The notes beneath the pieces are model-generated. The model searched no databases. It worked only from the letters and a program-made list of their open reading frames with translations, and was not told where the DNA came from. Source: a bacterium (GTDB lineage Bacteria > Vulcanimicrobiota > Xenobia > Xenobiales > JADMJV01). Taken from it: a stretch of DNA of 64,000 bases. This document shows, one piece after another, positions 1-64,000 of this stretch. The first letter of the stretch is position 1. Each line of letters starts with the position of its first letter. The DNA is taken from contig JAFEBA010000015.1 in NCBI GenBank assembly GCA_018266105.1, positions 472 through 64,471 of the forward strand, written 5' to 3'. Both the position numbers and the translations under genes were made by a program.

Positions 1-165
1 GTCTTTCAGCCAGACCTCGACATGGCGGGCGTCCACCCTTAATCGGTCGGCGACGTCTTCCAGGCTCAGCAGATTACGACTGGCTGCAGCTTTGGTGGGC
101 GGCTCTTTGGCCAGGCCCGGTTTGCTTCCGCTCAAGTTGGGCTTGGCAAGGTCCGATTTGCCCAT
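1..165 (-). CDS. Partial CDS, N-terminal 55 codons: helix-turn-helix (excisionase/MerR-like) DNA-binding domain protein. The gene continues beyond the window start.
   Basis: Manual translation of the reverse complement of 1-165 gives MGKSDLAKPNLSGSKPGLAKEPPTKAAASRNLLSLEDVADRLRVDARHVEVWLKD. The segment LLSLEDVADRLRVDARHV matches the recognition-helix pattern of excisionase-family HTH domains. The open frame runs to the window edge. Confidence 0.4.
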   Translation of the reverse strand, partial: MGKSDLAKPNLSGSKPGLAKEPPTKAAASRNLLSLEDVADRLRVDARHVEVWLKD

Positions 166-373
166 GCCATGCTTGACGCCACCCGGAGAACCAGGTTTCG
201 TTTCCTTGCCTACCAGCCCTTTCTTAGGATTCACGCTGGTTTACCGGCCACTGTCGAAAGAATTTTGCTGAATCACTTGGTACTCTCGCTTCGACAAAAA
301 ACTCGGAGGACCCTGGGGTCCTCCGAATTGATCGCTGCTGCACCCGGCGATTTTTCGCCGGGTGCATCAGGCA

Positions 374-408
374 GAAAAAAAGAGAGGACCCGCGAGTCCT
401 CTCTTTTC
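374..408 (-). terminator. Rho-independent terminator downstream of the pilin-like gene.
   Basis: On the minus strand there is an inverted repeat GAGAGGAC-TCGCGG-GTCCTCTC followed by TTTTTTT, immediately 3' of the stop of the 423..863 gene. Confidence 0.6.
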
Positions 409-422
409 TAGAACAACCGAAT

Positions 423-863
423 TTACGGGTGATCGACCAGGCCGGATTCGGCGAAGTACTGCGGGAAGTTCGCGCCAACGCTGTTGAAGCCGGTGTAGGC
501 TTTAGCGTGGTTGGTGCCGTTGCAGTAGAAGCTGAATGCGTCCGGGGTGGTCGCCGAGGTGAAGTTCGGCGAGTAGGTGTCCGTGCCGGCGGCCGGGCAG
601 CTCGGGATGAGCTTCAGGTAGTTGCCGGTGGTCAGCGAGTTCTTAATGTTAGCAGAGCTGGGGTAGCGGCCGCCGTTGTCCGAGGCATACATTTCCAGCG
701 CGGTTGCGATGTTTTTACAGTTGGATTTGCAAGCAGTCAACTGGCCTTGCGCACGAGCTTTGAGGAAGTTAGGAACAAGGATAGCAGCCAAGATCGCGAT
801 AATCGCGATTACGATCATAAGCTCGATCAGCGTAAAGCCGGCCTTCTTTTTCTTCATGAACAT
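423..863 (-). CDS. Type IV pilin / pseudopilin-like protein with a prepilin N-terminal cleavage/methylation motif.
   Basis: The N-terminus MFMKKKKAGFTLIELMIVIAIIAILAAILVPNF is a classic class-III signal (G^FTLIE plus a hydrophobic helix). Size is 146 aa, and the intrinsic terminator sits just downstream. Confidence 0.85.
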   Translation of the reverse strand: MFMKKKKAGFTLIELMIVIAIIAILAAILVPNFLKARAQGQLTACKSNCKNIATALEMYASDNGGRYPSSANIKNSLTTGNYLKLIPSCPAAGTDTYSPNFTSATTPDAFSFYCNGTNHAKAYTGFNSVGANFPQYFAESGLVDHP

Positions 864-1068
864 CTGAAATTCACCTCCACGGTGATTGGATTGTCAACCG
901 TTCGGGATTGCTCCGTCCCAGTTGATCTTATTATGCCCCCCCAGGGCAATCTCGGACACTTTGTAAAAAATTTCTTGCCAAAATTTTTCCAAATTGTTCT
1001 GAGGTGACCATGGTATACGCCGGGGTCTCCGGGCACTCCTTCAAAGTTTCGAGAGTTTAGAGGGTGGT

Positions 1069-2010
1069 TTACTCCTTGCGAGCGGCTTCCAGGGTGAGCT
1101 TCAAGCCTGATGCCAGATCGTGGCTGGGGCGAAAACCTGTGGAGAACAGTTTGCCGGGATCTGACCAGGAGGCGCGGATGTCGCCCGGACGGGGATCGAG
1201 ATGTTGAATGGTTGAGGTCGAGCCCAGCAGCGTTCGGATGGTCTGAGCCAGCTCCAGGATGGTAACCGTTGATCCGGTGGCGACATTGAAGACCCCACTC
1301 AGGTCTGAGTGTTGGGCGACCCAAAGGTTGGCCGCCGCCACATCCGCCACGTACACGAAATCTCTGGTTTGTTGACCATCGCCGAAAATCCCGATGGTCT
1401 CTCCGGCCAGAGCCTTCTTGATGAAAATCGGGACCGCTGCCGCGTACTGCGAGGTGGGGTCCTGGTGAGGCCCAAACACGTTGAAGTAGCGTAGTGAAAC
1501 TGTAGGGAGAGCGTACTCCCGCCGGTACATCTCAAGGTAGTACTCTCCGTCCAGTTTGGTGATGCCGTAAGGAGTCTGGGGGGCCGGGCGCAGCTTCTCG
1601 TGCTTGGGTAACTCCGGATCGTCCCCATAGATTGCTGCTGACGAGGAGAGTACGACTTTTTTAGCCCCGTGCTTGCGAGCTGCTTCCAATACATTCAGGG
1701 TTCCGTTCACGTTCAGTTCCACGCACTCGCGAGGATTGAGCAAGGATTCGGGGACACTGATCATGGCAGCCAGGTGGAAGATCCAATCGGCGCCGGCGCA
1801 GACCTGCTCCACCAGGGGGGCGTCGCAGATGCTTCCTTCTACCCAACGGAAGTTGCTGTGGTGCTGGTTGCGTTCAAGGTTCGCTCGGCGGCCGCTACGC
1901 AGGTTGTCCAGTACCACTACCTCGGGTTGGCCTGGCAGTCGGCAGCAGGCGTCCGCGAGGTGGGAGCCGATAAAGCCGGCGCCTCCCGTAATTACAATCT
2001 TTTGGGTCAT
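1069..2010 (-). CDS. NAD-dependent epimerase/dehydratase (UDP-sugar 4-epimerase-like).
   Basis: Rossmann motif ITGGAGFIGSHL and an SDR-extended family layout. A strong AGGAGG Shine-Dalgarno lies 7 nt upstream of the ATG at 2010. The six-frame track ORF begins at an earlier in-frame M at 2043. Confidence 0.8.
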   Translation of the reverse strand: MTQKIVITGGAGFIGSHLADACCRLPGQPEVVVLDNLRSGRRANLERNQHHSNFRWVEGSICDAPLVEQVCAGADWIFHLAAMISVPESLLNPRECVELNVNGTLNVLEAARKHGAKKVVLSSSAAIYGDDPELPKHEKLRPAPQTPYGITKLDGEYYLEMYRREYALPTVSLRYFNVFGPHQDPTSQYAAAVPIFIKKALAGETIGIFGDGQQTRDFVYVADVAAANLWVAQHSDLSGVFNVATGSTVTILELAQTIRTLLGSTSTIQHLDPRPGDIRASWSDPGKLFSTGFRPSHDLASGLKLTLEAARKE

Positions 2011-2012
2011 TA

Positions 2013-2828
2013 TTATCCTCCTGCGAAGAGTTTCTTCCACCATGGATTTTTGGGTTCAATCTTGAATTCTTTGGTGAGGTAGTTGGCCACCGCCACTCCT
2101 TGCTGACAGTTGCGCTCAATCGAGTGGGAGCCACGACCACGCGCGCTACCCTTCATTCCTGAGGGCAGGTGAGGGCGCTCTCGCCAGGGGGCCTGATTGC
2201 AACTGGCGCTAAAGTTCGGCTCGCCCCATCCGCAGGCACGGTGTTCCTCTAATCCGGCGCAGCCGACCACAAAAGGCCACATCTCGGCAACCGGGGTGCC
2301 GGCGCAGGAGGTTGTGCAGCTCAGGATTTCTACACCGCTGGCTCGGCTCAGGCGGCTCAATGTCGCCGCTTTGGCCCTCCAGGCTTTGAATCCGGCCCAT
2401 TCACCCTGACTCACCAGATAGCTTTCGTAGAGGTAGAAATCCCCTCGGCCGAGCGGGGTCGCCAGTCCTTTGGGGTTGGCCGGGCCGGCCTCGTTGTCCA
2501 GGGCATGTCTGGGGTCCCAACTGTTGGCGATGACCTTGAGTTGCAGGCGATGGATACACTCCACGGCCTCGATCTGGCGCTGACGTGTGACGCCAAAGTC
2601 GTAGCCGTAGTCGTCCAGCAGTAGCCCGCGCATCCCGAGCTGCTTCCAGGCTTCCGCGCGCTGCTGAATCTGGCTCAGCTCCAGGTTTTGCATCGGGTGT
2701 TGGGGGCTGTGCACCCCCAGATCGATATAACCGTAAAACTGAACCTGCGGACAGGCACGAATAATTTCCGCGCAGGCCTGGTGGTTGGGATGGCGAGCAT
2801 CTTGTAGACCGTCGCCCAGTACTACCAT
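2013..2828 (-). CDS. Hypothetical protein, possibly a TIM-barrel glycoside-hydrolase-like protein, with a Cys-rich C-terminus.
   Basis: 271-aa ORF with genome-typical GC3 codon usage. Its stop lies 2 nt before the epimerase start, suggesting the same operon. Only weak pattern resemblance to GH114/TM1410-like hydrolases. Confidence 0.4.
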   Translation of the reverse strand: MVVLGDGLQDARHPNHQACAEIIRACPQVQFYGYIDLGVHSPQHPMQNLELSQIQQRAEAWKQLGMRGLLLDDYGYDFGVTRQRQIEAVECIHRLQLKVIANSWDPRHALDNEAGPANPKGLATPLGRGDFYLYESYLVSQGEWAGFKAWRAKAATLSRLSRASGVEILSCTTSCAGTPVAEMWPFVVGCAGLEEHRACGWGEPNFSASCNQAPWRERPHLPSGMKGSARGRGSHSIERNCQQGVAVANYLTKEFKIEPKNPWWKKLFAGG

Positions 2829-2917
2829 GGAGTAGAGTTCGAAATGACTCGCCGCTTCGTTCAGGTTCCTGGCGCCATTGATGAGTCCAGGGTAGCCGTA
2901 ATAGATGAGGAGTGATT

Positions 2918-4366
2918 CTATGGCTTTTCTCCCAGGCTGCTCAAGCCTTCCCTGGCCTGTTTGCTGACCGTTTCAACCTGATGACCGGTCTTTAGAGCTG
3001 CTCGATAGTCAGCCGCCGCTTTCTTGTTCTGGCCAATGAGTTTATAAAGGTTGCCTCTCTGTATGTAGGCCTCCGCAAAGGCCGGTTCGATCTCGATGGC
3101 TTTGGCGTAGTCTTCGATAGCCGAGGTGTACTTGCGCTGTTTTTGCTTGAGCGAAGCTCGAGCCGTGTAGACGTAGCGCTGTTTGGGGTCGTATTTGAGG
3201 GCAAGATCATAATCTTGCATAGCCAGATCGTCTCGTCCCATCAAAACGTGGGTGTAGCCGCGCCCATAGTATGCGTCGGCCATTTTTGGGTCGAGCTCGA
3301 TGGCTTTGTCGTAGGCGGCCAGTGCCTGCTTGTATTGCTTGGCTTCGCGATAACCATAACCACGGGCGGCCTGAGCATGAGGGGACTTGGCTTCCAGCTC
3401 GGCGGCCTTGTCCAGGTCGGCCAGGCCCTTGGCTTTCTCTCCCAGTGCCATATACAGGTTGCCGCGAGAATTCAGGCCTGCAATCAGGGCCGGGTTCAAT
3501 TCCAGGGCTTCGTTGTAGTCCTTGAGTGCTTTCTGGGTTTCGCCGATGTCTCGGTAGGCGTCACCTCTGAAAAGGAAGGCCCAGAAATACTTCGGGTCGA
3601 GCTCGATGGCTTTGGTGAAGTCGGCGATACCCTTCGGGTAGTCTTTCTGGCAGCGAATGTAGACCAGTCCGCGGCGTGCGTAGGAGGCGGGCAGAAAGGC
3701 GTCGAGTCGCACTGCTTCCATGCAGTCGGCCATGGCTTCCTTACAGTGACCGAGTTCGAGGTGAGCAAAACCGCGCCCGGAAAACGGCAGGGCTTGCTTG
3801 GGGTCAATGGCGATCGCCTGCTCAAACATCTCGATGGCCTTCAGGTAATCGGCCATGGTCAAGTAAGTATCGCCTTTGCCGCAGTAGGGTACATAGTCGC
3901 GTGGATTCAACCGAATTGAATCGTCGTAGTCACGCAGCGCGTTTTCAAACTGCATCAGCTTAAGATAGACATTGCCTCGCAAGTTGTAGGTGTAGGCATT
4001 GCGGGGGTTCAGCTCGATGGCTTTGTCCAGGTCGGCCAGGGCTAACTGGCGGTGGTCGCCTTTGTCGTCGTAAAATACAGCCCGGTTGATGTAGGACTGA
4101 TCGTTGCCCGGAGCAAGTTCGACAGCTTTGTTGTAGTCTGCCAGCGCTTCTTCATAGCGCCCAAGGCGTTGGAAGCAAAGCCCTCGCTTCATATATGCTC
4201 CGGTCAGACGAGAGTCTGAGGCTAGAGCCTTGTTGTATTCCTCCAGGGCCTTCTCCCACTGGCGTTTTTCCACCAGCTGGTTGCCTTGTTCGTAGTAAAC
4301 ATGCCCCTGGACGCAACCGACCATCAAAAATCCGGCCAGAGCCAGACCAATCCATGCGCGCTTCAT
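2918..4366 (-). CDS. TPR-repeat lipoprotein.
   Basis: Signal peptide with lipobox (LMVGC) followed by about 12 tandem 34-aa TPR units (repeated W-LG-Y...A...Y..A..L-P motifs). Confidence 0.85.
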   Translation of the reverse strand: MKRAWIGLALAGFLMVGCVQGHVYYEQGNQLVEKRQWEKALEEYNKALASDSRLTGAYMKRGLCFQRLGRYEEALADYNKAVELAPGNDQSYINRAVFYDDKGDHRQLALADLDKAIELNPRNAYTYNLRGNVYLKLMQFENALRDYDDSIRLNPRDYVPYCGKGDTYLTMADYLKAIEMFEQAIAIDPKQALPFSGRGFAHLELGHCKEAMADCMEAVRLDAFLPASYARRGLVYIRCQKDYPKGIADFTKAIELDPKYFWAFLFRGDAYRDIGETQKALKDYNEALELNPALIAGLNSRGNLYMALGEKAKGLADLDKAAELEAKSPHAQAARGYGYREAKQYKQALAAYDKAIELDPKMADAYYGRGYTHVLMGRDDLAMQDYDLALKYDPKQRYVYTARASLKQKQRKYTSAIEDYAKAIEIEPAFAEAYIQRGNLYKLIGQNKKAAADYRAALKTGHQVETVSKQAREGLSSLGEKP

Positions 4367-4448
4367 CGGTCCGAAGTTAGTAAATCAGGTTAGAAGTCCT
4401 CTTCTTAAAAGAAGGGCCATCCCTCACTCTGCTCGCAAGTTCGCTGCC

Positions 4449-5732
4449 ATGTTTCGCGTCTTTGTTTTTTGCTTCTTGTTGTGCAGTTTGGTGTGGGCCG
4501 AGCCGAGGGTGGTCGTCATCTCTCTGGATGGGCTGCGTCCCGAGTTTTATCTCGACTCGCGCTGGCCCGCCCCCTGTCTCCAGAGCCTGTGCCGCCAGGG
4601 GGCAGCGGCCAGGGCCATGTACTCGGTTTTTCCGAGCATCACTTACGCCAATCACACCAGTCTGGTCACCGGCGTTTCGCCTCAGGGCCACGGGATCGAC
4701 TGCAACGTGGACTTTGATTGGGAAACCGGACCGACTTTGGGCTGGAACTGGGAAGCCTCGAAGATCAAAGTTCCGACTTTGTGGGAGCTGGCTCGCCGTC
4801 GTCAGTTGATCAGCGCGGCTTTTTCCTGGCCGGTTTCGGTGGGCGCTCGGGTGGATTATTTGATTCCTGAAGTGTTCTCGATCCCGGGGGCAAATCAAGG
4901 CAGCACCGAGGATTTACTCAGAGTCCACTCCACTCCGAGTTTGATCGCACGCATTCAGGAGGATTCTGGACTCCCTTTCCCGGTCAGTTTTGCGGATTGG
5001 GACGCCTGGTTGCCTTCCGCTGTCGGCTATGTCTGGCGTACCTATCAGCCCCAATTGACACTGATTCACATGCTGAATCTGGATTGGACTCAGCACCGAT
5101 TTGGACCGGATGGCGCGGAGACACGTTCCGCCCTGGCTCGGCTGGATTCCGATTTGCAGCGCATCGTGGAGCAAATCGATCTAACCCAGACGGTTCTCAT
5201 GATTGTGGGCGACCACGGCTTTCAGTCGGTCAATCAAGTTATCAACCCGAATCGTCTGTTTTTCGACCGGGGCTGGATTCAGATGGAGCAAGGAAAAATT
5301 AAGTCCTGGCGGGTTTATGCTCGCAGTAACGGCGGCAGTGCTGCAATCTACTGTAAGGACCCGACCTTGTTGCCGCAGGTGGAAAAACTGATGGTACAGC
5401 GATCGGTGGGCCGGTGGGTGGTTCTGGACCGGCACCAGTTGGATTTGCGCAGGACCTTTCCCAGGGCGGCCCTGGCAATATCGGTGCCGCCCGGGCTGGC
5501 TTTGGGCCAATCTGTGGACGGACCGTTTGAAGTCAAAACCGAGCGAACACTCGGTCAGCACGGCCACCTGCCGGAACTGGTGCCGACCGGATGGATCATC
5601 GTGGGGCCCGGAATTAAAGCAGGAAGCGACCTGGGTCAGCGCAGCTTGCTTGAAGTGGCGCCGACCGTCGGTCGCTTGCTGAAACTGGATTGCTCCAGTA
5701 TGGAGAGCGACGGCTTAGAGTTGTTCCCCTAG
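4449..5732 (+). CDS. Secreted alkaline-phosphatase-superfamily enzyme (type I phosphodiesterase / nucleotide pyrophosphatase-like).
   Basis: N-terminal signal peptide. The VISLDGLRPE metal-binding motif is typical of the Phosphodiest/AP superfamily, and GDHG occurs mid-protein. Confidence 0.65.
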   Translation: MFRVFVFCFLLCSLVWAEPRVVVISLDGLRPEFYLDSRWPAPCLQSLCRQGAAARAMYSVFPSITYANHTSLVTGVSPQGHGIDCNVDFDWETGPTLGWNWEASKIKVPTLWELARRRQLISAAFSWPVSVGARVDYLIPEVFSIPGANQGSTEDLLRVHSTPSLIARIQEDSGLPFPVSFADWDAWLPSAVGYVWRTYQPQLTLIHMLNLDWTQHRFGPDGAETRSALARLDSDLQRIVEQIDLTQTVLMIVGDHGFQSVNQVINPNRLFFDRGWIQMEQGKIKSWRVYARSNGGSAAIYCKDPTLLPQVEKLMVQRSVGRWVVLDRHQLDLRRTFPRAALAISVPPGLALGQSVDGPFEVKTERTLGQHGHLPELVPTGWIIVGPGIKAGSDLGQRSLLEVAPTVGRLLKLDCSSMESDGLELFP

Positions 5733-6053
5733 CGCCGCCGCGACCGCATCACTATCCAGGCGCAGGCGTCCCAAGTTGACCTTGGGGCCGCCCTGGGTGA
5801 CCAGATAGGTGACCTCATTGATGGCGGTCAGGTGGGCCGTTCCCTGCTGCTGATCGAGAGTGACGCGCTGGCTGACGCCTCGGGCTTGGAAGTGTCCATC
5901 CAGGTGGTTGAGCAATTCGGCCACGCTGGCGCCAAAGCTATCGGGGTCAGGAACAAAGTTCCCCACGCTACTGATGACCAGGCCGTCTTTGCCGACCACC
6001 AGCGCCCCTTCGACGCCATTGATTTTGAGCAATTTTTCCAAGAGCTCTTCCAC
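5715..6053 (-). CDS. Roadblock/LC7 (MglB-like) domain protein.
   Basis: 112 aa. The motif INGVEGALVVGKDGLVISSVG and overall alpha-beta pattern match the Roadblock/LC7 family. Last gene of a minus-strand module. Confidence 0.75.
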   Translation of the reverse strand: MEELLEKLLKINGVEGALVVGKDGLVISSVGNFVPDPDSFGASVAELLNHLDGHFQARGVSQRVTLDQQQGTAHLTAINEVTYLVTQGGPKVNLGRLRLDSDAVAAALGEQL

Positions 6054-6124
6054 GGGTTAACCTCCAACTAGTTGATCGCTTTTCGCTTCGGGAAAGTTCT
6101 GAGTCGTCGATTTCGGTAGGACGA

Positions 6125-8857
6125 CTATTGGAACACTGAGGCCAGCATGGTTGCTGCCCCCTGCAGTCGGGTCTGCCACACGTCCTTCGACGCTTGAGTC
6201 GAGAGGATCGTGATCAGCACGGTTTGTTTGTCGAGAGGAATGAGGCTGAAGGCGAAACGGTCGCCCCGCAGCACGATCTGTCGAGTGGGCAAGCAACCCA
6301 TGGCCTGAAACGAGGATTCGCAATCCGCCAGAGTCTGACTGAGGACCACGCTGACCGTGTCGGGTGCGAGGTCACCGCCGGCGTACTGGATTTCGATCGG
6401 GCCATCCGGTCCGGTGACCAGATTGCCCTCGATGCCCTGCACCTGGCCCAGGTCTTCGAGAACCTTCTTGAGGATGGCTTCGAAGAGAGTCAGATCTGCC
6501 GACAGCGAGCCGGAGGATTCTTCCATGCTCACGACCACCTCCTGGGCGGTGGTCAACCAGAGTTGATTGCCGGTTGGGGTCATGCTCAGGTGCAGGCGTC
6601 CCCCATCGATATAGAGCGATTGGAGATTCCCCAGCCCGCTCTCTTCCATAGCGCGACGGAAATTTTCCCAAATGTCCAGTTGGTAGGCGCTGACGGGGCC
6701 GGTCAGCGCGGCCGGACGCAGCTCTCCAACCATGGTGAGGCCTTCACTGGTGGTCACGATGGCCGAGTGTCCGGGCTGTTCCTGGATCTCGGCGAAGAGC
6801 TCGTCCAGGTTGGCTTCGGTTCCACGTTGGCGCAGCTCTTCCAGGGCGCGACCGGCGGCGGCGTCGACTTTTTCCTCGGGGCTCCGGTCGCTCATCGGCA
6901 AACTGACTTCCGGCAAAACCTCGGAGGGCAGGTCCTCGGCGGGAACCGCCTGGGGAGGGGTCGCGACCGGTTCGCTGGGGGCCGGGGGAAGATTGAGGTC
7001 CAGGTCCAGGTCCAGGTCCAGGTCGAGATCCAGATCCAGATCCAGATTCAGGTCGAGTCCGGCCATGCTGTCTGGGGTGCTGGGAGTTGGGGCCTGCACG
7101 GGGGGGGCCGGCGGCAGGGGGTCTGGCTCGACGGCGACGGGTTCGGGCTCCGGAACTGGAGCCGGCTCTTCCACCACGGGTACAGGCTCGGGCTCAACAG
7201 CGACCGGCTCCGGCTCAATGGCTACGGGCTCCGGCTCTGGTTCGGGTTGAATCGGTTCGGGCTCCACCGCCACAGGTTCGGGCTCCACGGGGGCCTCGGC
7301 CGGAGCTTCTTCTTTCTGGTTGAAGTCGCCCAGCTCAGGCATCTCCTGGAACAAATCGTCCAGGGGATCCATGCTGGCGCTCTTCGTGGGAGCGGCCTTG
7401 GGCGTGGTCGGTCGAGCCGGACTGAGGTCCAGGTTGTCCAGATCCAGTTCCAGATCGAAGTCGTCCAGGGAAGACGAGCTGGTCTGTGGGGCGACTGGAG
7501 TGGTCCCCAGGCCCAGTTCTTCGAGGTCCAGATCGAGATCCAGGTCAAGAATATCCTGGCCCGCGGGGGTCACGGTTTCCGCGGCTTCGCTGACGGCCTC
7601 AAGAATTTCCGGCTCCTCCGGCAAGCTCTCGGTCGACTCCTGAACGCTAGCGGGCTCGGGCTCGGGCCCTAACAGATGTTCGCCCACGCAGTTGCCCACG
7701 TTGACCCAGGTCAGGCCGCCGAATCTTTGCAGCAGATCTTCTACGCTGCGATCCATCGTCTGACTCTGGACTCGTTCCAGTTCGGTCGACAACAGGCTGA
7801 GATCGTGCAGTGTGCGCACACGCATGCCGCCCTCGGGCCGATAGGCGTCCACCAACTGGCGGGCGTCCTGGCGCAGGGGGAGGGGACTGACCAGGAAAGC
7901 TGCATCCGGTCGATAGTAGCGGGCCCGAGAGAGGAAGCGGAAAGCCATGTCGGCCGTGACAGCCTCTTCTTGTACTTCAAAGAGAATGGCCGAATCGTGA
8001 TAGGCGGCGAAAAGGTTGATGGTGCGATAGTCTTTCTCGACCGTCCAGCGCAAATGTTTGCGATCGACGCCGATCTGCTTGAGGGCGTCTGCCAGGCAGA
8101 GGGCCAGCCACAGGTTGCGCTTGGAGAGTCGACGTCCCAGGTCGGTGGAGAACAGGAACTGAATAATGCGCTCTTCCATGATCGGGCGTCCGCTGGAGAA
8201 GCTGCGGAAGCCCATGCGGGCTGCCTCGTCCAACGCGGATTTGCTGGGGAATTTGCACAGCTGGATGCCTGTATCGCGGCAGTAAACCTGGAACTCGCGC
8301 TGGATCAGCTGGCATCCCTCCAGTTGTTCCGCCACCTGGTCCCAGTTGGCTTCGAACTTGTTGGAGGTGACCTGCTCCAGGGGCACGCCAGCACGTCGGC
8401 TGACTTCGGCCAGCAGGTGGCGGTTGGCGGCAGGTGCCATGGCTCGGGCAGGCTCGATGTCTCCCTCAAAATTGGGGAAAGCTTCGCTTTCCTCGAGCAG
8501 GGGCTGAAATCGCTCGGCCTGATTGGTCAGTTGCTGCCAGCGGTCGCTGCCTAGAGCTTCGCCCACGGTCTGGCGGAATTCGTCAAAGGCCTGGTCGGGA
8601 GAGGCTTCATTGTAGACCGCGCCCACTTCGATTGAGCGGCGGTCCTCCGAGATCCAATAGTAAAGCAGGTCCGACTGTCCGGTCAGAAAGAGTTCCCCTC
8701 CCGGAGAAACCAGTGCCGGCGGCAGGTCCAGCACTCGGCGGATTTGCAGCGCGACGTCCACAACCAGAGGCTGGAATTGTTCGCACAGGCGGGCCCAGAG
8801 GTCATTTTCCCTTTCCTTGCTGACCCGGACCTTGAGACGCTCGCGCATCAGATTCAT
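6125..8857 (-). CDS. Large (910 aa) multidomain protein. It has an N-terminal globular region of unknown function, a central acidic Pro/Glu/Asp-Leu low-complexity linker, and C-terminal tandem Roadblock/LC7-like domains.
   Basis: AGGAGG Shine-Dalgarno 11 nt upstream of the ATG at 8857. The central region contains (PEPEPVAVE)n and (LD)n repeats. Two C-terminal segments (IVTTSEGLTMVGEL... and LVTGPDGPIEIQYAGG...) match the Roadblock pattern. The gene sits 23 nt downstream of the giant TPR gene. Confidence 0.7.
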   Translation of the reverse strand: MNLMRERLKVRVSKERENDLWARLCEQFQPLVVDVALQIRRVLDLPPALVSPGGELFLTGQSDLLYYWISEDRRSIEVGAVYNEASPDQAFDEFRQTVGEALGSDRWQQLTNQAERFQPLLEESEAFPNFEGDIEPARAMAPAANRHLLAEVSRRAGVPLEQVTSNKFEANWDQVAEQLEGCQLIQREFQVYCRDTGIQLCKFPSKSALDEAARMGFRSFSSGRPIMEERIIQFLFSTDLGRRLSKRNLWLALCLADALKQIGVDRKHLRWTVEKDYRTINLFAAYHDSAILFEVQEEAVTADMAFRFLSRARYYRPDAAFLVSPLPLRQDARQLVDAYRPEGGMRVRTLHDLSLLSTELERVQSQTMDRSVEDLLQRFGGLTWVNVGNCVGEHLLGPEPEPASVQESTESLPEEPEILEAVSEAAETVTPAGQDILDLDLDLDLEELGLGTTPVAPQTSSSSLDDFDLELDLDNLDLSPARPTTPKAAPTKSASMDPLDDLFQEMPELGDFNQKEEAPAEAPVEPEPVAVEPEPIQPEPEPEPVAIEPEPVAVEPEPVPVVEEPAPVPEPEPVAVEPDPLPPAPPVQAPTPSTPDSMAGLDLNLDLDLDLDLDLDLDLDLNLPPAPSEPVATPPQAVPAEDLPSEVLPEVSLPMSDRSPEEKVDAAAGRALEELRQRGTEANLDELFAEIQEQPGHSAIVTTSEGLTMVGELRPAALTGPVSAYQLDIWENFRRAMEESGLGNLQSLYIDGGRLHLSMTPTGNQLWLTTAQEVVVSMEESSGSLSADLTLFEAILKKVLEDLGQVQGIEGNLVTGPDGPIEIQYAGGDLAPDTVSVVLSQTLADCESSFQAMGCLPTRQIVLRGDRFAFSLIPLDKQTVLITILSTQASKDVWQTRLQGAATMLASVFQ
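6995..7057. repeat. Tandem hexanucleotide repeat (GACCTG/GATCTG)n, about 10 units, inside the 6125..8857 gene. On the coding strand it encodes (Leu-Asp)n.
   Basis: Direct reading shows gaggtc caggtc caggtc caggtc caggtc gagatc cagatc cagatc cagatt caggtc. Further imperfect GGCTC(C/G)GG-type repeats at about 7126-7296 encode PEPEPV units. Confidence 0.8.
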
Positions 8858-8880
8858 TACCTTGGATCCTCCTGAGGTTG

Positions 8881-11800
8881 TTAACTACGTTCGCTCAAGC
8901 CCTGCGGTGGGACGCCCAACCGGTCGAGTTCTCGCTGGATCTTCTCCAAAAAGGCCTCGGAACGTTTCCGCAGTGCTACCCGATAGCCTTCTTGCAACTG
9001 CTCAATACAATCCTGGGTCATCTTCAGGCGGTCATAGACCAGAGCCAGGTTGTAACGAGCGTTCAAGTCTTGCGGTTCGATTTCCAAGCAGCGGCGATAG
9101 GCCTCGATGACCTGCTCCCATCGCCCTTTTTTGGAGTAGGCGACACCCAGATTATAGTGACTCTTGGAGTCGGTCGGGTTGAGCGCAATGGCTTTTTGGT
9201 AAGCGCTGATGGCTTCGTCCAGGCGGTTGGCGCCGGCATTGGCGATGCCCAGGTGGCTGTGGGCTTCGGCGCTGTATGGGTCGAGCTCCACGGCTTTTTG
9301 GAGCACGTCGATGGCCTGGTCGTATTCGCCCTGACGGAAGTAGATCAGGCCCAGTTTGGAAAGGATGTCTGGGTCGCGAGGCGAGAGGCGTAGTGCCTCT
9401 TGGTACGCGGAAGCGGCCTGTTCCCAGCGCGAAAGCTGCATATAGACCAGTCCCGTATCGGCATAGGGACGGGCCCAGGTTGGGTCCGCCTCAACCGCTC
9501 GAATCAGATTGTCGAGAGCCGCTTCGAATTTGCCCCGTCGCAGCAGTACCGTGCCCAGGCCGGCCAGGGCGCGCGAGCAATGCGGGTCCATTTCCAGCGC
9601 CTTGCGGAAGTTCTGTTCGGCCGCTTCCCAGCGGCGTTGAGCTGATTGGGCATCGCCCAGCCGAGCGTAGACGCCGGGGCCGGCTTTGAGTTTGAGGGCG
9701 GTCTCCACGGTCTGGATGGCAAGTTGTGAATCCCCTCGCTTCAGATAAGCCTCGGAGAGTTTAAGCAGCAAGTCCACGTCGCCCGGGTCCAGGTCAATGG
9801 CGCGCAGATATTCCTCGATGGCCAGATCCAGCTCGCCTTTGGTTTCATAAAGGCTGCCCAGTTCGCTGCGGATTGATCCCAGGTCGGGGTAGTCGTTCAG
9901 AAGTTGCTGGAAGTTGCGAATGGCGTCATCGGTGTCGCCCAGCCGGGCCAGGCAGAGGGCGCGCTGGACACGGATGTCCAGGCGCTTGGGATCGATGCGG
10001 TAAGCTTCTTGCGTGTCCTGGAGAGCCAGTTCAAGCTTATTTTGAAGCAGATAAAGGCGACCCGATTGGTAGCGCAAGGAGGCCTCGTCGGGGAAGCGCA
10101 CCGCCGCCTGGGCCAGTTCGTTTTCAGCCTGTTCCCAGCGCTGCAGCTGGATCAGGATTTGCGCCCGACGGTAGTGGATGTCGTGATGGGGCGAGCCGCT
10201 GGCTTCTGCCTGAGCAAACAGGTCCAGGGCCTCGGGCAGTCGGCCCAGAGCCGTGCAGCAGCAGGCATAGGCATAATAAAGCTCAGCCCGCTTGGGGCTG
10301 TTGGGAGTCAGGTCCAGGGCTGTCTGTAAGTTGAAAGCAGCCTCGGCGAAGTAGGAGCCCTGCTGTAGAAGCAGACCCAGCTCACCGTGGAAGTCACCAC
10401 GCCCTTCTTCGATGCGCAAGGCTTGGCGGAAGTAGTTCTCGGCCCCGCGCTGGTCGCCCAGTTGACGCACGCACAGACCAAGCAGGAAGAGTGCGTCGGC
10501 GTGTTCCGGGTCGTAACGCAAGCAGTTGCCCAAAGATTCGCGGGCCTGATCAAAATAGCCTGACTGGAACTGGGCGTTGCCCAGTTCAAAATAGCTTTCA
10601 GCTCGCTGCGGGGCCAGCTTGATGGCGGCCTCGTAGGCGCTGATGGCCGTCTCGGGGTCGTTGAGCTCGCGACAGGTCTCGGCCAGATCGAGTAGATAGT
10701 GGAGGTTGGCGGGGTCGAGTTCGGTGGCCCGCTGCAGGCACTCGCGAGCCAGGTCCAGCCGGCCCAGATCGCGTTCGACCAGGGCGCTCTCGTAATGATA
10801 GTTGGCCTGGCCGGGATCCAGGTGGGCGGCCTGGGCGAAATGCTCGCGAGCTTTCTCGTCGCGACTGATGCGGCGCAAGGCCAGCCCCAGTCGATAGTGG
10901 GCGTCGGCCCAATAGGGGTGGTGTTTTACAGCGTTTTCGTAGGCCTGAGTGGAAAGCTCGGGGAGCTTGAGGGCTTCGTAGACTTCACCCAGGACTGCGT
11001 AGGCTTCGTGATGAGCAGGATTGAGCTCCACCGCTTGGCGCAGGGCCACCACCGCCAGATCCAGGCGCTGCAGCTTCCAGTAGGCCTGGCCCAATGCGAA
11101 GTGGACAAAACTGTTGTGAGGGTTAAGCTCCAAAGCCTTGGTATAGCTTTCGACCGCGTCTTCGTAACGGCCCATTCCAGATTGAGCTGTGCCCATCAGG
11201 AAGTAGGTGTGGCTCTGGTCGGGTAACAGCTTGATGGACTGCTTGTAGTTACTGACGGCCAGGTCCAGCTTGTCCAGCTGGGTGTAGGCCTGACCCAGGG
11301 CTACGAAAAACTCGGGGTTGTTGGGATCACCCGCCAGAGCGCGTTGGTAGCGCTTGATGGCCAGATCCAGTCGTCCCAGGCGCACATAGGATTGGCCCAG
11401 TCGAAAATGGGCCTGGGCCATATCCGGATCGAGCTCGATGGCGCGCTGATACTCGCGATTGGCGTCTTCGATATTGCCCTGGCGGGCGAAGATGTTGCCC
11501 AGTTCGAAATGGCTCTTGGGGTTATCGCCTTCCAGCGAGAGCGAGGTCTGCAGCTCCAGCTTGGCCATTCCCAATTTGCCCAGGTGGGCGTAGACCTGAC
11601 CCAGGTGATAGTGAACCTGGGCGTCGTTGGGGTCCAGGTCGATGGCTTTGCGAAATTCCTGGACAGCGAGATCGAAACGATTGGTTTGATAGTAAGCCAG
11701 TCCCAGATTGTTGTGAGTATAGGGGTCGTTGGGGTCGAGGCGGATCGCCTCCAGGTATTCGTGGATACAGGCTTCGCTATCGCCCAGTCGGGCGTAGGCG

Positions 11801-12588
11801 CGACCCAGATTGTAGTGGTAGTAGGATTCATCCGGACTGAGCTGGACGGCACGGCGCAGATATTGCACCGCTTCATCCAGTTCATTGGTCTGGGATAGAT
11901 AGAGTCCAAGATTGTAGTTGGCAGCGGCGTGCTCGGCCTCGAGCTCAATGACCCGACGAAACATGTCGATGGCCTGGTCGGTTTTGCCCAGCTTGCCCAG
12001 GCAGACGCCCATTTGGAAATGGGCTTCCACGCTGTTGGGGGTGTTTTCCAGCAGCTTGGAGTACTCTTCAATGGCCATCTCCAACTTGCCCTGACGCTGG
12101 TAGACTTGAGCCAGGTTGAAGCGGGCATCCTGATTGGTTGGATCGAGTCGCACTTGACGCAGATAGTCGTCAGCGCCCTGGAGCCGCTCTAATTCTTGCT
12201 GGATACGACGTTCACCGGTGGAGTCGTTCATGTTTTGAACGATCTTGAGAGCCACCTGCAGGCTGGTGATCGCGCGGTCGCGCTGGCCCAGCCGCTCGTA
12301 GGCCAGGCCTAAATTATAGTGGGCGCGCACAAAGTTGGGTACAAGCGCCAGCACCTCTTGCCACTCGCGAATGGCCATGTCGATGTTGCCCTGGCGGAAG
12401 TAGGCCGTACCCATTTCATAGTGCGCCTGGTGATGCTCGGGATGCAGCACCACCACGCGCTGATATTCACGAATAGCCGCCTCCAGGCGGTTTTCGTAAA
12501 GATGCTGGTTGCCCAGCCGATAGTGATATTGAACCTCGTCCGAGGTGGCCGCTCCAAGCGGGTCCAGTGGGGACTGCATTCGGTCCAC
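8881..12588 (-). CDS. Giant TPR-repeat protein (1235 aa).
   Basis: More than 30 consecutive 34-aa TPR units (A..Y..ALRLDP.. motifs throughout). Alternate-frame ORFs inside it are translation artefacts. Confidence 0.85.
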   Translation of the reverse strand: MDRMQSPLDPLGAATSDEVQYHYRLGNQHLYENRLEAAIREYQRVVVLHPEHHQAHYEMGTAYFRQGNIDMAIREWQEVLALVPNFVRAHYNLGLAYERLGQRDRAITSLQVALKIVQNMNDSTGERRIQQELERLQGADDYLRQVRLDPTNQDARFNLAQVYQRQGKLEMAIEEYSKLLENTPNSVEAHFQMGVCLGKLGKTDQAIDMFRRVIELEAEHAAANYNLGLYLSQTNELDEAVQYLRRAVQLSPDESYYHYNLGRAYARLGDSEACIHEYLEAIRLDPNDPYTHNNLGLAYYQTNRFDLAVQEFRKAIDLDPNDAQVHYHLGQVYAHLGKLGMAKLELQTSLSLEGDNPKSHFELGNIFARQGNIEDANREYQRAIELDPDMAQAHFRLGQSYVRLGRLDLAIKRYQRALAGDPNNPEFFVALGQAYTQLDKLDLAVSNYKQSIKLLPDQSHTYFLMGTAQSGMGRYEDAVESYTKALELNPHNSFVHFALGQAYWKLQRLDLAVVALRQAVELNPAHHEAYAVLGEVYEALKLPELSTQAYENAVKHHPYWADAHYRLGLALRRISRDEKAREHFAQAAHLDPGQANYHYESALVERDLGRLDLARECLQRATELDPANLHYLLDLAETCRELNDPETAISAYEAAIKLAPQRAESYFELGNAQFQSGYFDQARESLGNCLRYDPEHADALFLLGLCVRQLGDQRGAENYFRQALRIEEGRGDFHGELGLLLQQGSYFAEAAFNLQTALDLTPNSPKRAELYYAYACCCTALGRLPEALDLFAQAEASGSPHHDIHYRRAQILIQLQRWEQAENELAQAAVRFPDEASLRYQSGRLYLLQNKLELALQDTQEAYRIDPKRLDIRVQRALCLARLGDTDDAIRNFQQLLNDYPDLGSIRSELGSLYETKGELDLAIEEYLRAIDLDPGDVDLLLKLSEAYLKRGDSQLAIQTVETALKLKAGPGVYARLGDAQSAQRRWEAAEQNFRKALEMDPHCSRALAGLGTVLLRRGKFEAALDNLIRAVEADPTWARPYADTGLVYMQLSRWEQAASAYQEALRLSPRDPDILSKLGLIYFRQGEYDQAIDVLQKAVELDPYSAEAHSHLGIANAGANRLDEAISAYQKAIALNPTDSKSHYNLGVAYSKKGRWEQVIEAYRRCLEIEPQDLNARYNLALVYDRLKMTQDCIEQLQEGYRVALRKRSEAFLEKIQRELDRLGVPPQGLSERS

Positions 12589-12739
12589 GGGCGCATCCTT
12601 TGCCGTCTCTGTCTGTTCCTAGGGTTGTATGGCCCGGGGAGCAGAATAGTTGGCCCTGGGCTTGGACACACCAGGGGGCATTTCCTTGCCGAGGGAGCGG
12701 ACTTTAGAGGAACAGGCAGATGGCAGCGAACAAACCGCC

Positions 12740-13654
12740 ATGATGAAAAAGTGGTTTGGTGCTTTGCTGCTTACCGCCGGCCTGGTCCTGGGGGCGTCGG
12801 CTGAAGGGACCCTGACGGTCTTTTGCAATAGTGTTCCGGTCAAATTGAACGCCATCACCCGCAACGGCGTGGCCTACTATCCGGTCGAGCCGGTGGTGAA
12901 TGCTTTCGGCGCGGACATGTACTGGAATCCCACCGTGCATTCACTGCGCGTGGACCGCAAGAACATTGAAATAGAGCCTGTCTTTGTGGGTGAAGATATT
13001 TACCTGCCCTTGGAGACCATCGCCGAGGCCCTGGGGGCCTCGGCCACCTGGAATCCCGGGCAGGGTGAGGTGGTCCTGAATCGCACCAAACGGTTGAACG
13101 CTCCCAACAACGTTCCTATGGTCTCTTTTCAGGGTTCCCACATTCCTGAAGATGCGACCGGCGGTGGACACACCAAAAGCAACCTGCAGCCCCCTCCCTC
13201 CGTACCGGTGCGACCGGCTCCCGGGCAGCCCGACCCGATCGGGGCTCAGCGCGTCTCTTCCGAACTGAACCGAGAGAAGGAGGGCTCGGGCGACATCTAT
13301 ACCCCTCGCGTGGCCCGCAACGCCGCTTTCCAGGTCACCGTCACCAATCTGGAGGTGGTCGACTCGATTCGCGGTCATCATCAGCCGCGTAACGGTCACA
13401 GGTTTATCGTTATCTACGTCTCCCAAAAGAACGTCACCATGCAGCCGGTTCTGAATCCGGGAACGTTCTTTGTGCAAGATCAGTCTGGCAACGATTTTGA
13501 GCCGATGATGGAGTTCTCTAACTTTATGGGGGTCGTGCTGAAGCCTTACGGCATTAACTTCGGCTACTTTGTCTATGAGCTACCCACGCAGTCGGTGCCG
13601 GTGCGACTGGTGTTGGTCACCACCAATCAATCCCCGGTTGAGGTAAATCTGTGA
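12740..13654 (+). CDS. Secreted protein with a copper-amine-oxidase N-terminal-like (stalk) domain and a DUF4352-like C-terminal domain.
   Basis: Signal peptide MMKKWFGALLLTAGLVLGASA. Two half-repeats (ITRNGVAYYPVEPVVNAFGADMYWNP and IYLPLETIAEALGASATWNP) match the Cu_amine_oxidN1 pattern. The six-frame track ORF begins upstream at 12650, but the likely start is the ATG at 12740. Confidence 0.5.
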   Translation: MMKKWFGALLLTAGLVLGASAEGTLTVFCNSVPVKLNAITRNGVAYYPVEPVVNAFGADMYWNPTVHSLRVDRKNIEIEPVFVGEDIYLPLETIAEALGASATWNPGQGEVVLNRTKRLNAPNNVPMVSFQGSHIPEDATGGGHTKSNLQPPPSVPVRPAPGQPDPIGAQRVSSELNREKEGSGDIYTPRVARNAAFQVTVTNLEVVDSIRGHHQPRNGHRFIVIYVSQKNVTMQPVLNPGTFFVQDQSGNDFEPMMEFSNFMGVVLKPYGINFGYFVYELPTQSVPVRLVLVTTNQSPVEVNL

Positions 13655-14871
13655 GAGTCCTCTTTCTACTTCTATTGTTGTGCGCGGTGGCCGGTGCCGA
13701 GCCCCTGCATATCTCTTTCTGGCATGCGTTTTCCGGTGACCGTGAGGCGCGTTTACGCGAACAGGTCGAAAAGTTTCAGCAGCAGAATCCAGAAATCGCT
13801 GTTGATCTGCGCTCTTTCACCGATCCGCGTAGGGCTGGCAACGACTATGCCGAGCTCTACAAGAATTTGCTACGAGCCAGCGCCGAAGGCAAGCCTCCAG
13901 TGGTGGCTCAGATGTACGAGAATTGGGTGACTCAACTGGCTGAGGTCAAGCAGCTGGTGCCTCTGGATAAGGAGCTGGAAGCAATTTGGAAAGACCTGCC
14001 GGCCGTTTTCCTGAAAGCATCCACTCACTGGAACGGAAAGCGCTACTCGGTCCCATTCAATAAGAGTCTCTGGGCTCTTTACGCCAACAATCACCTCTTT
14101 GAGGAGAAGGATCCGCCTCAGAATTGGAGCGAGTTCAGGGTCGCTTGCGCCAAGCTGAAAGAGCAATTCCCGCGGGGGGTGGTGGCCACGCCCAGCCCCT
14201 TTGAACTCTTTGACATGCACTTCGTCTCTCAGGGCGGTCGATTTTTCGACGCTCACAAACAGCCGAGTTTTGCCGGCCCGTTGGGTCTGTCCAGTGGCGG
14301 TTATTGCCAGGCCCTGGCAGGACAGGACGGCAGTTGCATTTTTGGACCGGAAGCTTCCCAGCTCTTTCTGGACGGTCGCTTGCCCTTTCTGATTGATACC
14401 AGTGCCAAACTGGCCACCCTGGAAAGTAAGCTGGGCGACCGCCTCTCGGTTTTTCCCTTGCCCCGCGGAGCGGGTGATCGCATTCAGCTCACGGGGACTC
14501 AACTTTCCCTCTTCAGTCAGTCGAGCCCGGCCGAGCGTCGTGCGGGCGTTCGCTTGCTTCGCTTTTTGACCTCGCCTGAGCAGACTCGTGACTGGGCCAT
14601 GGCCACCGGTTATTTACCGGTGCGCAACGGTGCCTATACCGACCCGGTTTATCTCGATTACCTCAGGGCCAGGCCGGGGAGGGCTGTCATCACCGGCGAG
14701 TTGGCGCGCGCCCAGGTGCAGCCTCAGGTTGTGGGCTGGGAATCGACTCGGGTCCTCATCAACGATGCTCTGGAGCGCACTCTCTACCAGAAGCGCCCGA
14801 TCGATAAGGAGTTGATCGGCGCCCAGGCCGTTACCGCTCGCCTGGTGCGGGGACTGCAAGGTCGACCCTGA
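13651..14871 (+). CDS. Extracellular solute-binding protein (ABC-transporter family 1, sugar-type SBP). It is an orphan: no permease or ATPase genes are adjacent.
   Basis: Signal peptide, then ...ISFWHAFSGDREARLREQVEKFQQQNPEIAVDL..., typical of family-1 SBPs. The GTG start overlaps the upstream stop by 4 nt. Confidence 0.75.
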   Translation: MRVLFLLLLLCAVAGAEPLHISFWHAFSGDREARLREQVEKFQQQNPEIAVDLRSFTDPRRAGNDYAELYKNLLRASAEGKPPVVAQMYENWVTQLAEVKQLVPLDKELEAIWKDLPAVFLKASTHWNGKRYSVPFNKSLWALYANNHLFEEKDPPQNWSEFRVACAKLKEQFPRGVVATPSPFELFDMHFVSQGGRFFDAHKQPSFAGPLGLSSGGYCQALAGQDGSCIFGPEASQLFLDGRLPFLIDTSAKLATLESKLGDRLSVFPLPRGAGDRIQLTGTQLSLFSQSSPAERRAGVRLLRFLTSPEQTRDWAMATGYLPVRNGAYTDPVYLDYLRARPGRAVITGELARAQVQPQVVGWESTRVLINDALERTLYQKRPIDKELIGAQAVTARLVRGLQGRP

Positions 14872-14912
14872 AGCGGCTGGCTGGTCTGCTCGGCTACATC
14901 GACGAGCTGAGC

Positions 14913-15887
14913 TTGATTGTCATTGGTCTGGTGCTGTTCCTGGTGGCCAGCAACACTCAAACCGGCTGGGTCTATCTGCTCTCTGGCACCGTTTTCGGGG
15001 CGTTGATGACGGGCTGGTGGAGCTCCCGGAGGGCCCTGAGGCCGGCCAATTTCAGACTCTGGGTTCCAGGCTCCGTTCCTCGGGGGCAGGGCTTTGCGGC
15101 CACCCTGAGCTGGACCTCGGCGGCCCTGGGCTATTCCGCCTATTGGAAACCTTTGGGCCAGATCCAACTGGATCAGCAAGGGCGCGAACAGGCTCTGTTG
15201 GAGTCGAGTCAGCGCGAGCAGAAGGTCTGGTTGATCGGTCAACAGCGCGGAATTTTCTCTCAGATTCCGGGGGAAATCACCTGTTATGGTCCCCTGGCCT
15301 GGTTTGCCGCCAGACGTCGGCTCAATCCGGAGTTGAGTCAACCGCTCTACATTCTGCCGCGTAGACGAGAGATGAGCAATCAGAAGATGAAGGCTCTGGC
15401 CCGCGGGAGCCTGGGTGACCGCCGCGGCCAGCCGGCCGGACAGGGAGACCTTCGTCGTTTGCGCGAGTATCAGGTGGGCGACGATGTGCGTTGGATCCAT
15501 TGGGCCAGTAGCGCTCGGCGCGGGGAGCTGGTCGTTCGTGAGTTTTCCCAAGGTGGTGCTCTCCAGCTGGTCCTGTGCTGGGGATGCCAGGCGGAGGCGC
15601 TGTCAGAGGTTGAAGCTTTCGAAGAGCTGATGGACTGGGTCTACACTTATTTTGTGTCGGCTCGGGAGCAGGGCTGGCCTGTACAGCTGCTGGTGCCCCA
15701 GGCCGACGGCAGCTGGAAAGCCAGCGAGCAGATCGAGATTCTGGCTACGGCTCAGGCGCAGGTGACCCCGCCTGCGCCGGCCTGGTCGGCCGCCCAAGGT
15801 TGGGCTCGCATCGACTTCTGGCTGGGTCGTGGTTGCTCACCGGCGGGTGTAGAGGTCTTGGAGTTTGGAGAAAAGGCGCGTGTTTAA
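14913..15887 (+). CDS. DUF58 domain protein.
   Basis: Signature DLRRLREYQVGDDVRWIHWASSARRGELVVREF matches the DUF58 hallmark (YxxGDD.R.IDWkasAR.g.L.VrEf). N-terminal TM helix. Confidence 0.75.
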   Translation: MIVIGLVLFLVASNTQTGWVYLLSGTVFGALMTGWWSSRRALRPANFRLWVPGSVPRGQGFAATLSWTSAALGYSAYWKPLGQIQLDQQGREQALLESSQREQKVWLIGQQRGIFSQIPGEITCYGPLAWFAARRRLNPELSQPLYILPRRREMSNQKMKALARGSLGDRRGQPAGQGDLRRLREYQVGDDVRWIHWASSARRGELVVREFSQGGALQLVLCWGCQAEALSEVEAFEELMDWVYTYFVSAREQGWPVQLLVPQADGSWKASEQIEILATAQAQVTPPAPAWSAAQGWARIDFWLGRGCSPAGVEVLEFGEKARV

Positions 15888-17949
15888 GGCCTGGATCCGC
15901 TTTCTCAAGAGCTTGAAGCGGGTGCCCGAGGACTCGGGTCATTTTCGCGCCTGGGTGGCTGTCAACGTGACCGTGGCCCTGGTGGCCACCGCTGAGCAAT
16001 TGGATTGGCCCTTGTTTTTCTGGCCATGTCTGGCTTTGACCTGGTTTGGGATGTGGGTCAGTCATCGCTTGCGTCGACGCAACAATTGGGAGATTAAGGC
16101 CGCCTTGTCGGTGCTGATGGTGGTGGCTCTGGTCAATTTCTTTACCGGTCTGGCTCACAGTTACTACGACCCGCGGGAGCCTCTGGCCCAGCTCTTGATG
16201 TGGCTGCAGGCTCTGCACAGTTGTGATCTGCCCACACGCAAGGATCTGAGTTACTCGCTGCTCTCGGCGTTGATTTTGATGGCTGTTGGGGCGGTCTTGA
16301 GCATCACTTTTTCCTTTGCCGTCTACCTCAGTCTGTATTACCTCAGCGCGGTCATGGCCTTGCGTTGGAATGTGCGCTCACTGGTTGGGGAGCGCACCGG
16401 CTGGCGACCGGCCAGTGGCCGGTCCTTGCCGTCCTGGCGAGGCGGGCTGGGCCTGGGCGCCTCGGTGCTGGGCTGTGGCCTGGTGGTGGTGATGCTGATG
16501 CCCAGATTAGAAGGCTTTCGCATTCGCGCTCTGCCGATGAGCTGGCAAAATCATCTGGAGCAGGCGGCCGAGAGCAAGGGCGAGGTGCAGAATCCTTATT
16601 ACCCGGCTCAGCTATCCAAGGAACAGATGAAAAAGGAGTCCCACTTCAATTCCAGCGGCTATGGGGGATTCAGTTCGCTGGTTGATTTGCAAACTCGAGG
16701 TCGACTCGATCATGAGCGTGTGTTTCAGGTGCGTACAAACGTGGAGTGCTACTTCAGGGCTCTGACCTTCGATACCTACGACGGCCAGTTCTGGTCTCAA
16801 TCCGAAGAAGAGCTCCAATCTCTCAACGTGCAAAACCCGCCCTTTACTTTTATGCCCACAGCCAGTAACGCGACCGATGTGGTGCAGATTTTCTATATCG
16901 ACCGGCCCTTATCCAATCTGGTGCTTTTCTCTCCAGACGCCTATCAGGTGTTCTTTCCCAGTCAGATTCTTTATCAGGATCGCGCCGGGTGTCTGCGGGC
17001 TCCTTTTGTGCTGGACAAGGATATGGTTTACTCCGTCGTCAGTCGCCAGTCTCATATGACGCCTCGGCGCCTGAGTCGCTTGCCGCGGCGCGACCCGGAG
17101 TTGCGCAAGCTGACCAACTACCTGCAGTTGCCCGATACTCTTCCTGCGAGGGTGAGCGAACTGGCTCGTCAGGTCACCAAGGGGCGCAATGGCTATTACG
17201 ACCGGGCTGCAGCAATCGCTTTGTATCTGAGCAGCAATTATGCCTACGACCTGGATGTCCCACGCTTCGCGGAAGACCACGATGCCGTGGACTCGTTCTT
17301 GTTTGAGAGTCGGCGTGGGTATTGTGAGCACTTTGCCGCGGCCATGACGGTGATGTGTCGCGCCCTCAAAGTGCCCGCGCGCTACTGTACCGGCTTCTTG
17401 CCCGGAACCTACAACCCGTTCAGCGGCTTTCGCGAGGTTTATGGAGATCAGGCCCACGCCTGGGTGGAGGTCTTCATCCCGGGATACGGTTGGATGACGT
17501 TCGACCCGACCCCGGGGGGCAGTTTGACTCCTGAAGTGGATGCTGGTTCGGCTCCTCAGAATCGCTGGCTGGGCCTGGCTGTCCTGGAATATCTTGGGGC
17601 CAAGTTTGGGGTCTCCGCTTCGCGTCTGGCGGTCTGGCTGGTTGGTATCGGGCTGGGACTGCTGGGAGTGGCCGGGTTGCGAGCTCTCACTCCTCGTCCT
17701 CGATTGGATCCGGTTCTGGCGGCCCTTTTGGAGGCCTGGCCTTTGCTTGGACCTTGTCCTCCGGGTCAGTCCCCGCGAGCACGAGCCGCCGCGCACCCCT
17801 ACGAATCCTTGCGCAGGCTGGTCGAATTGCACGAATCGGTGGCTTACGCCGGACGCCCCAGTAGTGCGGCGGAGCATAAATTGGCGCGGGAGCTCCTGGC
17901 TCAGCTGCGCTCTGAAGTGGCTAAGGCGTCTGGGCCGTCGGGCCGGTGA
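15865..17949 (+). CDS. Transglutaminase-like membrane protein (TgpA-like; DUF3488 N-terminal TM region plus a transglutaminase core).
   Basis: Multiple N-terminal TM helices. The core GYCEHFAAAMTVMCRALKVPARYCTGF...HAWVEVFIPGYGWMTFDPT carries a Cys-His-Asp transglutaminase triad. It overlaps the DUF58 gene by 23 nt. Confidence 0.85.
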   Translation: MEKRRVFKAWIRFLKSLKRVPEDSGHFRAWVAVNVTVALVATAEQLDWPLFFWPCLALTWFGMWVSHRLRRRNNWEIKAALSVLMVVALVNFFTGLAHSYYDPREPLAQLLMWLQALHSCDLPTRKDLSYSLLSALILMAVGAVLSITFSFAVYLSLYYLSAVMALRWNVRSLVGERTGWRPASGRSLPSWRGGLGLGASVLGCGLVVVMLMPRLEGFRIRALPMSWQNHLEQAAESKGEVQNPYYPAQLSKEQMKKESHFNSSGYGGFSSLVDLQTRGRLDHERVFQVRTNVECYFRALTFDTYDGQFWSQSEEELQSLNVQNPPFTFMPTASNATDVVQIFYIDRPLSNLVLFSPDAYQVFFPSQILYQDRAGCLRAPFVLDKDMVYSVVSRQSHMTPRRLSRLPRRDPELRKLTNYLQLPDTLPARVSELARQVTKGRNGYYDRAAAIALYLSSNYAYDLDVPRFAEDHDAVDSFLFESRRGYCEHFAAAMTVMCRALKVPARYCTGFLPGTYNPFSGFREVYGDQAHAWVEVFIPGYGWMTFDPTPGGSLTPEVDAGSAPQNRWLGLAVLEYLGAKFGVSASRLAVWLVGIGLGLLGVAGLRALTPRPRLDPVLAALLEAWPLLGPCPPGQSPRARAAAHPYESLRRLVELHESVAYAGRPSSAAEHKLARELLAQLRSEVAKASGPSGR

Positions 17950-18796
17950 TCAGCAGGCGCACGGCCTGGAACTGAACCTGGAAGCATTCCTGGAGCACCA
18001 CGGTGGACTGCTCGGTGGCCTGGGTTGGGATGGCATAGCGAATTTGGAAGCTGCCGCGAGTGGCCGCCACCCATTGATTCTTGATGTCGTAGGCAACTTC
18101 GGCGCGTAACGTGCCGTCAGCGGCCTGGCCGGGCACGCTGGCCGTGGCCTGCACATCCAGCATAGCCAGGGGCACGGCGGTCTGACCGGTGTTGCCCCGG
18201 TAGGTCCAGGTGCAATCCCAGCGAGCATCGACCGGGTTGGCCAGTTCCCGAGCGTTGATCTTAAAGGGGGTGGTCGAGTTCCAGCTGGCCTTGGGCTCCA
18301 GGCCGCGGTTCGTGAACTGAGGCCACAGGCTTTGCAGCCAGCTGCTCAGGATTTCCTGGCGCAGCCACAAGGAGCGACCGGCAGGCTTGATTTCGAGATT
18401 GCGTAGACCGCCCGCCGGGCCAACGCGAGCCTCGATGAAAGTTGTCAACAGTTCCTTATTGTCTTTCTGTTGCCAGCTGTAGCTCACTGACTCCAGCGAT
18501 TCCATCCGCAGTTGTTCCGCCCACTCCTGGCCGGCGGCCTGACCCTGCTGAATAAAAACCCCCTTGAGTTGAGCGTCGCGTCCAGGTGCGGGCACTTCTT
18601 CGAGTTCCGCCTTGTTACCCAGAGCGCTTCCCTCCTGGAGTTGGAGCATGACGGACCAGCGCGTAGCCTGGCCCAGATTGTTATGCACAAAGTGGGTTCC
18701 GAACCAGGGAAAGCGTTCATAAAAGATCACGCTCAGGCCGCCCACTGTGAGTAGCGAGATCAGGAAAAACCAGGCGAACATCTGCGAGCGACGCAT
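17921..18796 (-). CDS. Hypothetical membrane-anchored protein.
   Basis: Open frame with genome-typical codon usage. Probable start at MRRSQMFAWFFLISLLTVGGLSVIFY (single TM anchor); the six-frame track starts 30 codons earlier at 18886. No recognisable domain. Confidence 0.4.
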   Translation of the reverse strand: MRRSQMFAWFFLISLLTVGGLSVIFYERFPWFGTHFVHNNLGQATRWSVMLQLQEGSALGNKAELEEVPAPGRDAQLKGVFIQQGQAAGQEWAEQLRMESLESVSYSWQQKDNKELLTTFIEARVGPAGGLRNLEIKPAGRSLWLRQEILSSWLQSLWPQFTNRGLEPKASWNSTTPFKINARELANPVDARWDCTWTYRGNTGQTAVPLAMLDVQATASVPGQAADGTLRAEVAYDIKNQWVAATRGSFQIRYAIPTQATEQSTVVLQECFQVQFQAVRLLITGPTAQTP

Positions 18797-18921
18797 TTGA
18801 ATCGCTTTCAACAGTGTTACAAGAACCCCTGGAATCAAAAAAAGAGGTTTAGTTTGTCTGGGGGCACGACATAGTGTCAGGAGCACACTACAGAAATCCG
18901 TGTATCAAGGAGAACAATCTC

Positions 18922-20877
18922 ATGACCACGTTGCAACACACAACAATGTCCGATGTGGACCGATATCTTTGGAATAGCAGCAAGCTTTTTCGCAGCTATC
19001 GCAAGCTCGGTGCCCACCTCTGTAACATCGATGGTCTGCGCGGCGTGCATTTCGCCGTCTGGGCGCCGAATGCCGAAGCCGTTCACTTGATGGGCAGCTT
19101 CAATAACTGGAGCCGCAGCGCCACTCCGATGCAGCATTTCGATCGAGAGACCGGCATCTGGTCGGCCTTTCTGCCCGGCCTCGGCGAAGGTACCAGCTAT
19201 AAATACTCCATCACGGCGCGTAACGGTGGTATTCTTGAAAAGGCTGATCCCTATGCGTTTCAAGGTGAACTTCGCCCATCCAATGCTTCAGTGATCTATG
19301 ACCTCCACCGTTACCAGTGGCAGGACCAGCACTGGATGGAGCTGCGCAAGCAGAGCAAGCCCAAAGAGGCTCCCCTCTCGGTGTATGAAGTTCACCTGGG
19401 TTCCTGGCTGCGCAATCTGGACAACAGCTGGATGAGCTATCAGGAGTTGGCGCCGCGACTGATCGACCACGTCAGTCGTCTGGGATACACCCACGTGGAG
19501 TTGCTGCCGATTACCGAATTCCCTTACGACGGGTCCTGGGGTTATCAAGCCACCGGCTATTTTGCCCCCACTTCCCGATACGGCAATCCGGACGAGTTTC
19601 GCTCTCTGGTGGACCAGTTGCATCAGGCCGGCATCGGCGTGATCCTGGACTGGGTGCCGGCTCACTTTCCAACCGATGGCCACGGGCTGGGTTATTTTGA
19701 CGGAACCCATCTCTATGAGCACTCTGATCCGCGTCAGGGGGCCCATCCTGACTGGGGAACGCTGATTTTCAACTACGGTCGTAACGAAGTTCGTAATTTC
19801 TTGATCTCCAGCGCTCTTTTCTGGCTTGAGCACTTCCATATCGACGGTTTGCGCGTAGATGCGGTTGCATCAATGCTTTATCTGGACTACGGTCGTAAGG
19901 ATGGCGAGTGGATTCCCAATATTCACGGGGGGCGCGAGAACCTCGAGGCCATCTCCTTCCTGCAAGAGTTGCATCGCGTCTTACATCAGGAGTATCCGGA
20001 CGTCGTTACCTTTGCTGAGGAATCGACTTCTTTCCCCCGCGTCACCCATCCGGTGGAAGAGGGCGGCCTTGGCTTCACTTTCAAGTGGAATATGGGCTGG
20101 ATGCATGACGTGCTGGACTACTTTGCGCGCGAACCCATTTATCGTCGCTGGCACCATCATCAGCTCACCTTTGGCATGATGTATCAATATTCCGAGAACT
20201 ACCTGCTGCCGTTTTCTCACGACGAAGTGGTTCACCTCAAGAAGTCGATGTTGGACAAGATGCCGGGTGACGAATGGCAAAAGCGCGCTAATCTCCGCAC
20301 TCTTTACGCGCACCAGTTGGGCCATCCGGGCAAAAAGCTGCTGTTTATGGGCAGCGAGTTTGGCCAGTGGCGCGAGTGGAGCGAGGAGAGAGCGCTGGAT
20401 TGGCAAGCTATGGGCGATGAGAAGCATCGCGGCTTGCTTCAGTACTGCACGGAGTTGCAGCAACTTTATCGCCGCTATCCTTCGCTTTATCGCTGGGATT
20501 CTCGTCCAGACGGTTTTCGCTGGTTGGACTGCGACAATGCCGAGCGTTGCCTGTTGAGCTACATGCGTTTGGGTGAGGAGCACGATGCCCGGCTGGTCTT
20601 CGTGCTCAACCTGACCGCTGAAGTGAAGGAGTATTCCATCCCTGTGCCCTTTGCTGAGGCTTGCCGGGTTGTGGTCAACGGCGACGACCGCCGTTTCGGC
20701 GGCAGTGGGGTGGAAATGGTTGAGAAGCGCATTTTGCCAGTGGACGGTCGCCTGACGGTGCACATTGGACCCCTGTGTGCTCTGATTCTTGAGGTTGAGC
20801 CGGCTCCCGAACCGGAGGTCGAAACCTTGCGTTTGAATGAGAAAAAGAAGGCGACCCGGGCGCAGGTGGCTCTCTAG
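18922..20877 (+). CDS. glgB: 1,4-alpha-glucan branching enzyme GlgB.
   Basis: GH13 branching-enzyme hallmarks are present: the N-terminal CBM48 region (GVHFAVWAPNAEAVHLMGSFNNW), and catalytic regions GIGVILDWVPAHF, GLRVDAVASMLY, FAEESTSFP and FSHDEVVH. Confidence 0.9.
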   Translation: MTTLQHTTMSDVDRYLWNSSKLFRSYRKLGAHLCNIDGLRGVHFAVWAPNAEAVHLMGSFNNWSRSATPMQHFDRETGIWSAFLPGLGEGTSYKYSITARNGGILEKADPYAFQGELRPSNASVIYDLHRYQWQDQHWMELRKQSKPKEAPLSVYEVHLGSWLRNLDNSWMSYQELAPRLIDHVSRLGYTHVELLPITEFPYDGSWGYQATGYFAPTSRYGNPDEFRSLVDQLHQAGIGVILDWVPAHFPTDGHGLGYFDGTHLYEHSDPRQGAHPDWGTLIFNYGRNEVRNFLISSALFWLEHFHIDGLRVDAVASMLYLDYGRKDGEWIPNIHGGRENLEAISFLQELHRVLHQEYPDVVTFAEESTSFPRVTHPVEEGGLGFTFKWNMGWMHDVLDYFAREPIYRRWHHHQLTFGMMYQYSENYLLPFSHDEVVHLKKSMLDKMPGDEWQKRANLRTLYAHQLGHPGKKLLFMGSEFGQWREWSEERALDWQAMGDEKHRGLLQYCTELQQLYRRYPSLYRWDSRPDGFRWLDCDNAERCLLSYMRLGEEHDARLVFVLNLTAEVKEYSIPVPFAEACRVVVNGDDRRFGGSGVEMVEKRILPVDGRLTVHIGPLCALILEVEPAPEPEVETLRLNEKKKATRAQVAL

Positions 20878-20897
20878 GTCAGAGCCTCACTGGCCGA

Positions 20898-20936
20898 TAA
20901 AAAAAGAGCCCGGTCTTTCGGCCGGGCTCTTTTTCT
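20898..20936. terminator. Bidirectional rho-independent terminator between glgB (+) and the 20952..21659 gene (-).
   Basis: AAAAAAA-GAGCCCGG-tctttcg-CCGGGCTC-TTTTT: a GC-rich 8-bp stem flanked by an A-run and a T-run. Confidence 0.7.
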
Positions 20937-20951
20937 GTCGCAGACAAGCTT

Positions 20952-21659
20952 CTAGCCGCCCTCGGCCAGGCGCTTTTCGGCCCGGTTCTGGCGTGCCTTG
21001 AAGAACATCGCGTAGCGGATCAGGGCGGCCCGGTCCTTGTCTGAGATGTCGGCGTCGAACTCAACTTCAGTGATGTACTGACGGCGTCCGCTCGAGGTAT
21101 CCTCGACCGAAGAAAGGGCCTTTCCTTTGGTGTTGATCTCGGAACCGTTGGGAATCTCCACTTCCATCAGAAGCTGGGTGGCTTTGGGAATGGGCAGGTT
21201 GGTGATCAGAAAGAGACCGTTGTTGGTCACGCTGTGGGTCTTGGCCACCTGAGTGTGGGCCGTGGACATGGCCCGAAACTCAACCGAGATGTTGACCTCG
21301 ATTTTGAAATCATCGTTGCGCGGCGGGAAACTGGTCTCTTCAACGTCTTTCTCTTTGGGCGGATACATGACGTCGAAGTCACGGTCGCGAGCGCCCATCA
21401 CAAACCCCTTGTAGGACACGAGGTTGTCGTCGATCAGGGTGGACACGGTAACTTCCTGCCCGTCGCCAACTCGCATCGGCTTGCGTTCGCTGCCGGGGAT
21501 CTGCAGAACCACACGTTTCTTGTGAACTTCCTGCACCTGCACGAAGTAGGCCTCGTAGGCACCGTTGTTTCCAACCTGCATCTCCACTTCAACCTCTTGA
21601 CGGGGTTGAAGCTTGAACTGCGCCTTTTTCGGCTTGCCGCCAAATAAACCACCGAACAC
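20952..21659 (-). CDS. Hypothetical protein, possibly a degenerate YcgR/PilZ-like two-domain protein.
   Basis: 235 aa. Size and two-domain layout resemble YcgR-type proteins, and the C-terminal half has a weak DxSxxG-like segment (HSVTNNGLFL). The canonical RxxxR motif is not evident. Confidence 0.35.
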   Translation of the reverse strand: MFGGLFGGKPKKAQFKLQPRQEVEVEMQVGNNGAYEAYFVQVQEVHKKRVVLQIPGSERKPMRVGDGQEVTVSTLIDDNLVSYKGFVMGARDRDFDVMYPPKEKDVEETSFPPRNDDFKIEVNISVEFRAMSTAHTQVAKTHSVTNNGLFLITNLPIPKATQLLMEVEIPNGSEINTKGKALSSVEDTSSGRRQYITEVEFDADISDKDRAALIRYAMFFKARQNRAEKRLAEGG

Positions 21660-21735
21660 TTAAAGACCCTCCTCGATTCCTGCGACCCTGTCAGGTCGTC
21701 CAGGAACCCCTGCATGAATCTGTCTCAAAGGCTCG

Positions 21736-23406
21736 GTGTTAGTCGAGGGCGTTCCTTTTCCTGTCGGACTGGTCAAATTCGCCCAATTCGAGATCCGTGA
21801 TGCTACCCGCTGGTCAGAATCGGCTGTGCTGTTGACTGGTCTCGAGCTTTCTCCGGCAGGTAGTTTACACCAGAACACAAACCAGAGAGCTGTGCAGAAG
21901 CCACAAACGTTGCCCAAAAGCCGCTGGCTCTGGTTGTTTGTGTTGGGCTTCCTGTTCAACATGATCTATGTTGGTCTCTACTATCAGATGGACGATGAGG
22001 CCGTCTGCGTGTTGGCCGTCCAGCGCATTCTGGCCGGTGAACTTCCTTATCGAGACTTTACCTCGGATATCAGCCCGGGGTCTTATTTTTTGTCGTTGCC
22101 CTTTTTCGCACTGCTGGGCTTCGCGCCCGAAGCCATTCGCGGTTTACTGGCTCTGCTGGCCGCGCTGACCGGGCTGGTGGTGCAGGCTATTTCCAATCGC
22201 GTGATGCCGGTCAGTTGGAGATATCTGCCCTGGCTGGTCTGGGTGTGTGGTGGGCTGGCCACTCACATGATTTTTAACTATCACTGGTTTGGTGCCCTTT
22301 TTCTCAGCGCCGGAGCCTACTGTTCCATGGGCTGGTTGGAAACAGGAAGCCGGCGCTGGGGGTTGTCGCTGGGGGTCTGCGGCGGGCTTTCTTTCTGGTG
22401 TTTGCAGAGCGACGGGGCTGTGTTGGCTCTGGCCACGGTGATGCTGTGGTTGCGATTTCGGCCACGGGGGCTCCATTGGGTCTTCCTGGGGGCTCTGGCC
22501 TCTTCAATCTTGCTTTGGCTGCCGTTATTCCCGTGGAGATCGACCATCTGGAACGAGAATTTCAGAGTCATCGGCCACCATCTGGCCTCTCGTCGAACTG
22601 GCTTTCAGTTTCGCCTGGGTCCCGACATGGTCGCCGATTATCTTCGTCAACCAGCCAATCTGGTTCAGTTGTCGGGTGTGCTCTTGACGTTGGAGCGCTA
22701 CACATTTTTTTACCCGGTCCTGTTGGCCGGAGTCGTTCTGGCCGAGCGTCGTCGAGATGTCTTCTTTTGTGTGCTTTGCTACTCGGTGCTGGCATTCATG
22801 GTGGTCAACTGGCCTCGTCAGACGGTTGCTTATCTGGGATACTGTGGGGCGCTTTACGGGCTGGTCTTCTGTCGTTTGCTCTCTCTCGTTTCCTCTAAGA
22901 AGTTGCCAAAAGTGCTGGCTATTCTTACGCTGCTGCAATTTGCCCTCAATTGGCACGCCTTGAATTCACGTTTTTGCATTGCCATCCAGACTCGCAGTGG
23001 CGTCTACTGGAGTGAAAACAGGGTGGAGGCTGCTCTTATGGCCCATCTTCACGAGTGGGTTCAGCTCTACACTCCCCCGTCCACCGCGGTCTTCGCTTAT
23101 CCCTATTTCACCAGTCTTTACACGACCGAGTTTCTGGTCAACCCTACGCGCGAACCGCTCTTTGTTGAAGGTGTTTTTCCCATAGAACGAATGCGGGCGT
23201 GCAAGCAAGTGCTGAGAACCAAAAAAATCGAATACCTCTTTGTTCAACCGCTGGTGCCCGAGGCGGTCGCCGAAGTTTGCTCTCTGTCCAGTGAGGAGTT
23301 TCAGCGCGTGTCGGCAGAATGGCGGACCGAGTTGCTTGAGGACTACGAGCCGTTCCAAAAACAGGGTTCGCTCACTCTCTATCGCCGGCGCGCTGACCTT
23401 CCTTGA
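21736..23406 (+). CDS. Polytopic membrane protein resembling GT-C-fold glycosyltransferases (ArnT/PMT-like).
   Basis: About 11 predicted TM helices. An acidic DE motif sits in the first periplasmic loop (YYQMDDEAV), as in GT39/GT83 enzymes. A soluble C-terminal domain follows. The true start may be downstream of the track start. Confidence 0.45.
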   Translation: MLVEGVPFPVGLVKFAQFEIRDATRWSESAVLLTGLELSPAGSLHQNTNQRAVQKPQTLPKSRWLWLFVLGFLFNMIYVGLYYQMDDEAVCVLAVQRILAGELPYRDFTSDISPGSYFLSLPFFALLGFAPEAIRGLLALLAALTGLVVQAISNRVMPVSWRYLPWLVWVCGGLATHMIFNYHWFGALFLSAGAYCSMGWLETGSRRWGLSLGVCGGLSFWCLQSDGAVLALATVMLWLRFRPRGLHWVFLGALASSILLWLPLFPWRSTIWNENFRVIGHHLASRRTGFQFRLGPDMVADYLRQPANLVQLSGVLLTLERYTFFYPVLLAGVVLAERRRDVFFCVLCYSVLAFMVVNWPRQTVAYLGYCGALYGLVFCRLLSLVSSKKLPKVLAILTLLQFALNWHALNSRFCIAIQTRSGVYWSENRVEAALMAHLHEWVQLYTPPSTAVFAYPYFTSLYTTEFLVNPTREPLFVEGVFPIERMRACKQVLRTKKIEYLFVQPLVPEAVAEVCSLSSEEFQRVSAEWRTELLEDYEPFQKQGSLTLYRRRADLP

Positions 23407-23497
23407 GGGCTCCGGGTTTGACAAGGATTCTCAAAGGATATAAAATTCCCGACTTGGGTTGGTCTGCCAACCGCCGGAACCGAACTTGGAGTGAATT

Positions 23498-23710
23498 GTG
23501 CCGAACTACAGTGAACATTACTTAGAAAATTACTACGATGACCACGAGTTCTTCGATCCGCAGTGCCGTGATCGCCGTATTCGTGAGGTCAATATGCGCA
23601 CCAAGCGCTGTCTGACCTGCCCGGGCCTGCAGGCCTGCAAGAACTATCCTGAGTTCTGGCTGCAAGGGCTGGAAGGACGCGAAGTCCTGAACGAGGCCCT
23701 GACTCGCTAA
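23498..23710 (+). CDS. Small Cys-containing hypothetical protein (70 aa).
   Basis: It has the spacing C-x15-C-x2-C-x5-C. Its stop overlaps the next start (TAATG), implying translational coupling with the esterase gene. Confidence 0.4.
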   Translation: MPNYSEHYLENYYDDHEFFDPQCRDRRIREVNMRTKRCLTCPGLQACKNYPEFWLQGLEGREVLNEALTR

Positions 23711-24441
23711 TGCGGGTCACCAAAGTCCCCTATCATAGCCAGGTCCTGAATAAGCAGATGCCCGTAGCCATCTACGGGCATTTTGGCGTTCCCGTGATGG
23801 TTTTTCCGACCGCTGATCAGGACTTTGAGGAGTACGAGCGTCAGGGGATGATTGAAACGCTCGGGCCCTTCATCAATCAGGGCATGGTCAAGCTTTTCTG
23901 CGTCTCGGCCATCAATCGCGAGAGCTGGATGAATCGTCAGATCTCGGCTCCCGAGCGGGCCTTTCGCCAGAGCCTGTATGACCGCCACGTCACCGAGGAG
24001 TTGGTGCCGCTGATCTATCACGACTGTCGGGGCAAATTGCCGATCGCCACTGTTGGCAGCAGTTTTGGCGCCTATCACGCCGCCAATGAATTGATCAAGC
24101 ATCCGGATATCTTCCGCTGGTGCATCGCAATGAGCGGCATCTATGATATGAGCAGTTACTTTGACGGGCATTTCGACCAGAACTGCCTGGAGAATAACCC
24201 TTGTGATTATCTGGCTCGCCTTCAGGATAGCAAGCGCATCAAGCAGCTCAATGAGTGCAGTATCAACATTATCTGTGGTCAGGGCCCGTGGGAGCGCGTG
24301 GAGTGGTCGCGGCAGTTGCCTCAGGCGTTGGCGCGTCGGGGTATCGAGCACAATTTTGACCTTTGGGGTCACGATGTTGCTCACGACTGGCCCTGGTGGA
24401 AGATTCAGCTCGGTCTCTACTTTCCCCGTTTGTTCAGCTGA
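23710..24441 (+). CDS. Alpha/beta-hydrolase, putative esterase family (esterase D / enterochelin-esterase-like fold).
   Basis: Nucleophile elbow GSSFGAY (GxSxG). The overall pattern resembles PF00756 esterases. Confidence 0.6.
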   Translation: MRVTKVPYHSQVLNKQMPVAIYGHFGVPVMVFPTADQDFEEYERQGMIETLGPFINQGMVKLFCVSAINRESWMNRQISAPERAFRQSLYDRHVTEELVPLIYHDCRGKLPIATVGSSFGAYHAANELIKHPDIFRWCIAMSGIYDMSSYFDGHFDQNCLENNPCDYLARLQDSKRIKQLNECSINIICGQGPWERVEWSRQLPQALARRGIEHNFDLWGHDVAHDWPWWKIQLGLYFPRLFS

Positions 24442-25037
24442 TGACTCACGAGCTGGAGCAGGAGCTCAAGTTTCAAATCGCCGGACCCGCCGAGTTCGAG
24501 AAGGTGCTGAGCTTTCTCGGACCGGCTGAGAAGTTGCTCAATCAATGCAACTACTACTTCTCTGATCGCGCTGACCGCGTTTCGCCGGATTGGTCCTTGC
24601 GTGTCCGCCAGGAGAACGATTTGTTTGAGTTGACCTTCAAGCTTGGTCAAAAACAGAGCGAGGGTTACTTCCAGGCCACCGAGGTGGAGTGTCTGGTTGA
24701 CAAAGACCAGGCCGATGAACTGCTCTATCAACCGGTCTGGAGCGAGACTCTTTGGGAGCTGCCTCCGTTACAGCGTCTGCGTCAGGAATTTGGGGTTGAG
24801 CGTCTGGTTTTACTGGGTTCGCTGCGTAACCAGCGCCACCGTTGCCCTCAGGCGGGCGGTTGGGTGGCTGAACTGGATATCACCCAATTTCCTAATGGCC
24901 AGACCGACTACGAGTTGGAAGTTGAGACAGCCGACGTAGAGGGTGTACGTCAGGCGCTGAAGCCGGTGGACGAGTACCTTGCTCCTCAGTCGAAGACCAA
25001 GTTTCGCCGTTTCCTGGAGCGCTTCTCTAAGCTTTAG
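24441..25037 (+). CDS. CYTH-domain protein (triphosphate tunnel metalloenzyme; class IV adenylate cyclase / thiamine-triphosphatase-like).
   Basis: It starts ...ELEQELKFQI, the ExExK signature that opens CYTH domains. About 198 aa. The ATG overlaps the esterase stop (TGATG). Confidence 0.55.
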   Translation: MTHELEQELKFQIAGPAEFEKVLSFLGPAEKLLNQCNYYFSDRADRVSPDWSLRVRQENDLFELTFKLGQKQSEGYFQATEVECLVDKDQADELLYQPVWSETLWELPPLQRLRQEFGVERLVLLGSLRNQRHRCPQAGGWVAELDITQFPNGQTDYELEVETADVEGVRQALKPVDEYLAPQSKTKFRRFLERFSKL

Positions 25038-25728
25038 GCTCATTCCCGAGTTCGACCACCAGGGGAAGATGGTCGGAAGGTTCCTGATGATTGGGTAAAA
25101 AGGCCGATGGAGTCGGCATGGGCAGGGCCTTAACCTGTAGTTCGCGCGAGTAGAGCACGAAGTCGATGCGCCTGGGTTGGCCGTCTTTTATGAAACTGTG
25201 GTTTGGGCCGACCTGTTCGAAGGCGTCCGTCAGCCCGCTTTCCAGGCATTTGAGCACTATCGGATCGCTGCGTTCGCAGTTGAAGTCGCCGCAGATCAGG
25301 GCGGGGGGGCGCAGTCGCTCCAGTGCCTCACTGATCTGTTTGAGTCCCAAGCCCGGCCTGGCCTGAGGGGGGTCCCACTTGAGGTGGGTTGTGGCGACCA
25401 TCAGATTGGGCAACTGCAGCATCAATACCCCATGGCCCGAGCCGTCGCTGTAGTGAAGTTCGTCCCAGTTCCCTGGCAGGTGAGTAAGGATGGCGCAGCC
25501 GTCAGGCCTGTCCCCACTCTTCTTGAAGAAGCGGCCAGGCAATCCCAGTTCCTTGATCAGGTCAGGCTCCGCCTCTTGCAGGCATAGAATGTCGGCGTTG
25601 AGGGTGCGGATGCGTTCCAATAATCGTCGCCGGCGTGAGGCGGGCTCAAGGGCTTCAGGCAAGCATCCCTGATAGTAGTTGGGGTTGACGTAAGCGTTGG
25701 CGAGAACGTTGTAGCTGACCAGCCTCAT
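25027..25728 (-). CDS. Endonuclease/exonuclease/phosphatase (EEP) family protein.
   Basis: Motifs LCLQEAEPD, GDFN and SDHLPLVVEL are characteristic of the EEP fold. Confidence 0.8.
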   Translation of the reverse strand: MRLVSYNVLANAYVNPNYYQGCLPEALEPASRRRRLLERIRTLNADILCLQEAEPDLIKELGLPGRFFKKSGDRPDGCAILTHLPGNWDELHYSDGSGHGVLMLQLPNLMVATTHLKWDPPQARPGLGLKQISEALERLRPPALICGDFNCERSDPIVLKCLESGLTDAFEQVGPNHSFIKDGQPRRIDFVLYSRELQVKALPMPTPSAFLPNHQEPSDHLPLVVELGNEPKA

Positions 25729-25925
25729 CCCATGATGTCGAGGTTTCGACCCAGGAAACGGGCTTTGCGCATCTTTTCCATGACTTCATCTGGCAGCTTG
25801 ACTTTGACCCCACAATGGGGGCAGCGGGGAGTTTTTTCAAAATCCTCAAGTCCCCATTCGGGCAGAAGCTTGCGACAATCGGGACAGGCCATTCGCTGTT
25901 CGGGTTGGATGCGTCCGAGTTCCAT
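25725..25925 (-). CDS. Small zinc-ribbon protein.
   Basis: Two CxxC pairs (CPDC...CPHC). The track ORF starts at 26036, but the first 37 codons have AT-rich, atypical codon usage, so a start at MELGRIQ (25925) or MACPDC (25892) is more likely. Confidence 0.35.
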   Translation of the reverse strand: MELGRIQPEQRMACPDCRKLLPEWGLEDFEKTPRCPHCGVKVKLPDEVMEKMRKARFLGRNLDIMG

Positions 25926-26063
25926 ATTTGTTCGAGTTCTGAGCTCGCCCTTCGATCCCTGGTGGACAGGTGTAAGAATGGGCTGAGCGGGGAATGACTG
26001 GGTTTTAGTCCGTCTGAAACGTGGAAGAAAGTTCAAGTTTCAGCCTCACCTAAGGGATCTACG

Positions 26064-27368
26064 ATGAAAAAAAACTCCGGTATTTGGGTGCTCATGCTGG
26101 CCGCTTTGACGCTGGCCTCCCTGTTCATGATCTGGGACCCCCGCTCTAATAAACTCAAGCTGCGGCTGGGTCTGGATTTGAAATCCGGATCGCACATCGC
26201 GGTACGCCTGATGGAGGCGCGCGACCCGATAACGGGTGAGGTGACGAAGGTCACTCAACGCGTTCAGGAACAGGCCGTGCTCGTCTTTCAGAAGCGCCTG
26301 AACCCCGACGGAACCAAGGAGATTGTGGTCACCCCTGAGCCTCCCGACCGTCTGATCGTCGAGATTCCCGAGGAAACGAATCTCCAGAAGGCGGAAGACC
26401 TGGTTCGCCAGGCCGCTCGCCTGGAGATCAAAGAACCACGGTATGACCCGGTGACCAAGACCACGACCTGGAAGACGGTAATGGACGGCACCGGGATCAC
26501 GGGGGCCCACGCCGAGCCCATGCCGAGCGACTCCCTCTGGCAGGTCTCGTTTAGTATGAATCGCACCGCCGCCAAGCAGTTTGGCGACATCACTCGTCGG
26601 TTGGTGGGTCGCCAGATGGCCATCTACTTTGACGGTCGCGAAGTCATGACGGCCACTGTGGAGAATCCCATCACTCAGGGCAACTGCGTGATTACCAAGA
26701 TCCGCGGCGGGGCCGACCCCAATCATCCGGGCCGCCAGCGCACGGCAGTGGAAGAGGCCACCGAGTTGGCCCAGTTGCTGAGCGCCGGTTCGCTGCCCGT
26801 GGACGTTAAAATCCTTGAATCCTATACCGTCAGCCCGACCCTGGGTGCGCAGTCGTTGCAGTACAGTCTGGAGGCGGGAGCCATCGGCCTGGGCTGCGTG
26901 TGCCTTTACATGATTGGCTATTACAAGCTGCCCGGCTTCACCGCCTCGGTTGCTCTGGTCATTTACACCATCGTGTGTCTGGCTAGTATGAACATACCTG
27001 GCCTGGAGTTCGTGCTCACGCTCCCGGGAATCGCTGGCTTTATCCTGTCAATCGGGATGGCGGTGGACGCGAATGTGCTCATTTTCGAGAGGCTCAAAGA
27101 GGAGCTTTGGGAGAACAAGCCGGTGGCTCAGGCCATCAGCATCGGGTTTGAGAAAGCCTGGCCCTCCATTCTGGACGGTCACGTCACAACCGCTGTCGGC
27201 GCTTTCATTCTCTACATCTTCGGCTCAGCCACCATTCGCGGTTTCGGATTAACCTTGCTGGTGGGCACGGCCTGGAGTCTCATCACAGCCACGCTTTTCA
27301 CGCGTTCGATGATCGACTTTGCATTCTACGGTCTCAAAGTCCAAGACCGAAAGACGTTTGGAGCTTAG
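26064..27368 (+). CDS. secD: Protein translocase subunit SecD.
   Basis: N-terminal TM helix, periplasmic domain, then six C-terminal TM helices with conserved SecD motifs (GLGCVCLYMIGYY, LPGIAGFILSIGMAVDANVLIFER). Confidence 0.85.
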   Translation: MKKNSGIWVLMLAALTLASLFMIWDPRSNKLKLRLGLDLKSGSHIAVRLMEARDPITGEVTKVTQRVQEQAVLVFQKRLNPDGTKEIVVTPEPPDRLIVEIPEETNLQKAEDLVRQAARLEIKEPRYDPVTKTTTWKTVMDGTGITGAHAEPMPSDSLWQVSFSMNRTAAKQFGDITRRLVGRQMAIYFDGREVMTATVENPITQGNCVITKIRGGADPNHPGRQRTAVEEATELAQLLSAGSLPVDVKILESYTVSPTLGAQSLQYSLEAGAIGLGCVCLYMIGYYKLPGFTASVALVIYTIVCLASMNIPGLEFVLTLPGIAGFILSIGMAVDANVLIFERLKEELWENKPVAQAISIGFEKAWPSILDGHVTTAVGAFILYIFGSATIRGFGLTLLVGTAWSLITATLFTRSMIDFAFYGLKVQDRKTFGA

Positions 27369-27372
27369 CCGT

Positions 27373-28518
27373 ATGTTCAACCTTTCACCGCTCTCCTGGG
27401 TCGGACTGATTTGCTGGATCATCGCGCTCACCTCAGCCGTGATTTGGGGCCGATCTTTCCGTCACAAGCAGCGCAATTTGATGGGCAATATGGCCATCTA
27501 CTTCACGCTATCCGGTCTGGTGCTCTGTCTGGCCGTAGGCTCGCTGGCCATGAAAGGCCTGAATTTTGGTCTTGATTTCACCGGCGGCACCATCCTGGAG
27601 CTGGGCTCCGAAAAGATGGTCACCACCACCGAGGTGCAGCAAGCTCTGGAAGACTTCAAGTCACCAGAACTTGGCGACCGAATGGTGCAGGTGGGCGACA
27701 CCATGCAAAAAGACGAGGAAGGCAAGGCTTATCAGCGCGTGGTCGTGCGTGTCACGCGTGCCCAGGCCACCCCTGAGGGCGGCAAGCAGCTGGAGAACAA
27801 AGAGCCCGCCGAGCTCGAGAAGCACCTGGCCAGCAAGCTGGGCAACCTCAAAGAGCTGGGCACCGCCAGTATCGGTCCCACCATCACCGGCGAGTTGCGT
27901 TACCACGCCTTTCTGGCGATGGGCGTGGCCATGCTCGTTCAGGGCCTGTATATCTTCCTGCGTTTCGGACTGCTCTGGCGCTACGGCATCGCCGCCAACG
28001 TGGCCATCATTCACGACGTGGTGATTATGGTCGGCCTGTATTCGTTGGCCGGTCGCCAGCTGGACTCGCCTTTCGTGGCCGCACTGCTGACGGTGGCGGG
28101 TTACTCCGTGATGGACTCGGTGGTTATTTTCGACCGAATCCGTGAAAACGATCAGTTCTATGGTGGCAAAAAGCCATTTCCGGAGATCGTCAACACTTCG
28201 GTCAATCAGACCATGTCACGTTCGGTGAATACCACCTTGACCGTGCTGATTACCCTGGTGGCCATCTATTTCTTCGGCGGCAGCACCCTGCAGAACTTCG
28301 CTTTTGCGCTGCTGGTGGGCATTACCTCGGGAGCTTACTCATCAGTCTTTGTGGCTGCACCCACGCTGGTCATCATCGATAAATACTTTAAGAGCGCCCC
28401 CAAGCCTCAAGTCAGCTACTCGGCCGCACCCGCCGAGGTTGACCCCGTTTACGAGGAAACCGGAACGGATGATGGCCCCAAACGGCGTCGAGTCCGTGGC
28501 CAGCGCCGCAAGCTGTAG
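27373..28518 (+). CDS. secF: Protein translocase subunit SecF.
   Basis: It immediately follows secD. Motifs GLDFTGGT and DVVIMVGLYS...DRIREN are present, with a C-terminal RND-like TM bundle. Start chosen at MFNLSPL. Confidence 0.85.
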   Translation: MFNLSPLSWVGLICWIIALTSAVIWGRSFRHKQRNLMGNMAIYFTLSGLVLCLAVGSLAMKGLNFGLDFTGGTILELGSEKMVTTTEVQQALEDFKSPELGDRMVQVGDTMQKDEEGKAYQRVVVRVTRAQATPEGGKQLENKEPAELEKHLASKLGNLKELGTASIGPTITGELRYHAFLAMGVAMLVQGLYIFLRFGLLWRYGIAANVAIIHDVVIMVGLYSLAGRQLDSPFVAALLTVAGYSVMDSVVIFDRIRENDQFYGGKKPFPEIVNTSVNQTMSRSVNTTLTVLITLVAIYFFGGSTLQNFAFALLVGITSGAYSSVFVAAPTLVIIDKYFKSAPKPQVSYSAAPAEVDPVYEETGTDDGPKRRRVRGQRRKL

Positions 28519-30888
28519 ATGAGTTCTCTCGGGGTGACCGTGGCCGGGCGATATCGCCTGGACGCGCTGCTGGGTAAAGGCAATCTGGGCAACGTCTATC
28601 TGGCCCAGGATCTCCAGTCGCAGCGACAGGTGACCCTGAAGCTGGCCCATTCGGTCGACCAGGCCAGCGGACGCTCCCTGTCGGTGCGGTTTCGCCGCGA
28701 GCTGGAGCTGGGGTCCAAGCTGCGGCATCCGGCCATCGTTAAACCCCTGGACGCAGGTGAGTTCCTGGGCAGCCCCTTCCTGGTTTGCGAGCACGTGGAT
28801 GGACAGTCCCTGCTGGATTGGTTCGAAAGCCAGGGGCGCAACTACGAATTGTTGGCGGGCGTCCTGGAGACGGTCCTGGAGGCCTTGTCGCTGGCCCATT
28901 CGCACAAGGTGCCCCATCGTGCTCTCAAGCCCGATCATATTCTGGTTGACCAGAACGGTCAGCCTATGGTCCTGGATTTCGGGCTTTCGGCACGTCTGGA
29001 CGATCAGATCGGTCGCTCCCCCCTGGCCCTGGCCTATTTGAGTCCTGAACAAATCCTGGGGGAGCGCGGGGACGGCCGCAGCGACTTATATGCGCTGGGG
29101 GCTATCCTCTACCACCTGGCCGCCGGAGGCCCGCCCTTCCTGGCTCCCACCAATGCTCAGATGCTGCTCTCGCATCTACATCAGCAGCCGGTGCCGCTTT
29201 CCAATCTGCCCCGCTCCGTGCCCACCTGGCTGGATCGGTTGGTGCGCCGTTTGCTGTCCAAGCATGCCGACGACCGGCCCACCAGCGCTCAGGATGTCCT
29301 CTCGCTGGTCCGCCGTCGTCCCAGTCGGGGCCCGAACATGCCCGCGGTTCTGGCGCCTCTGATGGGGCGCGAAAAGGAACTGGCTTTCCTGACCGGCTGC
29401 CTTGAAAATCTGGCCATTGGCGAAGGCAACTGCATTTGGGTATGGGGTGAAACCGGGGTGGGCAAGGCTCATCTGCTCCAGCACCTGCGCCGTCAGGCAG
29501 CGCGCGAGGTGGAGTGGCTGGAACTGGACCCGGGTGAAGTGCGCCCGCTGCACTGGATGGATTGGGTCAAGCATCCTGCTTTGGGCTTCTATCCAGACGC
29601 CAACCGACTCCATGACTGGTCTTCTCAGAAATCTCGCATTTGCGTGATTCATGGCTTCGAGCAGGCCGACGATAGCCTCTGGGGGCTGCTGGCGGATTGG
29701 GCGGATACGGCCAAGCGGACTCCGCTGCTCTTGATTCTCGTCAGTCAGAGCGCCCCCCGAGATACCTTCAGGCCGCGCCTGACCGGCGACCTCCAGGTGC
29801 AGGGATTGTCTCGCGAGCAGTGCGCCCGCCTGATCGAGGAACGCCTTTGGTCGCCTCCTCCGCCTGAGGCGGCCACATGGCTGCACCGCGTCAGCGGAGG
29901 AAGCCCGCTCTTTCTGGGGCTGCTGCTGGAAAAGGTTGAGGGGGCCTATCTGGCGGTGGATGGTCCCGCGGCACGGTGGCAGGCGCCGCCGGTTCAGATG
30001 GAAGTCGATTTGCACACCTGGCTCACGCGCGATCTGGAAGAATTGGGCGAATCCGCTGCCGATTTTTTGGCCGTGGCGGCGGTGATCGGAGCTCGCTTCC
30101 CCTACAATCTGATCAAATCGCTCTACCTGGGTGAGGAAGCTCAGTTGGAACAGTTGTTGGACCAGTTGATGCGACTGGGGTGGTTGCAGGAGAGTTGGGA
30201 CGCCGGGGTGGCCAGTCACCGCTTCACTCACCGCGCTCGCTGGCAGGCTGCCCTGGCTCAGGTGGATAAACGCCGGGCCAAGCGCCTGGCGGGCCTGGTG
30301 GGGGCATTTTTGGAGTTTCCTCAGTCCGGATCGCCGGATTGGGAACGCGCCGCCGATTACTACGAATCGGCGGCCGATCAGCGTTCTCTGCTGCGCACTC
30401 TCACTCAGTGCCTTTTGTTGGCCTGCGAGGCGGAAGAATGGGAGTGGGCCCGCGGCTGGATGAAGCGCTGCCAGCGTGCGGCTGCCTCCACGGTGGAGCG
30501 CATCTTCCCCGGCCCCTGGTATCATTTTGGCTGGCTCGGTACCAGCCCGGCTTCGGGTCCGCGCCATTTTCTGGCTACCCTGTTGGCATCCCAGGGGCGT
30601 TCCGAGGAGGCCCTGTGGTATCTGCAATTGTCACTGGAAGATAACCTGGAGGACGATCCGCCTAGATGGGTGGAGAACCTCTTGCTGCGTGTCGTATTCC
30701 AGTTGCGCGGCTGGGTTCAGCTGGGAAGGCCGTTGGGCGAATTGTTGCAAGAGGCGCGTCAGGTCGCCCGCGATAGCGGGTTTGAGCAGGGCGAGGCCCT
30801 GGCTTCGGCACTGGCCCTCCGACTGAGCCCGGGCAAAACCGGGCCGGCCGGAACTCCCACGGGGTGGTCGGAATTGGAGGGGCGATGA
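28519..30888 (+). CDS. Hanks-type protein kinase domain, predicted catalytically inactive, fused to a STAND/AAA-like NTPase module and a C-terminal helical (TPR-like) region.
   Basis: Kinase subdomains I-XI are recognisable: GKGNLGNVY, VTLK, DFG and SPE. The catalytic loop reads HRALKPDH instead of HRDLKPxN. The P-loop is GETGVGKAH (GKA rather than GK[ST]). The start codon abuts the secF stop, and the 3' end overlaps the dsbD start (ATGA). Confidence 0.8.
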   Translation: MSSLGVTVAGRYRLDALLGKGNLGNVYLAQDLQSQRQVTLKLAHSVDQASGRSLSVRFRRELELGSKLRHPAIVKPLDAGEFLGSPFLVCEHVDGQSLLDWFESQGRNYELLAGVLETVLEALSLAHSHKVPHRALKPDHILVDQNGQPMVLDFGLSARLDDQIGRSPLALAYLSPEQILGERGDGRSDLYALGAILYHLAAGGPPFLAPTNAQMLLSHLHQQPVPLSNLPRSVPTWLDRLVRRLLSKHADDRPTSAQDVLSLVRRRPSRGPNMPAVLAPLMGREKELAFLTGCLENLAIGEGNCIWVWGETGVGKAHLLQHLRRQAAREVEWLELDPGEVRPLHWMDWVKHPALGFYPDANRLHDWSSQKSRICVIHGFEQADDSLWGLLADWADTAKRTPLLLILVSQSAPRDTFRPRLTGDLQVQGLSREQCARLIEERLWSPPPPEAATWLHRVSGGSPLFLGLLLEKVEGAYLAVDGPAARWQAPPVQMEVDLHTWLTRDLEELGESAADFLAVAAVIGARFPYNLIKSLYLGEEAQLEQLLDQLMRLGWLQESWDAGVASHRFTHRARWQAALAQVDKRRAKRLAGLVGAFLEFPQSGSPDWERAADYYESAADQRSLLRTLTQCLLLACEAEEWEWARGWMKRCQRAAASTVERIFPGPWYHFGWLGTSPASGPRHFLATLLASQGRSEEALWYLQLSLEDNLEDDPPRWVENLLLRVVFQLRGWVQLGRPLGELLQEARQVARDSGFEQGEALASALALRLSPGKTGPAGTPTGWSELEGR

Positions 30889-32936
30889 AACGGATCTTAC
30901 TGTTGCTCTTATTGACCAGCCTGGCCTGGGCTCGTCCGGTGCGGGATGGACACGTTGAGGTTGAGCTGGTGGCCCAACCGGGCACCCCGGTCGCCGGCCA
31001 AACTCTGGAACTGGGCATCCATTTCAAGATGGACGAGCACTGGCATGTCTACTATAAGAATCCCGGCGCCACTGGCTACAAGCCCAAGTTCACCTGGCAT
31101 TTGCCGCCGGGTTGGAAAGCCGGCGAAGTCGCCTGGCCCGTGCCGCAGCGTCTGGTGATCGCTGACCTGCAGCAATTCGTCTACGAGAAAGAAGTGTTGC
31201 TTGCCACCAAGGTGACCGTTCCCTCCGACTTCAAAGGCGGTCCAGTCAAGCTGAGTGCCGATGTGGAGTGGTTGGCCTGCTCCGAGAGTTGCATCCCGGG
31301 CCAGGCCAAAGTTGAGCTGCAGTTGCCCGAAGAGGTCGTTCCCACCGCTCTCTTTCAACAGGCGACCGAAGAGCTTCCCCAGTCCACGGGCAACATTACT
31401 TTGCGTGCCTGGCGCCTGGAACCTAAAAAAGCTTTCCTTGAGTATCCCGGTGATACCGGAGATCGGGCCGACTTTTTCGCAGACAGCGCTGAGGCCAATT
31501 TTGACTCTGCCCCGGTCTGGCAGCCAGGCAAGGGCCTGGAAATTCCAGTTCAGGAGAAAGAGGGCAAGCTCCAAGGTGTGCTGGCCATCGAGCAGGCTGG
31601 CAAGCGCAAGGGTTTGCTGGTCGACATCCCGATTGAAGCCAAGGCTCCCGCCAGGCCTCTCTCCAACCCGGTTCCCTCGGTCCCTACCGCTGGCGGCAAT
31701 GCTGGTGTGGGCTTTTGGAGCGCTCTTTTCGGGGCCTTCCTGGCAGGCATGATCTTGAATCTGATGCCTTGCGTTTTCCCTGTCCTCAGCTTGAAGGCCC
31801 TGAGTCTGGTCCGCCATAACCAGGATGGTCCCAAAGCGCATTGGACGCAGGGCTGGGTTTACACGGCCGGCGTACTGGTCTCCATCTGGGTGATTGCAGC
31901 GCCCTTGCTGCTGGTGACCGGGACTCGCAGCCTGGGTTGGGGCTACCAGATGCAATCGCCTGTCTTTGTCACCCTGCTGGCCGGTCTGTTTTTAGGTATC
32001 GCACTCAATTTGTTTGGTCTGTTTGAAGTCGGCGAGGGGCTGACCAGACTGGCTTCGGTGGCCGAGGGGCGAAAGGGGTACTCAGAGTCGTTCTGGAGCG
32101 GTATTGTGGCCACCGTCTCGGCCACGCCCTGCACCGGACCATTCATGGGAGCCGCGCTCGGCTACGCCGTCACTCAGAGTCCCCTGGTGGCCTTTCTGGT
32201 TTTCACTTCGCTTGGCCTGGGCATCGCCTTTCCCTATCTCATCCTGTGTGGAGTCCCCGCCGCCCGCGGCTGGCTGCCACGCCCGGGGGCCTGGATGGAA
32301 AGTTTCAAGGTGGGCATGGGATTTCCGATGCTTGCGGCCATGGTCTGGTTTGTCTACATTCTGGCCAATTTGCTGTCGGCAGAAGGTCTGGGATTGGTGA
32401 TGGGCGGCCTGGTCACAATTTCCCTGGGCGCCTGGGTCTTTGGCCGTTGGGGCTATAGCACGGAGTCTTCCACTCGCTTCAAAGGCAAGTCGCTGGCTGC
32501 ACTGCTGATGCTGCTGGGGCTGGGAGGGGCGGCCGGGGTAGCCTACTCCGAGAAGTATGGCCATAACCGTCACGTACAGGTGGCTCATACTGAGGGCGGA
32601 CTGACCTGGGAGCCTTTCACTCCTGAAAAGCTGGACGAGCTGCGCAAGCAGGGCAAGCCTGTCTTCATCGATTTCACGGCCGCCTGGTGCATTAACTGCA
32701 AAGTCAACGAGAAGCTGACCCTGGCTGAAGCCTCGGTGATTCAGGCCTTCCTGCAGAAGCAGGTGGTGCTTTTAAAGGCGGATTGGACCCAACGAGACGA
32801 GACGATCGGTAAGTTCCTGGCCAGCTTTGGCCGCACCGGAGTGCCCTTTTACGTCTATTATCCGCCCAACGGAGAGCCTCGTCCGTTGCCTGAGGCCATC
32901 AGCCCTGGAATTGTGAAGTCGGCCCTGGAGCCATAG
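30885..32936 (+). CDS. dsbD: Thiol:disulfide interchange protein DsbD (periplasmic alpha domain, transmembrane beta domain, thioredoxin-like gamma domain).
   Basis: Signal peptide. TM core with LNLMPCVFPVLSLK. C-terminal thioredoxin motif AAWCINCK. Confidence 0.8.
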   Translation: MKRILLLLLLTSLAWARPVRDGHVEVELVAQPGTPVAGQTLELGIHFKMDEHWHVYYKNPGATGYKPKFTWHLPPGWKAGEVAWPVPQRLVIADLQQFVYEKEVLLATKVTVPSDFKGGPVKLSADVEWLACSESCIPGQAKVELQLPEEVVPTALFQQATEELPQSTGNITLRAWRLEPKKAFLEYPGDTGDRADFFADSAEANFDSAPVWQPGKGLEIPVQEKEGKLQGVLAIEQAGKRKGLLVDIPIEAKAPARPLSNPVPSVPTAGGNAGVGFWSALFGAFLAGMILNLMPCVFPVLSLKALSLVRHNQDGPKAHWTQGWVYTAGVLVSIWVIAAPLLLVTGTRSLGWGYQMQSPVFVTLLAGLFLGIALNLFGLFEVGEGLTRLASVAEGRKGYSESFWSGIVATVSATPCTGPFMGAALGYAVTQSPLVAFLVFTSLGLGIAFPYLILCGVPAARGWLPRPGAWMESFKVGMGFPMLAAMVWFVYILANLLSAEGLGLVMGGLVTISLGAWVFGRWGYSTESSTRFKGKSLAALLMLLGLGGAAGVAYSEKYGHNRHVQVAHTEGGLTWEPFTPEKLDELRKQGKPVFIDFTAAWCINCKVNEKLTLAEASVIQAFLQKQVVLLKADWTQRDETIGKFLASFGRTGVPFYVYYPPNGEPRPLPEAISPGIVKSALEP

Positions 32937-32939
32937 TCG

Positions 32940-33314
32940 TCAGGGTAGGGGGTCGCCGGTGGATTCCGCTTGCTTGTCTACCTTGTGTTGCTCCGAATCC
33001 ATGCGCTGGTTCAGTCGGGCGGTTTGCTCCATCAGCGATTCCATCAACGAGCGAATTTCGGTCAGGTCGCTCTTGGGGGCCAACTGGGCCTCTTGCTTTT
33101 CTTGAAGCTGGAAGACCTTGTCCAGAAGAGGAGCCAGGTCCCCGCGGGTCAGAGCTTGATCGGGCAGGCAGCCAGCCGAGACCAGTCCTTGCTGGCGCAG
33201 GGTGCGGACCGCGTCCTGCACCCAGAGCGGGTACTCCTCGGTCATGAGCGGGCTGGCCGAGGCCGCCAGAGGAGCAATCAGGATCCAGAGACATAGCATG
33301 CGTTTCATAATCAC
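32940..33314 (-). CDS. Small secreted hypothetical protein with an SLH-like segment.
   Basis: Signal peptide MKRMLCLWILIAPLAASA. The segment QGLVSAGCLPDQALTRGDLAPLL resembles S-layer-homology motifs. Confidence 0.35.
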   Translation of the reverse strand: MIMKRMLCLWILIAPLAASASPLMTEEYPLWVQDAVRTLRQQGLVSAGCLPDQALTRGDLAPLLDKVFQLQEKQEAQLAPKSDLTEIRSLMESLMEQTARLNQRMDSEQHKVDKQAESTGDPLP

Positions 33315-33354
33315 TCCTTTCTGTCCCTAGGGAACAAAGCCTCCGGGTAGAACA

Positions 33355-34395
33355 TTGGGCCTATCGATGTCTAAACTTGCCAATTCCTTTCTATGGGATC
33401 GCTACCAGGAGTTGGAAGGCCTGGGAGAAGGCGGCATGGGCAAGGTGATTAAGGCTCGCGACCTGGGGCTGGAGCGAGAAGTTGCCATCAAGCGCCTCCG
33501 CGACGAGCTGGGCGATGCCGAGACGGCCCAGCGCTTCTTACTGGAGGCCAGGGCCACGGGCCAGCTGGAGCATCCAAACATTCCGCCGGTGTACGAGTTG
33601 GGCAAGGACGAGGAGGGGCGCCCCTACTTTGCTCTCAAGCTGGTGCGTGGGCGCAGTCTTCAACAATTGATTGAGGGCCTGCGTCAGGGAGACCCCAAGC
33701 TTCACGAGGAATTTTCCTATATTTACCGCCTGCAGATTTTCCAGAAGGTCTGCGAGGCCGTGGCTTATGCTCACGACCGCGGGATCTTGCACCGTGATAT
33801 TAAGCCGGACAATGTCATGGTGGGGGAGCTGGGCGAGGTTTTCCTGATGGATTGGGGTCTGGCCAAAGATCAGCAGGCAGGACCAGCAGACGCCACTCAG
33901 GCCGGCTTGTTTATGGGAACGCCGATGTATGCCGCCCCCGAGCAGATCGCGGGAGAGAAGCCCTGCTCCCTTTGGGATGTGTACGCCTTGGGGGCCACCC
34001 TGTACGAATGGCTTAGCCTGAAGCCTCCTCACCGCGGCGAAAGCGTTCGTGACATTCTAACATCCGTGCTGACCGTCAAGCCGACCGACCCGGTCTTCCA
34101 CTTTCATCCGGTGCAGGGCCGCATTCCGGTCGAAATGAGTCGTCTGGTCATGAAAGCCATGCATCGTGAGCCCCAGAAGCGTTTCGCTTCGGTGCGCGAG
34201 CTGCTGACCGAGGTTCAGGATATCCTGAACGGCGAGATCAATGCGGTCTGTCCCTGCACCGTGGTCAAGTCCGGCTTCCATAGCGTGGCTCGCACCCTCG
34301 ACAATTACCCCGTCCTCGTGGTGTTGGTGATCGCCTGGGCGCTTTTCCCGCTATTCGCCCTGATCATGTTCGCCTACCGATATTTTACCGGGTAA
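33355..34395 (+). CDS. Serine/threonine protein kinase, membrane-anchored, with intact catalytic motifs.
   Basis: GEGGMGKV, AIKRL, HRDIKPDNVMV, DWGLA (a DFG variant), APEQ, and a C-terminal TM helix. Confidence 0.85.
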   Translation: MGLSMSKLANSFLWDRYQELEGLGEGGMGKVIKARDLGLEREVAIKRLRDELGDAETAQRFLLEARATGQLEHPNIPPVYELGKDEEGRPYFALKLVRGRSLQQLIEGLRQGDPKLHEEFSYIYRLQIFQKVCEAVAYAHDRGILHRDIKPDNVMVGELGEVFLMDWGLAKDQQAGPADATQAGLFMGTPMYAAPEQIAGEKPCSLWDVYALGATLYEWLSLKPPHRGESVRDILTSVLTVKPTDPVFHFHPVQGRIPVEMSRLVMKAMHREPQKRFASVRELLTEVQDILNGEINAVCPCTVVKSGFHSVARTLDNYPVLVVLVIAWALFPLFALIMFAYRYFTG

Positions 34396-34400
34396 CCCGG

Positions 34401-35969
34401 TTACGGTGTCAGCGTGTAAGCGTGGTCCTGTTTGGCCCCTTCGTCAATGTGGACTCGTCCCTGATAGGGGGTGGGGGTGCCCCACTTGTCGCCGGTGAGT
34501 TGGCCGTCCGGGCCTTTCTCCACAAAGTAGGCATGGCCGTTGCCTGAAACGACCGCCTGGTCGTGTTGACCCACCTCATCTACGCTGATGTAATCCACGT
34601 GGTGTTCCAAGCCCAGATAGAGCGGCACATTGCCGGCGATTTCTCCGTCGTTGAGGCTGAGTAACGCCTGCCCATAAGTTTGGGCACCCTGATGGTGCAT
34701 GGCCCAGGCACGTTTGGCCATCGAGGCGTAGGAAAGAGTGGCCAGCCCTTTGGTCTCGTGGGATTCTCCCGCGTAGTGGTGAGCGGTGGCAGCCGCTTCC
34801 AGCTCGCCGGGGCTGATGTTTTCGTGGAAGCCATCCTTCATGGTGACGTTGTAGCTACCGTCCGGGAGTTTCTCTACGCTCTGAAAGATGTTGCCGCCAA
34901 ACTCTTGCATGGCCGCTTTGATCAGAGCGGTGGAAGCACAGTTGCCTCGGTCCGTTTGCGAGAAGCTGGTGAATAAATCTGAGCTAATCTTGCTTTCTCC
35001 AGAAAGCACCCGATCTAATGCGGCCTGATCCTCGGCCGTGAATTGAGCTCCCACCTCAGGGCTGGGCGAGTTGGCGATCTGATCCAGATCGCCGGCAGAA
35101 ATCGTGCCGTCCTTGTAGTTGGCAGCGTTCATAAAGGAGAAAATGCTGGTGGGGTCATTGTTGCTGGCCACATCGAAGGCATTCAGATAATCTGGATTGG
35201 CCAACAAGTCTTGAGCCAGACTGCGAAATTCGCCCGGGGTGTTCTGAGCATCCGCCGCCGTACGCAGGTCATCGACACTGAACTTGTCGTTTTTGCCCCC
35301 GAGCTGGTCGAAGTATTGAAAGGCGTTCTCCCCATCGTGCTGGCGCAACAGATCTGAGCGCACTGAAGCAAAGCTGCCGAAGTCACCACCCTGCTCGTTC
35401 TGCCAGGCCTGATTGAGGTCGGCCGAGGAGATGATATAGTCCACCTTGGTTCCGGTGGCCACGTCCAGGGAGTTCATCAGAACCGGGTCGGCCAGCACGG
35501 CGGCGGCCGAGTCACGAGCCGCGACCGGGGCGTTCTGATCCCCGGCCACGCGCAGAAGGTCGGAAACCCCGATCTTGCCGTCCTGGTGGCCGTGGCTTGA
35601 GTCCAACAGGTCCAGGTTCTGCTGCAAGCCCTGAATCACGGCTGGCCGGTCGCTGGCCAGTTCGCCCGCGCCACCCTGCAACTGGCTGACCAGACTCTGG
35701 ACCTGAAACTGGGGGTGGAGAATTTGTTGGATCAGGGCCTGTCCGGGGGCACTCACGGCTCCCAACGAGGCGGCCACGGAGACTCCCATGGTGGTCGCCA
35801 GCAGAGCCTTCTTGAACTTGGAACTTTTTTTCTTGATGCGAGCTTCGGCCGGGGCGGAAATGTCCACCGAATCGGTGGGGGCTGCCGGCTTGTGGGAGTA
35901 GGGGGGGCGGACCTGCGCCGGGCGTGCCAGCGGTGAGGCTTGGGAAAGGGGGCTGACCGAATTCATCAT
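34401..35969 (-). CDS. Secreted hypothetical protein with internal about 55-aa repeats and a possible papain-like (C39-like) Cys/His peptidase domain.
   Basis: Repeats of the DLLRVAGDQNAP... / DDLRTAADAQNTP... type. A candidate nucleophile sits in GNCASTALIKAAM, with a downstream GNGHAYFV. This is pattern-level evidence only. Confidence 0.4.
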   Translation of the reverse strand: MMNSVSPLSQASPLARPAQVRPPYSHKPAAPTDSVDISAPAEARIKKKSSKFKKALLATTMGVSVAASLGAVSAPGQALIQQILHPQFQVQSLVSQLQGGAGELASDRPAVIQGLQQNLDLLDSSHGHQDGKIGVSDLLRVAGDQNAPVAARDSAAAVLADPVLMNSLDVATGTKVDYIISSADLNQAWQNEQGGDFGSFASVRSDLLRQHDGENAFQYFDQLGGKNDKFSVDDLRTAADAQNTPGEFRSLAQDLLANPDYLNAFDVASNNDPTSIFSFMNAANYKDGTISAGDLDQIANSPSPEVGAQFTAEDQAALDRVLSGESKISSDLFTSFSQTDRGNCASTALIKAAMQEFGGNIFQSVEKLPDGSYNVTMKDGFHENISPGELEAAATAHHYAGESHETKGLATLSYASMAKRAWAMHHQGAQTYGQALLSLNDGEIAGNVPLYLGLEHHVDYISVDEVGQHDQAVVSGNGHAYFVEKGPDGQLTGDKWGTPTPYQGRVHIDEGAKQDHAYTLTP

Positions 35970-36072
35970 GGTCGTTCCAGCATATCCAGGCTCGGATTAA
36001 ACCGGGAGAAATAATCGCGCCCAAGGCAAACAACTTGTTTCCACTTGGCACCGCTGGTTAAGGATGAGAACC

Positions 36073-36720
36073 TTACTTTATGCGCGGATGCGTTTCTAAA
36101 ATCAGTTGCTCAAAATGGTCGAGGGCTGCCCGACCGGCTCCGGTCTGCAGCGGTCGGGTGAGAGGATGAAGCCAGCGCGGCCAGGGCCGGGCCAGATGCG
36201 ACCAGGCCTTCAGTTCACAGATAATGGCTCCGGTCTCGGAGTCTTTGGTGACGCTGAAGGTCTCCCGTCCGGCCTCAGGGTGGCCTTCCAATGTTTCATA
36301 AGAAAAGCCGCTGCGCAGAGGCTCGTCAATCACTTCATAGACCCGACTGGCAAAGAACAGGTGCACTCCCGGAACCAGGTAGTAGCGCAGGCCTACGGAG
36401 TCTCCAACCTCCACCGGCCGGCGCAGCACTCCGCGTCCAAGACGGCGGGGGAATATGTCGTAGCTGCGGATGGCTCGGGCGAGTCGTTGGAAGGCCCCCT
36501 CCGCTGTTGGCGCTCCAGCGGGTTCAACCGCCACAATTCGGCGATGGTGGTCGTGAAAACTATAGCTTCGTGGCCCGGCCAGCGTAGCCTGATTGACGGG
36601 GCGGCTCTCCCAGTCGGCCAGATTTTCTTTGACGAACCAGGGCAAGAACAAGGCGTAATCCTCCCAAAAATGACAAAAACCGCCAGAATAATCTGACGGT
36701 TTTGTCTGTCTGGCTGCCAT
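36073..36720 (-). CDS. DUF1990 (UPF0548)-like protein.
   Basis: 215 aa. The GFSYETLEGHPEAGRETFSV segment resembles the conserved GHPE.GEE.F core of DUF1990. Confidence 0.45.
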   Translation of the reverse strand: MAARQTKPSDYSGGFCHFWEDYALFLPWFVKENLADWESRPVNQATLAGPRSYSFHDHHRRIVAVEPAGAPTAEGAFQRLARAIRSYDIFPRRLGRGVLRRPVEVGDSVGLRYYLVPGVHLFFASRVYEVIDEPLRSGFSYETLEGHPEAGRETFSVTKDSETGAIICELKAWSHLARPWPRWLHPLTRPLQTGAGRAALDHFEQLILETHPRIK

Positions 36721-37236
36721 CCCCTACCAGACTACTCGGGGTCCCACTGATTGCTTCAACGACTTTCCTCAAAACGAGTGCAAGATTCCCGCCGTTGTGC
36801 TTTCACCTCTCGGATCTCAGGTTTCCCGGAGCCCAGGAGCATACGCTGCTCCTCGCGTTGCGTGGTGTGGTGTCCACGCGCCCCTGTCGATTTCGGCCCG
36901 ACAGTGCCCCCTGGTCGCCTTCCTGCCTGCACCAGGACGCCAAGCTCTTTTTCAGCTCGGCCCAGACTGCGAAATCACCAAGTCGCAATCACTTGGGTTG
37001 GCTCAGGTAAGCCAACAACCCCCAGTTCTACGCTCGCTGGAGCGCCACTCGTGTCGCTGAGTGGAGCGTCGTCGGCGTCGTTACTGCCTCCGTGAGACGG
37101 ATACTATGCTGAGCGCTGGACGCGGTCAATGGGGTTGACGGCTCAATCCGCCCTCTTGTCCTGGCGGCAACTTCTCGTTTACAAACTGCCGATCAGGTTG
37201 GCGGAATCGGTTTCTTTTGGGTATGCTTTAACCGCC

Positions 37237-38052
37237 ATGGAAGCCGGATTTCTCAATATCCTCAAGCCGCCCGGAATGACATCCCACGATGTGGTGTACC
37301 GCGTGCGGCGTTTTTTCCCGAAGGGAACGAAAGTTGGTCATCTGGGAACCCTGGACCCGCCCGCGGCGGGAGTTCTGCCCATTGCGGTGGGTTTTGCTAC
37401 CAAGCTGATCCCCCATCTGCCCGAAGGAGATAAAGCCTACCTGGCTGAGGTTCTGTTTGGATGGCGCAGCGATACTTTGGACGCGGCCGGTGTGGTCGAA
37501 GCCGGGGGGGCGGTTCCGGCCGAGCTGTGCCTGGAGACTCATCTTAAACCCTACCAGGGCACCATCATGCAGGTTCCTCCTCAGGTTTCGGCTTTGCGTC
37601 AGCAAGGACAGCGGAGCTACGACCGGGCGCGCCGCGGCGAGCAGTTCGAGTTGCCGGCGCGTCCGGCCCATTATCACCGGGTGGAGATCGTACGTCAGAC
37701 GGTTGAATCCGCCACTTTGAGAGTCGCCTGTGGGCCGGGCACCTACATTCGGTCGCTGGCCCGGGACCTGGGCGAGAGCCTCGGCTGCGGAGCCATCTTA
37801 CGATTTCTTTTGCGGCTTCAGAGTGGCGACTTCCAGTTGCCCGAGGCCATTCGGCTGGAGGAAATCAGCCCCGAGCGACTCCTGCCCTGGACATGGCCCT
37901 GGCGCAATCAGCCCACCACTGAGCTGGAGCAGTGGCCGCCTCCGGCTCAGTCTGACCACTTGCAGGGTCTGGTCCACCATCCTAAAGGGGCGGCCCTCTA
38001 TCGGGACGGGATCAAGCTCTGGGCTCGGGAAGGAGTCCGGGTTGGGGCTTAG
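37237..38052 (+). CDS. truB: tRNA pseudouridine(55) synthase TruB.
   Basis: GFLNILKPPGMTSHDVV...GHLGTLDPPAAGVLPIAVG carries the catalytic Asp motif. Start chosen at MEAGFLN; the track ORF starts upstream at 37129. Confidence 0.85.
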   Translation: MEAGFLNILKPPGMTSHDVVYRVRRFFPKGTKVGHLGTLDPPAAGVLPIAVGFATKLIPHLPEGDKAYLAEVLFGWRSDTLDAAGVVEAGGAVPAELCLETHLKPYQGTIMQVPPQVSALRQQGQRSYDRARRGEQFELPARPAHYHRVEIVRQTVESATLRVACGPGTYIRSLARDLGESLGCGAILRFLLRLQSGDFQLPEAIRLEEISPERLLPWTWPWRNQPTTELEQWPPPAQSDHLQGLVHHPKGAALYRDGIKLWAREGVRVGA

Positions 38053-39583
38053 ACTCAAGAGCCAGTTGGTTTTCCTCTGTTTCTCCTTGATGCTGGTTTC
38101 GTTGGGGGCGCTCAGCTACTTTCACATCACGCTCTCCAGTCAGGATAACTTGATGCGGAGCGACCGAGACGGTCGCCGCGCTGCTTTACAGGCCTTTCAG
38201 CAGATCCAGTTGTTTGTACAGGCCAGCGACAACCCTGACGATCTGGCCTCCTGTATTGCTAGCCGCAAATCTGCCGCTCTGGTCGATAGCCTGAGCAAAA
38301 CTCCCGATTTGATTCAGTTCGATATTTTTCTGCCCGACGGTGGCCGGTTGTTGAGTTCCGGCACGGCCGCCGTGGACGACCTGGCTTTCCAGCAAGCCCT
38401 TTTCTGGGTGCAGGCCCATCACGAAAGCTATAACGAGATCTGGGGCTATCAGAACGGGACAGTCCAGCCGCTGGTCAGCGTGGCCCCCTTCTATCGAGGG
38501 CAGGTGGTGCACCACAGCTATCACGCCCTTTATAATGGAGCCGGTCAGCTGAGTGGTCTGGTCCATCTGGCCGTGCGCCTGCCCAAAGCTCCGCTCCGGA
38601 TCAACTTCATTTTGCTCGGCTATCTGACCATCGCCACCATCTTCCTGGTCAGTTCGGTGCTGGCTATCTACTTGTGGGCTGAGTTCGCCCTCAATCGTCC
38701 CCTTCGAGGCCTGAACAGTTCCTTACAGCAGCTGAACGCGTTGGACCCTTCCGGTCACAAGTCGGACGCTCTACCCCAGCCCAATGAGCTTTCGGAGGCG
38801 GCCATGGCCTTGAATCGGGTCACCCTGGACCTGGTTAAATACCAGCAGGAGCTGCAGCAGAAGACCAATCATCTGGAGCGACTGAACGAAGAATTGGAAG
38901 AAAAGGTGGCCGACAAGACTCTACAGATCCGAGAGTTTTTTTCGCTGATTACGCACGACCTGAGGGTGCCTCTGGCGGCCGTATCCGGCTATGCTGACCT
39001 GATCGAAAACCCCCGCAGCGGACAGCTATCGGAGAAGCAAAGACAGTATGTGCGTTCCATTCAGGTGGCTAATCGAGACGCCCAGGAGCTGGTGCGAAAT
39101 ATGCTGGAGACCATGAAGTATGAGTTCAGCCAGCCCGCCATGCAGCTGGAAGAGTTCGATGCGGGTGAACTGCTGGGCGAAATCGCCGAGCAACTAAAGA
39201 TTGTCAACAAGCCTGTTGAGTTGATGCTGGATCCGGGTCAGGATCTCCGGGTGTGGGGTGACCGGGCGCGCATTGGTCGGGTCTTTTCAAATCTGATGGC
39301 CAATGCACTGCACCACGCCGGCCAGGTCAAAGTGGAGATGAGCGCCGAGGCTCGCCAGGTAGCCGTGAGCGTGAGCGACCAGGGCCCCGGTATCGCACCC
39401 GAAGACCTGCCTCATCTGTTTGAGAAATTCAAAGGGTCCTCAACGGGACTGGGGTTGGGACTGTATATCGTGCAGCGTATTCTGCAGGACCACGGTCAGG
39501 CCGTAAGTGTGGAGAGCCAGATCGGCCAGGGGACTCGGTTCCGCTTTAACCTGGCTCGGATGGAAAAGGAGAAGAATTCATGA
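38042..39583 (+). CDS. Sensor histidine kinase (TM-anchored, HAMP-like linker, HisKA + HATPase_c).
   Basis: H-box HDLRVPLAAVSGYADLI. N, G1 and G2 boxes (NLMANALHHA, DQGPGI, GLGLGL). Likely TTG start at 38042 (alternative ATG at 38090), overlapping the truB stop. Confidence 0.8.
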   Translation: MGLRLKSQLVFLCFSLMLVSLGALSYFHITLSSQDNLMRSDRDGRRAALQAFQQIQLFVQASDNPDDLASCIASRKSAALVDSLSKTPDLIQFDIFLPDGGRLLSSGTAAVDDLAFQQALFWVQAHHESYNEIWGYQNGTVQPLVSVAPFYRGQVVHHSYHALYNGAGQLSGLVHLAVRLPKAPLRINFILLGYLTIATIFLVSSVLAIYLWAEFALNRPLRGLNSSLQQLNALDPSGHKSDALPQPNELSEAAMALNRVTLDLVKYQQELQQKTNHLERLNEELEEKVADKTLQIREFFSLITHDLRVPLAAVSGYADLIENPRSGQLSEKQRQYVRSIQVANRDAQELVRNMLETMKYEFSQPAMQLEEFDAGELLGEIAEQLKIVNKPVELMLDPGQDLRVWGDRARIGRVFSNLMANALHHAGQVKVEMSAEARQVAVSVSDQGPGIAPEDLPHLFEKFKGSSTGLGLGLYIVQRILQDHGQAVSVESQIGQGTRFRFNLARMEKEKNS

Positions 39584-40248
39584 TTCGCCTGGTGGTGGCT
39601 GACGATGTGCCCGTTTTTCGGGAAATGGTGGTGTGCGCCATCGAGCTGGAAGATGACCTGGAGGTGGTGGGCCAGGCCAGCAATGGCGTCGACGCAGTCG
39701 ACGCCTGCCGGCAGTACCAGCCCGACGTGATTATTTTAGATGTGGAAATGCCCCGTATGAACGGCGTGGAAGCGACCAAGCAAATCGTGTCCAACTGCCC
39801 CAACACCAGGGTGGTGATTCTGACGGCTTTCGAAGATGATGGACTGATCTTGCAGTTGATCCAGGCCGGAGCCACCGGTTATTTGCTCAAGGAGTCCAAG
39901 ACCAGCGAGGTCATTCGGGCCATCCGCACAGCCTACGGGGGGGAATCCCTGATCGACCCCAAGGTGGCCCAGAAGATGATGCGCATGATGATGGGGATGG
40001 CCCAGCCTGCCGCTCCGCCCAAAACCGACTCCAGTGAAAAGCTCGAGCAGCTGACTTCGCGTGAACGGGAAGTGCTACGCGAGATCGGGCGCGGGCGCAA
40101 TAACAAGGAACTGGCGGAAATCTGTCAGATTGGAGGCAACACCGTCAAGACCCACGTGGCCCGCATTATGCAGAAACTGGACGTGCGTGATCGAGTTGAG
40201 CTGGTGTTGCTGGCAGTTCAGGCCGGACTGGTGGAAGACTCAGGCTAA
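39580..40248 (+). CDS. Response regulator, NarL/LuxR family (REC + HTH_LuxR).
   Basis: Receiver motifs (DD, DVIILDVEMPRMNG, K). C-terminal LTSREREVLREIGRGRNNKELAEICQIGGNTVKTHVARIMQKL. Overlaps the kinase stop (ATGA). Confidence 0.85.
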   Translation: MIRLVVADDVPVFREMVVCAIELEDDLEVVGQASNGVDAVDACRQYQPDVIILDVEMPRMNGVEATKQIVSNCPNTRVVILTAFEDDGLILQLIQAGATGYLLKESKTSEVIRAIRTAYGGESLIDPKVAQKMMRMMMGMAQPAAPPKTDSSEKLEQLTSREREVLREIGRGRNNKELAEICQIGGNTVKTHVARIMQKLDVRDRVELVLLAVQAGLVEDSG

Positions 40249-41482
40249 AGGAGAAGCGGGCCCCCTGATTGGGTTGGCTGGATACGGCCACTTCACCACC
40301 CAGCGCCTCCACGATCTGGCGCACGATCCAGAGTCCCAGGCCGGTGCCGCGGACAGCCGAATTGGGTTCCGTTCGGAAATAGCGATCAAACAGGCGGTCC
40401 TGGCTCTCGGCCGGAATACCGGGGCCTTCATCACTGACTTCGATCCAGGCTTTGCCTTCCTGGCCTGGCTGGAGCCTCACCGTGATGGTTCCGCGCCCAT
40501 ACTTGACCGCGTTTTCCAAGAGGTTGCCCAGCACCTGACGCAGGCGCATATCGTCGGCATGCACCAGCGTGCCCGGGGGAACGGCGTTGATAAACCGATA
40601 GAGATCGCGCTTCTTGATGTGCAGATTGGCTTCCACCTGGCTCAATTCGCGCTGCACCATTTCGTGCAGGTCGATGTCTTCCCAGCGCAAGGATAGGGTT
40701 TGTCCCTGCTGCAGTGCGGCAGCGTCCAGGTAATCCTCCACCAGGCGGCGAGCGCGCAATAAGGAGACTTCCATGTCTTTGAGCAGATCTCGTGGCGGCG
40801 GGTTATCGGGACGTCGATTGAGCAGGGCCAGGCCGTTTTGGAGCACGGTCAAAGGGCCTTTCAGGTCGTGCGAGGCAATCGAGACGAAGGCGGCCATGGC
40901 GTTTTTCCAGGCCTCCATCTCCAGGGCCCGCACCTGATCCTCGTATTGGGCCCGCATGGCCATTTCCCGTTGATTGAGCAGCTTGGCGTTCTCGATGCAG
41001 ATAGCGGCCTGAGAGGCCAGCGAGGGCAAGACTTCCCGACACCAGGGACTGAAGCGATTGATAATTCGGCTGTCCAGATAGAGCACGCCCTGCATGCGAT
41101 CCTGGACCACCAGAGGCTCGCACAGGATGGAACGCAGCCCGAACATCTCCACGCTATGGGACGGGTTGGGTTCGCGCAAGGCATCCTGGCTGTGGTGAGT
41201 AGAGCCCCCCGACAGCACCTTCAGGATGGCTGTGCGTGAGACCGAAAAATCCTCTTCCAGCAACTCTTCGGCACCCAGGCGGTAAGAGGCGCGCACCTGC
41301 AGGCGCTGGTCCATGGGCAGGCTGGTATCAGGGTCGAGCAGCAACAAATAACCGCGTTCGGCCTTCATCATTTCCACGGCCTGGTTGAGAATATGCTGCA
41401 AAAGCTGGTCCAGGTCGAGCACACCCGTTATGGAACGGGTGACTTCCAGCAGTCGCAGGATGGGGTCCACGGTCGACGACAT
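40166..41482 (-). CDS. GAF-domain sensor histidine kinase.
   Basis: N-terminal GAF-like region. H-box HDLKGPLTVLQNGLALL. HATPase_c motifs (NLLENAVKY, DEGPGI, GTGLGL). The 3' end overlaps the convergent regulator gene by 83 nt. Confidence 0.8.
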   Translation of the reverse strand: MSSTVDPILRLLEVTRSITGVLDLDQLLQHILNQAVEMMKAERGYLLLLDPDTSLPMDQRLQVRASYRLGAEELLEEDFSVSRTAILKVLSGGSTHHSQDALREPNPSHSVEMFGLRSILCEPLVVQDRMQGVLYLDSRIINRFSPWCREVLPSLASQAAICIENAKLLNQREMAMRAQYEDQVRALEMEAWKNAMAAFVSIASHDLKGPLTVLQNGLALLNRRPDNPPPRDLLKDMEVSLLRARRLVEDYLDAAALQQGQTLSLRWEDIDLHEMVQRELSQVEANLHIKKRDLYRFINAVPPGTLVHADDMRLRQVLGNLLENAVKYGRGTITVRLQPGQEGKAWIEVSDEGPGIPAESQDRLFDRYFRTEPNSAVRGTGLGLWIVRQIVEALGGEVAVSSQPNQGARFSFSLSLPPVRPELPATPAQLDHARPVSA

Positions 41483-41579
41483 ATTCGAAAGTGTGTTCCG
41501 TGAAATTTCTTCACCTCCTGGTTGCTAATGAAACGTTTTCAATGTAGGTGGAACCAGCCCGGAATCCAAGTCTATCAGT

Positions 41580-44000
41580 ATGCCTGAAATCTTAGCCCCG
41601 GCCGGTAGCCGGGAAGCCCTGGAGGCCGCCCTCAAAGCGGGTGCCGACGCAGTTTACTTTGGCCTGGATGAAGGCTTTAATGCCCGGGCCCGAGCCCACA
41701 ACTTTCCCGTGGACGGATTGGCCGAGGTGGTCGAGCAGATTCATGCGGCTCGCGCCCGGGCCTATTTAACGCTGAACACGCTGATTTTCGAAAGCGAATT
41801 GGAGGCGGTGGAGCGCATCATCCGCGCCGCCGCTGAGGCCGGAGTGGACGCCCTGATCGTTCAGGACCCGGCCGTGTGTCTGCTGGCCCGAGAGGTTTGT
41901 CCCGAATTAGAAGTGCACGCCAGCACTCAGATGACCATCTCCAGTCCAGAAGGGGCCCAGCTGGCAAAATCCTGGGGAGTGACCCGGGTGGTGCTGCCGC
42001 GAGAGCTATCCCTGCAAGAAATCGAGAAATTCGCCGGGGCTGATGCCGGAGTGGAGATGGAAGTTTTCATCGCCGGCGCCCTGTGTATGTCATGGAGCGG
42101 CCAGTGTCTGAGCAGTGAGGCCTGGGGCGGTCGCTCGGCCAATCGTGGTCAGTGCGCTCAGGCCTGTCGACATCCTTACGAGCTGGTCGTGGATGGGCAG
42201 GTCCGGCCTTTGGGTGACCAGGCTTATCTGCTCAGTCCCCAGGATTTGGGCGGCTATGAGGCGGTTCAGGAGCTGGTACGTCTGGGAGTGCACACTTTGA
42301 AGATCGAGGGCCGCCAGAAAGACGCAGACTATGTCTTTCACGCCGTCAAAGCGGTGCGCGCCTGGCTGGATCAGGTCCCGGAAGCGGTTAAAGCCGAGCG
42401 CCTGCGCAATTTACAACTGGCCTACTCTCGGGGGATTGGACCGGGCTTCTTCTACGGCAGCGATCATCAGTCACTGGTGGAGGGGCGGACGCCTCGCCAT
42501 CAGGGTATTCTTTTGGGCAAGGTGGAGCAGGTCAGTGCCCCTCGGGTTAGCCTGCGCGCTCATGGCGACTTCACGCCAGAGGCGGGCATGGGCGTGGTTT
42601 TCCGCCAGCCCCGCCTGGTGGATCAAGATCAAGAGCAGGGCGGTCCTATCTTCGGGGTCACCCGGCAGAAAGACCATTGGGTTTTGCAGTTTGGCAATCC
42701 CGGACCTCGGCTGGGTCGGGTTCATGTGGGAGATGAAGTCTGGGTCACCAGTTCGCCGGAGGTTACTCGCCAGAGGCAGGCCAAGGCCTCGTTGCAGCGT
42801 TGGCCGTTGCGCCTGAGGGTATCGGGGGAGATGGGCCAACCACTGAAGGTGGAGGCTGAATGGGATCACGGCCGAGTGCAAGCCCTTTCGGATTCAGCCC
42901 TGCAGGCCGCCCGCTCGGGTGGCCTGGATCAGGATCGACTTCAGGAGAAGCTGGGCGGCTGGGGCGATAGTTGCTTTGAGGCCGAGAAAGTGGACGCTGC
43001 CGAGTTGCCACCCGGCCTGTTTTTACCTGTTTCTGAGCTGAAGCATCTCCGTCAGAGGTTGCGCGATCAGTTGGAACCGCAGTTGCGTGCCCTGGGAAAG
43101 AAAGCGACCTCGCCCGCTCGCCTGGCGCGTCGAAGTGTGGAGCCGCTCCACAGCGGGGTCGTACTGGAGCCGGTATGTCGCACACCCGAACAGTTGGAGG
43201 CTGTGATTGCGGAAGGCTGTCCGGGGGTCACCCTGGACTGGATGGAACTGGTCGGCTTAAACGGTGCCGTGGCTCGCGCCCGCGAAGCCGGTCTGCAGGT
43301 GGGTTTGGCCACCGTGCGTGTGCAAAAGCCGGGTGAGGAAGGCTATGACCGGCGCCTGCGGGCCCTCAATCCGGACTGGGTGCTGGCTCGCCACTGGGGG
43401 GCGGTCACGGGCTTTGCTCAGCACCGCCCGGGTCAGGTCCACGGAGATTTTTCCTTGAACGTGACCAACAGCCTCACGGCCTCTGAGCTGATTGGCCTGG
43501 GCCTGGACACGGTCACGGCCGCCCATGATCTGGACCAGATCCAGCTGGAGAATCTGCTGGCCAATTTTCCGGCGTCCCGCCTGGCCGTAACCGTGCACCA
43601 TCACATCTCCACCTTTCATACCGAGCACTGCGTCTACTCTCATCTGCTGAGCAATGGCAGGGACTACCGGGATTGTGGGCGACCCTGTGAGAAGCACCTG
43701 GTTGAACTGGAAGACCGCAAACACATCCGGCATCCCGTCATCGTGGATGTGGGCTGTCGCAACACGGTCTTCAATGGCGGCGCTCAGAGCTGCGTCAGTC
43801 TGGTTCCCCGCCTGCTGCAATTGGGCGTTCTTCGCTTCCGCGTCGAGTTTGTGCGTGAATCCTTTGAGCAGGCGCGCACCGTGCTTAACGCCTATCGACG
43901 AGTCCTGGAGGGCAGTCTGGAGCCATCCCAGGCGCGAGCTTTGATCGGGGCCCACGAACAGTTTGGCGTTTCTCTGGGAACAATGGCCGTTTTGAGCTAG
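41580..44000 (+). CDS. Peptidase U32 family protein (collagenase-like / YegQ-YhbUV family) with a long C-terminal extension.
   Basis: N-terminus MPEILAPAGSREALEAALKAGADAVYFG is the U32 signature. Conserved Cys cluster (CMSWSGQC...C.QAC). 806 aa. Confidence 0.8.
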   Translation: MPEILAPAGSREALEAALKAGADAVYFGLDEGFNARARAHNFPVDGLAEVVEQIHAARARAYLTLNTLIFESELEAVERIIRAAAEAGVDALIVQDPAVCLLAREVCPELEVHASTQMTISSPEGAQLAKSWGVTRVVLPRELSLQEIEKFAGADAGVEMEVFIAGALCMSWSGQCLSSEAWGGRSANRGQCAQACRHPYELVVDGQVRPLGDQAYLLSPQDLGGYEAVQELVRLGVHTLKIEGRQKDADYVFHAVKAVRAWLDQVPEAVKAERLRNLQLAYSRGIGPGFFYGSDHQSLVEGRTPRHQGILLGKVEQVSAPRVSLRAHGDFTPEAGMGVVFRQPRLVDQDQEQGGPIFGVTRQKDHWVLQFGNPGPRLGRVHVGDEVWVTSSPEVTRQRQAKASLQRWPLRLRVSGEMGQPLKVEAEWDHGRVQALSDSALQAARSGGLDQDRLQEKLGGWGDSCFEAEKVDAAELPPGLFLPVSELKHLRQRLRDQLEPQLRALGKKATSPARLARRSVEPLHSGVVLEPVCRTPEQLEAVIAEGCPGVTLDWMELVGLNGAVARAREAGLQVGLATVRVQKPGEEGYDRRLRALNPDWVLARHWGAVTGFAQHRPGQVHGDFSLNVTNSLTASELIGLGLDTVTAAHDLDQIQLENLLANFPASRLAVTVHHHISTFHTEHCVYSHLLSNGRDYRDCGRPCEKHLVELEDRKHIRHPVIVDVGCRNTVFNGGAQSCVSLVPRLLQLGVLRFRVEFVRESFEQARTVLNAYRRVLEGSLEPSQARALIGAHEQFGVSLGTMAVLS

Positions 44001-44029
44001 TCTCGAACCCCGTGTTTGGTGAAGCGAAG

Positions 44030-44118
44030 CGGCCAAACGCGGGTTAGGGACCAACGGAGTCGCGTGCCCTGAAGTTCGATTCTCATCGATGGCGTGGCAC
44101 GCGACGGAGGCTAGTTTC
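44030..44118. repeat. Copy 1 of a tandemly duplicated about 80-nt GC-rich structured element (candidate small RNA).
   Basis: The 68-nt core ccaacggagtcgcgtgccctgaagttcgattctcatcgatggcgtggcacgcgacggaggctagtttc is identical to copy 2. It contains a 10-bp perfect inverted repeat GTCGCGTGCC/GGCACGCGAC around a 27-nt loop that carries the palindrome CATCGATG. Confidence 0.7.
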
Positions 44119-44182
44119 AAACATCCTGTTCGGGAAAGCAGGAGACTTTGAGGCGAACCTGTGAGCCGTAAGTCTCCAGCGT

Positions 44183-44268
44183 CCGAACGGGAGTTGGGAA
44201 CCAACGGAGTCGCGTGCCCTGAAGTTCGATTCTCATCGATGGCGTGGCACGCGACGGAGGCTAGTTTC
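44183..44268. repeat. Copy 2 of the duplicated structured element, 150 nt downstream of copy 1.
   Basis: Same 68-nt core as copy 1, with similar flanks (aacgcgggttaggg vs aacgggagttggg). It lies between the convergent U32 peptidase and aroQ genes. Confidence 0.7.
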
Positions 44269-44272
44269 CCAC

Positions 44273-44707
44273 TCAGGCCTGACGGGCCAGCTGCTGGCCG
44301 GCTTGCAGTGCCAGGCGGTAACCCAGAGGACCCATTCCGCAAATGACGCCCCGGCAGACCGGGCTCAAGTAGCTGTGGTGGCGAAATTCCTCGCGGGCGT
44401 AGACATTGCTCAGGTGGACTTCGAAGACGGGCACGGAGAGGGCGGCCACCGCGTCACGCAAAGCCACCGAGGTATGGGTATAAGCCCCCGCATTCAGGAC
44501 CACGAAGGCAAAGTCGTAGGCTTCGTGCAGCCAGTCGATCAGCTGACCCTCATGGTTACTTTGCCGACACTCAACCAGCAGACCCAGTTCGCTTCCCCAG
44601 CTGCGACATTGCTGGACCAGGCTTTCATAGGTGGTCGTGCCGTACACGCTGGTTTCGCGCTGGCCCAGCAGATTCAAATTGGGACCGTTGAGCACCAGGG
44701 CTCTCAT
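44273..44707 (-). CDS. aroQ: 3-dehydroquinate dehydratase, type II.
   Basis: MRALVLNGPNLNLLGQRE...YG, then HLSNV...REEFRHHS: type II DHQase signatures. Confidence 0.9.
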   Translation of the reverse strand: MRALVLNGPNLNLLGQRETSVYGTTTYESLVQQCRSWGSELGLLVECRQSNHEGQLIDWLHEAYDFAFVVLNAGAYTHTSVALRDAVAALSVPVFEVHLSNVYAREEFRHHSYLSPVCRGVICGMGPLGYRLALQAGQQLARQA

Positions 44708-45726
44708 TTCAGTTCCTCCCAGCAGCGTTCGACTTCATCCAGGGTTACTGTGGAGCACACCTGAGCCCCTCCCGGCCTCTGCAGCAGCACAAAGCGAAGC
44801 TGACCGTCTTGATTCTTCTTGTCGCGTTTCAAGAAGGGAGGCAGTTGTGCGAAATCCAGAGCGGGTCGGCGTGTGGGCAGTTGGTAGCGCTCGAGCTGGG
44901 TCACCAGACGCTCCTCCCAGCTCGGATCGAGCCGGAGTTTCCAGCCACTGAGACGCAGCGCCGCGCGCAGACCGAAGCCGACCGCCTGACCATGATTCCA
45001 GCCGCTGTAGTTTTGAGCCGACTCAATGGCGTGAGCCAGAGTGTGACCCAGATTGAGGAAGGCGCGAATGCCTTGCTCAAGAGGGTCGGCGGCAACAATG
45101 TCCAGCTTGACCTGGCGGGAGCGCAGCACCAGCTCGGACTTCTGGTCGGGAGAGGGTGAGGTCGGCAGGTTCTCCAGGAATTCCCAATGCTCCGAGCTAT
45201 CCAGCAAGGCGTGTTTGAGCACCTCGGCCATGCCCGCATTCCACTCATGCACGGGCAAAGTGCTTAACAGGTCGGTGTCCAGGTAGACTAATCGCGCCGG
45301 ATAGAAGGAGCCGACCAGGTTTTTTCCCGCGGCCAGGTCGACACCGACCTTGCCTCCCAGACTGGAATCAACCTGAGCCACCAGGCTGGTAGGAACCTGA
45401 ACCAGAGGGAGCCCGCGCAAAAAGGTGGCGGCCGCGAAGCCGGCCAGATCTCCCACCACTCCGCCCCCCACCGCCACCAACCAGGTCTTACGGTCAACTT
45501 CCAGTTCCGCCAGTTGAGCGTAGAGTTGTTCGATCTGGGCCAGACATTTGCTGGATTCGCCAGCCGCCACCACCAGTCGCGGCTGGTGATTCCAGCTCCA
45601 GTCCAAACATTCGGCCAGATTGGAGTCGCACACCACCACCCAGCGTCGGGCTCCCAGCTTTTCCAGTGCAGCCGGTAATTGAGCCAGACGACCGCTGGCC
45701 AAAGTTGTTGAGGAAAAATCAATCAT
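44704..45726 (-). CDS. aroB: 3-dehydroquinate synthase.
   Basis: NAD/metal-binding motifs (GGGVVGDLAGFAAATFLRG, HTLAHAIE). The stop overlaps the aroQ start by 4 nt. Confidence 0.85.
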   Translation of the reverse strand: MIDFSSTTLASGRLAQLPAALEKLGARRWVVVCDSNLAECLDWSWNHQPRLVVAAGESSKCLAQIEQLYAQLAELEVDRKTWLVAVGGGVVGDLAGFAAATFLRGLPLVQVPTSLVAQVDSSLGGKVGVDLAAGKNLVGSFYPARLVYLDTDLLSTLPVHEWNAGMAEVLKHALLDSSEHWEFLENLPTSPSPDQKSELVLRSRQVKLDIVAADPLEQGIRAFLNLGHTLAHAIESAQNYSGWNHGQAVGFGLRAALRLSGWKLRLDPSWEERLVTQLERYQLPTRRPALDFAQLPPFLKRDKKNQDGQLRFVLLQRPGGAQVCSTVTLDEVERCWEELK

Positions 45727-45793
45727 GGTTTAGTCTTTTTCAAGTTGCATTAGCATTTCGAGGATTCCCCCGAATAGAGACGAACTTCAGCAA

Positions 45794-46381
45794 ATGGCCC
45801 AAATTCCCGCTGCCCGCCGAAACGTCTATTTGGTGGGCTTTATGGCCACTGGCAAGACGACCATTGGACGCGAGCTGGCTCGCTTGATGGGAAGAAAATT
45901 TGTCGATGTGGATCAAGAAATCGAAAGACGATTTGAGTTGACAGTTGCTGAGATTTTTGCTCAGCACGGTGAGAAGACCTTTCGTCAGGCGGAAGAGGAT
46001 GTGGCCCTCGAGTTGGCTGCCGAGACCAACCGCATTATTGCCACCGGCGGGGGAACCATCCTCAATCCTAAGATTTTCACCACCTTTGAGACCACAGGGA
46101 TGCTGGTTTGCCTTTACACTCAACAAGATGATCTGGTCAATCGCATTCAGCGCACGGATAAGCGCCCTTTGATGAAGGGGCAAAGTGAAGACCAGGTGCG
46201 CGAGCGGGTCGAGCGCATGTTGGAAGAGCGGTCCGCTGTTTACAATAAGGTCCCGGTTCGTATCGATACGACCAATTTGACTCCGCTGTCGGCCGCCAAG
46301 AAAATCCACGATGTGGTTTCGGTGCGCAGCCGGGTGCAAAAAGTGCGCGACGCTCTGGGCGGCGTGCTGGACGTGACCTAG
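45794..46381 (+). CDS. aroK: Shikimate kinase.
   Basis: Walker A VYLVGFMATGKTTIGRELA, then DQEIERR...GE..FR, typical of AroK. Confidence 0.85.
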   Translation: MAQIPAARRNVYLVGFMATGKTTIGRELARLMGRKFVDVDQEIERRFELTVAEIFAQHGEKTFRQAEEDVALELAAETNRIIATGGGTILNPKIFTTFETTGMLVCLYTQQDDLVNRIQRTDKRPLMKGQSEDQVRERVERMLEERSAVYNKVPVRIDTTNLTPLSAAKKIHDVVSVRSRVQKVRDALGGVLDVT

Positions 46382-47181
46382 AGGCTGGCCTTCAGTGCTG
46401 CCAGCATCGGTTGGGGCTCGGGTTTGTCGCCGGTCCACCACTCGATGGCTCGAATGGCTTGATGCACCAGCATTCCGCATCCGTCCAGGATCAGCGCTCC
46501 CTTGTCGGCTGCCTGACGTAACCAGAGGGTAGGACTGGGGTTGTAGATCAAATCGCAGGCGATCAAGCCAGGGGGCAGGCGTTCCGGCCAGGCTTGGGGC
46601 AGTTCCTCGGTCTGGGGCCACATGCCCAGCGAGGTGGTCTGAACCACCAGGCAATTGGCCTCCAATTCGTCCGGGAAATGCTCGCCCAGGCGCTCTCCCG
46701 GTTGAAGCAGAGCCCGGGCGCGTTCCGGAGTGCGATTGAAAATGACGATCTCCCTGGCCCCCTGGGAGCGCAAGACGTACAGAATCGCCCGGCAGGCGCC
46801 GCCTGCCCCCAGCACCAGCGCTTTGCGGCCTTTGATCTCGGCGTTGAGTTCCTCTTGGAAGCTATCCAGCCAGCCCTGGGCATCGGTATTGTGACCTTCC
46901 CAGCCAAGCGGTCCGGGTCTCAGGCAATTGATGGCGCCCACCGCCCTGGCCTGTTGGGAGGGTGTGCAAACCTGAAAGGCCGCTTCTTTCAGAGGCAGGG
47001 TCAAATTGATTCCGAGAAGATTCGGCCCGTTTAGCGCCTCGAGAGTCTCGGCCAGTTGTTCCGGCCGCACCTCGCGTTTCTCAAAATGCCAGGGCCGGCC
47101 CAGTTGAGCGTAGGCGGCTTGATGCAGTTGGGGAGAACGCGAGTGGGCGACCGGGCTGCCCAGCAGGTAGGCGGTTTTCAG
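46378..47181 (-). CDS. aroE: Shikimate dehydrogenase with a proposed non-canonical CTG start.
   Basis: The ORF from the first canonical start (GTG at 47070) lacks the conserved AroE N-terminus. The same frame upstream, with no intervening stop, encodes KTAYLLGSPVAHSRSPQLHQAAYAQLG, matching the AroE substrate-binding motif (G.PI.HS.SP..H). The only start-like codon is a CTG overlapping the dapA TGA stop (CTGA). From that codon the product is 267 aa, the canonical size. Confidence 0.6.
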   Translation of the reverse strand: MKTAYLLGSPVAHSRSPQLHQAAYAQLGRPWHFEKREVRPEQLAETLEALNGPNLLGINLTLPLKEAAFQVCTPSQQARAVGAINCLRPGPLGWEGHNTDAQGWLDSFQEELNAEIKGRKALVLGAGGACRAILYVLRSQGAREIVIFNRTPERARALLQPGERLGEHFPDELEANCLVVQTTSLGMWPQTEELPQAWPERLPPGLIACDLIYNPSPTLWLRQAADKGALILDGCGMLVHQAIRAIEWWTGDKPEPQPMLAALKASL

Positions 47182-48083
47182 TGTGCGCCCGCCAGCACGC
47201 CGGCCTGCTCCAGCAACGGCTTGAGGGTTGCGACCTCGGAATCGCTGGCGCCATAAAGGGGAGCGCGCACGCCGCCCACCGGAAAGCCCACCAGTTCCAG
47301 GGCGGCTTTGACCAGCACCGGATTGGTGGTTGCGAACAGCCCCTTGAGCAGGGGGAAGATTCTCAGGTGGATGGCTCGGGCTTCATTGATTCGGCCGGCC
47401 TCAAAATGTTCGATCATCTCGCGCATCTGGGGTCCCACCACGTGACCGGCCACGCTCACCACGCCCACGCCTCCGGCCGAGAGGATCGAAAGCGTATGAG
47501 TATCGTCCCCTGAGTAGATGTACATGGACTCAGGCTTGTGACTGATACGAGCGGCTAGATCGCTGACCGGGTCCACATCCGGCAAGGACTGTTTGACGGC
47601 CACGATGCGGGGGTGTTCGGCCAATTTGGCCAGCGTCTCTGGAGCGATTTCCACGGCCGTGCGGCCCGGGATATTGTAGAGCATGATCGGCAGGCTGGTG
47701 GCTTCGGCGACCTCCAGGAAGTGGCGGCGCTGCATGTCCTGGGTGGGCTTATTGTAGTAAGGGGAGACCAGCAGCAGTGCATCGGCTCCACAATCGGCGG
47801 CCGCTTTGGAGAGTTCGATGGTGGAACGGGTGTCGTTGCTGCCGGTTCCCGCAATGACTTTGGCCGAGGCTGGCAGAACCTCGCGCACACCTTTGAAGAG
47901 AGCCTTCTTTTCGTCCTTGGTCAAAGTCGGGCTCTCGCCAGTGGTGCCGCACACCACCAGACTGTCGTTGCCTTGCTCGATCAGGCGCCTGGCCAGTTCC
48001 TTGGATCGATCTAAATCCAGATCCAGATTATCCTTGAAGGCTGTGACCATGGCGGTGACGACTCGACCAAAGGGTGGACGCAT
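47178..48083 (-). CDS. dapA: 4-hydroxy-tetrahydrodipicolinate synthase.
   Basis: TAMVTAF...GTTGES..L and the Schiff-base lysine region (YNIPGRT) are typical of DapA. Confidence 0.9.
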   Translation of the reverse strand: MRPPFGRVVTAMVTAFKDNLDLDLDRSKELARRLIEQGNDSLVVCGTTGESPTLTKDEKKALFKGVREVLPASAKVIAGTGSNDTRSTIELSKAAADCGADALLLVSPYYNKPTQDMQRRHFLEVAEATSLPIMLYNIPGRTAVEIAPETLAKLAEHPRIVAVKQSLPDVDPVSDLAARISHKPESMYIYSGDDTHTLSILSAGGVGVVSVAGHVVGPQMREMIEHFEAGRINEARAIHLRIFPLLKGLFATTNPVLVKAALELVGFPVGGVRAPLYGASDSEVATLKPLLEQAGVLAGAH

Positions 48084-48087
48084 TGAG

Positions 48088-48510
48088 TTACTCCTCGCGA
48101 TTTTTTGCCGTGCTCTCTTCGCAGGCCACCGCGGGGGTGCCTGCGGCCTCGGCCAGGACTTCAGAAAAGGCGGGGGTTTCCACGGGCGGAGCCTTGGATG
48201 TGAAGGCGGTTGCGGCCTTTCTTTTCTTGGAAGCGGCCGTGGGTCTGGGCTTGATGCCGATGCCCCAGATGGTTCCGGCGGTGGCCAGGGTGGGGGTGAG
48301 AAGCAGATTGAAGCCCAGTGTGTAGATGCCCAGGCGATAAGGGCCGGGGGCCAGCCAGCTGCACAGCAGCGCCAGGCTGCAGGCCAGCAAACACCCCAGC
48401 GCTCCGCCCCTCAGCCCCTGGTACAGGCCCCTGCCTCGTTCCGGCCGCCAGTAGCGACTGAAGTAAAGCAGGTTGGCCATGACCACGGCCGTGGCCAGCA
48501 CTTTGAACAT
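48088..48510 (-). CDS. Small hypothetical membrane protein (3-4 TM helices).
   Basis: Hydrophobic segments throughout. Its stop lies 5 nt upstream of dapA (same strand), consistent with co-transcription. No homology recognised. Confidence 0.4.
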   Translation of the reverse strand: MFKVLATAVVMANLLYFSRYWRPERGRGLYQGLRGGALGCLLACSLALLCSWLAPGPYRLGIYTLGFNLLLTPTLATAGTIWGIGIKPRPTAASKKRKAATAFTSKAPPVETPAFSEVLAEAAGTPAVACEESTAKNREE

Positions 48511-48609
48511 CCTTTCTTAATTAGGGATTCAGGCGGGCTGGCCTGCCTGCGGCAGCAGGAAAGCTCAAGTCGAGTGCCAATAGTTGAATAACTTTCAATT
48601 CATTGGAGG

Positions 48610-49095
48610 TTGTTCATGAAGCGGTTGCTGGTTTTGATGCTGCTCCCGGCTTTGAGCTTGGCTCAGCCCCTGACCCCTCCCCGGCCCTACGCGGGCGGCG
48701 ACTATTGGGTGCGAAACGAGAATACCTGGTCTGAGTGGGAGGTTGTGAGCGCCGAGTTGACCGGGCATCTCAGTCCGGCCTGGCCGGTCAACGACGAGGA
48801 GCCGGGCGCCCTCTTGAATCTGGACTGGCGTATGGGCGGTTGGCCGGTGGTCATCAAATTCCCTAAAGGACAGCGTCTCAAGGCGCGCCCTGACTCGGTC
48901 GGCGGTAGTATGTGGAAAGATTTTGACGGAAACACCTGGCTGCGGGTGCAGACGGGGGAGAATCAGTTCTGCTTCGTTCGCGCCAATTCGCGTTTTCTCA
49001 AGCCGGTACCGCCGACCCCCTCTGCAGCCCTGAGTGCCCCGGTGGTTCCCATCAGCAACAGCCAGGATGCTTCGCAGCCTGCCGCCGAGCCTTGA
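48610..49095 (+). CDS. Secreted hypothetical protein.
   Basis: Signal peptide MFMKRLLVLMLLPALSLA. No recognisable domain. Confidence 0.4.
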   Translation: MFMKRLLVLMLLPALSLAQPLTPPRPYAGGDYWVRNENTWSEWEVVSAELTGHLSPAWPVNDEEPGALLNLDWRMGGWPVVIKFPKGQRLKARPDSVGGSMWKDFDGNTWLRVQTGENQFCFVRANSRFLKPVPPTPSAALSAPVVPISNSQDASQPAAEP

Positions 49096-49114
49096 TTGAA
49101 TCTTGAAAGCGGCC

Positions 49115-49669
49115 TTACTTGGCCAGTTCGAAGGACTTGACCAGGGCCAGGAAGGTGTTTTTGTTGGCGTCGTAGACCTCGGGGTCAGCCGTAAAGACAA
49201 GTGAGTAGAGCACCTTGCTCTTGGTGAAAATTTGCACCTGCATCCCTTTTTGCTTGGGGTGTTCGATGCTGCCGTCCTCGAGTTCGTATTCCATGTGGTA
49301 GGCGTTATCTTTGTCGGGTTCGTCCAGTTTGTGCTCGTACCACTGCTTGACGATTTTGCCTTTCCGCGAAAAGACCGCGTTGGCCAGTTGGTTCATGAAT
49401 TCTTGCGTTTGCGGCATATTGTCGCTGACGGTCACGGCGATATGACCGTATCCTTGGGGCGGGGTAAAGACCACCGCCGCCTTCTCGCCCTTGGCGTCGG
49501 GCGAATCCTCTTCTTTGACGGCCCAGTCTTTGGGTGGGGTCAGCGAGACCTTGTGCTTGTAGATCGTGTAAGTCTTGACATCGCTGACTGCGGCCGGTTT
49601 GCCGCAACCCCCCATAAGTAAGGTGGAAGCCAACAAAAGCAGAACTCCACTCTTGAAAATCCTTCTCAT
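49115..49669 (-). CDS. Hypothetical lipoprotein.
   Basis: Signal peptide with lipobox LLMGGC. Lys/Glu-rich mature domain. Confidence 0.5.
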   Translation of the reverse strand: MRRIFKSGVLLLLASTLLMGGCGKPAAVSDVKTYTIYKHKVSLTPPKDWAVKEEDSPDAKGEKAAVVFTPPQGYGHIAVTVSDNMPQTQEFMNQLANAVFSRKGKIVKQWYEHKLDEPDKDNAYHMEYELEDGSIEHPKQKGMQVQIFTKSKVLYSLVFTADPEVYDANKNTFLALVKSFELAK

Positions 49670-49739
49670 CCCGCGCCTTTCTTTCTGGCAGGTTGTTCAA
49701 CCTGCAGGAACCCGTAAAACCCCTTGGAATGGGCCGATC

Positions 49740-50255
49740 ATGATTATCGACTACGCCGGACATAGCCCGGAAGTCTTCCCCGACGTTTTTCTGGCTCCCC
49801 AGAGCGTGCTGATTGGTCAGGTGCGACTGGCTTCACAGTGTTCGGTCTGGTTCAACGCCGTGCTCCGGGGCGATAATGATGAAATTTCCATTGGCGCTCG
49901 CACCAACCTGCAAGAGAACGTGATTTGCCACGTGGATTCCGGTTTTCCCCTGAAAGTGGGGGAAGATTGCGTCATCGGCCACGCCGCCGTGCTGCACGGC
50001 TGCACCCTGGGTAACCGCGTGCTGATTGGCATCGGAGCCAAGGTCCTGAACGGGGCGGTGATCGAAGACGAGGTGGTGGTGGGAGCGGGTTCGTTGGTGC
50101 CGGAAGGCGCTCGCCTGCAAAGCGGGTATCTCTATTTGGGAGTTCCGGTCAAGCAGGTGCGCCTGCTGCGGGCGGACGAGCTTCAGCGTCTGACGCGCGG
50201 GGCCGCCCACTATGTGGAAAAAGGCGAACGCTATCGCCTGATGTTGCAAGGATAA
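49740..50255 (+). CDS. Gamma-class carbonic anhydrase family protein (hexapeptide-repeat, left-handed beta-helix).
   Basis: Hexapeptide repeats with conserved His residues (ICHVD, IGHAAVLHGC). 171 aa from the ATG at 49740; the track ORF starts upstream at 49575. Confidence 0.75.
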   Translation: MIIDYAGHSPEVFPDVFLAPQSVLIGQVRLASQCSVWFNAVLRGDNDEISIGARTNLQENVICHVDSGFPLKVGEDCVIGHAAVLHGCTLGNRVLIGIGAKVLNGAVIEDEVVVGAGSLVPEGARLQSGYLYLGVPVKQVRLLRADELQRLTRGAAHYVEKGERYRLMLQG

Positions 50256-50266
50256 GGAAGGCCCCT

Positions 50267-51265
50267 ATGAGCTACAGCGTTGCCGTCGTCGGCGCCACCG
50301 GAGCCGTCGGCTCCACCATGATCACCTCTCTGCAGGAGCAGAAGTTTCCCGTTTCCCAACTACACCTGCTGGCCACGGCCCGCAGCGCAGGCAACGAGTA
50401 TCACTGGAACGGTCAGGCGCTGAAGGTTCAGGACATCGAGACCTTCGATTGGACTGGAGTGCAGGTTGCTCTCTTCGCGGGCGGCGAGATCGCGTCTGAG
50501 AAATTGGTGCCCAAAGCTCGGGCGGCAGGGGCGGTCTCCATCGACAATAGCGCCAGTTTCAGGATGCATGCGGATGTTCCGCTGGTGGTTCCCGAGGTGA
50601 ATCCCGAGGCTCTGCGTCGACATCAGAAAATCGTGGCCAATCCGAACTGCTCCACCATTCAGATGGTGGCCGCCCTCAAGCCCTTTCTGGATCTGGGCCT
50701 GAAGCGCGTGACGGTATCCACCTATCAGTCGGTTTCGGGAACGGGTAAGGATGCCATCGAAGAGCTGGAAAACCTGACCAGGGCCTGGGCCCGCGGTGAG
50801 AAGGCCGAACACAAGGTCTATCCCGCTCCCATCGCCTTTAACTGTCTGCCGCAGATCGGTAGCTTCCTGGAAGACGGTTTCACCGGGGAGGAGCGCAAAA
50901 TGATGGAGGAGACGCGCAAGATTTTGGACCTGCCCGACCTGCGCATCAGCGCGACCTGTGTGCGCGTCCCCGTCTTCTATGGGCATTCTGAATCGGTTCA
51001 CCTGGAACTGGATAAGCCTTGCAGCGTGGCTGAAGCCGAAGAGAGGCTGAGGAGTATGCCCGGTGTGCAGGTGCAAAAGGCCGGTCCCGGTCCAACCCCT
51101 CTTCAGGCCGCCCATCAAGATGACGTGCTTGTGGGTCGCATTCGCAAGGACCCTTCGGTAGAGAACGGACTTCAGTTCTGGGTGGTGGCTGACAATCTGC
51201 GCAAGGGCGCGGCCTCGAATGCCGTTCAGATCGCCTGCAAGATGTTGGAGATGAAGCTGCTGTGA
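50267..51265 (+). CDS. asd: Aspartate-semialdehyde dehydrogenase.
   Basis: VAVVGATGAVG NAD-binding motif. Active-site region NPNCSTIQMV. C-terminal dimerisation domain. Confidence 0.9.
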   Translation: MSYSVAVVGATGAVGSTMITSLQEQKFPVSQLHLLATARSAGNEYHWNGQALKVQDIETFDWTGVQVALFAGGEIASEKLVPKARAAGAVSIDNSASFRMHADVPLVVPEVNPEALRRHQKIVANPNCSTIQMVAALKPFLDLGLKRVTVSTYQSVSGTGKDAIEELENLTRAWARGEKAEHKVYPAPIAFNCLPQIGSFLEDGFTGEERKMMEETRKILDLPDLRISATCVRVPVFYGHSESVHLELDKPCSVAEAEERLRSMPGVQVQKAGPGPTPLQAAHQDDVLVGRIRKDPSVENGLQFWVVADNLRKGAASNAVQIACKMLEMKLL

Positions 51266-52467
51266 ACATCATTGTGCAAAAATTCGGCGGCACCTCAGTG
51301 GCCACCGCTGAGGGTCGCCAGCGCGTGGCCGATAAGGTGATTGAGGCTCTCAACAAGGGGCTTTCGCCGGTGGTGGTGGTCTCAGCTATGGGCCGTCATC
51401 CGGAGCCTTACGCCACTGACTCTTTGCTCTCGTTGGTGGGCGCCTATCAACCCTATCAGGACAAGCGCGAACTGGATCTGCTGATGGCCTGCGGCGAGAC
51501 GATCTCCACCGTGGTGATGGCTCACCACCTGCGCAGTCTAGGCTATCAGGCCGAAGCCTTTGACGCCTACCACGCCGGCATTCGCTGTACTGATGTGCAC
51601 GGCGACGGCCAGGTGTTGCGGGTGGTCACCGACAACCTGATGGCCAGCTTGCGAGCCGGCAATGTGCCGGTGGTCACCGGGTTTCAGGGCGTCAACAGTC
51701 AGCTCTGTGTCACCACCCTGGGTCGCGGCGGCAGCGATACCAGCGCTGTGGTGCTGGGAGCGGCTCTGAAGGCTCAGGTGGTTGAGATTTATACGGATGT
51801 GGACGGAGTGATGACGGCCGACCCGCGAGTGTGTGATCGAGCTCAGATTCTCTCCCAGGTCAGCTTCGAAGAAATGGGTGAGCTGGCCGGCGAGGGCGCC
51901 AAGGTGGTGCATCCGCGGGCTGTGGATCTGGGGGCCGACCACAACGTTCCGGTCTGGGTCAAAAATACATTCGGTAATGCCTACGGCACCTTGCTTTCAC
52001 CCGTTCCGCCCCCGCAGGCGATCGAAAAGACCAGGGTGGTTACGGCCGTGGCTCACATGATCGGGCTTTCTCAGGCGCGCATCGACTTTCAGGGCGACCA
52101 CATTATGGAGGAGCGCAATCGAGTTATGCAGGCGATGTCCGAGCGCGGCATCAACCTGGATTTGGTCAATGTTTGCGGTCCGCAGATGTATTTTATCTTC
52201 CGTACTCAGTATCTGAGTCAGGCCGAGCAAGCCCTCAAGGAGCTGGGCTTCAGTTGCGAACTGCGCAATGACTGCGCCAAAATCTCTCTGGTGGGGGCGG
52301 GCATGCGTGGCACGCCCGGTGTTGCCTATCGAGCTCACCGCTGTCTCTCCGAGGCGGGTGTCGAGGTCTATCACAGCACCGACTCGAACATCACCATCAG
52401 TTGCTTGATTCCGGCCGACAAGCTGCGGGCAGCAATTGAAGCTGTGCATAAGGAGTTCTCCTTGTGA
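51262..52467 (+). CDS. lysC: Aspartate kinase (monofunctional, with C-terminal ACT domains).
   Basis: IVQKFGGTSV, TGFQG, and ACT repeats. The start overlaps the asd stop (ATGA). Confidence 0.9.
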   Translation: MNIIVQKFGGTSVATAEGRQRVADKVIEALNKGLSPVVVVSAMGRHPEPYATDSLLSLVGAYQPYQDKRELDLLMACGETISTVVMAHHLRSLGYQAEAFDAYHAGIRCTDVHGDGQVLRVVTDNLMASLRAGNVPVVTGFQGVNSQLCVTTLGRGGSDTSAVVLGAALKAQVVEIYTDVDGVMTADPRVCDRAQILSQVSFEEMGELAGEGAKVVHPRAVDLGADHNVPVWVKNTFGNAYGTLLSPVPPPQAIEKTRVVTAVAHMIGLSQARIDFQGDHIMEERNRVMQAMSERGINLDLVNVCGPQMYFIFRTQYLSQAEQALKELGFSCELRNDCAKISLVGAGMRGTPGVAYRAHRCLSEAGVEVYHSTDSNITISCLIPADKLRAAIEAVHKEFSL

Positions 52468-52949
52468 GGGGCTGGTTGCTGCTGGTTCTGCTCTTTTGGG
52501 TGGTCCCGGCTGGAGCTGAGCCGGTCGCCAAGAAACTTTGGGTGGCCAGAGCCAGGCAGGGCTGGGTTCACTCCACAGGGGTGTGGCTCAAGCCTCCGGC
52601 TGGCGCTAAAGTGAGCTGTCAGGACGACGGTCTGCACATTGAGACCGAGGAGTATCTGGTCCAGCTCTTCGCCTACCCTTCCGAAGTGGATGCTCAGGCT
52701 ATGATGGAGGCCACCCGGGATGCTTCCGAGCGGACGTTTCCGGGCTTAAAGTTCGGCACTGTCCAGGAATACGAGAAGGACGGTGGGGTCAAGGCTTTTG
52801 CCCAAGAGGGCACTTCCGATTCAATCGGCTTCCTGCTGGTTCGTATCAAGCGCACTCCGTCCAATCTTGTGTTGTTTTCGGTGATGAAGAGCAAGCAGGC
52901 CCAGGAGGCCACTCTTTCGATCATGTCCTCGCTCAGGTATCCGAAGTAA
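52464..52949 (+). CDS. Secreted hypothetical protein.
   Basis: Signal peptide MRGWLLLVLLFWVVPAGA. Overlaps the lysC stop (GTGA). No recognised domain. Confidence 0.4.
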   Translation: MRGWLLLVLLFWVVPAGAEPVAKKLWVARARQGWVHSTGVWLKPPAGAKVSCQDDGLHIETEEYLVQLFAYPSEVDAQAMMEATRDASERTFPGLKFGTVQEYEKDGGVKAFAQEGTSDSIGFLLVRIKRTPSNLVLFSVMKSKQAQEATLSIMSSLRYPK

Positions 52950-53559
52950 GGCTGCAGGTCAGCAGAGTGTGGCTGTAGGGGATGTGCAGCAGGTTATGGC
53001 GGCACTCGGCCTGGACCTGTGCGAATCGCTGTCCGGCCAGGCTCTGGTAGCCCTGCAGGTCTCGTACATTCTGCCCGCGGTCTCGTGAAATCAGCCAGCG
53101 AGCCAGCGGATGTTGATCCGGGGACCAGCAGCAATCTACCGTGAGCAGGCGACCTCCTGGCTTGAGCAGCTGGACGGCCAGCTCAAACAAGCGGACCGCC
53201 GCCTGGTCGTCGAGGTGGTGGAGCAGGCCCACGGCCAGAATGCAGTCGAACGCTCCCAGGTCGAGGGCCGTGTCCGCCCTTAGTTCCGCTTGGAAGAAAC
53301 GACCGCGCTGCCCGAATCGCGCCCTGGCGGCCTGGATGTACTCTTCGCTGGAGTCAAAGCCGACGTAGTCAACTCCTGGTAGGTGAGCCAGCAAGTCGGC
53401 CGGACCGCATCCGATATCCAGCACCCGCAGCCCGGCCCGGGGGGCCACGCGGGCGGCGATGTGGCGTCGCAGGCGCTCGGCTCCCACCAGCCACTGCATG
53501 GCCTGGTAGATCAGAGGATGATTGAGCACGGCACGCAGGCCGGAAGTGATTTCAGCCAT
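52933..53559 (-). CDS. Class I SAM-dependent methyltransferase.
   Basis: Motif I LRVLDIGCGPADLL, plus post-I/II acidic residues. Confidence 0.75.
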   Translation of the reverse strand: MAEITSGLRAVLNHPLIYQAMQWLVGAERLRRHIAARVAPRAGLRVLDIGCGPADLLAHLPGVDYVGFDSSEEYIQAARARFGQRGRFFQAELRADTALDLGAFDCILAVGLLHHLDDQAAVRLFELAVQLLKPGGRLLTVDCCWSPDQHPLARWLISRDRGQNVRDLQGYQSLAGQRFAQVQAECRHNLLHIPYSHTLLTCSLTSDT

Positions 53560-53560
53560 G

Positions 53561-53586
53561 AAAAAAGGGCCTTGAGGGCCCTGATT
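53561..53586 (-). terminator. Rho-independent terminator downstream of acpP.
   Basis: On the minus strand AGGGCC-ctca-AGGCCCT is followed by TTTTTT. Confidence 0.55.
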
Positions 53587-53605
53587 TCTTCATCAAGGTC
53601 GGCTT

Positions 53606-53848
53606 TTAGCCGCCCGCGATGCGCTTTTCGATGTAGGTAACAGCTTCCTTGACGTTGGTGATGCCCGAGGCGTCTTCGTCAGGAATCTCGATTTTGAACT
53701 CGGTCTCGAAGGCCATGACCATTTCCACGGTGTCGAGCGAGTCGGCTCCCAGGTCTTCCTGGAAAGAGGCGGTTTCGGTAACCTGCTCCTCTTCCACTCC
53801 GAGCTGCTCCATAACAATCTTCTTAACGCGTTCTGCAACTTGTGCCAT
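53606..53848 (-). CDS. acpP: Acyl carrier protein.
   Basis: 80 aa. The [11 protein letters not shown] phosphopantetheine-attachment motif is present. Confidence 0.95.
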
Positions 53849-53937
53849 TTTGAAATTCTCCTATGCGTGCCAGGTCCGGCCGCTTGCTAGTTCTGAGGTG
53901 GGGACCAGGGCTTGATAGCCTTTCAGTACCCGGAAAA

Positions 53938-54678
53938 TCAGGTGACCATTCCACCGTCTACATGAAATACCTGCCCCGTGATATAGCTGGATCCAGGGCC
54001 TGCCAGGAAGCGCACGAGAGGTGCGATATCGCCTGAATTCCCGATACGTCCGAGGGGTATTTGCGAGAGGATGGATTCCCGAACTTTTTCTGGCAGCACC
54101 GAGGTCATATCCGTTTCGACATAACCTGGTGCCACCGCATTCACGGTAATGGAGCGCGAGGCCAGTTCCTTGGCCAGCGATTTGACCAGGCCGATGGTGC
54201 CGGCCTTGGAGGCGGCATAGTTGGATTGGCCGGCGTTGCCAATCACGCCGATGACCGAACTGATCTGAATGATGCGCCCGGATTTCTGGCGGAGCATGAT
54301 TTTGGCAGCGGCCTTGCTGGACACGAAGGCGCTGCGCAGGTTGACCTGCATCACCTGATCCCAGTCTTCGTCCTTCATTTGAATGATGAGTTTGTCGCGG
54401 GTGATACCGGCATTGTTGACCAGAATGTCGAGTCGGCCCATCTGTTTGTGGGCTTCGCCGATGGCGGCCTCGAGTTGGGCGGCGTCGGCCACGTCGGCCG
54501 CGTAGCAATGAGCTGTGCCGCCGCCTTCCTGGATGGCCAGAGCTGTGGCCTGAAGGCCTTCCAGGCTGCGCGCCAGCAGGGCCACTTCGGCTCCCCCTCG
54601 GGCCAGTTCAGTGGCAATGGCCGCGCCGATCCCGCGGCTGGCCCCGGTCACCAGGGCCTTCTGTCCTTGTAGTTCCAT
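53938..54678 (-). CDS. fabG: 3-oxoacyl-[ACP] reductase.
   Basis: SDR motifs TGASRGIG, NNAG and YAASK. Confidence 0.9.
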   Translation of the reverse strand: MELQGQKALVTGASRGIGAAIATELARGGAEVALLARSLEGLQATALAIQEGGGTAHCYAADVADAAQLEAAIGEAHKQMGRLDILVNNAGITRDKLIIQMKDEDWDQVMQVNLRSAFVSSKAAAKIMLRQKSGRIIQISSVIGVIGNAGQSNYAASKAGTIGLVKSLAKELASRSITVNAVAPGYVETDMTSVLPEKVRESILSQIPLGRIGNSGDIAPLVRFLAGPGSSYITGQVFHVDGGMVT

Positions 54679-54693
54679 AGACTTCTCCAGTCG

Positions 54694-55728
54694 TTAAGAA
54701 TTGCTCAGGCCGCCCCAACGCAGTGCGACCGACGCCCAGGAAAGGCCGCCGCCGAAGCCGACCAGCACGACCAGGTCGCCGTTCTGGATTCGGCCCTGTT
54801 CCAGCGCCTCGGAGAGGGCGATGGGGACCGAGCCGCAAGAGGTATTGCCGTAGTGCTCCACATTTGAAAAGACTCGCTCAAGAGGCAGGTTCAGGCGCTT
54901 GCGCGAGGCCTCAATGATCCGGGCATTGGCCTGGTGAGGAATGAACAGGGCCACCTGTTCGGAGGTCAGGCCGGCGTTTTCCAGGGCTTTGATGGCCGCT
55001 TCGCCCATCACCGAAACCGCAAAGCGAAAGACCTCCGGTCCTTCCATTTGCAGATAGTAGTCGCCCGGGTTGACGCCTTCGCTCCAGCTCGGCAGGCGGC
55101 TGCCACCGGCTTTGACCGTAAGATTGGGGCCGCCGGCTCCGTTGACGCCGGTATGCACCCCGATGATTCCGTAGCCTGGTTCAACCGGACCCAGCACCAC
55201 CGCTCCCGCTCCGTCTCCGAAGAGCACGCAGGTGCTGCGGTCCTTCCAGTTCATCAGGCGGGTCATGCAGTCGGCACCGACCACCAGCACGCGTTGAAAG
55301 GTTCCGCTGGCCACAAACTGAGCGCCGGTGACCAGTGCGTAAACGAAGCCGGAGCAGGCAATATTCAGGTCAAATCCGCCGGCCTTGCTGGCTCCAAGCT
55401 GGTGTTGCACCATGCTGGCTGTGGCCGGCATGGGGCAGTCCGGGGTCATGGTGGCAACAATGATCAGGTCCAGATCCTCGGCCCGGGTCCCCGAGGCCTG
55501 TAGCGCTCGGCGGGCAGCTTCCACCGCCAGGTCAGAGGTGGCCTGGTCAGGTCGAGCCCGACGCCGTGCCCGGATGCCCGTCCGTCCCACGATCCATTCG
55601 TCCGTGGTGTCGACGAATTTGGTCAGATCCTGGTTGGTGACGACTTCTTCGGGGACAAAATGACCCACCCCAAGGATACCGACTGGTGTCTTGTAGCCTT
55701 GGGGTGAGTTGGGTGCCTGCGATGTCAC
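54694..55728 (-). CDS. fabH: 3-oxoacyl-[ACP] synthase III.
   Basis: Catalytic triad contexts ACSGF, HQAN and GNTS. Confidence 0.9.
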   Translation of the reverse strand: MTSQAPNSPQGYKTPVGILGVGHFVPEEVVTNQDLTKFVDTTDEWIVGRTGIRARRRARPDQATSDLAVEAARRALQASGTRAEDLDLIIVATMTPDCPMPATASMVQHQLGASKAGGFDLNIACSGFVYALVTGAQFVASGTFQRVLVVGADCMTRLMNWKDRSTCVLFGDGAGAVVLGPVEPGYGIIGVHTGVNGAGGPNLTVKAGGSRLPSWSEGVNPGDYYLQMEGPEVFRFAVSVMGEAAIKALENAGLTSEQVALFIPHQANARIIEASRKRLNLPLERVFSNVEHYGNTSCGSVPIALSEALEQGRIQNGDLVVLVGFGGGLSWASVALRWGGLSNS

Positions 55729-55734
55729 GCGAGG

Positions 55735-55938
55735 CTAGTTAGAAGAGTCGCCCGCTTCGTCCTGCTTCAGCTGGATAACCTGACGGCCGTCGTAGGTGCC
55801 GCAGGAAAGGCACAACCGATGCGGTAGCGTGGGGGACTTGCAGCTGGGGCAGTTCACCACGTTGGGGGCCGTCAGAGCGTCGTGAGAGCGCCGGCGGCGG
55901 GTCCGCATACGGGATAATTTCCATTTTGGATTGGCCAC
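55735..55938 (-). CDS. rpmF: 50S ribosomal protein L32.
   Basis: RRRRSHDALTA motif plus a CxxC...CxxC zinc ribbon. Confidence 0.85.
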   Translation of the reverse strand: MANPKWKLSRMRTRRRRSHDALTAPNVVNCPSCKSPTLPHRLCLSCGTYDGRQVIQLKQDEAGDSSN

Positions 55939-55951
55939 TGTGGTGAGCCTC

Positions 55952-56494
55952 CTATTTCTTCGGTTTCTTGGCTGGCTTGGGGACCGAGGTCCCGGCCTTC
56001 AAATCTTGCAGAGCCGCCCACCGGGAATCGCCTTCCTCGGGGCCGCACTGGCAGGTTTCGCGGTTCAGGTTGGTCCCGCACTGTTCACACAGTCCGCGAC
56101 AGTTCTCCGTGCACAAGGCCTGAATCGGGAACGCGGCTTCAATTTCCTGGCGGAGTAGCTCGTCGAGAACGACTTTGTCGTTTTCGAAGGTGAACGTTCC
56201 GTCCAGTAAATCTTTGGCCCGGGTCATCGCTTCCTCGCTGTGAATCGGAAGGAATTCTTCCTCCAGATCCACCTCCAGCGGATAAACGATATCCTCAGAA
56301 CAACGTGTGCAGGGAATGCGCACGGCCGTTTTGAGCGGTCCCGTCACCATCACGCGGCTGCCCGCGTTGGTGACTTTCAGGTCGAGCTTTAGCGGGCCTT
56401 CCAGGTCTATTCCTTCGAGCTTGTAAGGGCCGTCCCAGTCAAAGGACTTGGCCAACCCTTTGCTCTTGCGAATATCGCCGATTCCAACATGCAT
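55952..56494 (-). CDS. yceD: YceD/DUF177 family protein (large-subunit rRNA accumulation protein).
   Basis: Cys-rich C-terminal half (CTRCSED...C.E.C..C.QCG..L) and its conserved position just upstream of rpmF. Confidence 0.8.
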   Translation of the reverse strand: MHVGIGDIRKSKGLAKSFDWDGPYKLEGIDLEGPLKLDLKVTNAGSRVMVTGPLKTAVRIPCTRCSEDIVYPLEVDLEEEFLPIHSEEAMTRAKDLLDGTFTFENDKVVLDELLRQEIEAAFPIQALCTENCRGLCEQCGTNLNRETCQCGPEEGDSRWAALQDLKAGTSVPKPAKKPKK

Positions 56495-56580
56495 TTGCTT
56501 TACCTGCCCTCTGTTCCATCGAACAGAGATACCGGCGGATTCTACTGAAGCCGTACCGGTTTGTCAACTGTAATCGGCTT

Positions 56581-58215
56581 CTAAACGGTGGCCGGAGTAC
56601 GCCCGGCCGTGGCCCGCTTCAGCGCGGCCTCCACGAAGCCGCGGAAAAGAGGATGGGCGCGATAGGGGCGACTGCCGAATTCGGGGTGGAACTGGCAGGC
56701 CACAAACCAGGGGTGATCTTTCAGTTCCACGATTTCCACCAGGTCGCGCTCGGGGTTCAGTCCTGAAATGACCAGGCCTTTGTCCGTCAGTTGCTGGCGA
56801 TACTGATTGTTGAACTCATAGCGGTGGCGATGGCGTTCGCGCACCTGATCGACGTCGTAGACCTTCTGCGCGGCCGTGCCCGGGGTAAACTTGCAATCGT
56901 ATTCTCCCAGGCGCATACTGCCGCCCATTTTTTCGATGTTCTTCTGGTCTTCCATGGCCCAGACCACCGGGTGGGAAGTCTCTGGAGCCACCTCCGTGCT
57001 GTTGGCTTCGGTCAGGCCGCAGACGTTGCGTGCGAATTCAACCACCGCCCACTGCATCCCGTAGCAGATCCCGAAATAGGGGACTTTTTCGGTGCGAGCA
57101 TGCTCGATGGCGCGGATCTTGCCTTCCACACCACGAGCTCCGAAGCCGCCAGGAACCAGAATGCCGTGAGCGCTGCGCAAGGTCTCCATGCCGGAGCCCG
57201 AGAGCAATTCGCCGGCGTCCAGTCGGTCGATATGCACCTGGCAGCCGCAGGCGATGCCGGCGTGCTGTAGGGCCTCGGCGATGGACATATAGGCGTCCTT
57301 GATTTCGACATACTTGCCCACCAGGCAGATGCGCACTTTGTCGGTTGCGGTTTTCATGCGGCGCAGCATGGTTTTCCAGTTTTCCAGGTCAGGAGCTTTG
57401 CACTCCAGGCCCAGTCGCTGCACGGTGAAGTCGCCCAGGCCTTCTTGTTCCAGCATCAAGGGCACGTCGTAGATACTGGCTACGTCCGGGCAGGCGAAGA
57501 CGGCCTTGGTGGGGACGTCGCCATAGAGGGCGATCTTGCGGATGTGTTCCTGTCCCGGCGGCTTTTCGGTGCGGCATACCAGCACGTCGGGGGCGATACC
57601 AATGGCTCGCAGTTCTTTGACCGAATGCTGGGTTGGCTTGGTTTTGAGTTCGCCGGCCGCGCCCAGGTGGGGGAGCAGGGTCACGTGCAGATACATGACG
57701 CGCTCGTGTCCCACGTCGTTCTTGAACTGGCGGATGGCCTCCAGGAAGGGCAGGCTTTCGATGTCGCCCACGGTGCCGCCCACCTCGACGATGGCTACGT
57801 CGGCGTCGCTTTCCTCGGCAACCTGGTGGATGAACTCTTTGATCTGGTCGGTGATGTGGGGGATCACCCGCACGGTGTCGCCCAGGTAATCGCCTTTGCG
57901 CTCGCGCTCGATGACCCGGCCATAGATTTTGCCTGTGGTCAGATTGTTTTTTGCTTTGAGATTTTCGTCGATGTAGCGCTCGTAGTGGCCCAGGTCCAGG
58001 TCGGTTTCGGCTCCGTCCACGGTGACGAAGACTTCGCCGTGCTGGTAGGGGTTCATGGTGCCGGCGTCCACGTTAATGTAGGGATCAAGCTTCTGAATCG
58101 TCACTTTCAGGCCGCGGGCCTTCAGCAAAGTGCCCAGGGAGCTGGCCACGATGCCCTTTCCTAGCGACGATACGACGCCGCCGGTGACGAACAGATAGCG
58201 GGTTTTCTTACTCAT
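56581..58215 (-). CDS. pyrG: CTP synthase.
   Basis: N-terminal synthetase domain ([15 protein letters not shown]). C-terminal glutamine amidotransferase with GICYGMQ and HPEF. Confidence 0.95.
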
Positions 58216-58885
58216 GTCTTAACATCATTACCTTTGTTTGGGTTGGGAGACGCGCCAGTTCGATTTCCATGGCCATCGTGGCGGCGTCTTCAACGCTGCT
58301 CATCTTGGCCGCGAAGTCCTTGAGGGTGAACTCGGCCAGTTCCATTTTTTCGATTTGGGGCGTCAAGTAGTGCATGGGGAAGACCAGGCGCGGCTCCAAC
58401 TGAGAAATCACCAGGGAAGCCTCGGTGGGGTTGAGGGTGATTTTTCCGCCCACGGGGCAGAAAAGCACGTCCACCTTGCCCAGGATCTTTAGTTGCTGGT
58501 CGGTGAGCAGGTGGCCCAGGTCGCCCAGGTGGGCGAAGTGGATGCCTTCCCAATACCAGTGCCAGACGGTGTTGGGGCCGCGGCGGCGGCCATTGAAGTT
58601 GTCATGAAAGGTGGGGAGGCCGTGAAAGGTCAGGGTCTCCTTGGTGCGTTGGACCATCACTTCTTGTTCACACATGAAGTCGTGGGTGCGCTTCACCAGC
58701 ATAGGGTTGCCGTTGACTCGGTAGTCGGCATTGTGATCCCGGTGTTCGTGGCTGATCACCACCACATCCGCTTCCAAAGGTGGGAAATTGTAGGGAAGGT
58801 GGGTGCCGTAAGGGTCAATCACTACTGAAGTCGCTTTTCCCGAGCTGATCCAGAAACTGGAATGACCTAAATAGCGAACAATCAT
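58208..58885 (-). CDS. Metallo-beta-lactamase-fold hydrolase.
   Basis: [15 protein letters not shown]...VVIDPY..., then HEHRDH (HxHxDH zinc motif). It overlaps the pyrG start by 8 nt. Confidence 0.7.
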
Positions 58886-58915
58886 CGGTTCCTCCTGGTG
58901 CTTGAAACGAGCGGC

Positions 58916-59164
58916 TTAACTGGCGACGGCGGGAGCGATCATGACGACCTGGTTCTTGTTGATGGCAACAAAATCCAGGGTGTCCAGCGGAGCTTCCCCG
59001 TCCAGGGAGTAGATGGACGCCCTGGTGATGGGGATGAACTCCCGCTCTTTATTTACCTCGTCGAGCAGTCGACCGCCCGGAACCACGTGGATATAGCCCT
59101 CCACACGATATGTGCTGGTGAGCAGGATGACCCGAATCGATTCTTTGACGGCACGAACGGCCAT
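58916..59164 (-). CDS. Small hypothetical protein (82 aa).
   Basis: Open frame with typical codon usage. No confident family assignment. Confidence 0.35.
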   Translation of the reverse strand: MAVRAVKESIRVILLTSTYRVEGYIHVVPGGRLLDEVNKEREFIPITRASIYSLDGEAPLDTLDFVAINKNQVVMIAPAVAS

Positions 59165-59294
59165 AGCTAATCCTCTATCCTTTTAGGCGTATCCGCGGGC
59201 GGCGGGGCCCTTTGACACGCGCGGCGTACCCCCCTCTCGACAATCGTAAGGCGCGAGTGATATAGTGGCCGGCACTCTCACTTAAGGATCATTC

Positions 59295-60566
59295 ATGCCC
59301 AGTTTGCAAGCCGACAACGTCTGGAAAGTCATTGAAGAAAACGTTCAAAGGGTCGCTGAAGACAGCGAATTGGTGCCTCCCGGGCAAAAATTCAAACTCA
59401 CCGCCGACCAGTTGCGCGGGATCAAGGAGTTAGGCGACCGTCTCGCCGAGGGTGAGAAGCGCATCCTGCTGAAAGCGCCCACCGGCTCTGGCAAAACCGA
59501 AGTTTTCTTCCGCGCCACCATCGAGCATGTGTTGCGTAACGGCGGTTTTGCGGTGGTGCTCGTGCCCACTCGCGACCTGGCTCGCCAGCAGGCCAACTAT
59601 CTGGAAGAGCGTCTGGGCGACACCGACCTGGAGGTGGTGCAGATGCACGCCGGCATTCCGCCCCGCACGCGCCGTCAGCAGTTTGATGAGATTCGTGCGG
59701 GCAAGGCTCAGGTGGTGGTTGGAAGCGCCCTGTTGCTTCAGAACTCGGGCTACCGCTGGATGCTCAATGACGCCAGCCTGGTGGTGGTGGATGACGTCAA
59801 TGCCTTTGATGAAGAGGAAGACCTCCGCTACCTGCACGGGGTCAAGACGCCGACCGTATTTGTGACCGCAACTCCTGAGGCGGTGGGACGCTTTTTGCGT
59901 CGAGAGGGTGCCATGGACAATCCGGTGGTGCTCACTCAGATGCCTTTCGATTCCCCCAAGACGGAGCTGCACGAAGAGCGCGGTGAGTGGGGCGAGAATC
60001 CGTTCCGCCAGCTTGAGCGCGCCGATGACCTGATCAAGAAGCATCTCGAGGTCGGCAGCCGCATTTACGTGATCAGCCGCACGCGCAGTCGGGTGGCCAT
60101 CATGGGTCAGTATATGCAGGATCGTTATAATGTGCCGGTCTCTATCTTGCACGGTGAGATGGCCGATACGGCCGAGCATCGCAAGCGCTTCCGCGGCAAG
60201 GGTCCGCGGGCCTCAGCCGGAGCCGGTGAAGACCGAGTGAGTATGATGAAACAGTTCCGCCAGAATGCTCCGGCCGTGCTGGTGGCCACCAATCTGGTGG
60301 GCTCCGGGCTGGACGTGCCAATGGCTGACCTGGTGGTGGTGACGGACGCCGACCACTTTGGCGTGGCCGAAATTGAGCAGCTGATGGGCCGTGTGGGTCG
60401 CCGCGAGCGCGCCTCGGATGCCTTTCTGGTACGCGGCACCTCGGCCACTCCTCCTCAAGGTCTGCAAGTCAAGGCCAATACCCGCGTACGCAATGGTAAG
60501 GTGGTGCAGACCTTCAAGTTGCAGCCTCGCTCTCGCCGCGGTTACAATCCTCGCCGCATCGTATAG
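59295..60566 (+). CDS. Superfamily-2 helicase (DEAD/DEAH-like) with a variant motif II and a basic C-terminal tail.
   Basis: Motif I APTGSGKTEV. Motif II is VVVDDVNAF (DDVN in place of DEAD/DEAH). Motif III TATPE. Motif VI QLMGRVGRRE. Arg/Lys-rich C-terminus (RSRRGYNPRRIV). Confidence 0.7.
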   Translation: MPSLQADNVWKVIEENVQRVAEDSELVPPGQKFKLTADQLRGIKELGDRLAEGEKRILLKAPTGSGKTEVFFRATIEHVLRNGGFAVVLVPTRDLARQQANYLEERLGDTDLEVVQMHAGIPPRTRRQQFDEIRAGKAQVVVGSALLLQNSGYRWMLNDASLVVVDDVNAFDEEEDLRYLHGVKTPTVFVTATPEAVGRFLRREGAMDNPVVLTQMPFDSPKTELHEERGEWGENPFRQLERADDLIKKHLEVGSRIYVISRTRSRVAIMGQYMQDRYNVPVSILHGEMADTAEHRKRFRGKGPRASAGAGEDRVSMMKQFRQNAPAVLVATNLVGSGLDVPMADLVVVTDADHFGVAEIEQLMGRVGRRERASDAFLVRGTSATPPQGLQVKANTRVRNGKVVQTFKLQPRSRRGYNPRRIV

Positions 60567-60615
60567 TTAACTTCCTGGCTATGCCCGGGAAATACGGGCT
60601 TGCTAAGCCAGAGTT

Positions 60616-61512
60616 ATGAGACCTCTGGATTCCTTTGGCCAACGCATTCTGCCCGGCTTGCGCCAGGCTCTGCAAAACCAGCCGGGCGCTCTGGTGCTTT
60701 GCGATAGCTTTGAAGGCCCAGCCGCTCACGGCAATTTCGTAGCACAGGTGGCTCGCCAGCAAGGATTTTCTGGCAAGCTGGTAGCCGTGCCCTTTGAGGA
60801 TCCCCAGGATGGCTCGGCAGCTGAGATAGGCCGACTGGTGCAAGCCTGGGGCGAGGCGGAGACGCCCGAGGGCGTACGTTCCAACCTTGCCGAATCCATG
60901 GCTCTCACCCGTCTATCGGCGCTGCGTGCCGCCACCCAACGCCTGCTGGCGGTGTCCGAGGCCGGAGCTCGCAATGTGGCCATGAACTTTTCGCTGGGCA
61001 GCTCGGCTGCCGTCTGTTTGGCGGCCGTGCTGGATATGGTCAAGAATCCAGAGACGGCCGATCAGGCCGGCCTCCAGTTAGGCAGGGCCTTTGGTCGGGA
61101 GGTGCAGACAGGCCTGGTTGAGTTGGCCTCCCGTGTCAGCCAGGATCCCCGCCTGATGCAAGCCCGCGAGGACTGGGCTCAGGCCGTGCGAGAGTTTGAG
61201 TCGCGCGGCAATTCGGTGGTGGTGGCGGCCGGAAATGATGGGGCGATGCGAGATTGGGCTCCCGGCTTGAGTCGCAGCGATCTTTGGACGCCTGAAGTCA
61301 CCGTGGTGGGAGCGCTGGAAGGCGGCGCGCCAGCGGCTTACAATTCCGAAGGTGCGAGAGTTCTGGTGGCCGGGGGTTATCGGGTGGCCGGCCAGGAAGT
61401 GCACGGAACCTCCTTTGCTGCTCCGGCCGTGGCCGCCCGGCTGGCCCAGTTGCATGGTCAATTCCCTGAGGCCAGCAGCGCTCAGGTTGAGACCCGCCTG
61501 AGCCTGTGTTAG
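60616..61512 (+). CDS. Subtilisin-like (S8) serine peptidase, compact form.
   Basis: Ordered D-H-S contexts: LCDSF (Asp), AAHGNFVA (His), NFSLGSS (oxyanion Asn), VVVAAGNDG, and HGTSFAAPAVA (Ser). Confidence 0.6.
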   Translation: MRPLDSFGQRILPGLRQALQNQPGALVLCDSFEGPAAHGNFVAQVARQQGFSGKLVAVPFEDPQDGSAAEIGRLVQAWGEAETPEGVRSNLAESMALTRLSALRAATQRLLAVSEAGARNVAMNFSLGSSAAVCLAAVLDMVKNPETADQAGLQLGRAFGREVQTGLVELASRVSQDPRLMQAREDWAQAVREFESRGNSVVVAAGNDGAMRDWAPGLSRSDLWTPEVTVVGALEGGAPAAYNSEGARVLVAGGYRVAGQEVHGTSFAAPAVAARLAQLHGQFPEASSAQVETRLSLC

Positions 61513-61522
61513 CATTGGAGTT

Positions 61523-61867
61523 ATGAAAAGCACCTCCAAAACGATGGGCGCCCTGGCCCTGAGCATGCTGGTTTTTCCCGGCACCGGCCATCTCTTGCTG
61601 GGCTACTACAAGCGTGGTCTGCTCTGGGCAGCGGTTTTCGGAGCCGTGATGGTTGGCTTTCTGGGGATCGCAGCCGTGCAGATGAGCAAGTTGAGCACCC
61701 TTATGGATGCGACCGGGGACATCACTTTCGATACTCAGCAGTTGGTGCTGGGTGCGGTGCTTGGCCTGGCCAATCTGGTGGTCTGGGCTCTGGCCGGGGC
61801 TGACACGTTTTATCTCTCTCGGCAGGTGCCGGCGGCTGCGCCAGAACAGCCCGCTAATCCCGCTTAA
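61523..61867 (+). CDS. Small hypothetical membrane protein (2-3 TM helices).
   Basis: Hydrophobic segments. Starts 11 nt after the S8 peptidase stop. Confidence 0.4.
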   Translation: MKSTSKTMGALALSMLVFPGTGHLLLGYYKRGLLWAAVFGAVMVGFLGIAAVQMSKLSTLMDATGDITFDTQQLVLGAVLGLANLVVWALAGADTFYLSRQVPAAAPEQPANPA

Positions 61868-62468
61868 CGATGATTTCGCGGCCTCGGGCCGCTTCCAGCA
61901 AATGTTCTTCGGATTCGACCCGCAGGTGCATTTTGGCGCCCTGAGGCTTGCCCAGCACGGTAACGCGAGCGCCCGGCACCAGTCCGATTTCTCGGACGCA
62001 GGCGGGGGCCTCAACCACCCGCCCCGGTTGAAACAGTTCCATGGAGCACAACTGCCCTTCTGGTCCCACCGGCGCCTGACCCGGGCGGCTGGGAATGGGC
62101 GACCCGTGCGGGTCGCAAGTCGGGCGACCTAAGATTTGGTCGATGCGGTCTTCGAACTGCTCCGAAATGAAGTGTTCAAGTCGCTCGGCCTCGGCGTGGA
62201 CCTGGTCTTCGTCGAAACCCAGGGCTTGAGTCAGGTAAAGCTCCAGCAGTCGGTGGTGGCGGATCATCTCTTGAGCAACCCGGCGGCCTGCCTCGGTTAA
62301 CTCGACTCCATGATAGCGTTCGTGGGTTAGTAACCCGCGTTCGGCCAGGCGCTTGACCATGCTTGTGACCGAGGCCGGGGCGACATCCAGGCGCTCGGCC
62401 AGAGCCTGCGTGGTGACACGTTGCAGACGTTCTTCCAGGCGGAAAATCGACTTAAGGTAGTCCTCCAT
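61854..62468 (-). CDS. DtxR/MntR-family metal-dependent transcriptional repressor with a C-terminal FeoA/SH3-like domain.
   Basis: MEDYLKSIFRLEE...TQALAERLDVAPASVTSMVKRLAERGLL is the winged-helix DtxR N-terminus. Metal-site region HAEAERLEH. Start chosen at MEDYLK; the track ORF starts 18 codons upstream. Confidence 0.8.
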   Translation of the reverse strand: MEDYLKSIFRLEERLQRVTTQALAERLDVAPASVTSMVKRLAERGLLTHERYHGVELTEAGRRVAQEMIRHHRLLELYLTQALGFDEDQVHAEAERLEHFISEQFEDRIDQILGRPTCDPHGSPIPSRPGQAPVGPEGQLCSMELFQPGRVVEAPACVREIGLVPGARVTVLGKPQGAKMHLRVESEEHLLEAARGREIIVKRD

Positions 62469-62566
62469 GGCGGGACTGAGGCTGAGCTCGGTGTCATGGC
62501 GCGCGGGGGGAGGACGTTTCACGAAGTGAATCCTAAGATCCGAGCAGAGGGCCTGTCAAATTAAAT

Positions 62567-63307
62567 TTAGCTCCTGGTTTGACGCTGATCCAGGTAGTGG
62601 TGAAAGTGCCATTGGGCGCACCAGACGCCCAGGCTGCTCCAGGCCCCGGTCTGGCCGACCAGCCAGAAACTGTCCAGCGTCAGCAGGCACGGTCTGGCCA
62701 TGGGTAGCAGGGCAGTGCCGGTGAGATTGGAGAGCAGGGCCAGCCCGCAAAGGTTGCCCAACAGATGCCACTCCGGGCGCGTGCCTGGATAGGCGTGGGC
62801 CAGCCAGGCGGCCAAAAAAAACCAGGCCAGGCCGACGAACCAGTGACTGGCGGCTCCCAGGCCGAGCAGAATTACGGGCGTGATAATGGCGCTGTAAAGG
62901 GCTACGTTCAGTCCTCCCAGGAAGCCCCCGTGGGGACTTTCGGGCTGTCGCTCGTATTCTTGCGTCTCCACATTGAATACGTGAATCAGAGTGCCCTGGG
63001 CGATCGGCCAGAAGACCACATAGGCGACCAGGGCGGCGCTGGCCAGCGAAAGCTGCCAGGGCCAATCATCCAGTTGATAATGCTGACGGAGCAGTCCGGC
63101 CAGGCTGCAGGCCAGACCTGCGCTGAACCAGGGCCAACCTGGAAAGCGAAAGCCAGCCACGGCGCTGGCCAGACTGCTGGCACAGGCTCCCACAGCCAGA
63201 GCGCGAGCCGGGTTGTCGACAGGGCCGAACAACACGCCCGCGCTAAGGAGTAAGGAGCCTAAAATCTGAGCCAGCCACACCCGCAGGCTCAGGGAGTAGC
63301 GGTGCAT
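62567..63307 (-). CDS. Hypothetical polytopic membrane protein (about 7 TM helices).
   Basis: Very hydrophobic, Trp/Leu/Ala-rich. No confident family assignment. Confidence 0.4.
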   Translation of the reverse strand: MHRYSLSLRVWLAQILGSLLLSAGVLFGPVDNPARALAVGACASSLASAVAGFRFPGWPWFSAGLACSLAGLLRQHYQLDDWPWQLSLASAALVAYVVFWPIAQGTLIHVFNVETQEYERQPESPHGGFLGGLNVALYSAIITPVILLGLGAASHWFVGLAWFFLAAWLAHAYPGTRPEWHLLGNLCGLALLSNLTGTALLPMARPCLLTLDSFWLVGQTGAWSSLGVWCAQWHFHHYLDQRQTRS

Positions 63308-63319
63308 GCTGGCTCCGGG

Positions 63320-64000
63320 CTAGTAGATTTTGCTGTCTCGCTTTTGACCGGTGTAGTCGATGTAGACCGTCTTGAGTTCGGTGAAGAAATCAATGGCCAC
63401 GGCCCCCTGTTCGCGCGCACCCACGCCGGTGTCTTTGACTCCGCCGAAGGGCAGTTGAGCTTCGCCGCCCATGGTGGGGCTGTTGACGTGAGTGATGCCG
63501 GTTTCGATCTTGTCCAGGAACTTGAAGATGCGATTCGAGTCTTTGGAGTAGATCGAGGAAGAGAGCCCGTAGCGGACGCTGTTGGCTACTTCCAGAGCTT
63601 CGTCCAGGTCCTTGACGCGCAGGATAGCCAGGACCGGGCCGAAGACTTCTTCCAGGGCCAGATGCGACTTGGGATCGACGTGGTCAAACAGGGTTGGTTC
63701 CACATAATAACCCTTGGTGAGTTCCCCCTGGTCCGAGCGCTTGCCGCCCATCAGGCATTTGGCGCCGTCTTTCTTGGCCTGCTCGATGGCCTCCAGTACC
63801 TCCCGCAGTTGAGCGGTGTCCACCACCGGGCCCAGATCGCGTCCGGGGTGGTATTCCTTCGTGCGGGCCACCAGTTTCTGCACGAATTCATCGGCTACGC
63901 TGTCGATCACGATGGCGCGAGAGGTGGCCGTGCAGCGCTGTCCGGTGGAGCCGAAGGCGCCCTGGACGGTGGCTTCGACCGCCAGATCTAGATCGGCGTC
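63320..64000 (-). CDS. Aldehyde dehydrogenase family protein, C-terminal part (partial CDS running off the window end).
   Basis: In-frame translation to the window edge contains the catalytic-Cys context GQRCTA and the ALDH C-terminal motifs ([22 protein letters not shown]). The track ORF starts at an internal GTG. Confidence 0.85.

What the first reader, a model, noticed from the sequence alone, without database searches (positions are those of the whole stretch)
5715..12588. Three-gene minus-strand module: giant TPR protein, acidic Pro/Glu-repeat tandem-Roadblock protein, stand-alone Roadblock. Candidate undescribed polarity or GTPase-regulatory scaffold.
The three genes are tightly spaced on the same strand: 8881..12588, 6125..8857 and 5715..6053, with gaps of 23 and 71 nt. 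The middle gene has a strong AGGAGG ribosome-binding site.

The middle protein combines three parts:
(i) an about 430-aa N-terminal globular region with no family I can name, containing a possible PD-(D/E)xK-like stretch (YHDSAILFEVQEE);
(ii) an about 200-aa acidic low-complexity linker made of (PEPEPVAVE)n and (LD)n repeats;
(iii) two C-terminal Roadblock/LC7-like domains.
A separate canonical Roadblock protein follows.

Roadblock/LC7 proteins are established partners or GAPs of small Ras-like GTPases, for example MglB with MglA. Pro-rich acidic linkers are known from pole-targeting factors such as RomR. No small GTPase gene is present in the window, so the module would act on a partner encoded elsewhere, or act independently. 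I do not recognise this domain combination as a described family.
Basis: partly seen in the sequence, partly recalled or inferred. Interest (0 to 1): 0.7.

Follow-up and report, generated by a model that had tools for sequence, protein, structure and literature searches.

The report
Roadblock–TPR scaffold operon with dead nuclease
Three adjacent genes found only in the little-known bacterial phylum Vulcanimicrobiota (Eremiobacterota) encode a giant repeat protein, a large adaptor made from a disabled nuclease plus two Roadblock domains, and a small Roadblock protein; in sister lineages the same genes sit next to a sensor kinase, so this is probably an undescribed signalling scaffold, not a classical GTPase switch.

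Summary
All three ORFs, the 23 and 71 nt gaps, the AGGAGG site, the acidic (LD)n/PEP linker, two C-terminal Roadblock folds and a stand-alone Roadblock are present. The same gene order recurs in about 30 related loci, all from Vulcanimicrobiota (Eremiobacterota) MAGs.

New findings:
- **Degenerate active site.** The wider family (592 cluster representatives) conserves three Cys and D…ExK. The window's clade has lost the CxxC pair and has K→Q, and the window itself also has D→N. It is a pseudo-nuclease.
- **Kinase linkage.** In the sister clade the motif is intact. There the Roadblock gene is followed, sometimes with abutting stop and start codons, by a REC-GAF-HisKA_3 kinase and a NarL-type regulator.
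- **No GTPase.** No small GTPase lies within ±10 kb in the 27 loci scanned, and none is in the 64 kb window.

Best reading: a Roadblock/TPR signalling scaffold, conservon-like but without a GTPase, whose kinase linkage was lost in this lineage. Function is inferred. This is a new variant of a known kind, of moderate interest.

The parts
8881..12588 (-). Giant TPR protein of 1235 aa, TPR repeats throughout (23 TPR_2 stretches in Pfam), cytoplasmic, pI 5.4. It is the most conserved member of the module.
   Evidence: Pfam TPR families across the whole length. Orthologues of 1219-1235 aa align colinearly at 41-95% identity in about 30 loci. No hydrophobic segment.
6125..8857 (-). 910 aa adaptor protein made of an N-terminal pseudo-nuclease region, an acidic disordered linker and a tandem Roadblock.
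   Evidence: Fifty-six of the 172 family proteins analysed (the 150 best representatives plus cluster members and the window protein) share the N-terminal region fused to a tandem Roadblock.
8483..8857 (-). aa 1-125: alpha+beta domain with element order beta-alpha-beta3-alpha-beta-alpha. It resembles TBP-like and KA1-like folds. Function unknown.
8243..8467 (-). aa 131-205: winged-helix-like unit of three helices plus a beta-hairpin. The hairpin carries the family-wide motif L-x-REF-x-V-x-C193.
   Evidence: H143-154, H160-163, H172-181, E185-192, E199-203. C193 is conserved in 97% of the 172 family proteins. The winged-helix call is inferred from element order.
7664..8242 (-). aa 206-398: degenerate Cys knuckle (family C219-x-x-C222, here S-F-S-S) and a PD-(D/E)xK fold with a dead site (family D281…E294-x-K296, here N…E-V-Q), followed by a long C-terminal helix.
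6878..7663 (-). aa 399-660: acidic Pro/Glu/Leu/Asp low-complexity linker with two (LD)n blocks and PEPxPVAVE repeats. Its length varies among orthologues.
   Evidence: Net charge -61, 53 Pro. Alignment shows the (LD)n blocks conserved within the window-type clade and the length variable, with whole proteins of 772-1009 aa. DNA repeats at 6996-7054 and 7185-7237. Disorder is inferred from composition.
6539..6811 (-). aa 683-773: Roadblock/LC7 domain 1.
   Evidence: Pfam 19.4 bits at aa 685-769, below the gathering score. Profile hit to Asgard Roadblock 7f8m, E 4e-6. AF2 fold alpha-beta-beta-alpha-beta-beta-beta. Foldseek.
6128..6493 (-). aa 789-910: Roadblock/LC7 domain 2 with a C-terminal helix, carrying the near-invariant motif LREAILKKVLEDL.
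   Evidence: Profile hit to 9jue_D, E 1.5e-3. AF2 model. Foldseek to 9jue and MglB 3t12, 1j3w, 6hjm with TMt about 0.8. hhalign with the small Roadblock gives probability 96%.
5715..6053 (-). Stand-alone Roadblock/LC7 protein of 112 aa.
   Evidence: Pfam Robl_LC7 34.6 bits, above the gathering score. Best solved relatives are Asgard Roadblock 7f8m and Streptomyces conservon CvnB5 3leq, E about 0.03. Present after the middle gene in all loci except L027.
8868..8873 (-). AGGAGG ribosome-binding site of the middle gene.
   Evidence: Read from the sequence.
6061..6065 (-). GGAGG ribosome-binding site of the small Roadblock gene.
   Evidence: Read from the sequence.
12650..17949 (+). Context only. 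Divergently transcribed cluster: Cu_amine_oxidN1-domain protein, solute-binding protein, DUF58, TgpA transglutaminase. It stays next to the TPR gene across deep lineages.
   Evidence: for the window; L021; L028; L038; L005, partial.

Best explanation
**Shown**
- The three genes are the conserved core of an operon specific to Vulcanimicrobiota (Eremiobacterota).
- The 910 aa protein is a modular adaptor. Its N-terminal 400 aa descends from a family with a winged helix, a three-Cys site and a Can2/Card1-type PD-(D/E)xK nuclease fold.
- In the window's clade the Cys pair and the catalytic Lys are gone, and in the window itself the Asp is gone as well. The domain is therefore most likely a binding module and not an enzyme.
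- A 262 aa acidic linker follows. It leads to two Roadblock domains that the model packs confidently against each other (pTM 0.86).
- In the sister clade the same genes are followed, sometimes with abutting stop and start codons, by a soluble REC-GAF-HisKA_3 histidine kinase and a NarL-type response regulator.

**Inferred**
- The two Roadblock domains form an intramolecular pseudo-dimer.
- The 112 aa Roadblock protein forms a second dimer layer on it, as MglC does with MglB and as Ragulator layers do.
- The giant TPR superhelix is the platform that holds this assembly and its client or clients.
- The ancestral job of the complex is to feed into or gate that two-component pathway. This is comparable to the Roadblock protein CvnB in actinobacterial conservons, but without a GTPase encoded alongside.
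- In the window's lineage the kinase linkage and the nuclease chemistry were both lost, and the scaffold acts on a partner encoded elsewhere.
For: - **Synteny.** TPR, adaptor and Roadblock occur in the same order in all loci with enough sequence. Flanks differ among window-type loci, so the triad is the conserved unit.
- **Co-transcription.** Short gaps, RBSs and no terminator-like site between the genes.
- **N-terminal fold.**
- **Family breadth and motifs.** 592 representatives. C193 is conserved in 97% of the 172 proteins analysed, C222 in 90%, E229 in 98% and W250 in 99%. D..ExK is intact in 65 of the 172.
- **Clean split.** Twenty-six window-type loci have SS and K->Q and carry no kinase. 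Seven sister-clade loci have CCC and D-E-K (K->H in one), and six of the seven carry a GAF histidine kinase downstream, with a GerE-type regulator in five.
- **Tight coupling to the kinase.** Stop and start codons abut at L035 4686, L036 11155 and L038 11874.
- **Tandem Roadblock.**
- **Small Roadblock.** Related to domain 2 and marginally to conservon CvnB5.
- **Precedents.** Stacking of Roadblock dimers and binding of an acidic partner are described in PMC10329633. Conservon composition is described in the PMC13343842 abstract.
Against: - No interaction, stoichiometry or activity was measured, and no multimer prediction could be run.
- In the window's own clade no kinase or regulator is adjacent. 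The only GerE-type regulator in the window (39580-40248) sits beside HisKA-type kinases, not HisKA_3, so the two-component link is extrapolated from the sister clade.
- The two most distant loci, L026 and L027, lack the TPR gene, and L027 also lacks the small Roadblock.
- The TPR protein as a whole is acidic, so simple charge pairing with the acidic linker is not supported.
- A GTPase encoded elsewhere in the genome was not excluded.
Confidence: 0.45

Rival explanations
1. MglB-type regulator. The Roadblock layers act as a GAP, GEF or platform for a small Ras-like GTPase encoded elsewhere. They would control cell polarity or type IV pilus motility, with the TPR protein playing an SgmX-like effector or scaffold role.
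For: Fold matches to MglB from Thermus and Myxococcus and to MglC. Many MglB homologues are genomic orphans: 328 of 749 (PMC4316618). The only cultured member of the phylum moves by type IV pili (PMC9758169). A pilin-like gene lies at 423-863, and PilZ genes lie near some orthologous loci.
Against: No small GTPase within +-10 kb in the 27 loci scanned, nor in the 64 kb window. Wherever an extra conserved partner exists, it is a histidine kinase and response regulator, not a GTPase. The Roadblock fold alone does not imply GAP activity. The resemblance to SgmX is from memory and was not tested.
Confidence: 0.25
2. DNA- or nucleoid-associated structural role. The winged helix and inactive nuclease fold would bind DNA or RNA. 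The acidic linker and Roadblock/TPR parts would tether nucleic acid to another cell structure.
For: Winged-helix-like unit and a PD-(D/E)xK fold with a dead site. Inactive nuclease folds are commonly kept as nucleic-acid binders (general knowledge).
Against: The N-terminal region is net acidic (-9, pI 5.35). No nucleic-acid-binding test was possible. No neighbouring DNA-metabolism genes are conserved.
Confidence: 0.12
3. Anti-phage or conflict system. A Can2-like nuclease effector would be regulated by TPR and Roadblock sensor parts.
For: Closest solved folds are the CRISPR ancillary nucleases Can2, Card1 and Cdn1. A distant relative weakly matches the PADLOC PD_DExK model described there as 'same family as the one fused to CARF'. 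The D-E-K motif is intact in the sister clade.
Against: No PADLOC hit for the adaptor or the Roadblock. The module lies in a housekeeping chromosomal region. It is conserved in order across one phylum, with TPR identity of 41-95%, unlike patchy defence islands. The catalytic residues are lost in the window's clade. No cas or cyclase genes appear in any locus gene list.
Confidence: 0.06

Closest known systems
Actinobacterial conservons (CvnA histidine-kinase-like, CvnB Roadblock, CvnC DUF742, CvnD small GTPase)
   Same: A Roadblock protein is encoded in one operon with a histidine kinase, as seen in the sister clade. The small Roadblock's best solved sequence relatives include CvnB5 (3leq, E 0.04). 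Both serve a cytoplasmic regulatory role.
   Different: No GTPase and no DUF742 protein. The kinase is a soluble REC-GAF-HisKA_3 type with a NarL partner. This module adds a giant TPR protein and the pseudo-nuclease/tandem-Roadblock adaptor. The phylum differs. In the window itself no kinase is adjacent.
MglB / MglC / RomR polarity module of Myxococcus xanthus
   Same: Roadblock folds. Several Roadblock units are likely to stack. An acidic, Pro-rich low-complexity segment is present, as in RomR (PMC10329633).
   Different: No mglA next to the genes in any locus. The Roadblock domains are fused in tandem behind a nuclease-fold region. The adaptor has no receiver domain. No evidence of polar localisation.
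Can2 / Card1 / VC1899 (DUF1887) CARF-nuclease effectors of type III CRISPR systems
   Different: No recognisable Rossmann-type CARF domain. The catalytic Lys, and here also the Asp, are replaced. No CRISPR context. The region is fused to Roadblock domains.
Ragulator/LAMTOR and Mon1-Ccz1 (eukaryotic multi-Roadblock/longin platforms)
   Same: Layered or tandem Roadblock-type domains form a platform. Foldseek aligns about 290-325 columns to Mon1-Ccz1 chains and also matches Ragulator subunits.
   Different: The eukaryotic complexes act on Rag and Rab GTPases at membranes. Here no GTPase or membrane anchor is evident. The similarity is at fold level only.

Membership tests
Roadblock/LC7 (Pfam PF03259) | Sequence match above the Pfam gathering score | tested here: met
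   The small protein scores 34.6 bits against a cut-off of 23. For the adaptor the Pfam score is 19.4 bits, below the cut-off. However, a family profile hits Roadblock chains with both halves, E 4e-6 and 1.5e-3.
Roadblock/LC7 (Pfam PF03259) | alpha-beta-beta-alpha-beta-beta-beta fold | tested here: met
   The AF2 model (pLDDT 90.7) shows the fold twice. Foldseek TMt is about 0.8 to Roadblock and MglB chains.
MglB-type GAP | Gene coupled to an mglA-like small GTPase gene (within about four genes) | tested here: not met
   No Walker-A/NKxD small GTPase ORF in the window or within +-10 kb in the 27 loci scanned.
MglB-type GAP | Stimulates GTP hydrolysis by its GTPase | not testable with these tools
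   Requires a biochemical assay.
Conservon (Cvn) system | Four core genes: HK-like CvnA, Roadblock CvnB, DUF742 CvnC and GTPase CvnD | tested here: not met
   Roadblock is present. A kinase is adjacent only in the sister clade and is of a different type. No DUF742 or GTPase appears in any locus gene list.
Can2/Card1 CARF nucleases | Intact PD-(D/E)xK catalytic residues | tested here: not met
   The window has N281, E294, Q296. All 26 window-type loci have Q at the Lys position. The sister clade keeps D-E-K.
Can2/Card1 CARF nucleases | N-terminal CARF (Rossmann-like) ligand-binding domain | tested here: inconclusive
Can2/Card1 CARF nucleases | Association with type III CRISPR or other cyclic-oligonucleotide signalling genes | tested here: not met
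   No cas or cyclase families in the locus gene lists. No PADLOC hit.
TPR repeat proteins | Multiple 34-residue TPR motifs | tested here: met
   TPR_1, TPR_2 and TPR_11 with 21-23 separate stretches each, E down to 1e-190.
RomR-like polarity factor | N-terminal receiver domain plus Pro-rich linker plus acidic C-terminus | tested here: not met
   No Response_reg match in the adaptor. Only the composition of the linker is similar.

The most novel reading that the evidence does not exclude
The module may be a domesticated descendant of a Can2-like, ligand-gated nuclease effector. It would have been fused to a Roadblock pseudo-dimer and recruited, together with a dedicated giant TPR scaffold, as a phylum-wide input device for a GAF histidine kinase/NarL pathway. 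That would make it a GTPase-independent, Roadblock-based signalling machine, and it would show that Roadblock platforms can regulate two-component systems directly. In the window's lineage it would have been further converted into a purely structural scaffold.
Probability: 0.15. Interest if true: 0.8.

Novelty: new variant of a known kind. Interest (0 to 1): 0.55.

Why it matters
Roadblock/LC7 proteins are ancient partners of small GTPases, from MglB in bacteria to Ragulator in eukaryotes. Nearly half of the bacterial homologues have no GTPase gene next to them, and their roles are largely unknown.

This module is a well-conserved, clearly delimited orphan case. It has an unprecedented architecture (nuclease fold, acidic linker and tandem Roadblock) and a dedicated 1235 aa TPR partner that is unusually well conserved along its full length. 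A natural comparison is built in: the sister clade keeps the catalytic motif and the kinase linkage, and the window's clade has lost both.

That makes two questions testable. First, what do orphan Roadblock proteins do? Second, can they act on histidine kinases without a GTPase? It also defines a protein family of roughly 600 cluster representatives, the stand-alone and fused N-terminal domain, that has no database model. Finally, it adds cell-biological content to a phylum with a single cultured species.

Tried and rejected
- **Word-index protein search with the full adaptor.** It returned only 7 relatives and understated the family. The exhaustive profile search found 592.
- **PDB sequence search with the N-terminal profile.** No hit even at E 10. 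Only fold comparison was informative.
- **PADLOC and NCBIfam.** Nothing for the adaptor or the small Roadblock. The many NCBIfam 'equivalog' hits of the TPR protein (MamA, PilW, Tgl and others) are generic TPR matches and were disregarded.
- **Charge complementarity between the acidic linker and the TPR protein.** Rejected as a simple model, because the TPR protein is itself net -42.
- **Kinase and regulator inside the window.** I looked for orthologues of the sister-clade pair. Only a generic GerE regulator next to HisKA-type kinases at 37730-41482 was found. It is not convincingly orthologous.
- **Paralogues in the window.** No further N-terminal-domain or Roadblock copies.
- **afdb50 fold library.** Not available.
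- **Promoter scan.** No sigma-70-like site in 5400-13000. This is uninformative for this phylum.
- **Literature searches.** Searches for the domain combination or for Roadblock in Eremiobacterota found nothing relevant.
- **Whole-genome check for mglA in this lineage.** Not possible.
Full report
**1. Observation**

- 8881..12588, 1235 aa;
- 6125..8857, 910 aa;
- 5715..6053, 112 aa.

The gaps are 23 and 71 nt. AGGAGG lies 10 nt upstream of the ATG of the middle gene. GGAGG precedes the GTG of the small gene. No terminator-like hairpin lies between the genes.

Pfam shows TPR repeats along the whole large protein. It gives a Robl_LC7 match above the gathering score for the small one (34.6 bits against 23). 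For residues 685-769 of the middle protein it gives only a sub-threshold match of 19.4 bits.

The linker (aa 399-660) has net charge -61 and 53 prolines. It is encoded partly by a 6-nt repeat (x9.8, 6996-7054, the (LD)n block) and a 21-nt repeat (7185-7237). None of the three proteins has a hydrophobic segment, and all are acidic.

**2. Source organism and reality of the module**

The exact adaptor protein occurs on one other public contig. The word-index search found only seven relatives. A scan of one genome per GTDB species found 15 loci. Those with a phylum-level name are Vulcanimicrobiota or Candidatus Xenobia MAGs; a few records are titled Burkholderiales, Selenomonadaceae or simply 'bacterium'. 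Vulcanimicrobiota is the NCBI name of the phylum, also called Eremiobacterota/WPS-2 (my knowledge).

tblastn of the four parts against all loci shows the same order, TPR then adaptor then Roadblock, in every locus long enough to show it. Identities were:

| Part | Identity to the window |
|---|---|
| TPR protein, full length | 55-95% |
| Adaptor N-terminal region | 42-95% |
| Tandem Roadblock | 33-90% |
| Small Roadblock | 38-84% |

The flanks differ between window-type loci: phosphodiesterase here, LpxC in L002, an ion channel in L005. The triad is therefore the conserved unit. The window itself is ordinary chromosome, carrying SecDF, TruB, CTP synthase, aro and lysine-pathway genes and GlgB.

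**3. The C-terminal half of the adaptor**

A profile of the last 265 residues hits solved Roadblock proteins with both halves: 7f8m at E 4e-6 for positions 37-126, and 9jue_D at E 1.5e-3 for positions 154-243. With a 24-sequence alignment, AlphaFold2 gives pLDDT 90.7 and pTM 0.86. The model contains two alpha-beta-beta-alpha-beta-beta-beta units, the second with a C-terminal helix.

Foldseek matches Asgard Roadblock, Thermus and Myxococcus MglB, MglC, Ragulator subunits and a Streptomyces Roadblock at TMt of about 0.8. Each hit covers half of the query. Foldseek also aligns about 300 columns to Mon1-Ccz1. The high pTM for a two-domain chain indicates a fixed mutual orientation. I read this as an intramolecular pseudo-dimer, which is an inference.

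The stand-alone Roadblock is most like domain 2 (hhalign 96%). Its best solved sequence relatives, at marginal E of about 0.03, are an Asgard Roadblock and the conservon protein CvnB5.

**4. The N-terminal half of the adaptor**

It has no Pfam, NCBIfam or PADLOC family and no PDB sequence match. AlphaFold2 on seven sequences gives pLDDT 81.8. The model has four parts:
- an alpha+beta domain (aa 1-125);
- three helices plus a beta-hairpin, winged-helix-like (aa 131-205);
- a short knuckle;
- an alpha-beta-beta-beta-alpha-beta core followed by a long helix (aa about 249-380).

**5. The wider family and the dead active site**

An exhaustive profile search of 1.84 billion cluster representatives found 592 proteins with this region at E <= 1e-3, and 71 at E <= 1e-30. 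I analysed 172 family proteins: the 150 best representatives, some of their cluster members, the earlier relatives and the window protein. Of these, 56 carry the tandem Roadblock at the C-terminus. About 100 are stand-alone proteins of 450-480 aa.

Family-wide conserved positions, in window numbering, are C193 (97%), C219 (79%), C222 (90%), E229 (98%), W250 (99%) and D281…E294-x-K296. The D-E-K triad is intact in 65 of the 172. Some stand-alone members weakly match Pfam Mrr_cat and the PADLOC PD_DExK model annotated 'same family as the one fused to CARF (1XMX)'.

The window protein reads C-S-S-E-W-N-E-Q at these positions. The CxxC pair is gone, Asp is Asn and Lys is Gln. All 26 window-type loci have Ser-Ser and Gln. 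In this lineage the nuclease fold is therefore almost certainly non-catalytic. That conclusion is inferred from established knowledge of PD-(D/E)xK chemistry.

**6. Context in the sister clade**

More distant fused members fall in a second clade that keeps C-C-C and D-E-K, with K→H in one. Their adaptor N-terminal regions are 24-29% identical to the window, yet the TPR orthologue is still 41-47% identical over about 1220 residues.

| Locus | Genes directly after the Roadblock gene |
|---|---|
| L021 | GAF-HisKA_3-HATPase_c kinase, then REC-GerE regulator |
| L034, L035, L036 | REC-GAF-HisKA_3-HATPase_c kinase, then REC-GerE regulator |
| L038 | REC-GAF-HisKA_3-HATPase_c kinase, then REC-GerE regulator |
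| L026 | separate REC, then GAF-GAF-HATPase_c protein; no TPR gene |
| L027 | kinase and regulator follow the adaptor directly; no TPR gene, no small Roadblock; motif degenerate |
| L028 | no kinase |

In L035, L036 and L038 the Roadblock stop codon and the kinase start codon abut. No homologue of that kinase lies next to any window-type locus. The only GerE regulator in the window sits 27 kb away, beside HisKA-type kinases.

Loss of the kinase linkage thus coincides with loss of the Cys pair and the catalytic Lys.

**7. GTPase question**

A Walker-A scan of all ORFs found no small GTPase in the window. The only genuine P-loop ORF is shikimate kinase. The same motif scan of the 27 loci held at that point found none within +-10 kb; only SelB-type translation factors turned up. 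None was called in L038 either.

Published work counted 328 of 749 MglB homologues as orphans (PMC4316618). A distant partner therefore cannot be excluded, and I could not scan a whole genome of this lineage.

**8. Mechanism**

The best-supported reading is a cytoplasmic Roadblock/TPR scaffold that ancestrally works with a soluble GAF histidine kinase and NarL-type regulator.

Shown:
- the domain folds;
- the conserved gene order;
- the kinase adjacency in the sister clade;
- the degenerate site in the window's clade.

Inferred:
- a pseudo-dimer plus a Roadblock homodimer stacking as in MglC-MglB or Ragulator (PMC10329633);
- the TPR superhelix acting as platform;
- regulation of the kinase, by analogy with conservons, in which a Roadblock protein is one of four core components with a histidine-kinase-like protein and a GTPase (PMC13343842 abstract).

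Rivals:
- an MglB-like regulator of an unlinked GTPase for polarity or pilus motility. This is plausible, since the only cultured member of the phylum moves by type IV pili (PMC9758169), but it is unsupported by context;
- a nucleic-acid-tethering role for the dead nuclease and winged helix;
- a defence system, which is unlikely given the core-genome behaviour, the lack of PADLOC hits and the dead site.

**9. Novelty and verdict**

The folds are known: TPR, Roadblock and PD-(D/E)xK. The fusion, the dedicated TPR partner and the kinase linkage without a GTPase are not described in the libraries or in the literature I searched.

I rate it a new variant of a known kind (Roadblock-based regulatory modules). 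Interest is 0.55. The anatomy and evolutionary pattern are solid, and function remains inferred.

Noticed in passing
L023:8001-9350, L024:4352-5794 (proteins P0049, P0058, P0044 cluster): Stand-alone relatives of the adaptor's N-terminal region (about 450-480 aa) form a large unannotated family in Eremiobacterota and in MAGs labelled Armatimonadota. In both loci examined they sit divergently from a conserved set: a small ORF, an HDOD/HD protein, a 146-169 aa protein and an NTP_transferase-phosphoglucomutase fusion. Many other stand-alone members keep D..ExK.
   Followed up: partly
window 12650-17949 (+): A divergently transcribed cluster stays next to the TPR gene even in distant lineages (L021, L028, L038, partly L005). 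It encodes a Cu_amine_oxidN1/DUF4352 protein, a solute-binding protein, DUF58 and a TgpA transglutaminase. This could be a functional link or only conserved synteny.
   Followed up: partly
window 2918-4366 (-): A second, unrelated TPR protein of 482 aa lies two genes downstream of the module. The same gene is present in the closest relatives L006, L007 and L009.
   Followed up: no
L002/L003:4956-6008 and 550-1209; L004:4867-5919; L021:13724-14095: In one window-type subclade a GAF-GGDEF cyclase lies directly upstream of the TPR gene with a PilZ protein nearby. In L021 a PilZ protein follows the response regulator. This is a faint hint of a c-di-GMP connection.
   Followed up: no
L010, L011, L015, L017, L014 (record titles): Contigs carrying clear orthologues of this Vulcanimicrobiota-specific operon are titled 'uncultured Burkholderiales bacterium' or 'Selenomonadaceae bacterium'. 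These are probably wrong taxonomic labels on the MAGs.
   Followed up: no
window 5715-5732: The 3' end of the small Roadblock gene overlaps by 18 nt the 3' end of a convergent type I phosphodiesterase/nucleotide pyrophosphatase gene (4449-5732, +).
   Followed up: no
window 28519-30888, 33355-34395, 34401-35969: Two Ser/Thr protein kinases are present, one fused to an AAA_16 domain. Next to them is a 522 aa ORF with no Pfam match.
   Followed up: no
window 423-863 (-): A pilin-like protein with a prepilin N-terminal methylation motif. It is the only pilus-related gene seen near the module.
   Followed up: no
L004:6238-9940: In GCA_964269575.1 the TPR gene is called as two ORFs of 293 and 949 aa. 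This is probably a frameshift or an assembly error, not a real split.
   Followed up: no
family alignment, window residues C193, S219, S222 (family C, C, C): The family conserves exactly three cysteines: one in the wing hairpin and a CxxC before the nuclease core. No conserved fourth Cys or His was found. The nature of the presumed metal site is unclear.
   Followed up: partly

Follow-up and report, generated by a model that had tools for sequence, protein, structure and literature searches.

Bacterial Ser/Thr pseudokinases are experimentally almost unexplored (PMC12599244), and in all seven of their described families, the VAIK Lys has been lost to some degree. In the CP1 pseudokinase family, a cytosolic Hanks-type kinase or pseudokinase is fused to a COG3899 “predicted ATPase” (PMC12599244; bioRxiv 10.1101/2025.01.12.632604). 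Kinases lacking canonical residues are sometimes active or perform other chemistry, e.g., AMPylation in SelO and glutamylation in SidJ (PMC12599244). A similar arrangement of domains is found in the canonical Ser/Thr kinase-AAA_16-TPR proteins (PknK-like STAND kinases, e.g., P0029, P0045 and P0074) of Acidobacteriota and other phyla.

The 64,000-nt stretch of DNA analyzed here (the window) encodes a protein of 789 aa, designated X (28519..30888; all features given below with coordinates lie on the forward strand), which was delineated by ORF reading, Pfam, an alignment with PknB and an AF2 model. Its domain order is that of the canonical kinase-AAA_16-TPR proteins, and it is best read as a variant, not described so far, of the familiar architecture of a pseudokinase plus a predicted ATPase, comprising a pseudokinase and a pseudo-STAND module.

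The secD-secF-X-dsbD locus and its counterparts

The first gene of the operon is secD (26064..27368; TIGR01129 secD, 305 bits, above the cut-off; Pfam SecD_1st, SecDF_P1_head and SecD_SecF_C), upstream of which lies a divergent gene. It is followed by secF (27373..28518; TIGR00966 SecF, 278 bits), whose start is placed at 27373 by the gene call and at 27319 by the mechanical ORF reading, and whose product ends in a basic tail, ...GPKRRRVRGQRRKL, with TAG next. This stop codon occupies 28516-28518 and the ATG of X stands directly at 28519, i.e., the TAG-ATG junction (28516..28521) has a spacer of 0 and displays no obvious Shine-Dalgarno sequence upstream. At the opposite end of X (30876..30888), the sequence GGAGGGG (30876-30882), located in the last codons of X and likely representing the ribosome-binding site of dsbD, precedes an ATGA overlap (30885-30888) of the stop codon with the dsbD start. 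The conserved C-terminal “ELEGR” of X probably reflects this site in the DNA and not a peptide motif. The last operon gene, dsbD (30885..32936), codes for a full-length thiol:disulfide interchange protein (DsbD_N, DsbD_TM and Thioredoxin_7); downstream of it lies a convergent gene.

The earlier note, made from the sequence alone, had proposed the coupling of X with both neighbors on the grounds of these junctions; both were read directly here, and its statements on the ORF, the motifs and the neighboring genes all hold on checking. The genes share a strand, leave no room for signals between them, and their order is conserved in relatives; in most orthologs, the junctions abut or overlap, which argues for the operon membership of X. 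A scan for consensus promoters and terminators yielded counts equal to the shuffle expectation. Judging from the gene spacing and synteny, X would be transcribed together with secD, secF and dsbD.

Orthologs of X (n = 15, 56-93% identity) come from MAGs of Vulcanimicrobiota/Eremiobacterota, lineages which are largely uncultured. The secD-secF-X-dsbD order holds for every ortholog locus examined: it is complete in L087, L007-L011 and L002-L005, and in the truncated contigs of L088/L089, the secD-secF-X part is seen as far as the contig end. In more distant branches (L006/L013, L012, L161, L162 and L164), the X-dsbD pair is retained, usually followed by an Aldedh-like gene; in L158, a GST-like gene separates X from dsbD, in L163, secDF lies two genes upstream, and L159/L160 contain secD-secF-X without dsbD. 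The spacing between secF and X is 0 or -1 nt in six loci (the window, L087, L007, L008, L009 and L089) and 110 nt in L002, and a 4-nt overlap of X with dsbD (ATGA or GTGA) is likewise found in six (the window, L087, L007-L009 and L002). Overall, the X-dsbD adjacency spans identities from 93% to ~30% and occurs in three out of four major family branches. It is not a matter of simple inertia, since the genes flanking the block differ between the lineages. A candidate natural X-DsbD fusion of the Rosetta stone type, P0015, was rejected as a frameshift artefact, its two parts being joined by ~65 out-of-frame residues. The searched literature contains no paper linking DsbD or SecDF with a Hanks-type kinase or pseudokinase, so that calling the wiring of X to secDF/dsbD “unusual” was fair.

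Further downstream, a canonical Ser/Thr kinase with a C-terminal TM helix is encoded (33367..34395, with an alternative start at 33355; HRDIKPDN, DWG and APE). Its description as canonical and membrane-anchored stands, but the partnership with X suggested for it is not backed by conservation: the gene occurs in close relatives alone (the window and L087) and is absent from L002 and L004, which rules it out as a conserved partner of X.

The reading frame of X is intact in all orthologs. In the comparison with the closest one, the NG86 estimate of dN/dS is 0.039 for the whole X (0.017 for the kinase-like domain, its most constrained part, 0.077 for the NOD and 0.031 for the C-terminal part), next to 0.022 for secD, 0.023 for secF and 0.069 for dsbD; across the usable comparisons of X, it ranges from 0.04 to 0.14, all these values being approximate because dS (0.9-1.2) is near saturation. 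An assembly or sequencing error, or a pseudogene, is ruled out by the 15 concordant orthologs and by dN/dS far below 1.

Architecture of X

The kinase-like domain (residues 1-270; 28519..29328) displays an intact bilobal fold: it matches Pfam Pkinase (PF00069) over residues 12-258 (E 7e-35, 121 bits at a cut-off of 31.7), and the AF2 model of the kinase lobe superimposes on PknB with a target-normalised TM-score of up to 0.87 and an rmsd of 2.5 A. The elements of ATP binding are retained, namely the Gly-rich loop GKGNLGNV and the VTLK Lys41 (28573..28641), with K41 and E61 of the αC helix aligning to K40 and E59 of PknB; G21, G24, K41 and D153 are invariant in the family alignment (15 orthologs). 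By contrast with HRDvKPaN of PknB, the catalytic loop reads HRALKPDH (28915..28938): Ala135 stands in place of the catalytic Asp (Asp138 of PknB) and His140 in place of the Mg-binding Asn, and Lys137 is kept. All 15 orthologs carry the pattern HR[A/S]LK[P/S]xH, in which position 135 is A or S, His140 is invariant, and the residue preceding the latter varies (D, E, G or A). The region from DFG (153-155) to LAYLSPE (28972..29049) retains both DFG and SPE; relative to the canonical relatives, the activation loop is ~13 residues shorter and the P+1 Gly-Thr is lost (LA in place of GT), and the loop has no conserved phospho-acceptor Ser/Thr.

The absence of the catalytic Asp, claimed previously under the proviso that the register of the HRD loop might be shifted, has thus survived that very test, as the PknB alignment rules such a shift out. 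The Gly-rich loop, VTLK Lys, DFG and SPE are present as stated, and the proposed check against the Pfam Pkinase and AAA_16 profiles gave matches to both. Since the Gly-rich loop, the Lys41-Glu61 pair, Lys137 and the DFG Asp are all kept, the kinase-like domain most likely binds a nucleotide and does not phosphorylate proteins; judging from the motifs, X is with good confidence predicted to lack phosphotransfer.

In the wider family, the Asp position is occupied by E, A, S or T in every branch linked to dsbD or secDF, with E in the basal branches, and the linked HG[TS] branch has lost the DFG and the third Gly of the Gly-rich loop as well. The sole branch retaining the Asp is HQD (L090-L092 and L165), adjoined by neither dsbD nor secDF, and it can serve as a natural “control”. 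The HQD genes were considered as nearby paralogs of a dsbD cluster, an Aldedh gene being located 7 kb upstream in L165; this was rejected, since that Aldedh is of another type and none lies near L090-L092. The bootstrap support for the order of the four major branches in the NJ tree is only 32-35%, so that the catalytic Asp may have been lost once or several times.

The kinase-like domain is followed by a degenerate STAND nucleotide-binding oligomerization domain (NBD, helical domain and winged helix; residues ~281-570; 29359..30228), recognized by AAA_16, Foldseek and the secondary structure of the AF2 models. The AAA_16 match is partial (residues 281-335; 36.7 bits at a cut-off of 32.6; the first 57 of 167 profile positions), and the Foldseek matches of the C-terminal half of X include Avs3, MalT, NOD2 and Apaf-1. 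The Walker A motif GETGVGKAH (29446..29472) keeps its Lys; this residue and the Gly residues are invariant, and the [ST] position drifts across the orthologs (A, S, G, D, T or N). In related branches, the P-loop Lys is lost in P0241 and the entire P-loop in P0242. The strand equivalent to Walker B, RICVIHGFE (29635..29661), has lost both acids of the hhhhDDLHWAD of canonical relatives; in the corresponding strands of the orthologs (CVIHG, VIER, VLRG and similar), no acid is conserved: three of them have a Glu in first place, and none has an acidic residue in second place. The Arg of sensor I is lost, too (LILVSQ in X vs. “TYRP” or “TDRP” in relatives). Therefore, the module was rightly regarded as a degenerate NTPase, but stronger evidence is available than that given in the earlier note: the missing Ser/Thr after the P-loop Lys is not conserved, as the 93%-identical ortholog has GKS there, whereas Walker B and sensor I are lost throughout the orthologs. 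With neither Walker B acids nor a sensor-I Arg, the STAND module would possess no normal ADP/ATP hydrolysis switch, and X is predicted with considerable confidence to be devoid of NTP hydrolysis.

The C-terminal helical-repeat region (residues ~572-770; 30232..30828) is strongly conserved (RIFPGPWYHFGW, SGPRHFLATLLA and LEDDPPRWVENLLLRVVF), and this module is confined to a handful of clusters in a search of 1.84 billion representatives. Its former description as TPR-like finds no support in the sequence: no Pfam TPR family matched X at E ≤ 0.01, whereas true TPR proteins of the same window score hundreds of bits, and the region belongs to the STAND helical/winged-helix/helical-repeat type. The full-length AF2 model of X, obtained from a 96-sequence alignment, has a pLDDT of 89.3; the first model, from 16 sequences, had a poor kinase domain. 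Neither a membrane segment nor a signal peptide, redox motif or CxxC was found in the 789-aa sequence.

Possible roles of X

According to the main reading, to which a probability of about 0.5 is assigned, X is a pseudokinase that binds ATP without phosphorylating, sits on a dead STAND scaffold and has a functional tie to DsbD/SecDF. It would represent a cytoplasmic “double pseudoenzyme” with its ancestry among the Ser/Thr-kinase-AAA_16(STAND)-helical-repeat proteins that are widespread in bacteria; its STAND module keeps the fold and the P-loop Lys and has probably lost the hydrolysis switch. X would share a transcript with SecD, SecF and DsbD, presumably with translational coupling in most lineages, and might operate as a non-catalytic, ATP-liganded scaffold or regulator that serves DsbD (and SecDF) in envelope biogenesis from the cytoplasmic side. 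A functional link of X with DsbD is somewhat favored; the scaffold or regulator mechanism is proposed tentatively, at slightly less than even odds. The whole picture points to a previously undescribed non-enzymatic regulator or scaffold of envelope biogenesis. Counting against the main reading are the branch that has lost dsbD (L159), the insertion in L158, and the lack of a membrane segment or CxxC in X. Counting against inactivity, the strict retention of the ATP-contacting residues and the invariance of His140 fit an unconventional enzyme as well.

Such an enzyme, with an intact ATP site and a different catalytic geometry, might modify a Sec/Dsb component or itself by means of an alternative base, His140-assisted chemistry, AMPylation, another nucleotidyl or acyl transfer, or weak kinase activity. 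This alternative is unlikely, albeit a serious contender: despite deep divergence, little or no variation is seen in the Gly-rich loop, Lys41, Glu61, Lys137 and the DFG Asp, and His140 is fixed in all 15 orthologs, the domain carrying them is the most constrained part of X, the Glu at the Asp position in basal branches is a possible weak base, and SelO and SidJ are examples of “pseudokinases” with enzymatic activity (PMC12599244). However, the elements of substrate binding are degraded too (the short activation loop, the lost P+1 Gly-Thr and the lack of a conserved phospho-acceptor), position 135 (A/S; E/T in other branches) offers no conserved replacement residue, the residue before His140 is variable, and one linked branch, HG[TS], lacks the DFG and the third Gly of the Gly-rich loop. 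It is rather improbable that the operon position results from historical hitch-hiking and that X is a signaling or scaffolding protein of the cytoplasm whose role is unrelated to SecDF/DsbD, e.g., an allosteric partner or decoy of active Hanks kinases encoded elsewhere in the genome. The regulation of active paralogs by pseudokinases is common (PMC12599244), X is devoid of membrane segments, a signal peptide and redox motifs, and the linkage is not absolute, as evident from L159, L158 and the secF-X gap in L002. Still, X and dsbD adjoin each other, often with overlapping codons, from 93% to ~30% identity in three of four branches with reshuffled surroundings, and the adjacent canonical kinase is not conserved.

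Two further possibilities are hardly credible. The loss of several catalytic motifs in two domains might suggest a decaying relic, i.e., a kinase gene becoming a pseudogene; this is refuted by the intact frame in all orthologs, the low dN/dS, the long invariant C-terminal motifs and the fixation of the same substitutions across 56-93% identity. As to an Avs-like/STAND or kinase-based anti-phage defense protein, Avs3 was the top Foldseek match of the first (16-sequence) model, and the PADLOC kinase models PD-T4-6 and mad6 match residues 1-270. Yet these matches cover only the generic kinase domain, and both models give the ordinary neighboring kinase a higher score; X was matched by none of the STAND or Avs models of PADLOC, the NTPase of X is degenerate, and X is inherited vertically within a housekeeping operon in an ordinary region (CTP synthase, TruB and a GlgB-like gene).

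Returning to the pseudokinase scaffold tied to DsbD/SecDF, a bolder and rather doubtful version of it makes X and its relatives a cytoplasmic subunit dedicated to DsbD (and, in one lineage, to a SecDF-DsbD module), the recruitment of which would roughly coincide with the loss of the catalytic Asp by the ancestral kinase. The ATP-sensing pseudokinase, mounted on a frozen STAND scaffold, would then gate or organize the electron delivery from cytoplasm to periplasm or couple it to protein export. If true, DsbD would gain its first regulatory partner besides thioredoxin, and the Sec/Dsb pathways their first pseudokinase/STAND protein. The conserved, often translationally coupled X-dsbD adjacency represents an unusually clear functional lead, and the family opens the questions of why ATP-binding pseudokinases persist, how a STAND scaffold is used without its switch, and whether DsbD and SecDF have unrecognized cytoplasmic partners.

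X and known systems

The canonical kinase-AAA_16-TPR proteins share 24-28% identity with X over ~70% of its length (kinase, P-loop, helical and winged-helix parts) and, as judged from this similarity, would evidently be its ancestors. Unlike X, they comprise ~1100-1350 aa with real TPR repeats, HRDxKPxN (or HQD), GT…APE and GK[ST], and most have an acidic Walker B (hhhhDD/ED) and the sensor-I Arg; the ~1140-aa members possess a long activation loop. No dsbD neighbor was found among the canonical relatives examined. In the class of HER3, JAK JH2 and STRADα, the nucleotide-binding residues are kept and the HRD Asp is missing, the nucleotide being a structural or conformational ligand. X is related to them by the kinase fold only; their partners are active kinases, and the ATP binding of X is predicted.

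STAND NTPases of the MalT type have the same NBD-helical-winged-helix core as X, followed by helical arm or repeat domains (PMC4381067), with a target-normalised TM-score of 0.54 between X and MalT 8bob_C in Foldseek. MalT, however, binds and hydrolyzes ATP with intact Walker motifs, which is needed for switching and oligomerization (PMC4381067), whereas X has neither the acids of Walker B nor the sensor-I Arg. An analogy of role is proposed with the MviN(MurJ)-linked pseudokinase (ActPs3, Mycobacterium) and EssB/YukC (T7SSb), non-catalytic cytoplasmic scaffolds of envelope or secretion machines (PMC12599244). All three catalytic motifs are degraded in these membrane proteins or fusions, whereas X is a soluble protein that retains the Lys and DFG and carries a STAND module in the same chain; only the operon ties it to its putative partners.

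With CP1, X shares the fusion of a kinase to an AAA_16/STAND-type ATPase, the lack of transmembrane segments and the loss of the HRD Asp, which in CP1 concerns a fraction of the members. CP1 differs in that its annotated members come mostly from cyanobacteria and proteobacteria, frequently include GAF/FhlA or PAS domains, and are pseudokinases in only ~40% of cases, with heterogeneous losses (PMC12599244), whereas in the dsbD-linked group, the Asp is missing throughout, the VAIK Lys is present and the DFG Asp is mostly kept (lost in HG[TS]). Going by the CP1 description, the X clade is also set apart by its apparently dead ATPase module and by its locking to dsbD/secDF, a linkage unreported for CP1. 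Hence, the signature of the X family differs from that of the described bacterial pseudokinases: the Lys, the Glu and mostly the DFG are kept, only the phosphotransfer residues are lost, and a second, seemingly dead module resides in the same polypeptide.

Kinase-like and STAND-like parts of X

Positions 28519-30888 (+) hold a genuine ORF for X, a 789-aa protein in which Pfam recognizes a Pkinase domain (residues 12-258, E 7e-35), in line with the kinase fold, from Gly-rich loop to SPE, read in the earlier note. In the phmmer alignment with M. tuberculosis PknB, by which the motif register was set, the catalytic loop HRALKPDH (28915-28938, +) falls opposite HRDvKPaN; hence, the catalytic Asp is replaced by Ala135 and the catalytic-loop Asn by His140, upholding both the register and the losses claimed earlier. 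Lys41 (VTLK), Glu61, Lys137, DFG153-155, and SPE are retained. In an alignment of X with 14 full-length orthologs (56-93% identity; collectively, the X clade), every sequence carries HR[A/S]LK[P/S]xH, and Gly21, Gly24, Lys41, Asp153, Phe154, and Gly155 are invariant. Judged from these sequences, the kinase substitutions are conserved, not accidental. Compared with the canonical relatives (kinase-AAA_16-TPR proteins of ~1100-1350 aa from Acidobacteriota and other phyla), the X clade has an activation loop reduced by ~13 residues, from which the P+1 Gly-Thr is missing.

[quoted passage not shown] The P-loop reads GETGVGKAH as reported, but the Ala after the Lys, taken earlier as a sign of degeneration, is not diagnostic: orthologs have A, S, G, D, T, or N there (GKS in a 93%-identical one), so its presence in X reflects drift at a relaxed site. 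At the sequence level, the more telling evidence of a degenerate NTPase is the Walker B motif, hhhhDDLHWAD in the canonical relatives vs. CVIHGFEQAD, VIERFE, or VLRGFE in the X clade, along with the sensor-I Arg (TYRP), present in the former and absent from the latter.

Selection maintains the gene, with the tightest constraint on the ‘dead’ kinase domain. Against the closest ortholog (locus L087), the Nei-Gojobori dN/dS of X is 0.039 (kinase-like domain 0.017, nucleotide-binding oligomerisation-like domain 0.077, C-terminal part 0.031), with 0.022 for secD, 0.023 for secF, and 0.069 for dsbD; since dS is high (0.9-1.2), these ratios are approximate, though still far below 1. Three more comparisons gave the same ranking.

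In AF2 modelling, a 16-sequence alignment yielded a good model of the C-terminal half only; 96 sequences gave pLDDT 89.3 and pTM 0.71. The N-terminal lobe pair superimposes on PknB with a target-normalised TM-score of up to 0.87 (rmsd 2.5 Å). In Foldseek, the C-terminal half is similar to Avs3, MalT, NOD2, and Apaf-1, all STAND NTPases (target-normalised TM-score 0.54 for MalT), and its order of NBD, helical domain, winged helix, and helical repeats is that described for MalT (PMC4381067). The helical C-terminus proposed earlier is seen in the model; its TPR-like character is not borne out at the sequence level, as no Pfam TPR profile matched. PADLOC returned generic kinase-domain matches only. 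Overall, the earlier observation is confirmed and its interpretation supported, except for the link to the neighbouring kinase.

The secD-secF-X-dsbD locus

The gene junctions read as described in the earlier note: the secF stop TAG directly abuts the X start ATG, and X and dsbD share an ATGA, in which the stop of the former overlaps the start of the latter, with GGAGGGG just upstream. Both secD and secF score above NCBIfam cut-offs, the DsbD has three domains, and the predicted operon lies between a small divergent gene on its upstream side and a convergent one beyond dsbD. The same order was found in every sufficiently long ortholog locus (L087, L007-L011, L002/L003, L004/L005); in L088 and L089, secD-secF-X is visible and the contigs end there. 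The secF-X distance is 0 or -1 nt in six loci, 9-11 nt in three, and 110 nt in one, and X and dsbD overlap by 4 nt in six loci and are 8-10 nt apart in two. Genes beyond this block differ between lineages, and the link proposed earlier between X and the neighbouring kinase falls outside the supported interpretation.

That kinase (33355-34395) is canonical (HRDIKPDN, APE), with DWG in place of DFG and a C-terminal, not central, TM helix; translation probably begins at the gene-called ATG (33367) and not at the TTG (33355). Tail-to-tail with it lies a 522-aa ORF (34401-35969, -), a pairing conserved in L087 (530 aa there); neither this ORF nor a 556-aa one at 21736-23406 (+) matched Pfam, NCBIfam, or PADLOC. 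Elsewhere, the window carries ordinary chromosomal genes (for CTP synthase, TruB, a GlgB-like enzyme, two-component systems, and large TPR proteins).

SecF ends, directly before the X start, in a conserved basic tail …GPKRRRVRGQRRKL* (28440-28518), and the ending GPKRRR.RGQRR[KR]L recurs in L087, L007-L009, and L089; it could represent a cytoplasmic docking peptide or merely a constraint of the junction. The divergent gene upstream of secD (25725-25925, -) reads MELGRIQPEQRMACPDCRKLLPEWGLEDFEKTPRCPHCGVKVKLPDEVMEKMRKARFLGRNLDIMG, a 66-aa CPDC…CPHC zinc-ribbon-like protein. The mechanical ORF of 103 aa, which starts from a TTG at 26036, is probably too long, given gene calls of 66-67 aa in relatives (L087, L004); the shorter form leaves ~138 nt (25926-26063) for a secD promoter. 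An esterase-CYTH gene pair (23710-25037) accompanies the block in most X-clade genomes (the window, L002, L004, L007-L011, L087), on the same strand and upstream, or, in L002, inverted and downstream.

Family branches and their distribution

The closest named relatives are MAGs of Vulcanimicrobiota (formerly Eremiobacterota/WPS-2); one Logan contig encodes a protein identical to X, and the DsbD is identical to one NCBI record. Across a set with a single genome for each GTDB species, only seven loci encoded full-length relatives, all with Vulcanimicrobiota-type genes, the other 73 loci matching the kinase domain only, up to the P-loop region. Two of the seven, L011 (CAZYPN010000002.1; genes 67-73% identical to the window) and L012 (CAYRFU010000314.1; X and dsbD ~38-43%), are titled ‘uncultured Burkholderiales bacterium’. 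These labels are probably wrong, as their X, secDF, and dsbD group with the other family members, which, where named, are recorded as Vulcanimicrobiota MAGs. When residues 430-789 were scanned with phmmer against 1.84 billion cluster representatives, only 4 matches reached E<=1e-30 and 9 reached E<=1e-10; beyond these, the similarity was of the generic STAND helical/winged-helix kind. The apparent X-DsbD fusion P0015 (749 aa, 6.5-kb Logan contig) was rejected as a frameshift or assembly artefact, because ~65 out-of-frame residues lie between its C-terminal portion of X and its N-terminal portion of DsbD.

Beyond the X clade, branches differ in catalytic loop, P-loop, and neighbourhood. The HQE branch (P0016/L006/L013, L012, P0391/L162) has HQELKPAN, GK[ST], and the order X-dsbD-Aldedh-like; the HRE branch (P0389/L161, P0390/L164) has HRELKPAN, an intact GKT and DD, and the same order with overlapping genes. 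P0241 (L158) combines HRELKPTN with a P-loop Lys-to-Cys change in X-GST-like-dsbD, and P0242 (L159/L160) combines HKELKPSN with a destroyed P-loop in secD-secF-X, with no dsbD within 8 kb. The HG[TS] branch (P0400/L163, ~30% identity) shows HGTLKPTN, DLA instead of DFG, GKT, and the order secD-secF-two genes-X-dsbD-Aldedh-like. Only the HQD branch (L090-L092, P0393/L165; ~1015-1084 aa) keeps the Asp (HQDLKPxN, GKT); neither dsbD nor secDF was found within 6-8 kb of it (L090-L092, L165). The STAND NTPase appears dispensable: HRE has an intact one and HQE a partly degraded one, and in the X clade, P0241, and P0242 it is predicted to be dead or is destroyed.

In the bootstrapped NJ tree, support is 85-100% for the whole family, 98-100% for the X clade with P0241 and P0242, 81% for these with HRE, and 100% each for HQE, HQD, and HG[TS]. 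Of the four major branches, three combine dsbD linkage with absence of the catalytic Asp, and the fourth keeps the Asp and is unlinked; as the order of the four has only 32-35% support, the tree does not decide between single and repeated loss of the Asp.

In all dsbD-linked branches outside the X clade, dsbD is followed by an often overlapping gene for a divergent 520-550-aa aldehyde-dehydrogenase-like protein (L006 8639-10207; L161 6011-7663; L162 6171-7781; L163 11441-13021; L164 5989-7638; L012 6318-7940), 39-88% identical between loci and with weak or partial Pfam Aldedh matches. No ortholog of it occurs within the 64-kb window, and the Aldedh gene near L165 is not of this dsbD-associated type. 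Two distant branches have a further envelope-machinery neighbour, a T2SSF/PilC-type platform gene that immediately precedes the X homolog (L162 54-1815, alongside a Zn-ribbon gene; L163 5603-6958). HQD proteins (L091 5776-9048; L165 8001-11255; P0243, P0393-P0396) bear a long Pro/Ala/Lys-rich low-complexity C-terminal extension, and a PilZ-domain gene lies a few kb away in both loci examined (L091, L165).

Possible role and comparison with described pseudokinases

We infer that the conserved core of the family is a base-less kinase fold with a competent ATP site, joined to a STAND scaffold and putatively co-expressed with DsbD. In the simplest mechanism, the protein would be non-catalytic and the nucleotide a structural ligand, the helical C-terminus may serve as an interaction surface, and the site of action would be on the cytoplasmic side of DsbD and, for X-clade proteins, also of SecDF. 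A periplasmic role for DsbD is plausible, since the phylum's sole cultured member possesses a Gram-negative envelope with an outer membrane (PMC9758169). An ATP site under such extreme conservation, together with the fixed His140, would also suit the main rival, that X is an unconventional enzyme of SelO or SidJ type, which we consider less likely. X is an evolutionarily well-supported lead, its mechanism being inferred and its hosts largely uncultured, and the Asp-retaining HQD sister branch would offer a natural active ‘control’ for experiments.

Seven bacterial Ser/Thr pseudokinase families have been described by a kinase atlas and review, all with some loss of the VAIK Lys; among these, CP1 invariably comes fused to a COG3899 predicted ATPase (PMC12599244), so a pseudokinase with a predicted ATPase is a known architecture. 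In contrast, retention of the Lys and DFG with loss of the Asp and Asn, the simultaneous predicted death of the ATPase, the taxon, and the dsbD/secDF linkage are all undescribed. Nothing relevant emerged from full-text literature searches that combined DsbD or SecDF with pseudokinase or Hanks-type, in keeping with the earlier note, which had called this linkage unusual. As a putative interaction partner of DsbD/SecDF, X would parallel two scaffolds of envelope machines, EssB/YukC (T7SSb) and the pseudokinase linked to MviN (PMC12599244).

Follow-up and report, generated by a model that had tools for sequence, protein, structure and literature searches.

RUP of Streptococcus pneumoniae and the Correia elements of Neisseria are small repeats associated with a TA duplication, and insertion sequences of the IS630 family prefer CTAG as a target, likewise with duplication of TA. 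The two ends of IS200/IS605 elements form similar hairpins that are bound by the same TnpA. [quoted passage not shown] Small repeats tend to sit between convergent genes (PMC3184786).

A structured spacer of 272 nt was identified in the window (the whole 64-kb stretch of DNA analysed here) between the stop codons of two convergent genes, which end at 44000 and 44273: a U32 family peptidase gene (41580-44000, + strand, 806 aa, with homologues that carry PF01136 and PF12392 and a 100% match of the gene product that bears this name) and aroQ (44273-44707, - strand, 144 aa, a type II 3-dehydroquinase with PF01220). Most probably, the spacer is made up of two copies of a mobile repeat arranged head to tail, a non-autonomous, non-coding element of MITE or REP-like character with a basic unit of ~117 nt. 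The repeat family is previously undescribed, and is probably an ordinary kind of bacterial repeat rather than a conserved small-RNA gene. Compared by description with MITEPsy1, RUP and the Correia elements, it is similarly small (~100-150 nt), non-coding, dispersed and intergenic, flanked by direct repeats of (C)TA(G), present or absent in close relatives, rich in stable stem-loops, and often located at the 3' ends of genes. Of the features by which MITEs are recognized (PMC3184786), small size, absence of coding capacity, flanking direct repeats, and mobility evident from filled and empty sites were all found. A literature search returned no earlier description of such small mobile repeats in Vulcanimicrobiota/Eremiobacterota.

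Repeat finding identified direct copies at 44028-44118 and 44178-44268 (91 nt each, 93% identical, starts 150 nt apart). All six mismatches between them fall in the first 22 nt, leaving an identical run of 69 nt (44050-44118 = 44200-44268); the identical core of the preliminary description thus exists, at 69 nt instead of 68 nt. That description was also right that the two structured copies lie 150 nt apart and that each contains a perfect 10-bp stem (GTCGCGTGCC/GGCACGCGAC) around a 27-nt loop, within which CATCGATG is present. A 55-nt core pattern, with up to three mismatches allowed, matched two sites only in the 64-kb window, and none of 100 shuffled sequences contained any match.

The true units are longer than the "about 80 nt" first proposed, at ~117 nt (unit 1, 43998-44114) and 153 nt (unit 2, 44112-44264), and they abut head to tail and are bounded by CTAG. 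The homology extends from the CTAG at 43997 or 44111 to the CTAG at 44111 or 44261, further left than first described. The left flanking CTAG (43997-44000), recognized in a junction alignment as the target site or a target-site duplication, contains the stop codon TAG of the U32 gene (43998-44000). It is followed on the + strand by the body of unit 1 (W1, 44001-44110; 110 nt, or 117 nt with TAG...CTAG), which was delimited by alignment A3, the consensus fold and a covariance model (CM R1, with which unit 1 scores 136 bits). The CTAG at 44111-44114 is common to both units; the body of unit 2 (W2, 44115-44260, + strand, 146 nt, from alignment A3) follows, and the right flanking CTAG is at 44261-44264.

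Each unit is organized as (C)TA, GTCTCRAAC, hairpin C, hairpin B, ACCAACGGA, hairpin A, GGAGGC and TA(G), with the element ends probably lying between TA and GTCTC and between GGAGGC and TA. In unit 1 (all + strand), positions 44010-44019 of hairpin C (44010-44042) pair with 44033-44042 in a 10-bp stem, and its loop contains the conserved AGCGAAGCG; the small hairpin B of the consensus fold (44043-44055) reads GTTAG GGA CCAAC; and hairpin A (44059-44105), which is the hairpin of the preliminary description, has the outer 10-bp stem GTCGCGTGCC/GGCACGCGAC and an inner stem TCGAT/ATCGA (44076-44080 with 44085-44089). The hairpin B segment, GTTRGGRACCAAC, is followed by GGA, hairpin A, GGAGG and CTAG. 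In unit 2, the stem of hairpin C is formed by 44124-44133 with 44183-44192, and hairpin A occupies 44209-44255. Unit 2 alone has an extra nested hairpin (GCAGGAGACTT...AAGTCTCCAGC, 44138-44180, + strand), recognized as an inverted repeat where all other copies have a gap; this 36-column insertion in the alignment splits the conserved loop of hairpin C, and nothing similar to it was found elsewhere in the window or in the collected loci. The termini of the element form a short inverted repeat, CTAGTCTC/GAGGCTAG, of 7 pairs including one invariant T-G, or of 5 nt if TA is a duplication, with no similarity further inward. In unit 1 it is represented by the 5' end TCTC (44001-44004) with the preceding TAG (43998-44000), which pair with GAGGCTA (44107-44113).

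By the names they carry, homologues of the U32 protein assign the organism to Vulcanimicrobiota/Eremiobacterota. Comparison with relatives indicates that the spacer was acquired by insertion. The U32 and aroQ genes overlap by 4 nt in L009 (U32 91% identical), in L010/L011 (89%) and in JGI 3300059473 (87%), and are 3 nt apart in L002 (GCA_046327835.1, 89%). The junction alignment contains a single clean gap in these relatives, between GAGCTA(G/A) and the 3' end of aroQ; therefore, the whole 272-nt spacer is a lineage-specific insertion at overlapping stop codons. At the insertion position, the stop-codon overlap of the relatives reads CTAA or TTAA. The element in the window begins immediately past the U32 stop codon TAG, and 8 nt separate the closing CTAG of its second unit from the aroQ stop codon. 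These 8 nt (TTTCCCAC, 44265-44272, - strand) are, from their sequence and the junction alignment, probably the former 3' end of aroQ: past the present TGA, the minus-strand frame continues with V-G-N and reaches a stop at the TAG of CTAG, so that the ancestral U32 and aroQ genes would have overlapped at CTAG, like those of the relatives. The element landed in the TA of CTAR where the two stop codons once overlapped.

All six full-length copies collected (the two in the window and four in a related genome) are bounded by TA, which lies within CTAG apart from a single GTAG at a left end and a single CTAA at a right end. CTAG is approximately tenfold depleted in the window (24 observed versus 230 expected), and three of the 24 occurrences flank these units. 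The flanking direct repeat is TA (TAG, mostly CTAG), and the length of the duplication may be 2, 3 or 4 nt; with a duplication of TA, the element would read 5'-GTCTC...GAGGC-3'. The flanking CTAG could instead be part of the element and not a true target duplication.

The related genome was found in a scan of GTDB representative genomes, in which the 3' 21-mer GTGGCACGCGACGGAGGCTAG matches three contigs of one metagenome-assembled genome, Vulcanimicrobiota bacterium SCN18_25_8_15_R3_B_62_28 (GCA_017307785.1, with a U32 protein 84% identical to that of the window). It contains four full-length homologous copies (L016, L017a, L017b and L018) at three loci. L017a and L017b constitute a second head-to-tail dimer, so that dimers are present at two of the four loci. 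Multi-copy status was seen in this genome only, via the one exact 21-mer. At L018, the element lies between convergent genes for HupE/UreJ (+ strand) and a TPR protein (- strand), begins directly past the HupE stop codon TAG, and ends 5 nt before the TPR stop codon. The distance from HupE to its neighbour is 119 nt in this genome, 1 nt in L019 (93% identity) and 0 nt in JGI 3300059473 (84%), and the 119-nt gap is largely filled by the element, which makes this a second locus with filled and empty sites. The dimer of L017 lies between the 3' end of AnmK (- strand) and a CxxCxxCC-domain gene (- strand), antisense to both neighbours, and the copy of L016 is located between an HTH gene and an acetyltransferase gene (both - strand), in the sense orientation. 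Location between convergent genes is therefore not a rule for all copies, as Pfam domains and GC3 place L016 and L017 between co-directional genes. The gene contexts are unrelated; every copy is within ~100 nt downstream of the stop codon of a gene, but orientation is inconsistent. Taken together, these comparisons indicate a family that is dispersed in the related genome and whose presence varies among close relatives at two loci, in agreement with the "novel repeat element" that the preliminary description had offered as one of its two candidates.

The halves of the unit differ in conservation. Among copies, the 5' halves share 71-88% identity, W1 being nearest to L017b, and W2 to L016 and L017a. 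Within a genome, the 3' halves are the same (W1 = W2; L017a = L018); between genomes they share 90-93% identity, with L017b as an outlier at 73%. Between W1 and W2, 16 of 58 positions (28%) differ in the 5' halves and 0 of 59 in the 3' halves (Fisher p = 4e-6). This contrast means that the window units did not arise by recent local duplication followed by drift, and "tandemly duplicated", as the preliminary description had it, gives way to two diverged members placed head to tail. The units represent two members of the family that share a 3' module but differ in their 5' modules. Spread restricted to lineages with an intact 3' module would lead to identical 3' halves, as would homogenization of the module within a genome; a functional RNA would likewise show a contrast in conservation between its 5' and 3' parts.

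In alignments A2 and A3 of the six full-length copies (W1, W2, L016, L017a, L017b and L018), all copies fit one fold, a terminal 7-bp stem and three hairpins. RNAalifold predicts a four-way junction for the + strand (39 pairs, -48.4 kcal/mol), in which the two ends of the element, TAGTCTC/GAGGCTA, pair to form the closing stem. In this consensus structure, 95.3% of cells are paired and 7 pairs have changes on both sides; none of 500 shuffles matched the observed values, and slid controls were 31-42% paired. Hairpin A is highly conserved, and hairpin C varies in sequence yet keeps its structure, with compensatory changes across copies at four pairs. L017b has GCCGTGCGTC/GACGCACGGC in place of GTCGCGTGCC/GGCACGCGAC, which by eye represents compensatory transitions at four stem positions; the pair count scores three of them because a one-column alignment gap shifts the fourth. 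The consensus of the - strand is weaker (-38.8 kcal/mol) and lacks the terminal stem. Evidence on the strand from G-U versus A-C combinations is mixed (5 pair positions favour the + strand, and 6 show A-C on it), and both strands fold well as single-stranded DNA (z-scores -2.7 to -4.3). The shape, a cloverleaf-like four-way fold closed by the termini, is not that of a tRNA, being 117 nt long with 10-bp arms.

Searches for known RNAs were negative. No Rfam 15 family matched at the gathering threshold over the whole window, which answers the check that the preliminary description had proposed for this region and eliminates any Rfam 15 family as an identification; at E<=10, the region and L017 gave only noise (mir-711 at 14.9 bits and bxd_5 at 10.5 bits). 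ARAGORN found no tRNA in the window or in L016-L018. A tRNA or tRNA-derived element was rejected on this result, on the 117-nt four-way junction, and on the T-loop resemblance GTTCGATTC, which is not conserved in other copies (they have GTTTGATTA and ATTTCATTA) and had rightly been dismissed from the start. The segment 43700-44600 has neither a T-tract terminator-like site nor a promoter-like site on either strand, which confirms the earlier observation about T-tracts and excludes an intrinsic terminator as the identity of the hairpins.

Further copies were sought in several collections. The loop 23-mer has no match in the GTDB scan because the loop differs between genomes. In JGI metagenomes, the 5' 21-mer has one match (L014), which lies inside a 348-aa ORF without the 3' stem and is attributed to chance, and the IMG/VR stem-gap-stem pattern gave two chance matches in coding sequence, with none for the other IMG/VR patterns. 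Six-frame peptides of the core matched nothing among 5.8 billion protein clusters, and blastn and exact-word scans of plasmid and phage collections found no match to the element. When the remainder of the window and all loci were searched with the spacer by blastn-short and nhmmer, only a Logan contig of the same strain was recovered, and CM R1 found no new copies in ~224 kb. In the window's own organism, this is the only locus seen in ~73 kb (the 64-kb window and ~9 kb beyond it, L015); adding 21 kb from a second contig of its sequencing run (L020), which has no further copy, gives ~94 kb in total. The ~224 kb of sequence examined contains no autonomous partner and no transposase gene with matching ends.

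The resemblance to known MITEs has limits. The terminal inverted repeat of the element is only 5-8 nt, compared with 18 nt in MITEPsy1 and ~26 nt in Correia elements, and is far shorter than in typical transposase-mobilized MITEs, which counts against a MITE. In contrast to those MITEs, the interior consists of three separate hairpins closed by the termini rather than a single long one; head-to-tail dimers account for half of the loci; and no parent IS is known for the element, in contrast to the derivation of MITEPsy1 from IS5. With REP/BIME, RAYT-mobilized REPIN, and SPRITE and BOX of S. pneumoniae, the element shares the character of a GC-rich extragenic palindrome with compensatory stem changes, a bias toward convergent genes (PMC3184786), a combination of conserved and variable modules, and a likely passive effect at mRNA 3' ends. 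Identity with REP/REPIN was rejected, however, because the element is a 117-nt composite unit in direct copies without the conserved GTAG at the hairpin foot, and REPs are 20-40-nt palindromes, usually in inverted pairs; the T-tract of SPRITE is likewise missing. Its copy number appears low beside that of high-copy REPs, with at most one locus seen per ~70-90 kb.

A single-strand "peel-and-paste" element, either a PATE derived from IS200/IS605 or a REP-like repeat, moved by a Y1 (HUH) transposase, is an alternative explanation: insertion would occur 3' of (C)TAG without true target duplication, and the right end, being CTAG as well, would permit head-to-tail landing. As in IS200/IS605 PATEs, there are subterminal hairpins near both ends (8-12 nt from each), there is essentially no terminal inverted repeat, and insertion is oriented beside a fixed tetranucleotide; both dimers are head to tail, the stems tolerate G-T wobbles, and either strand can fold as single-stranded DNA. 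This origin is nonetheless quite unlikely. Hairpins C and A, at the left and right ends, are unrelated in sequence, and the same (C)TAG on both sides looks like a duplication, on which grounds a typical IS200/IS605 PATE was rejected; the tetranucleotides 5' of the hairpin feet differ (RAAC versus CGGA) despite identical presumed cleavage sites; these copies are neither the single palindromes nor the usual inverted pairs of REPs; and no Y1 transposase was seen in the partial genome sequence examined, nor any TnpA or TnpB gene near the element. It is far less probable still that the spacer reflects a local event only, such as a native 3'-UTR or terminator hairpin that was duplicated in tandem, or an artefact of assembly. 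The 69-nt identity of two cores 150 nt apart and the metagenomic origin of the assembly would suit such an event, but homologues exist on three contigs of another genome, each of the diverged 5' halves resembles a copy in that genome more closely than it does the adjacent unit, relatives lack a native spacer to duplicate, and a contig from an independent assembler (Logan, run SRR24111707) reproduces the aroQ-to-element junction.

It is also unlikely, if somewhat less so than a peel-and-paste origin, that the copies belong to a functional structured RNA family, either a cis-acting 3'-UTR module or small RNAs, in which the four-way fold is the functional unit and copies have spread or been retained for the function of the RNA, e.g., transcript stabilization or protein binding. 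The extent of covariation in the 39-pair fold and its superiority to shuffled and slid controls favour such a function, as do the nearly invariant junctions ACCAACGGA and GGAGGC and loop AGCGAAGCG, the greater stability of the + strand with a terminal stem that needs an invariant U-G pair, and the consistent position within ~100 nt downstream of a stop codon. A functional RNA would also be expected to combine covarying stems with conserved unpaired junctions and loops, but compensatory changes would also appear in palindromes if a transposase recognizes DNA hairpins. The element is missing at the orthologous sites of close relatives at both loci tested, and at U32/aroQ this argues against a conserved sRNA locus. 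Promoter-like and terminator-like sites are lacking, no Rfam family matches, the strand evidence is mixed, and copies elsewhere are found antisense to both neighbours (L017), sense (L016) or between convergent genes; the "pair of small RNAs" of the preliminary description is not borne out.

A MITE-like mobile repeat remains the preferred explanation, and a plausible mechanism can be outlined. Mobilization may occur in trans, by a putative transposase recognizing the 3' module (hairpin A and GGAGGC) together with the short terminal inverted repeat, and lineages that keep the 3' module would stay mobile. Mobility tied to this module would explain its identity within a genome while the 5' hairpin drifts, kept in shape by compensatory changes. 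With G...C ends, an element inserting into C-TA-G would rebuild CTAG on each side; the rebuilt site would be a fresh target beside a resident copy in DNA where CTAG is tenfold depleted, and would thereby favour tandem dimers. Once in place, the GC-rich hairpins probably act as a passive RNA 3'-end barrier or insulator for both convergent transcripts, although this is speculative. There is a slim chance that the element is instead a mobile module of structured RNA (or of single-stranded DNA) with the termini-closed four-way fold, a 3' hairpin that serves as a protein-binding site, and a role at gene 3' ends, e.g., in transcript protection or in insulation of convergent transcription. A genome-specific protein binding the 3' hairpin would explain its identity within genomes and its difference between them. 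If true, a phylum that is almost uncultured would have a new class of 3'-end element, cloverleaf-shaped and domesticated.

Attribution of the spacer to a mobile repeat accounts for 272 nt of structured sequence that might have passed for two sRNA genes, and indicates that insertion exactly on overlapping stop codons drove two convergent genes 272 nt apart. The alignment and covariance model accompany what is, as far as the literature search shows, a first description of a small mobile repeat family in Vulcanimicrobiota/Eremiobacterota, and the G...C ends that rebuild a rare CTAG suggest a simple reason for head-to-tail dimers, although specialists in mobile elements will find little here to surprise them. 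The element also explains breaks of short-read assemblies at this point in the lineage. A break of a Logan contig near position 57,982 of the window was considered as a sign of a further repeat and rejected, the site being conserved coding sequence; the contig that crosses the aroQ-to-element junction ends 32 nt inside the element and 28 nt inside the repeated core, where a 31-mer graph that reaches a repeat would be expected to break.

CTAG is about tenfold rarer than expected across the whole 64-kb window (24 observed versus 230 expected from base composition), and three of the 24 occurrences are those that flank the repeat units. CTAA, TTAG and TTAA are likewise depleted. The minus-strand sequence in frame with aroQ (window 44265-44275) reads ...QA TGA GTG GGA AAC TAG. 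The former end of aroQ may have been the TAG of CTAG, overlapping the U32 peptidase stop codon as in relatives, with the earlier TGA acquired later. aroQ and the genes around it (L001 gene table, window 44273-54700) carry Pfam domains of the shikimate pathway (DHquinase_II, DHQ_synthase, SKI and Shikimate_DH) and of the aspartate family (DHDPS, Semialdhyde_dh and AA_kinase). Gene order in this region is conserved in the close relatives L002 and L010, and the neighbors of the U32 peptidase gene differ in the more distant relatives L003 and L006.

Unit 2 contains an extra hairpin with a perfect stem (window 44138-44180, a 36-column insertion in the alignment) that interrupts the loop of hairpin C, the 5' hairpin of the repeat unit, where the other copies share the conserved sequence AGCGAAGCG; no sequence similar to this extra hairpin was found elsewhere in the window or in the other loci retrieved. 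The heptamer GCGAAGC occurs in this conserved loop at window 44024-44030 and likewise in three homologous copies from the related genome GCA_017307785.1 (L016, L017a and L018). GCGAAGC forms an unusually stable DNA mini-hairpin, and its presence in this loop may hint at a single-stranded DNA stage. In a JGI metagenome contig (L014, VAPR01000304.1, positions 1196-1226), 23 nt are identical to the element's 5' junction; they lie within an ORF of 348 amino acids, and the 3' stem is absent. This match was judged to be due to chance rather than a further copy; approximately 0.5 matches of 21 nt were expected by chance in the collection that yielded it.

The Logan assembly also breaks at window position ~57,982, the end of the same-strain contig SRR24111707_214 (L015), within a coding sequence that we take to be CTP-synthase-like. 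No repeat was seen at this site, and the break is probably due to sequence in common with other community members. Other repeats in the window include short tandem runs at 6977-7290 (families D3 and D4), consisting of GGTCCA/GATCCA hexamers followed by GGCTC-rich units of 21-27 nt, which probably represent a low-complexity coding stretch. Repeated segments of 43-64 nt (families D1, D2 and D6) are located at 3062-4053 and 9256-11650, and their spacing in multiples of 102 nt (204, 306 and 510) would fit large genes whose products are built of TPR-like repeats of 34 residues.
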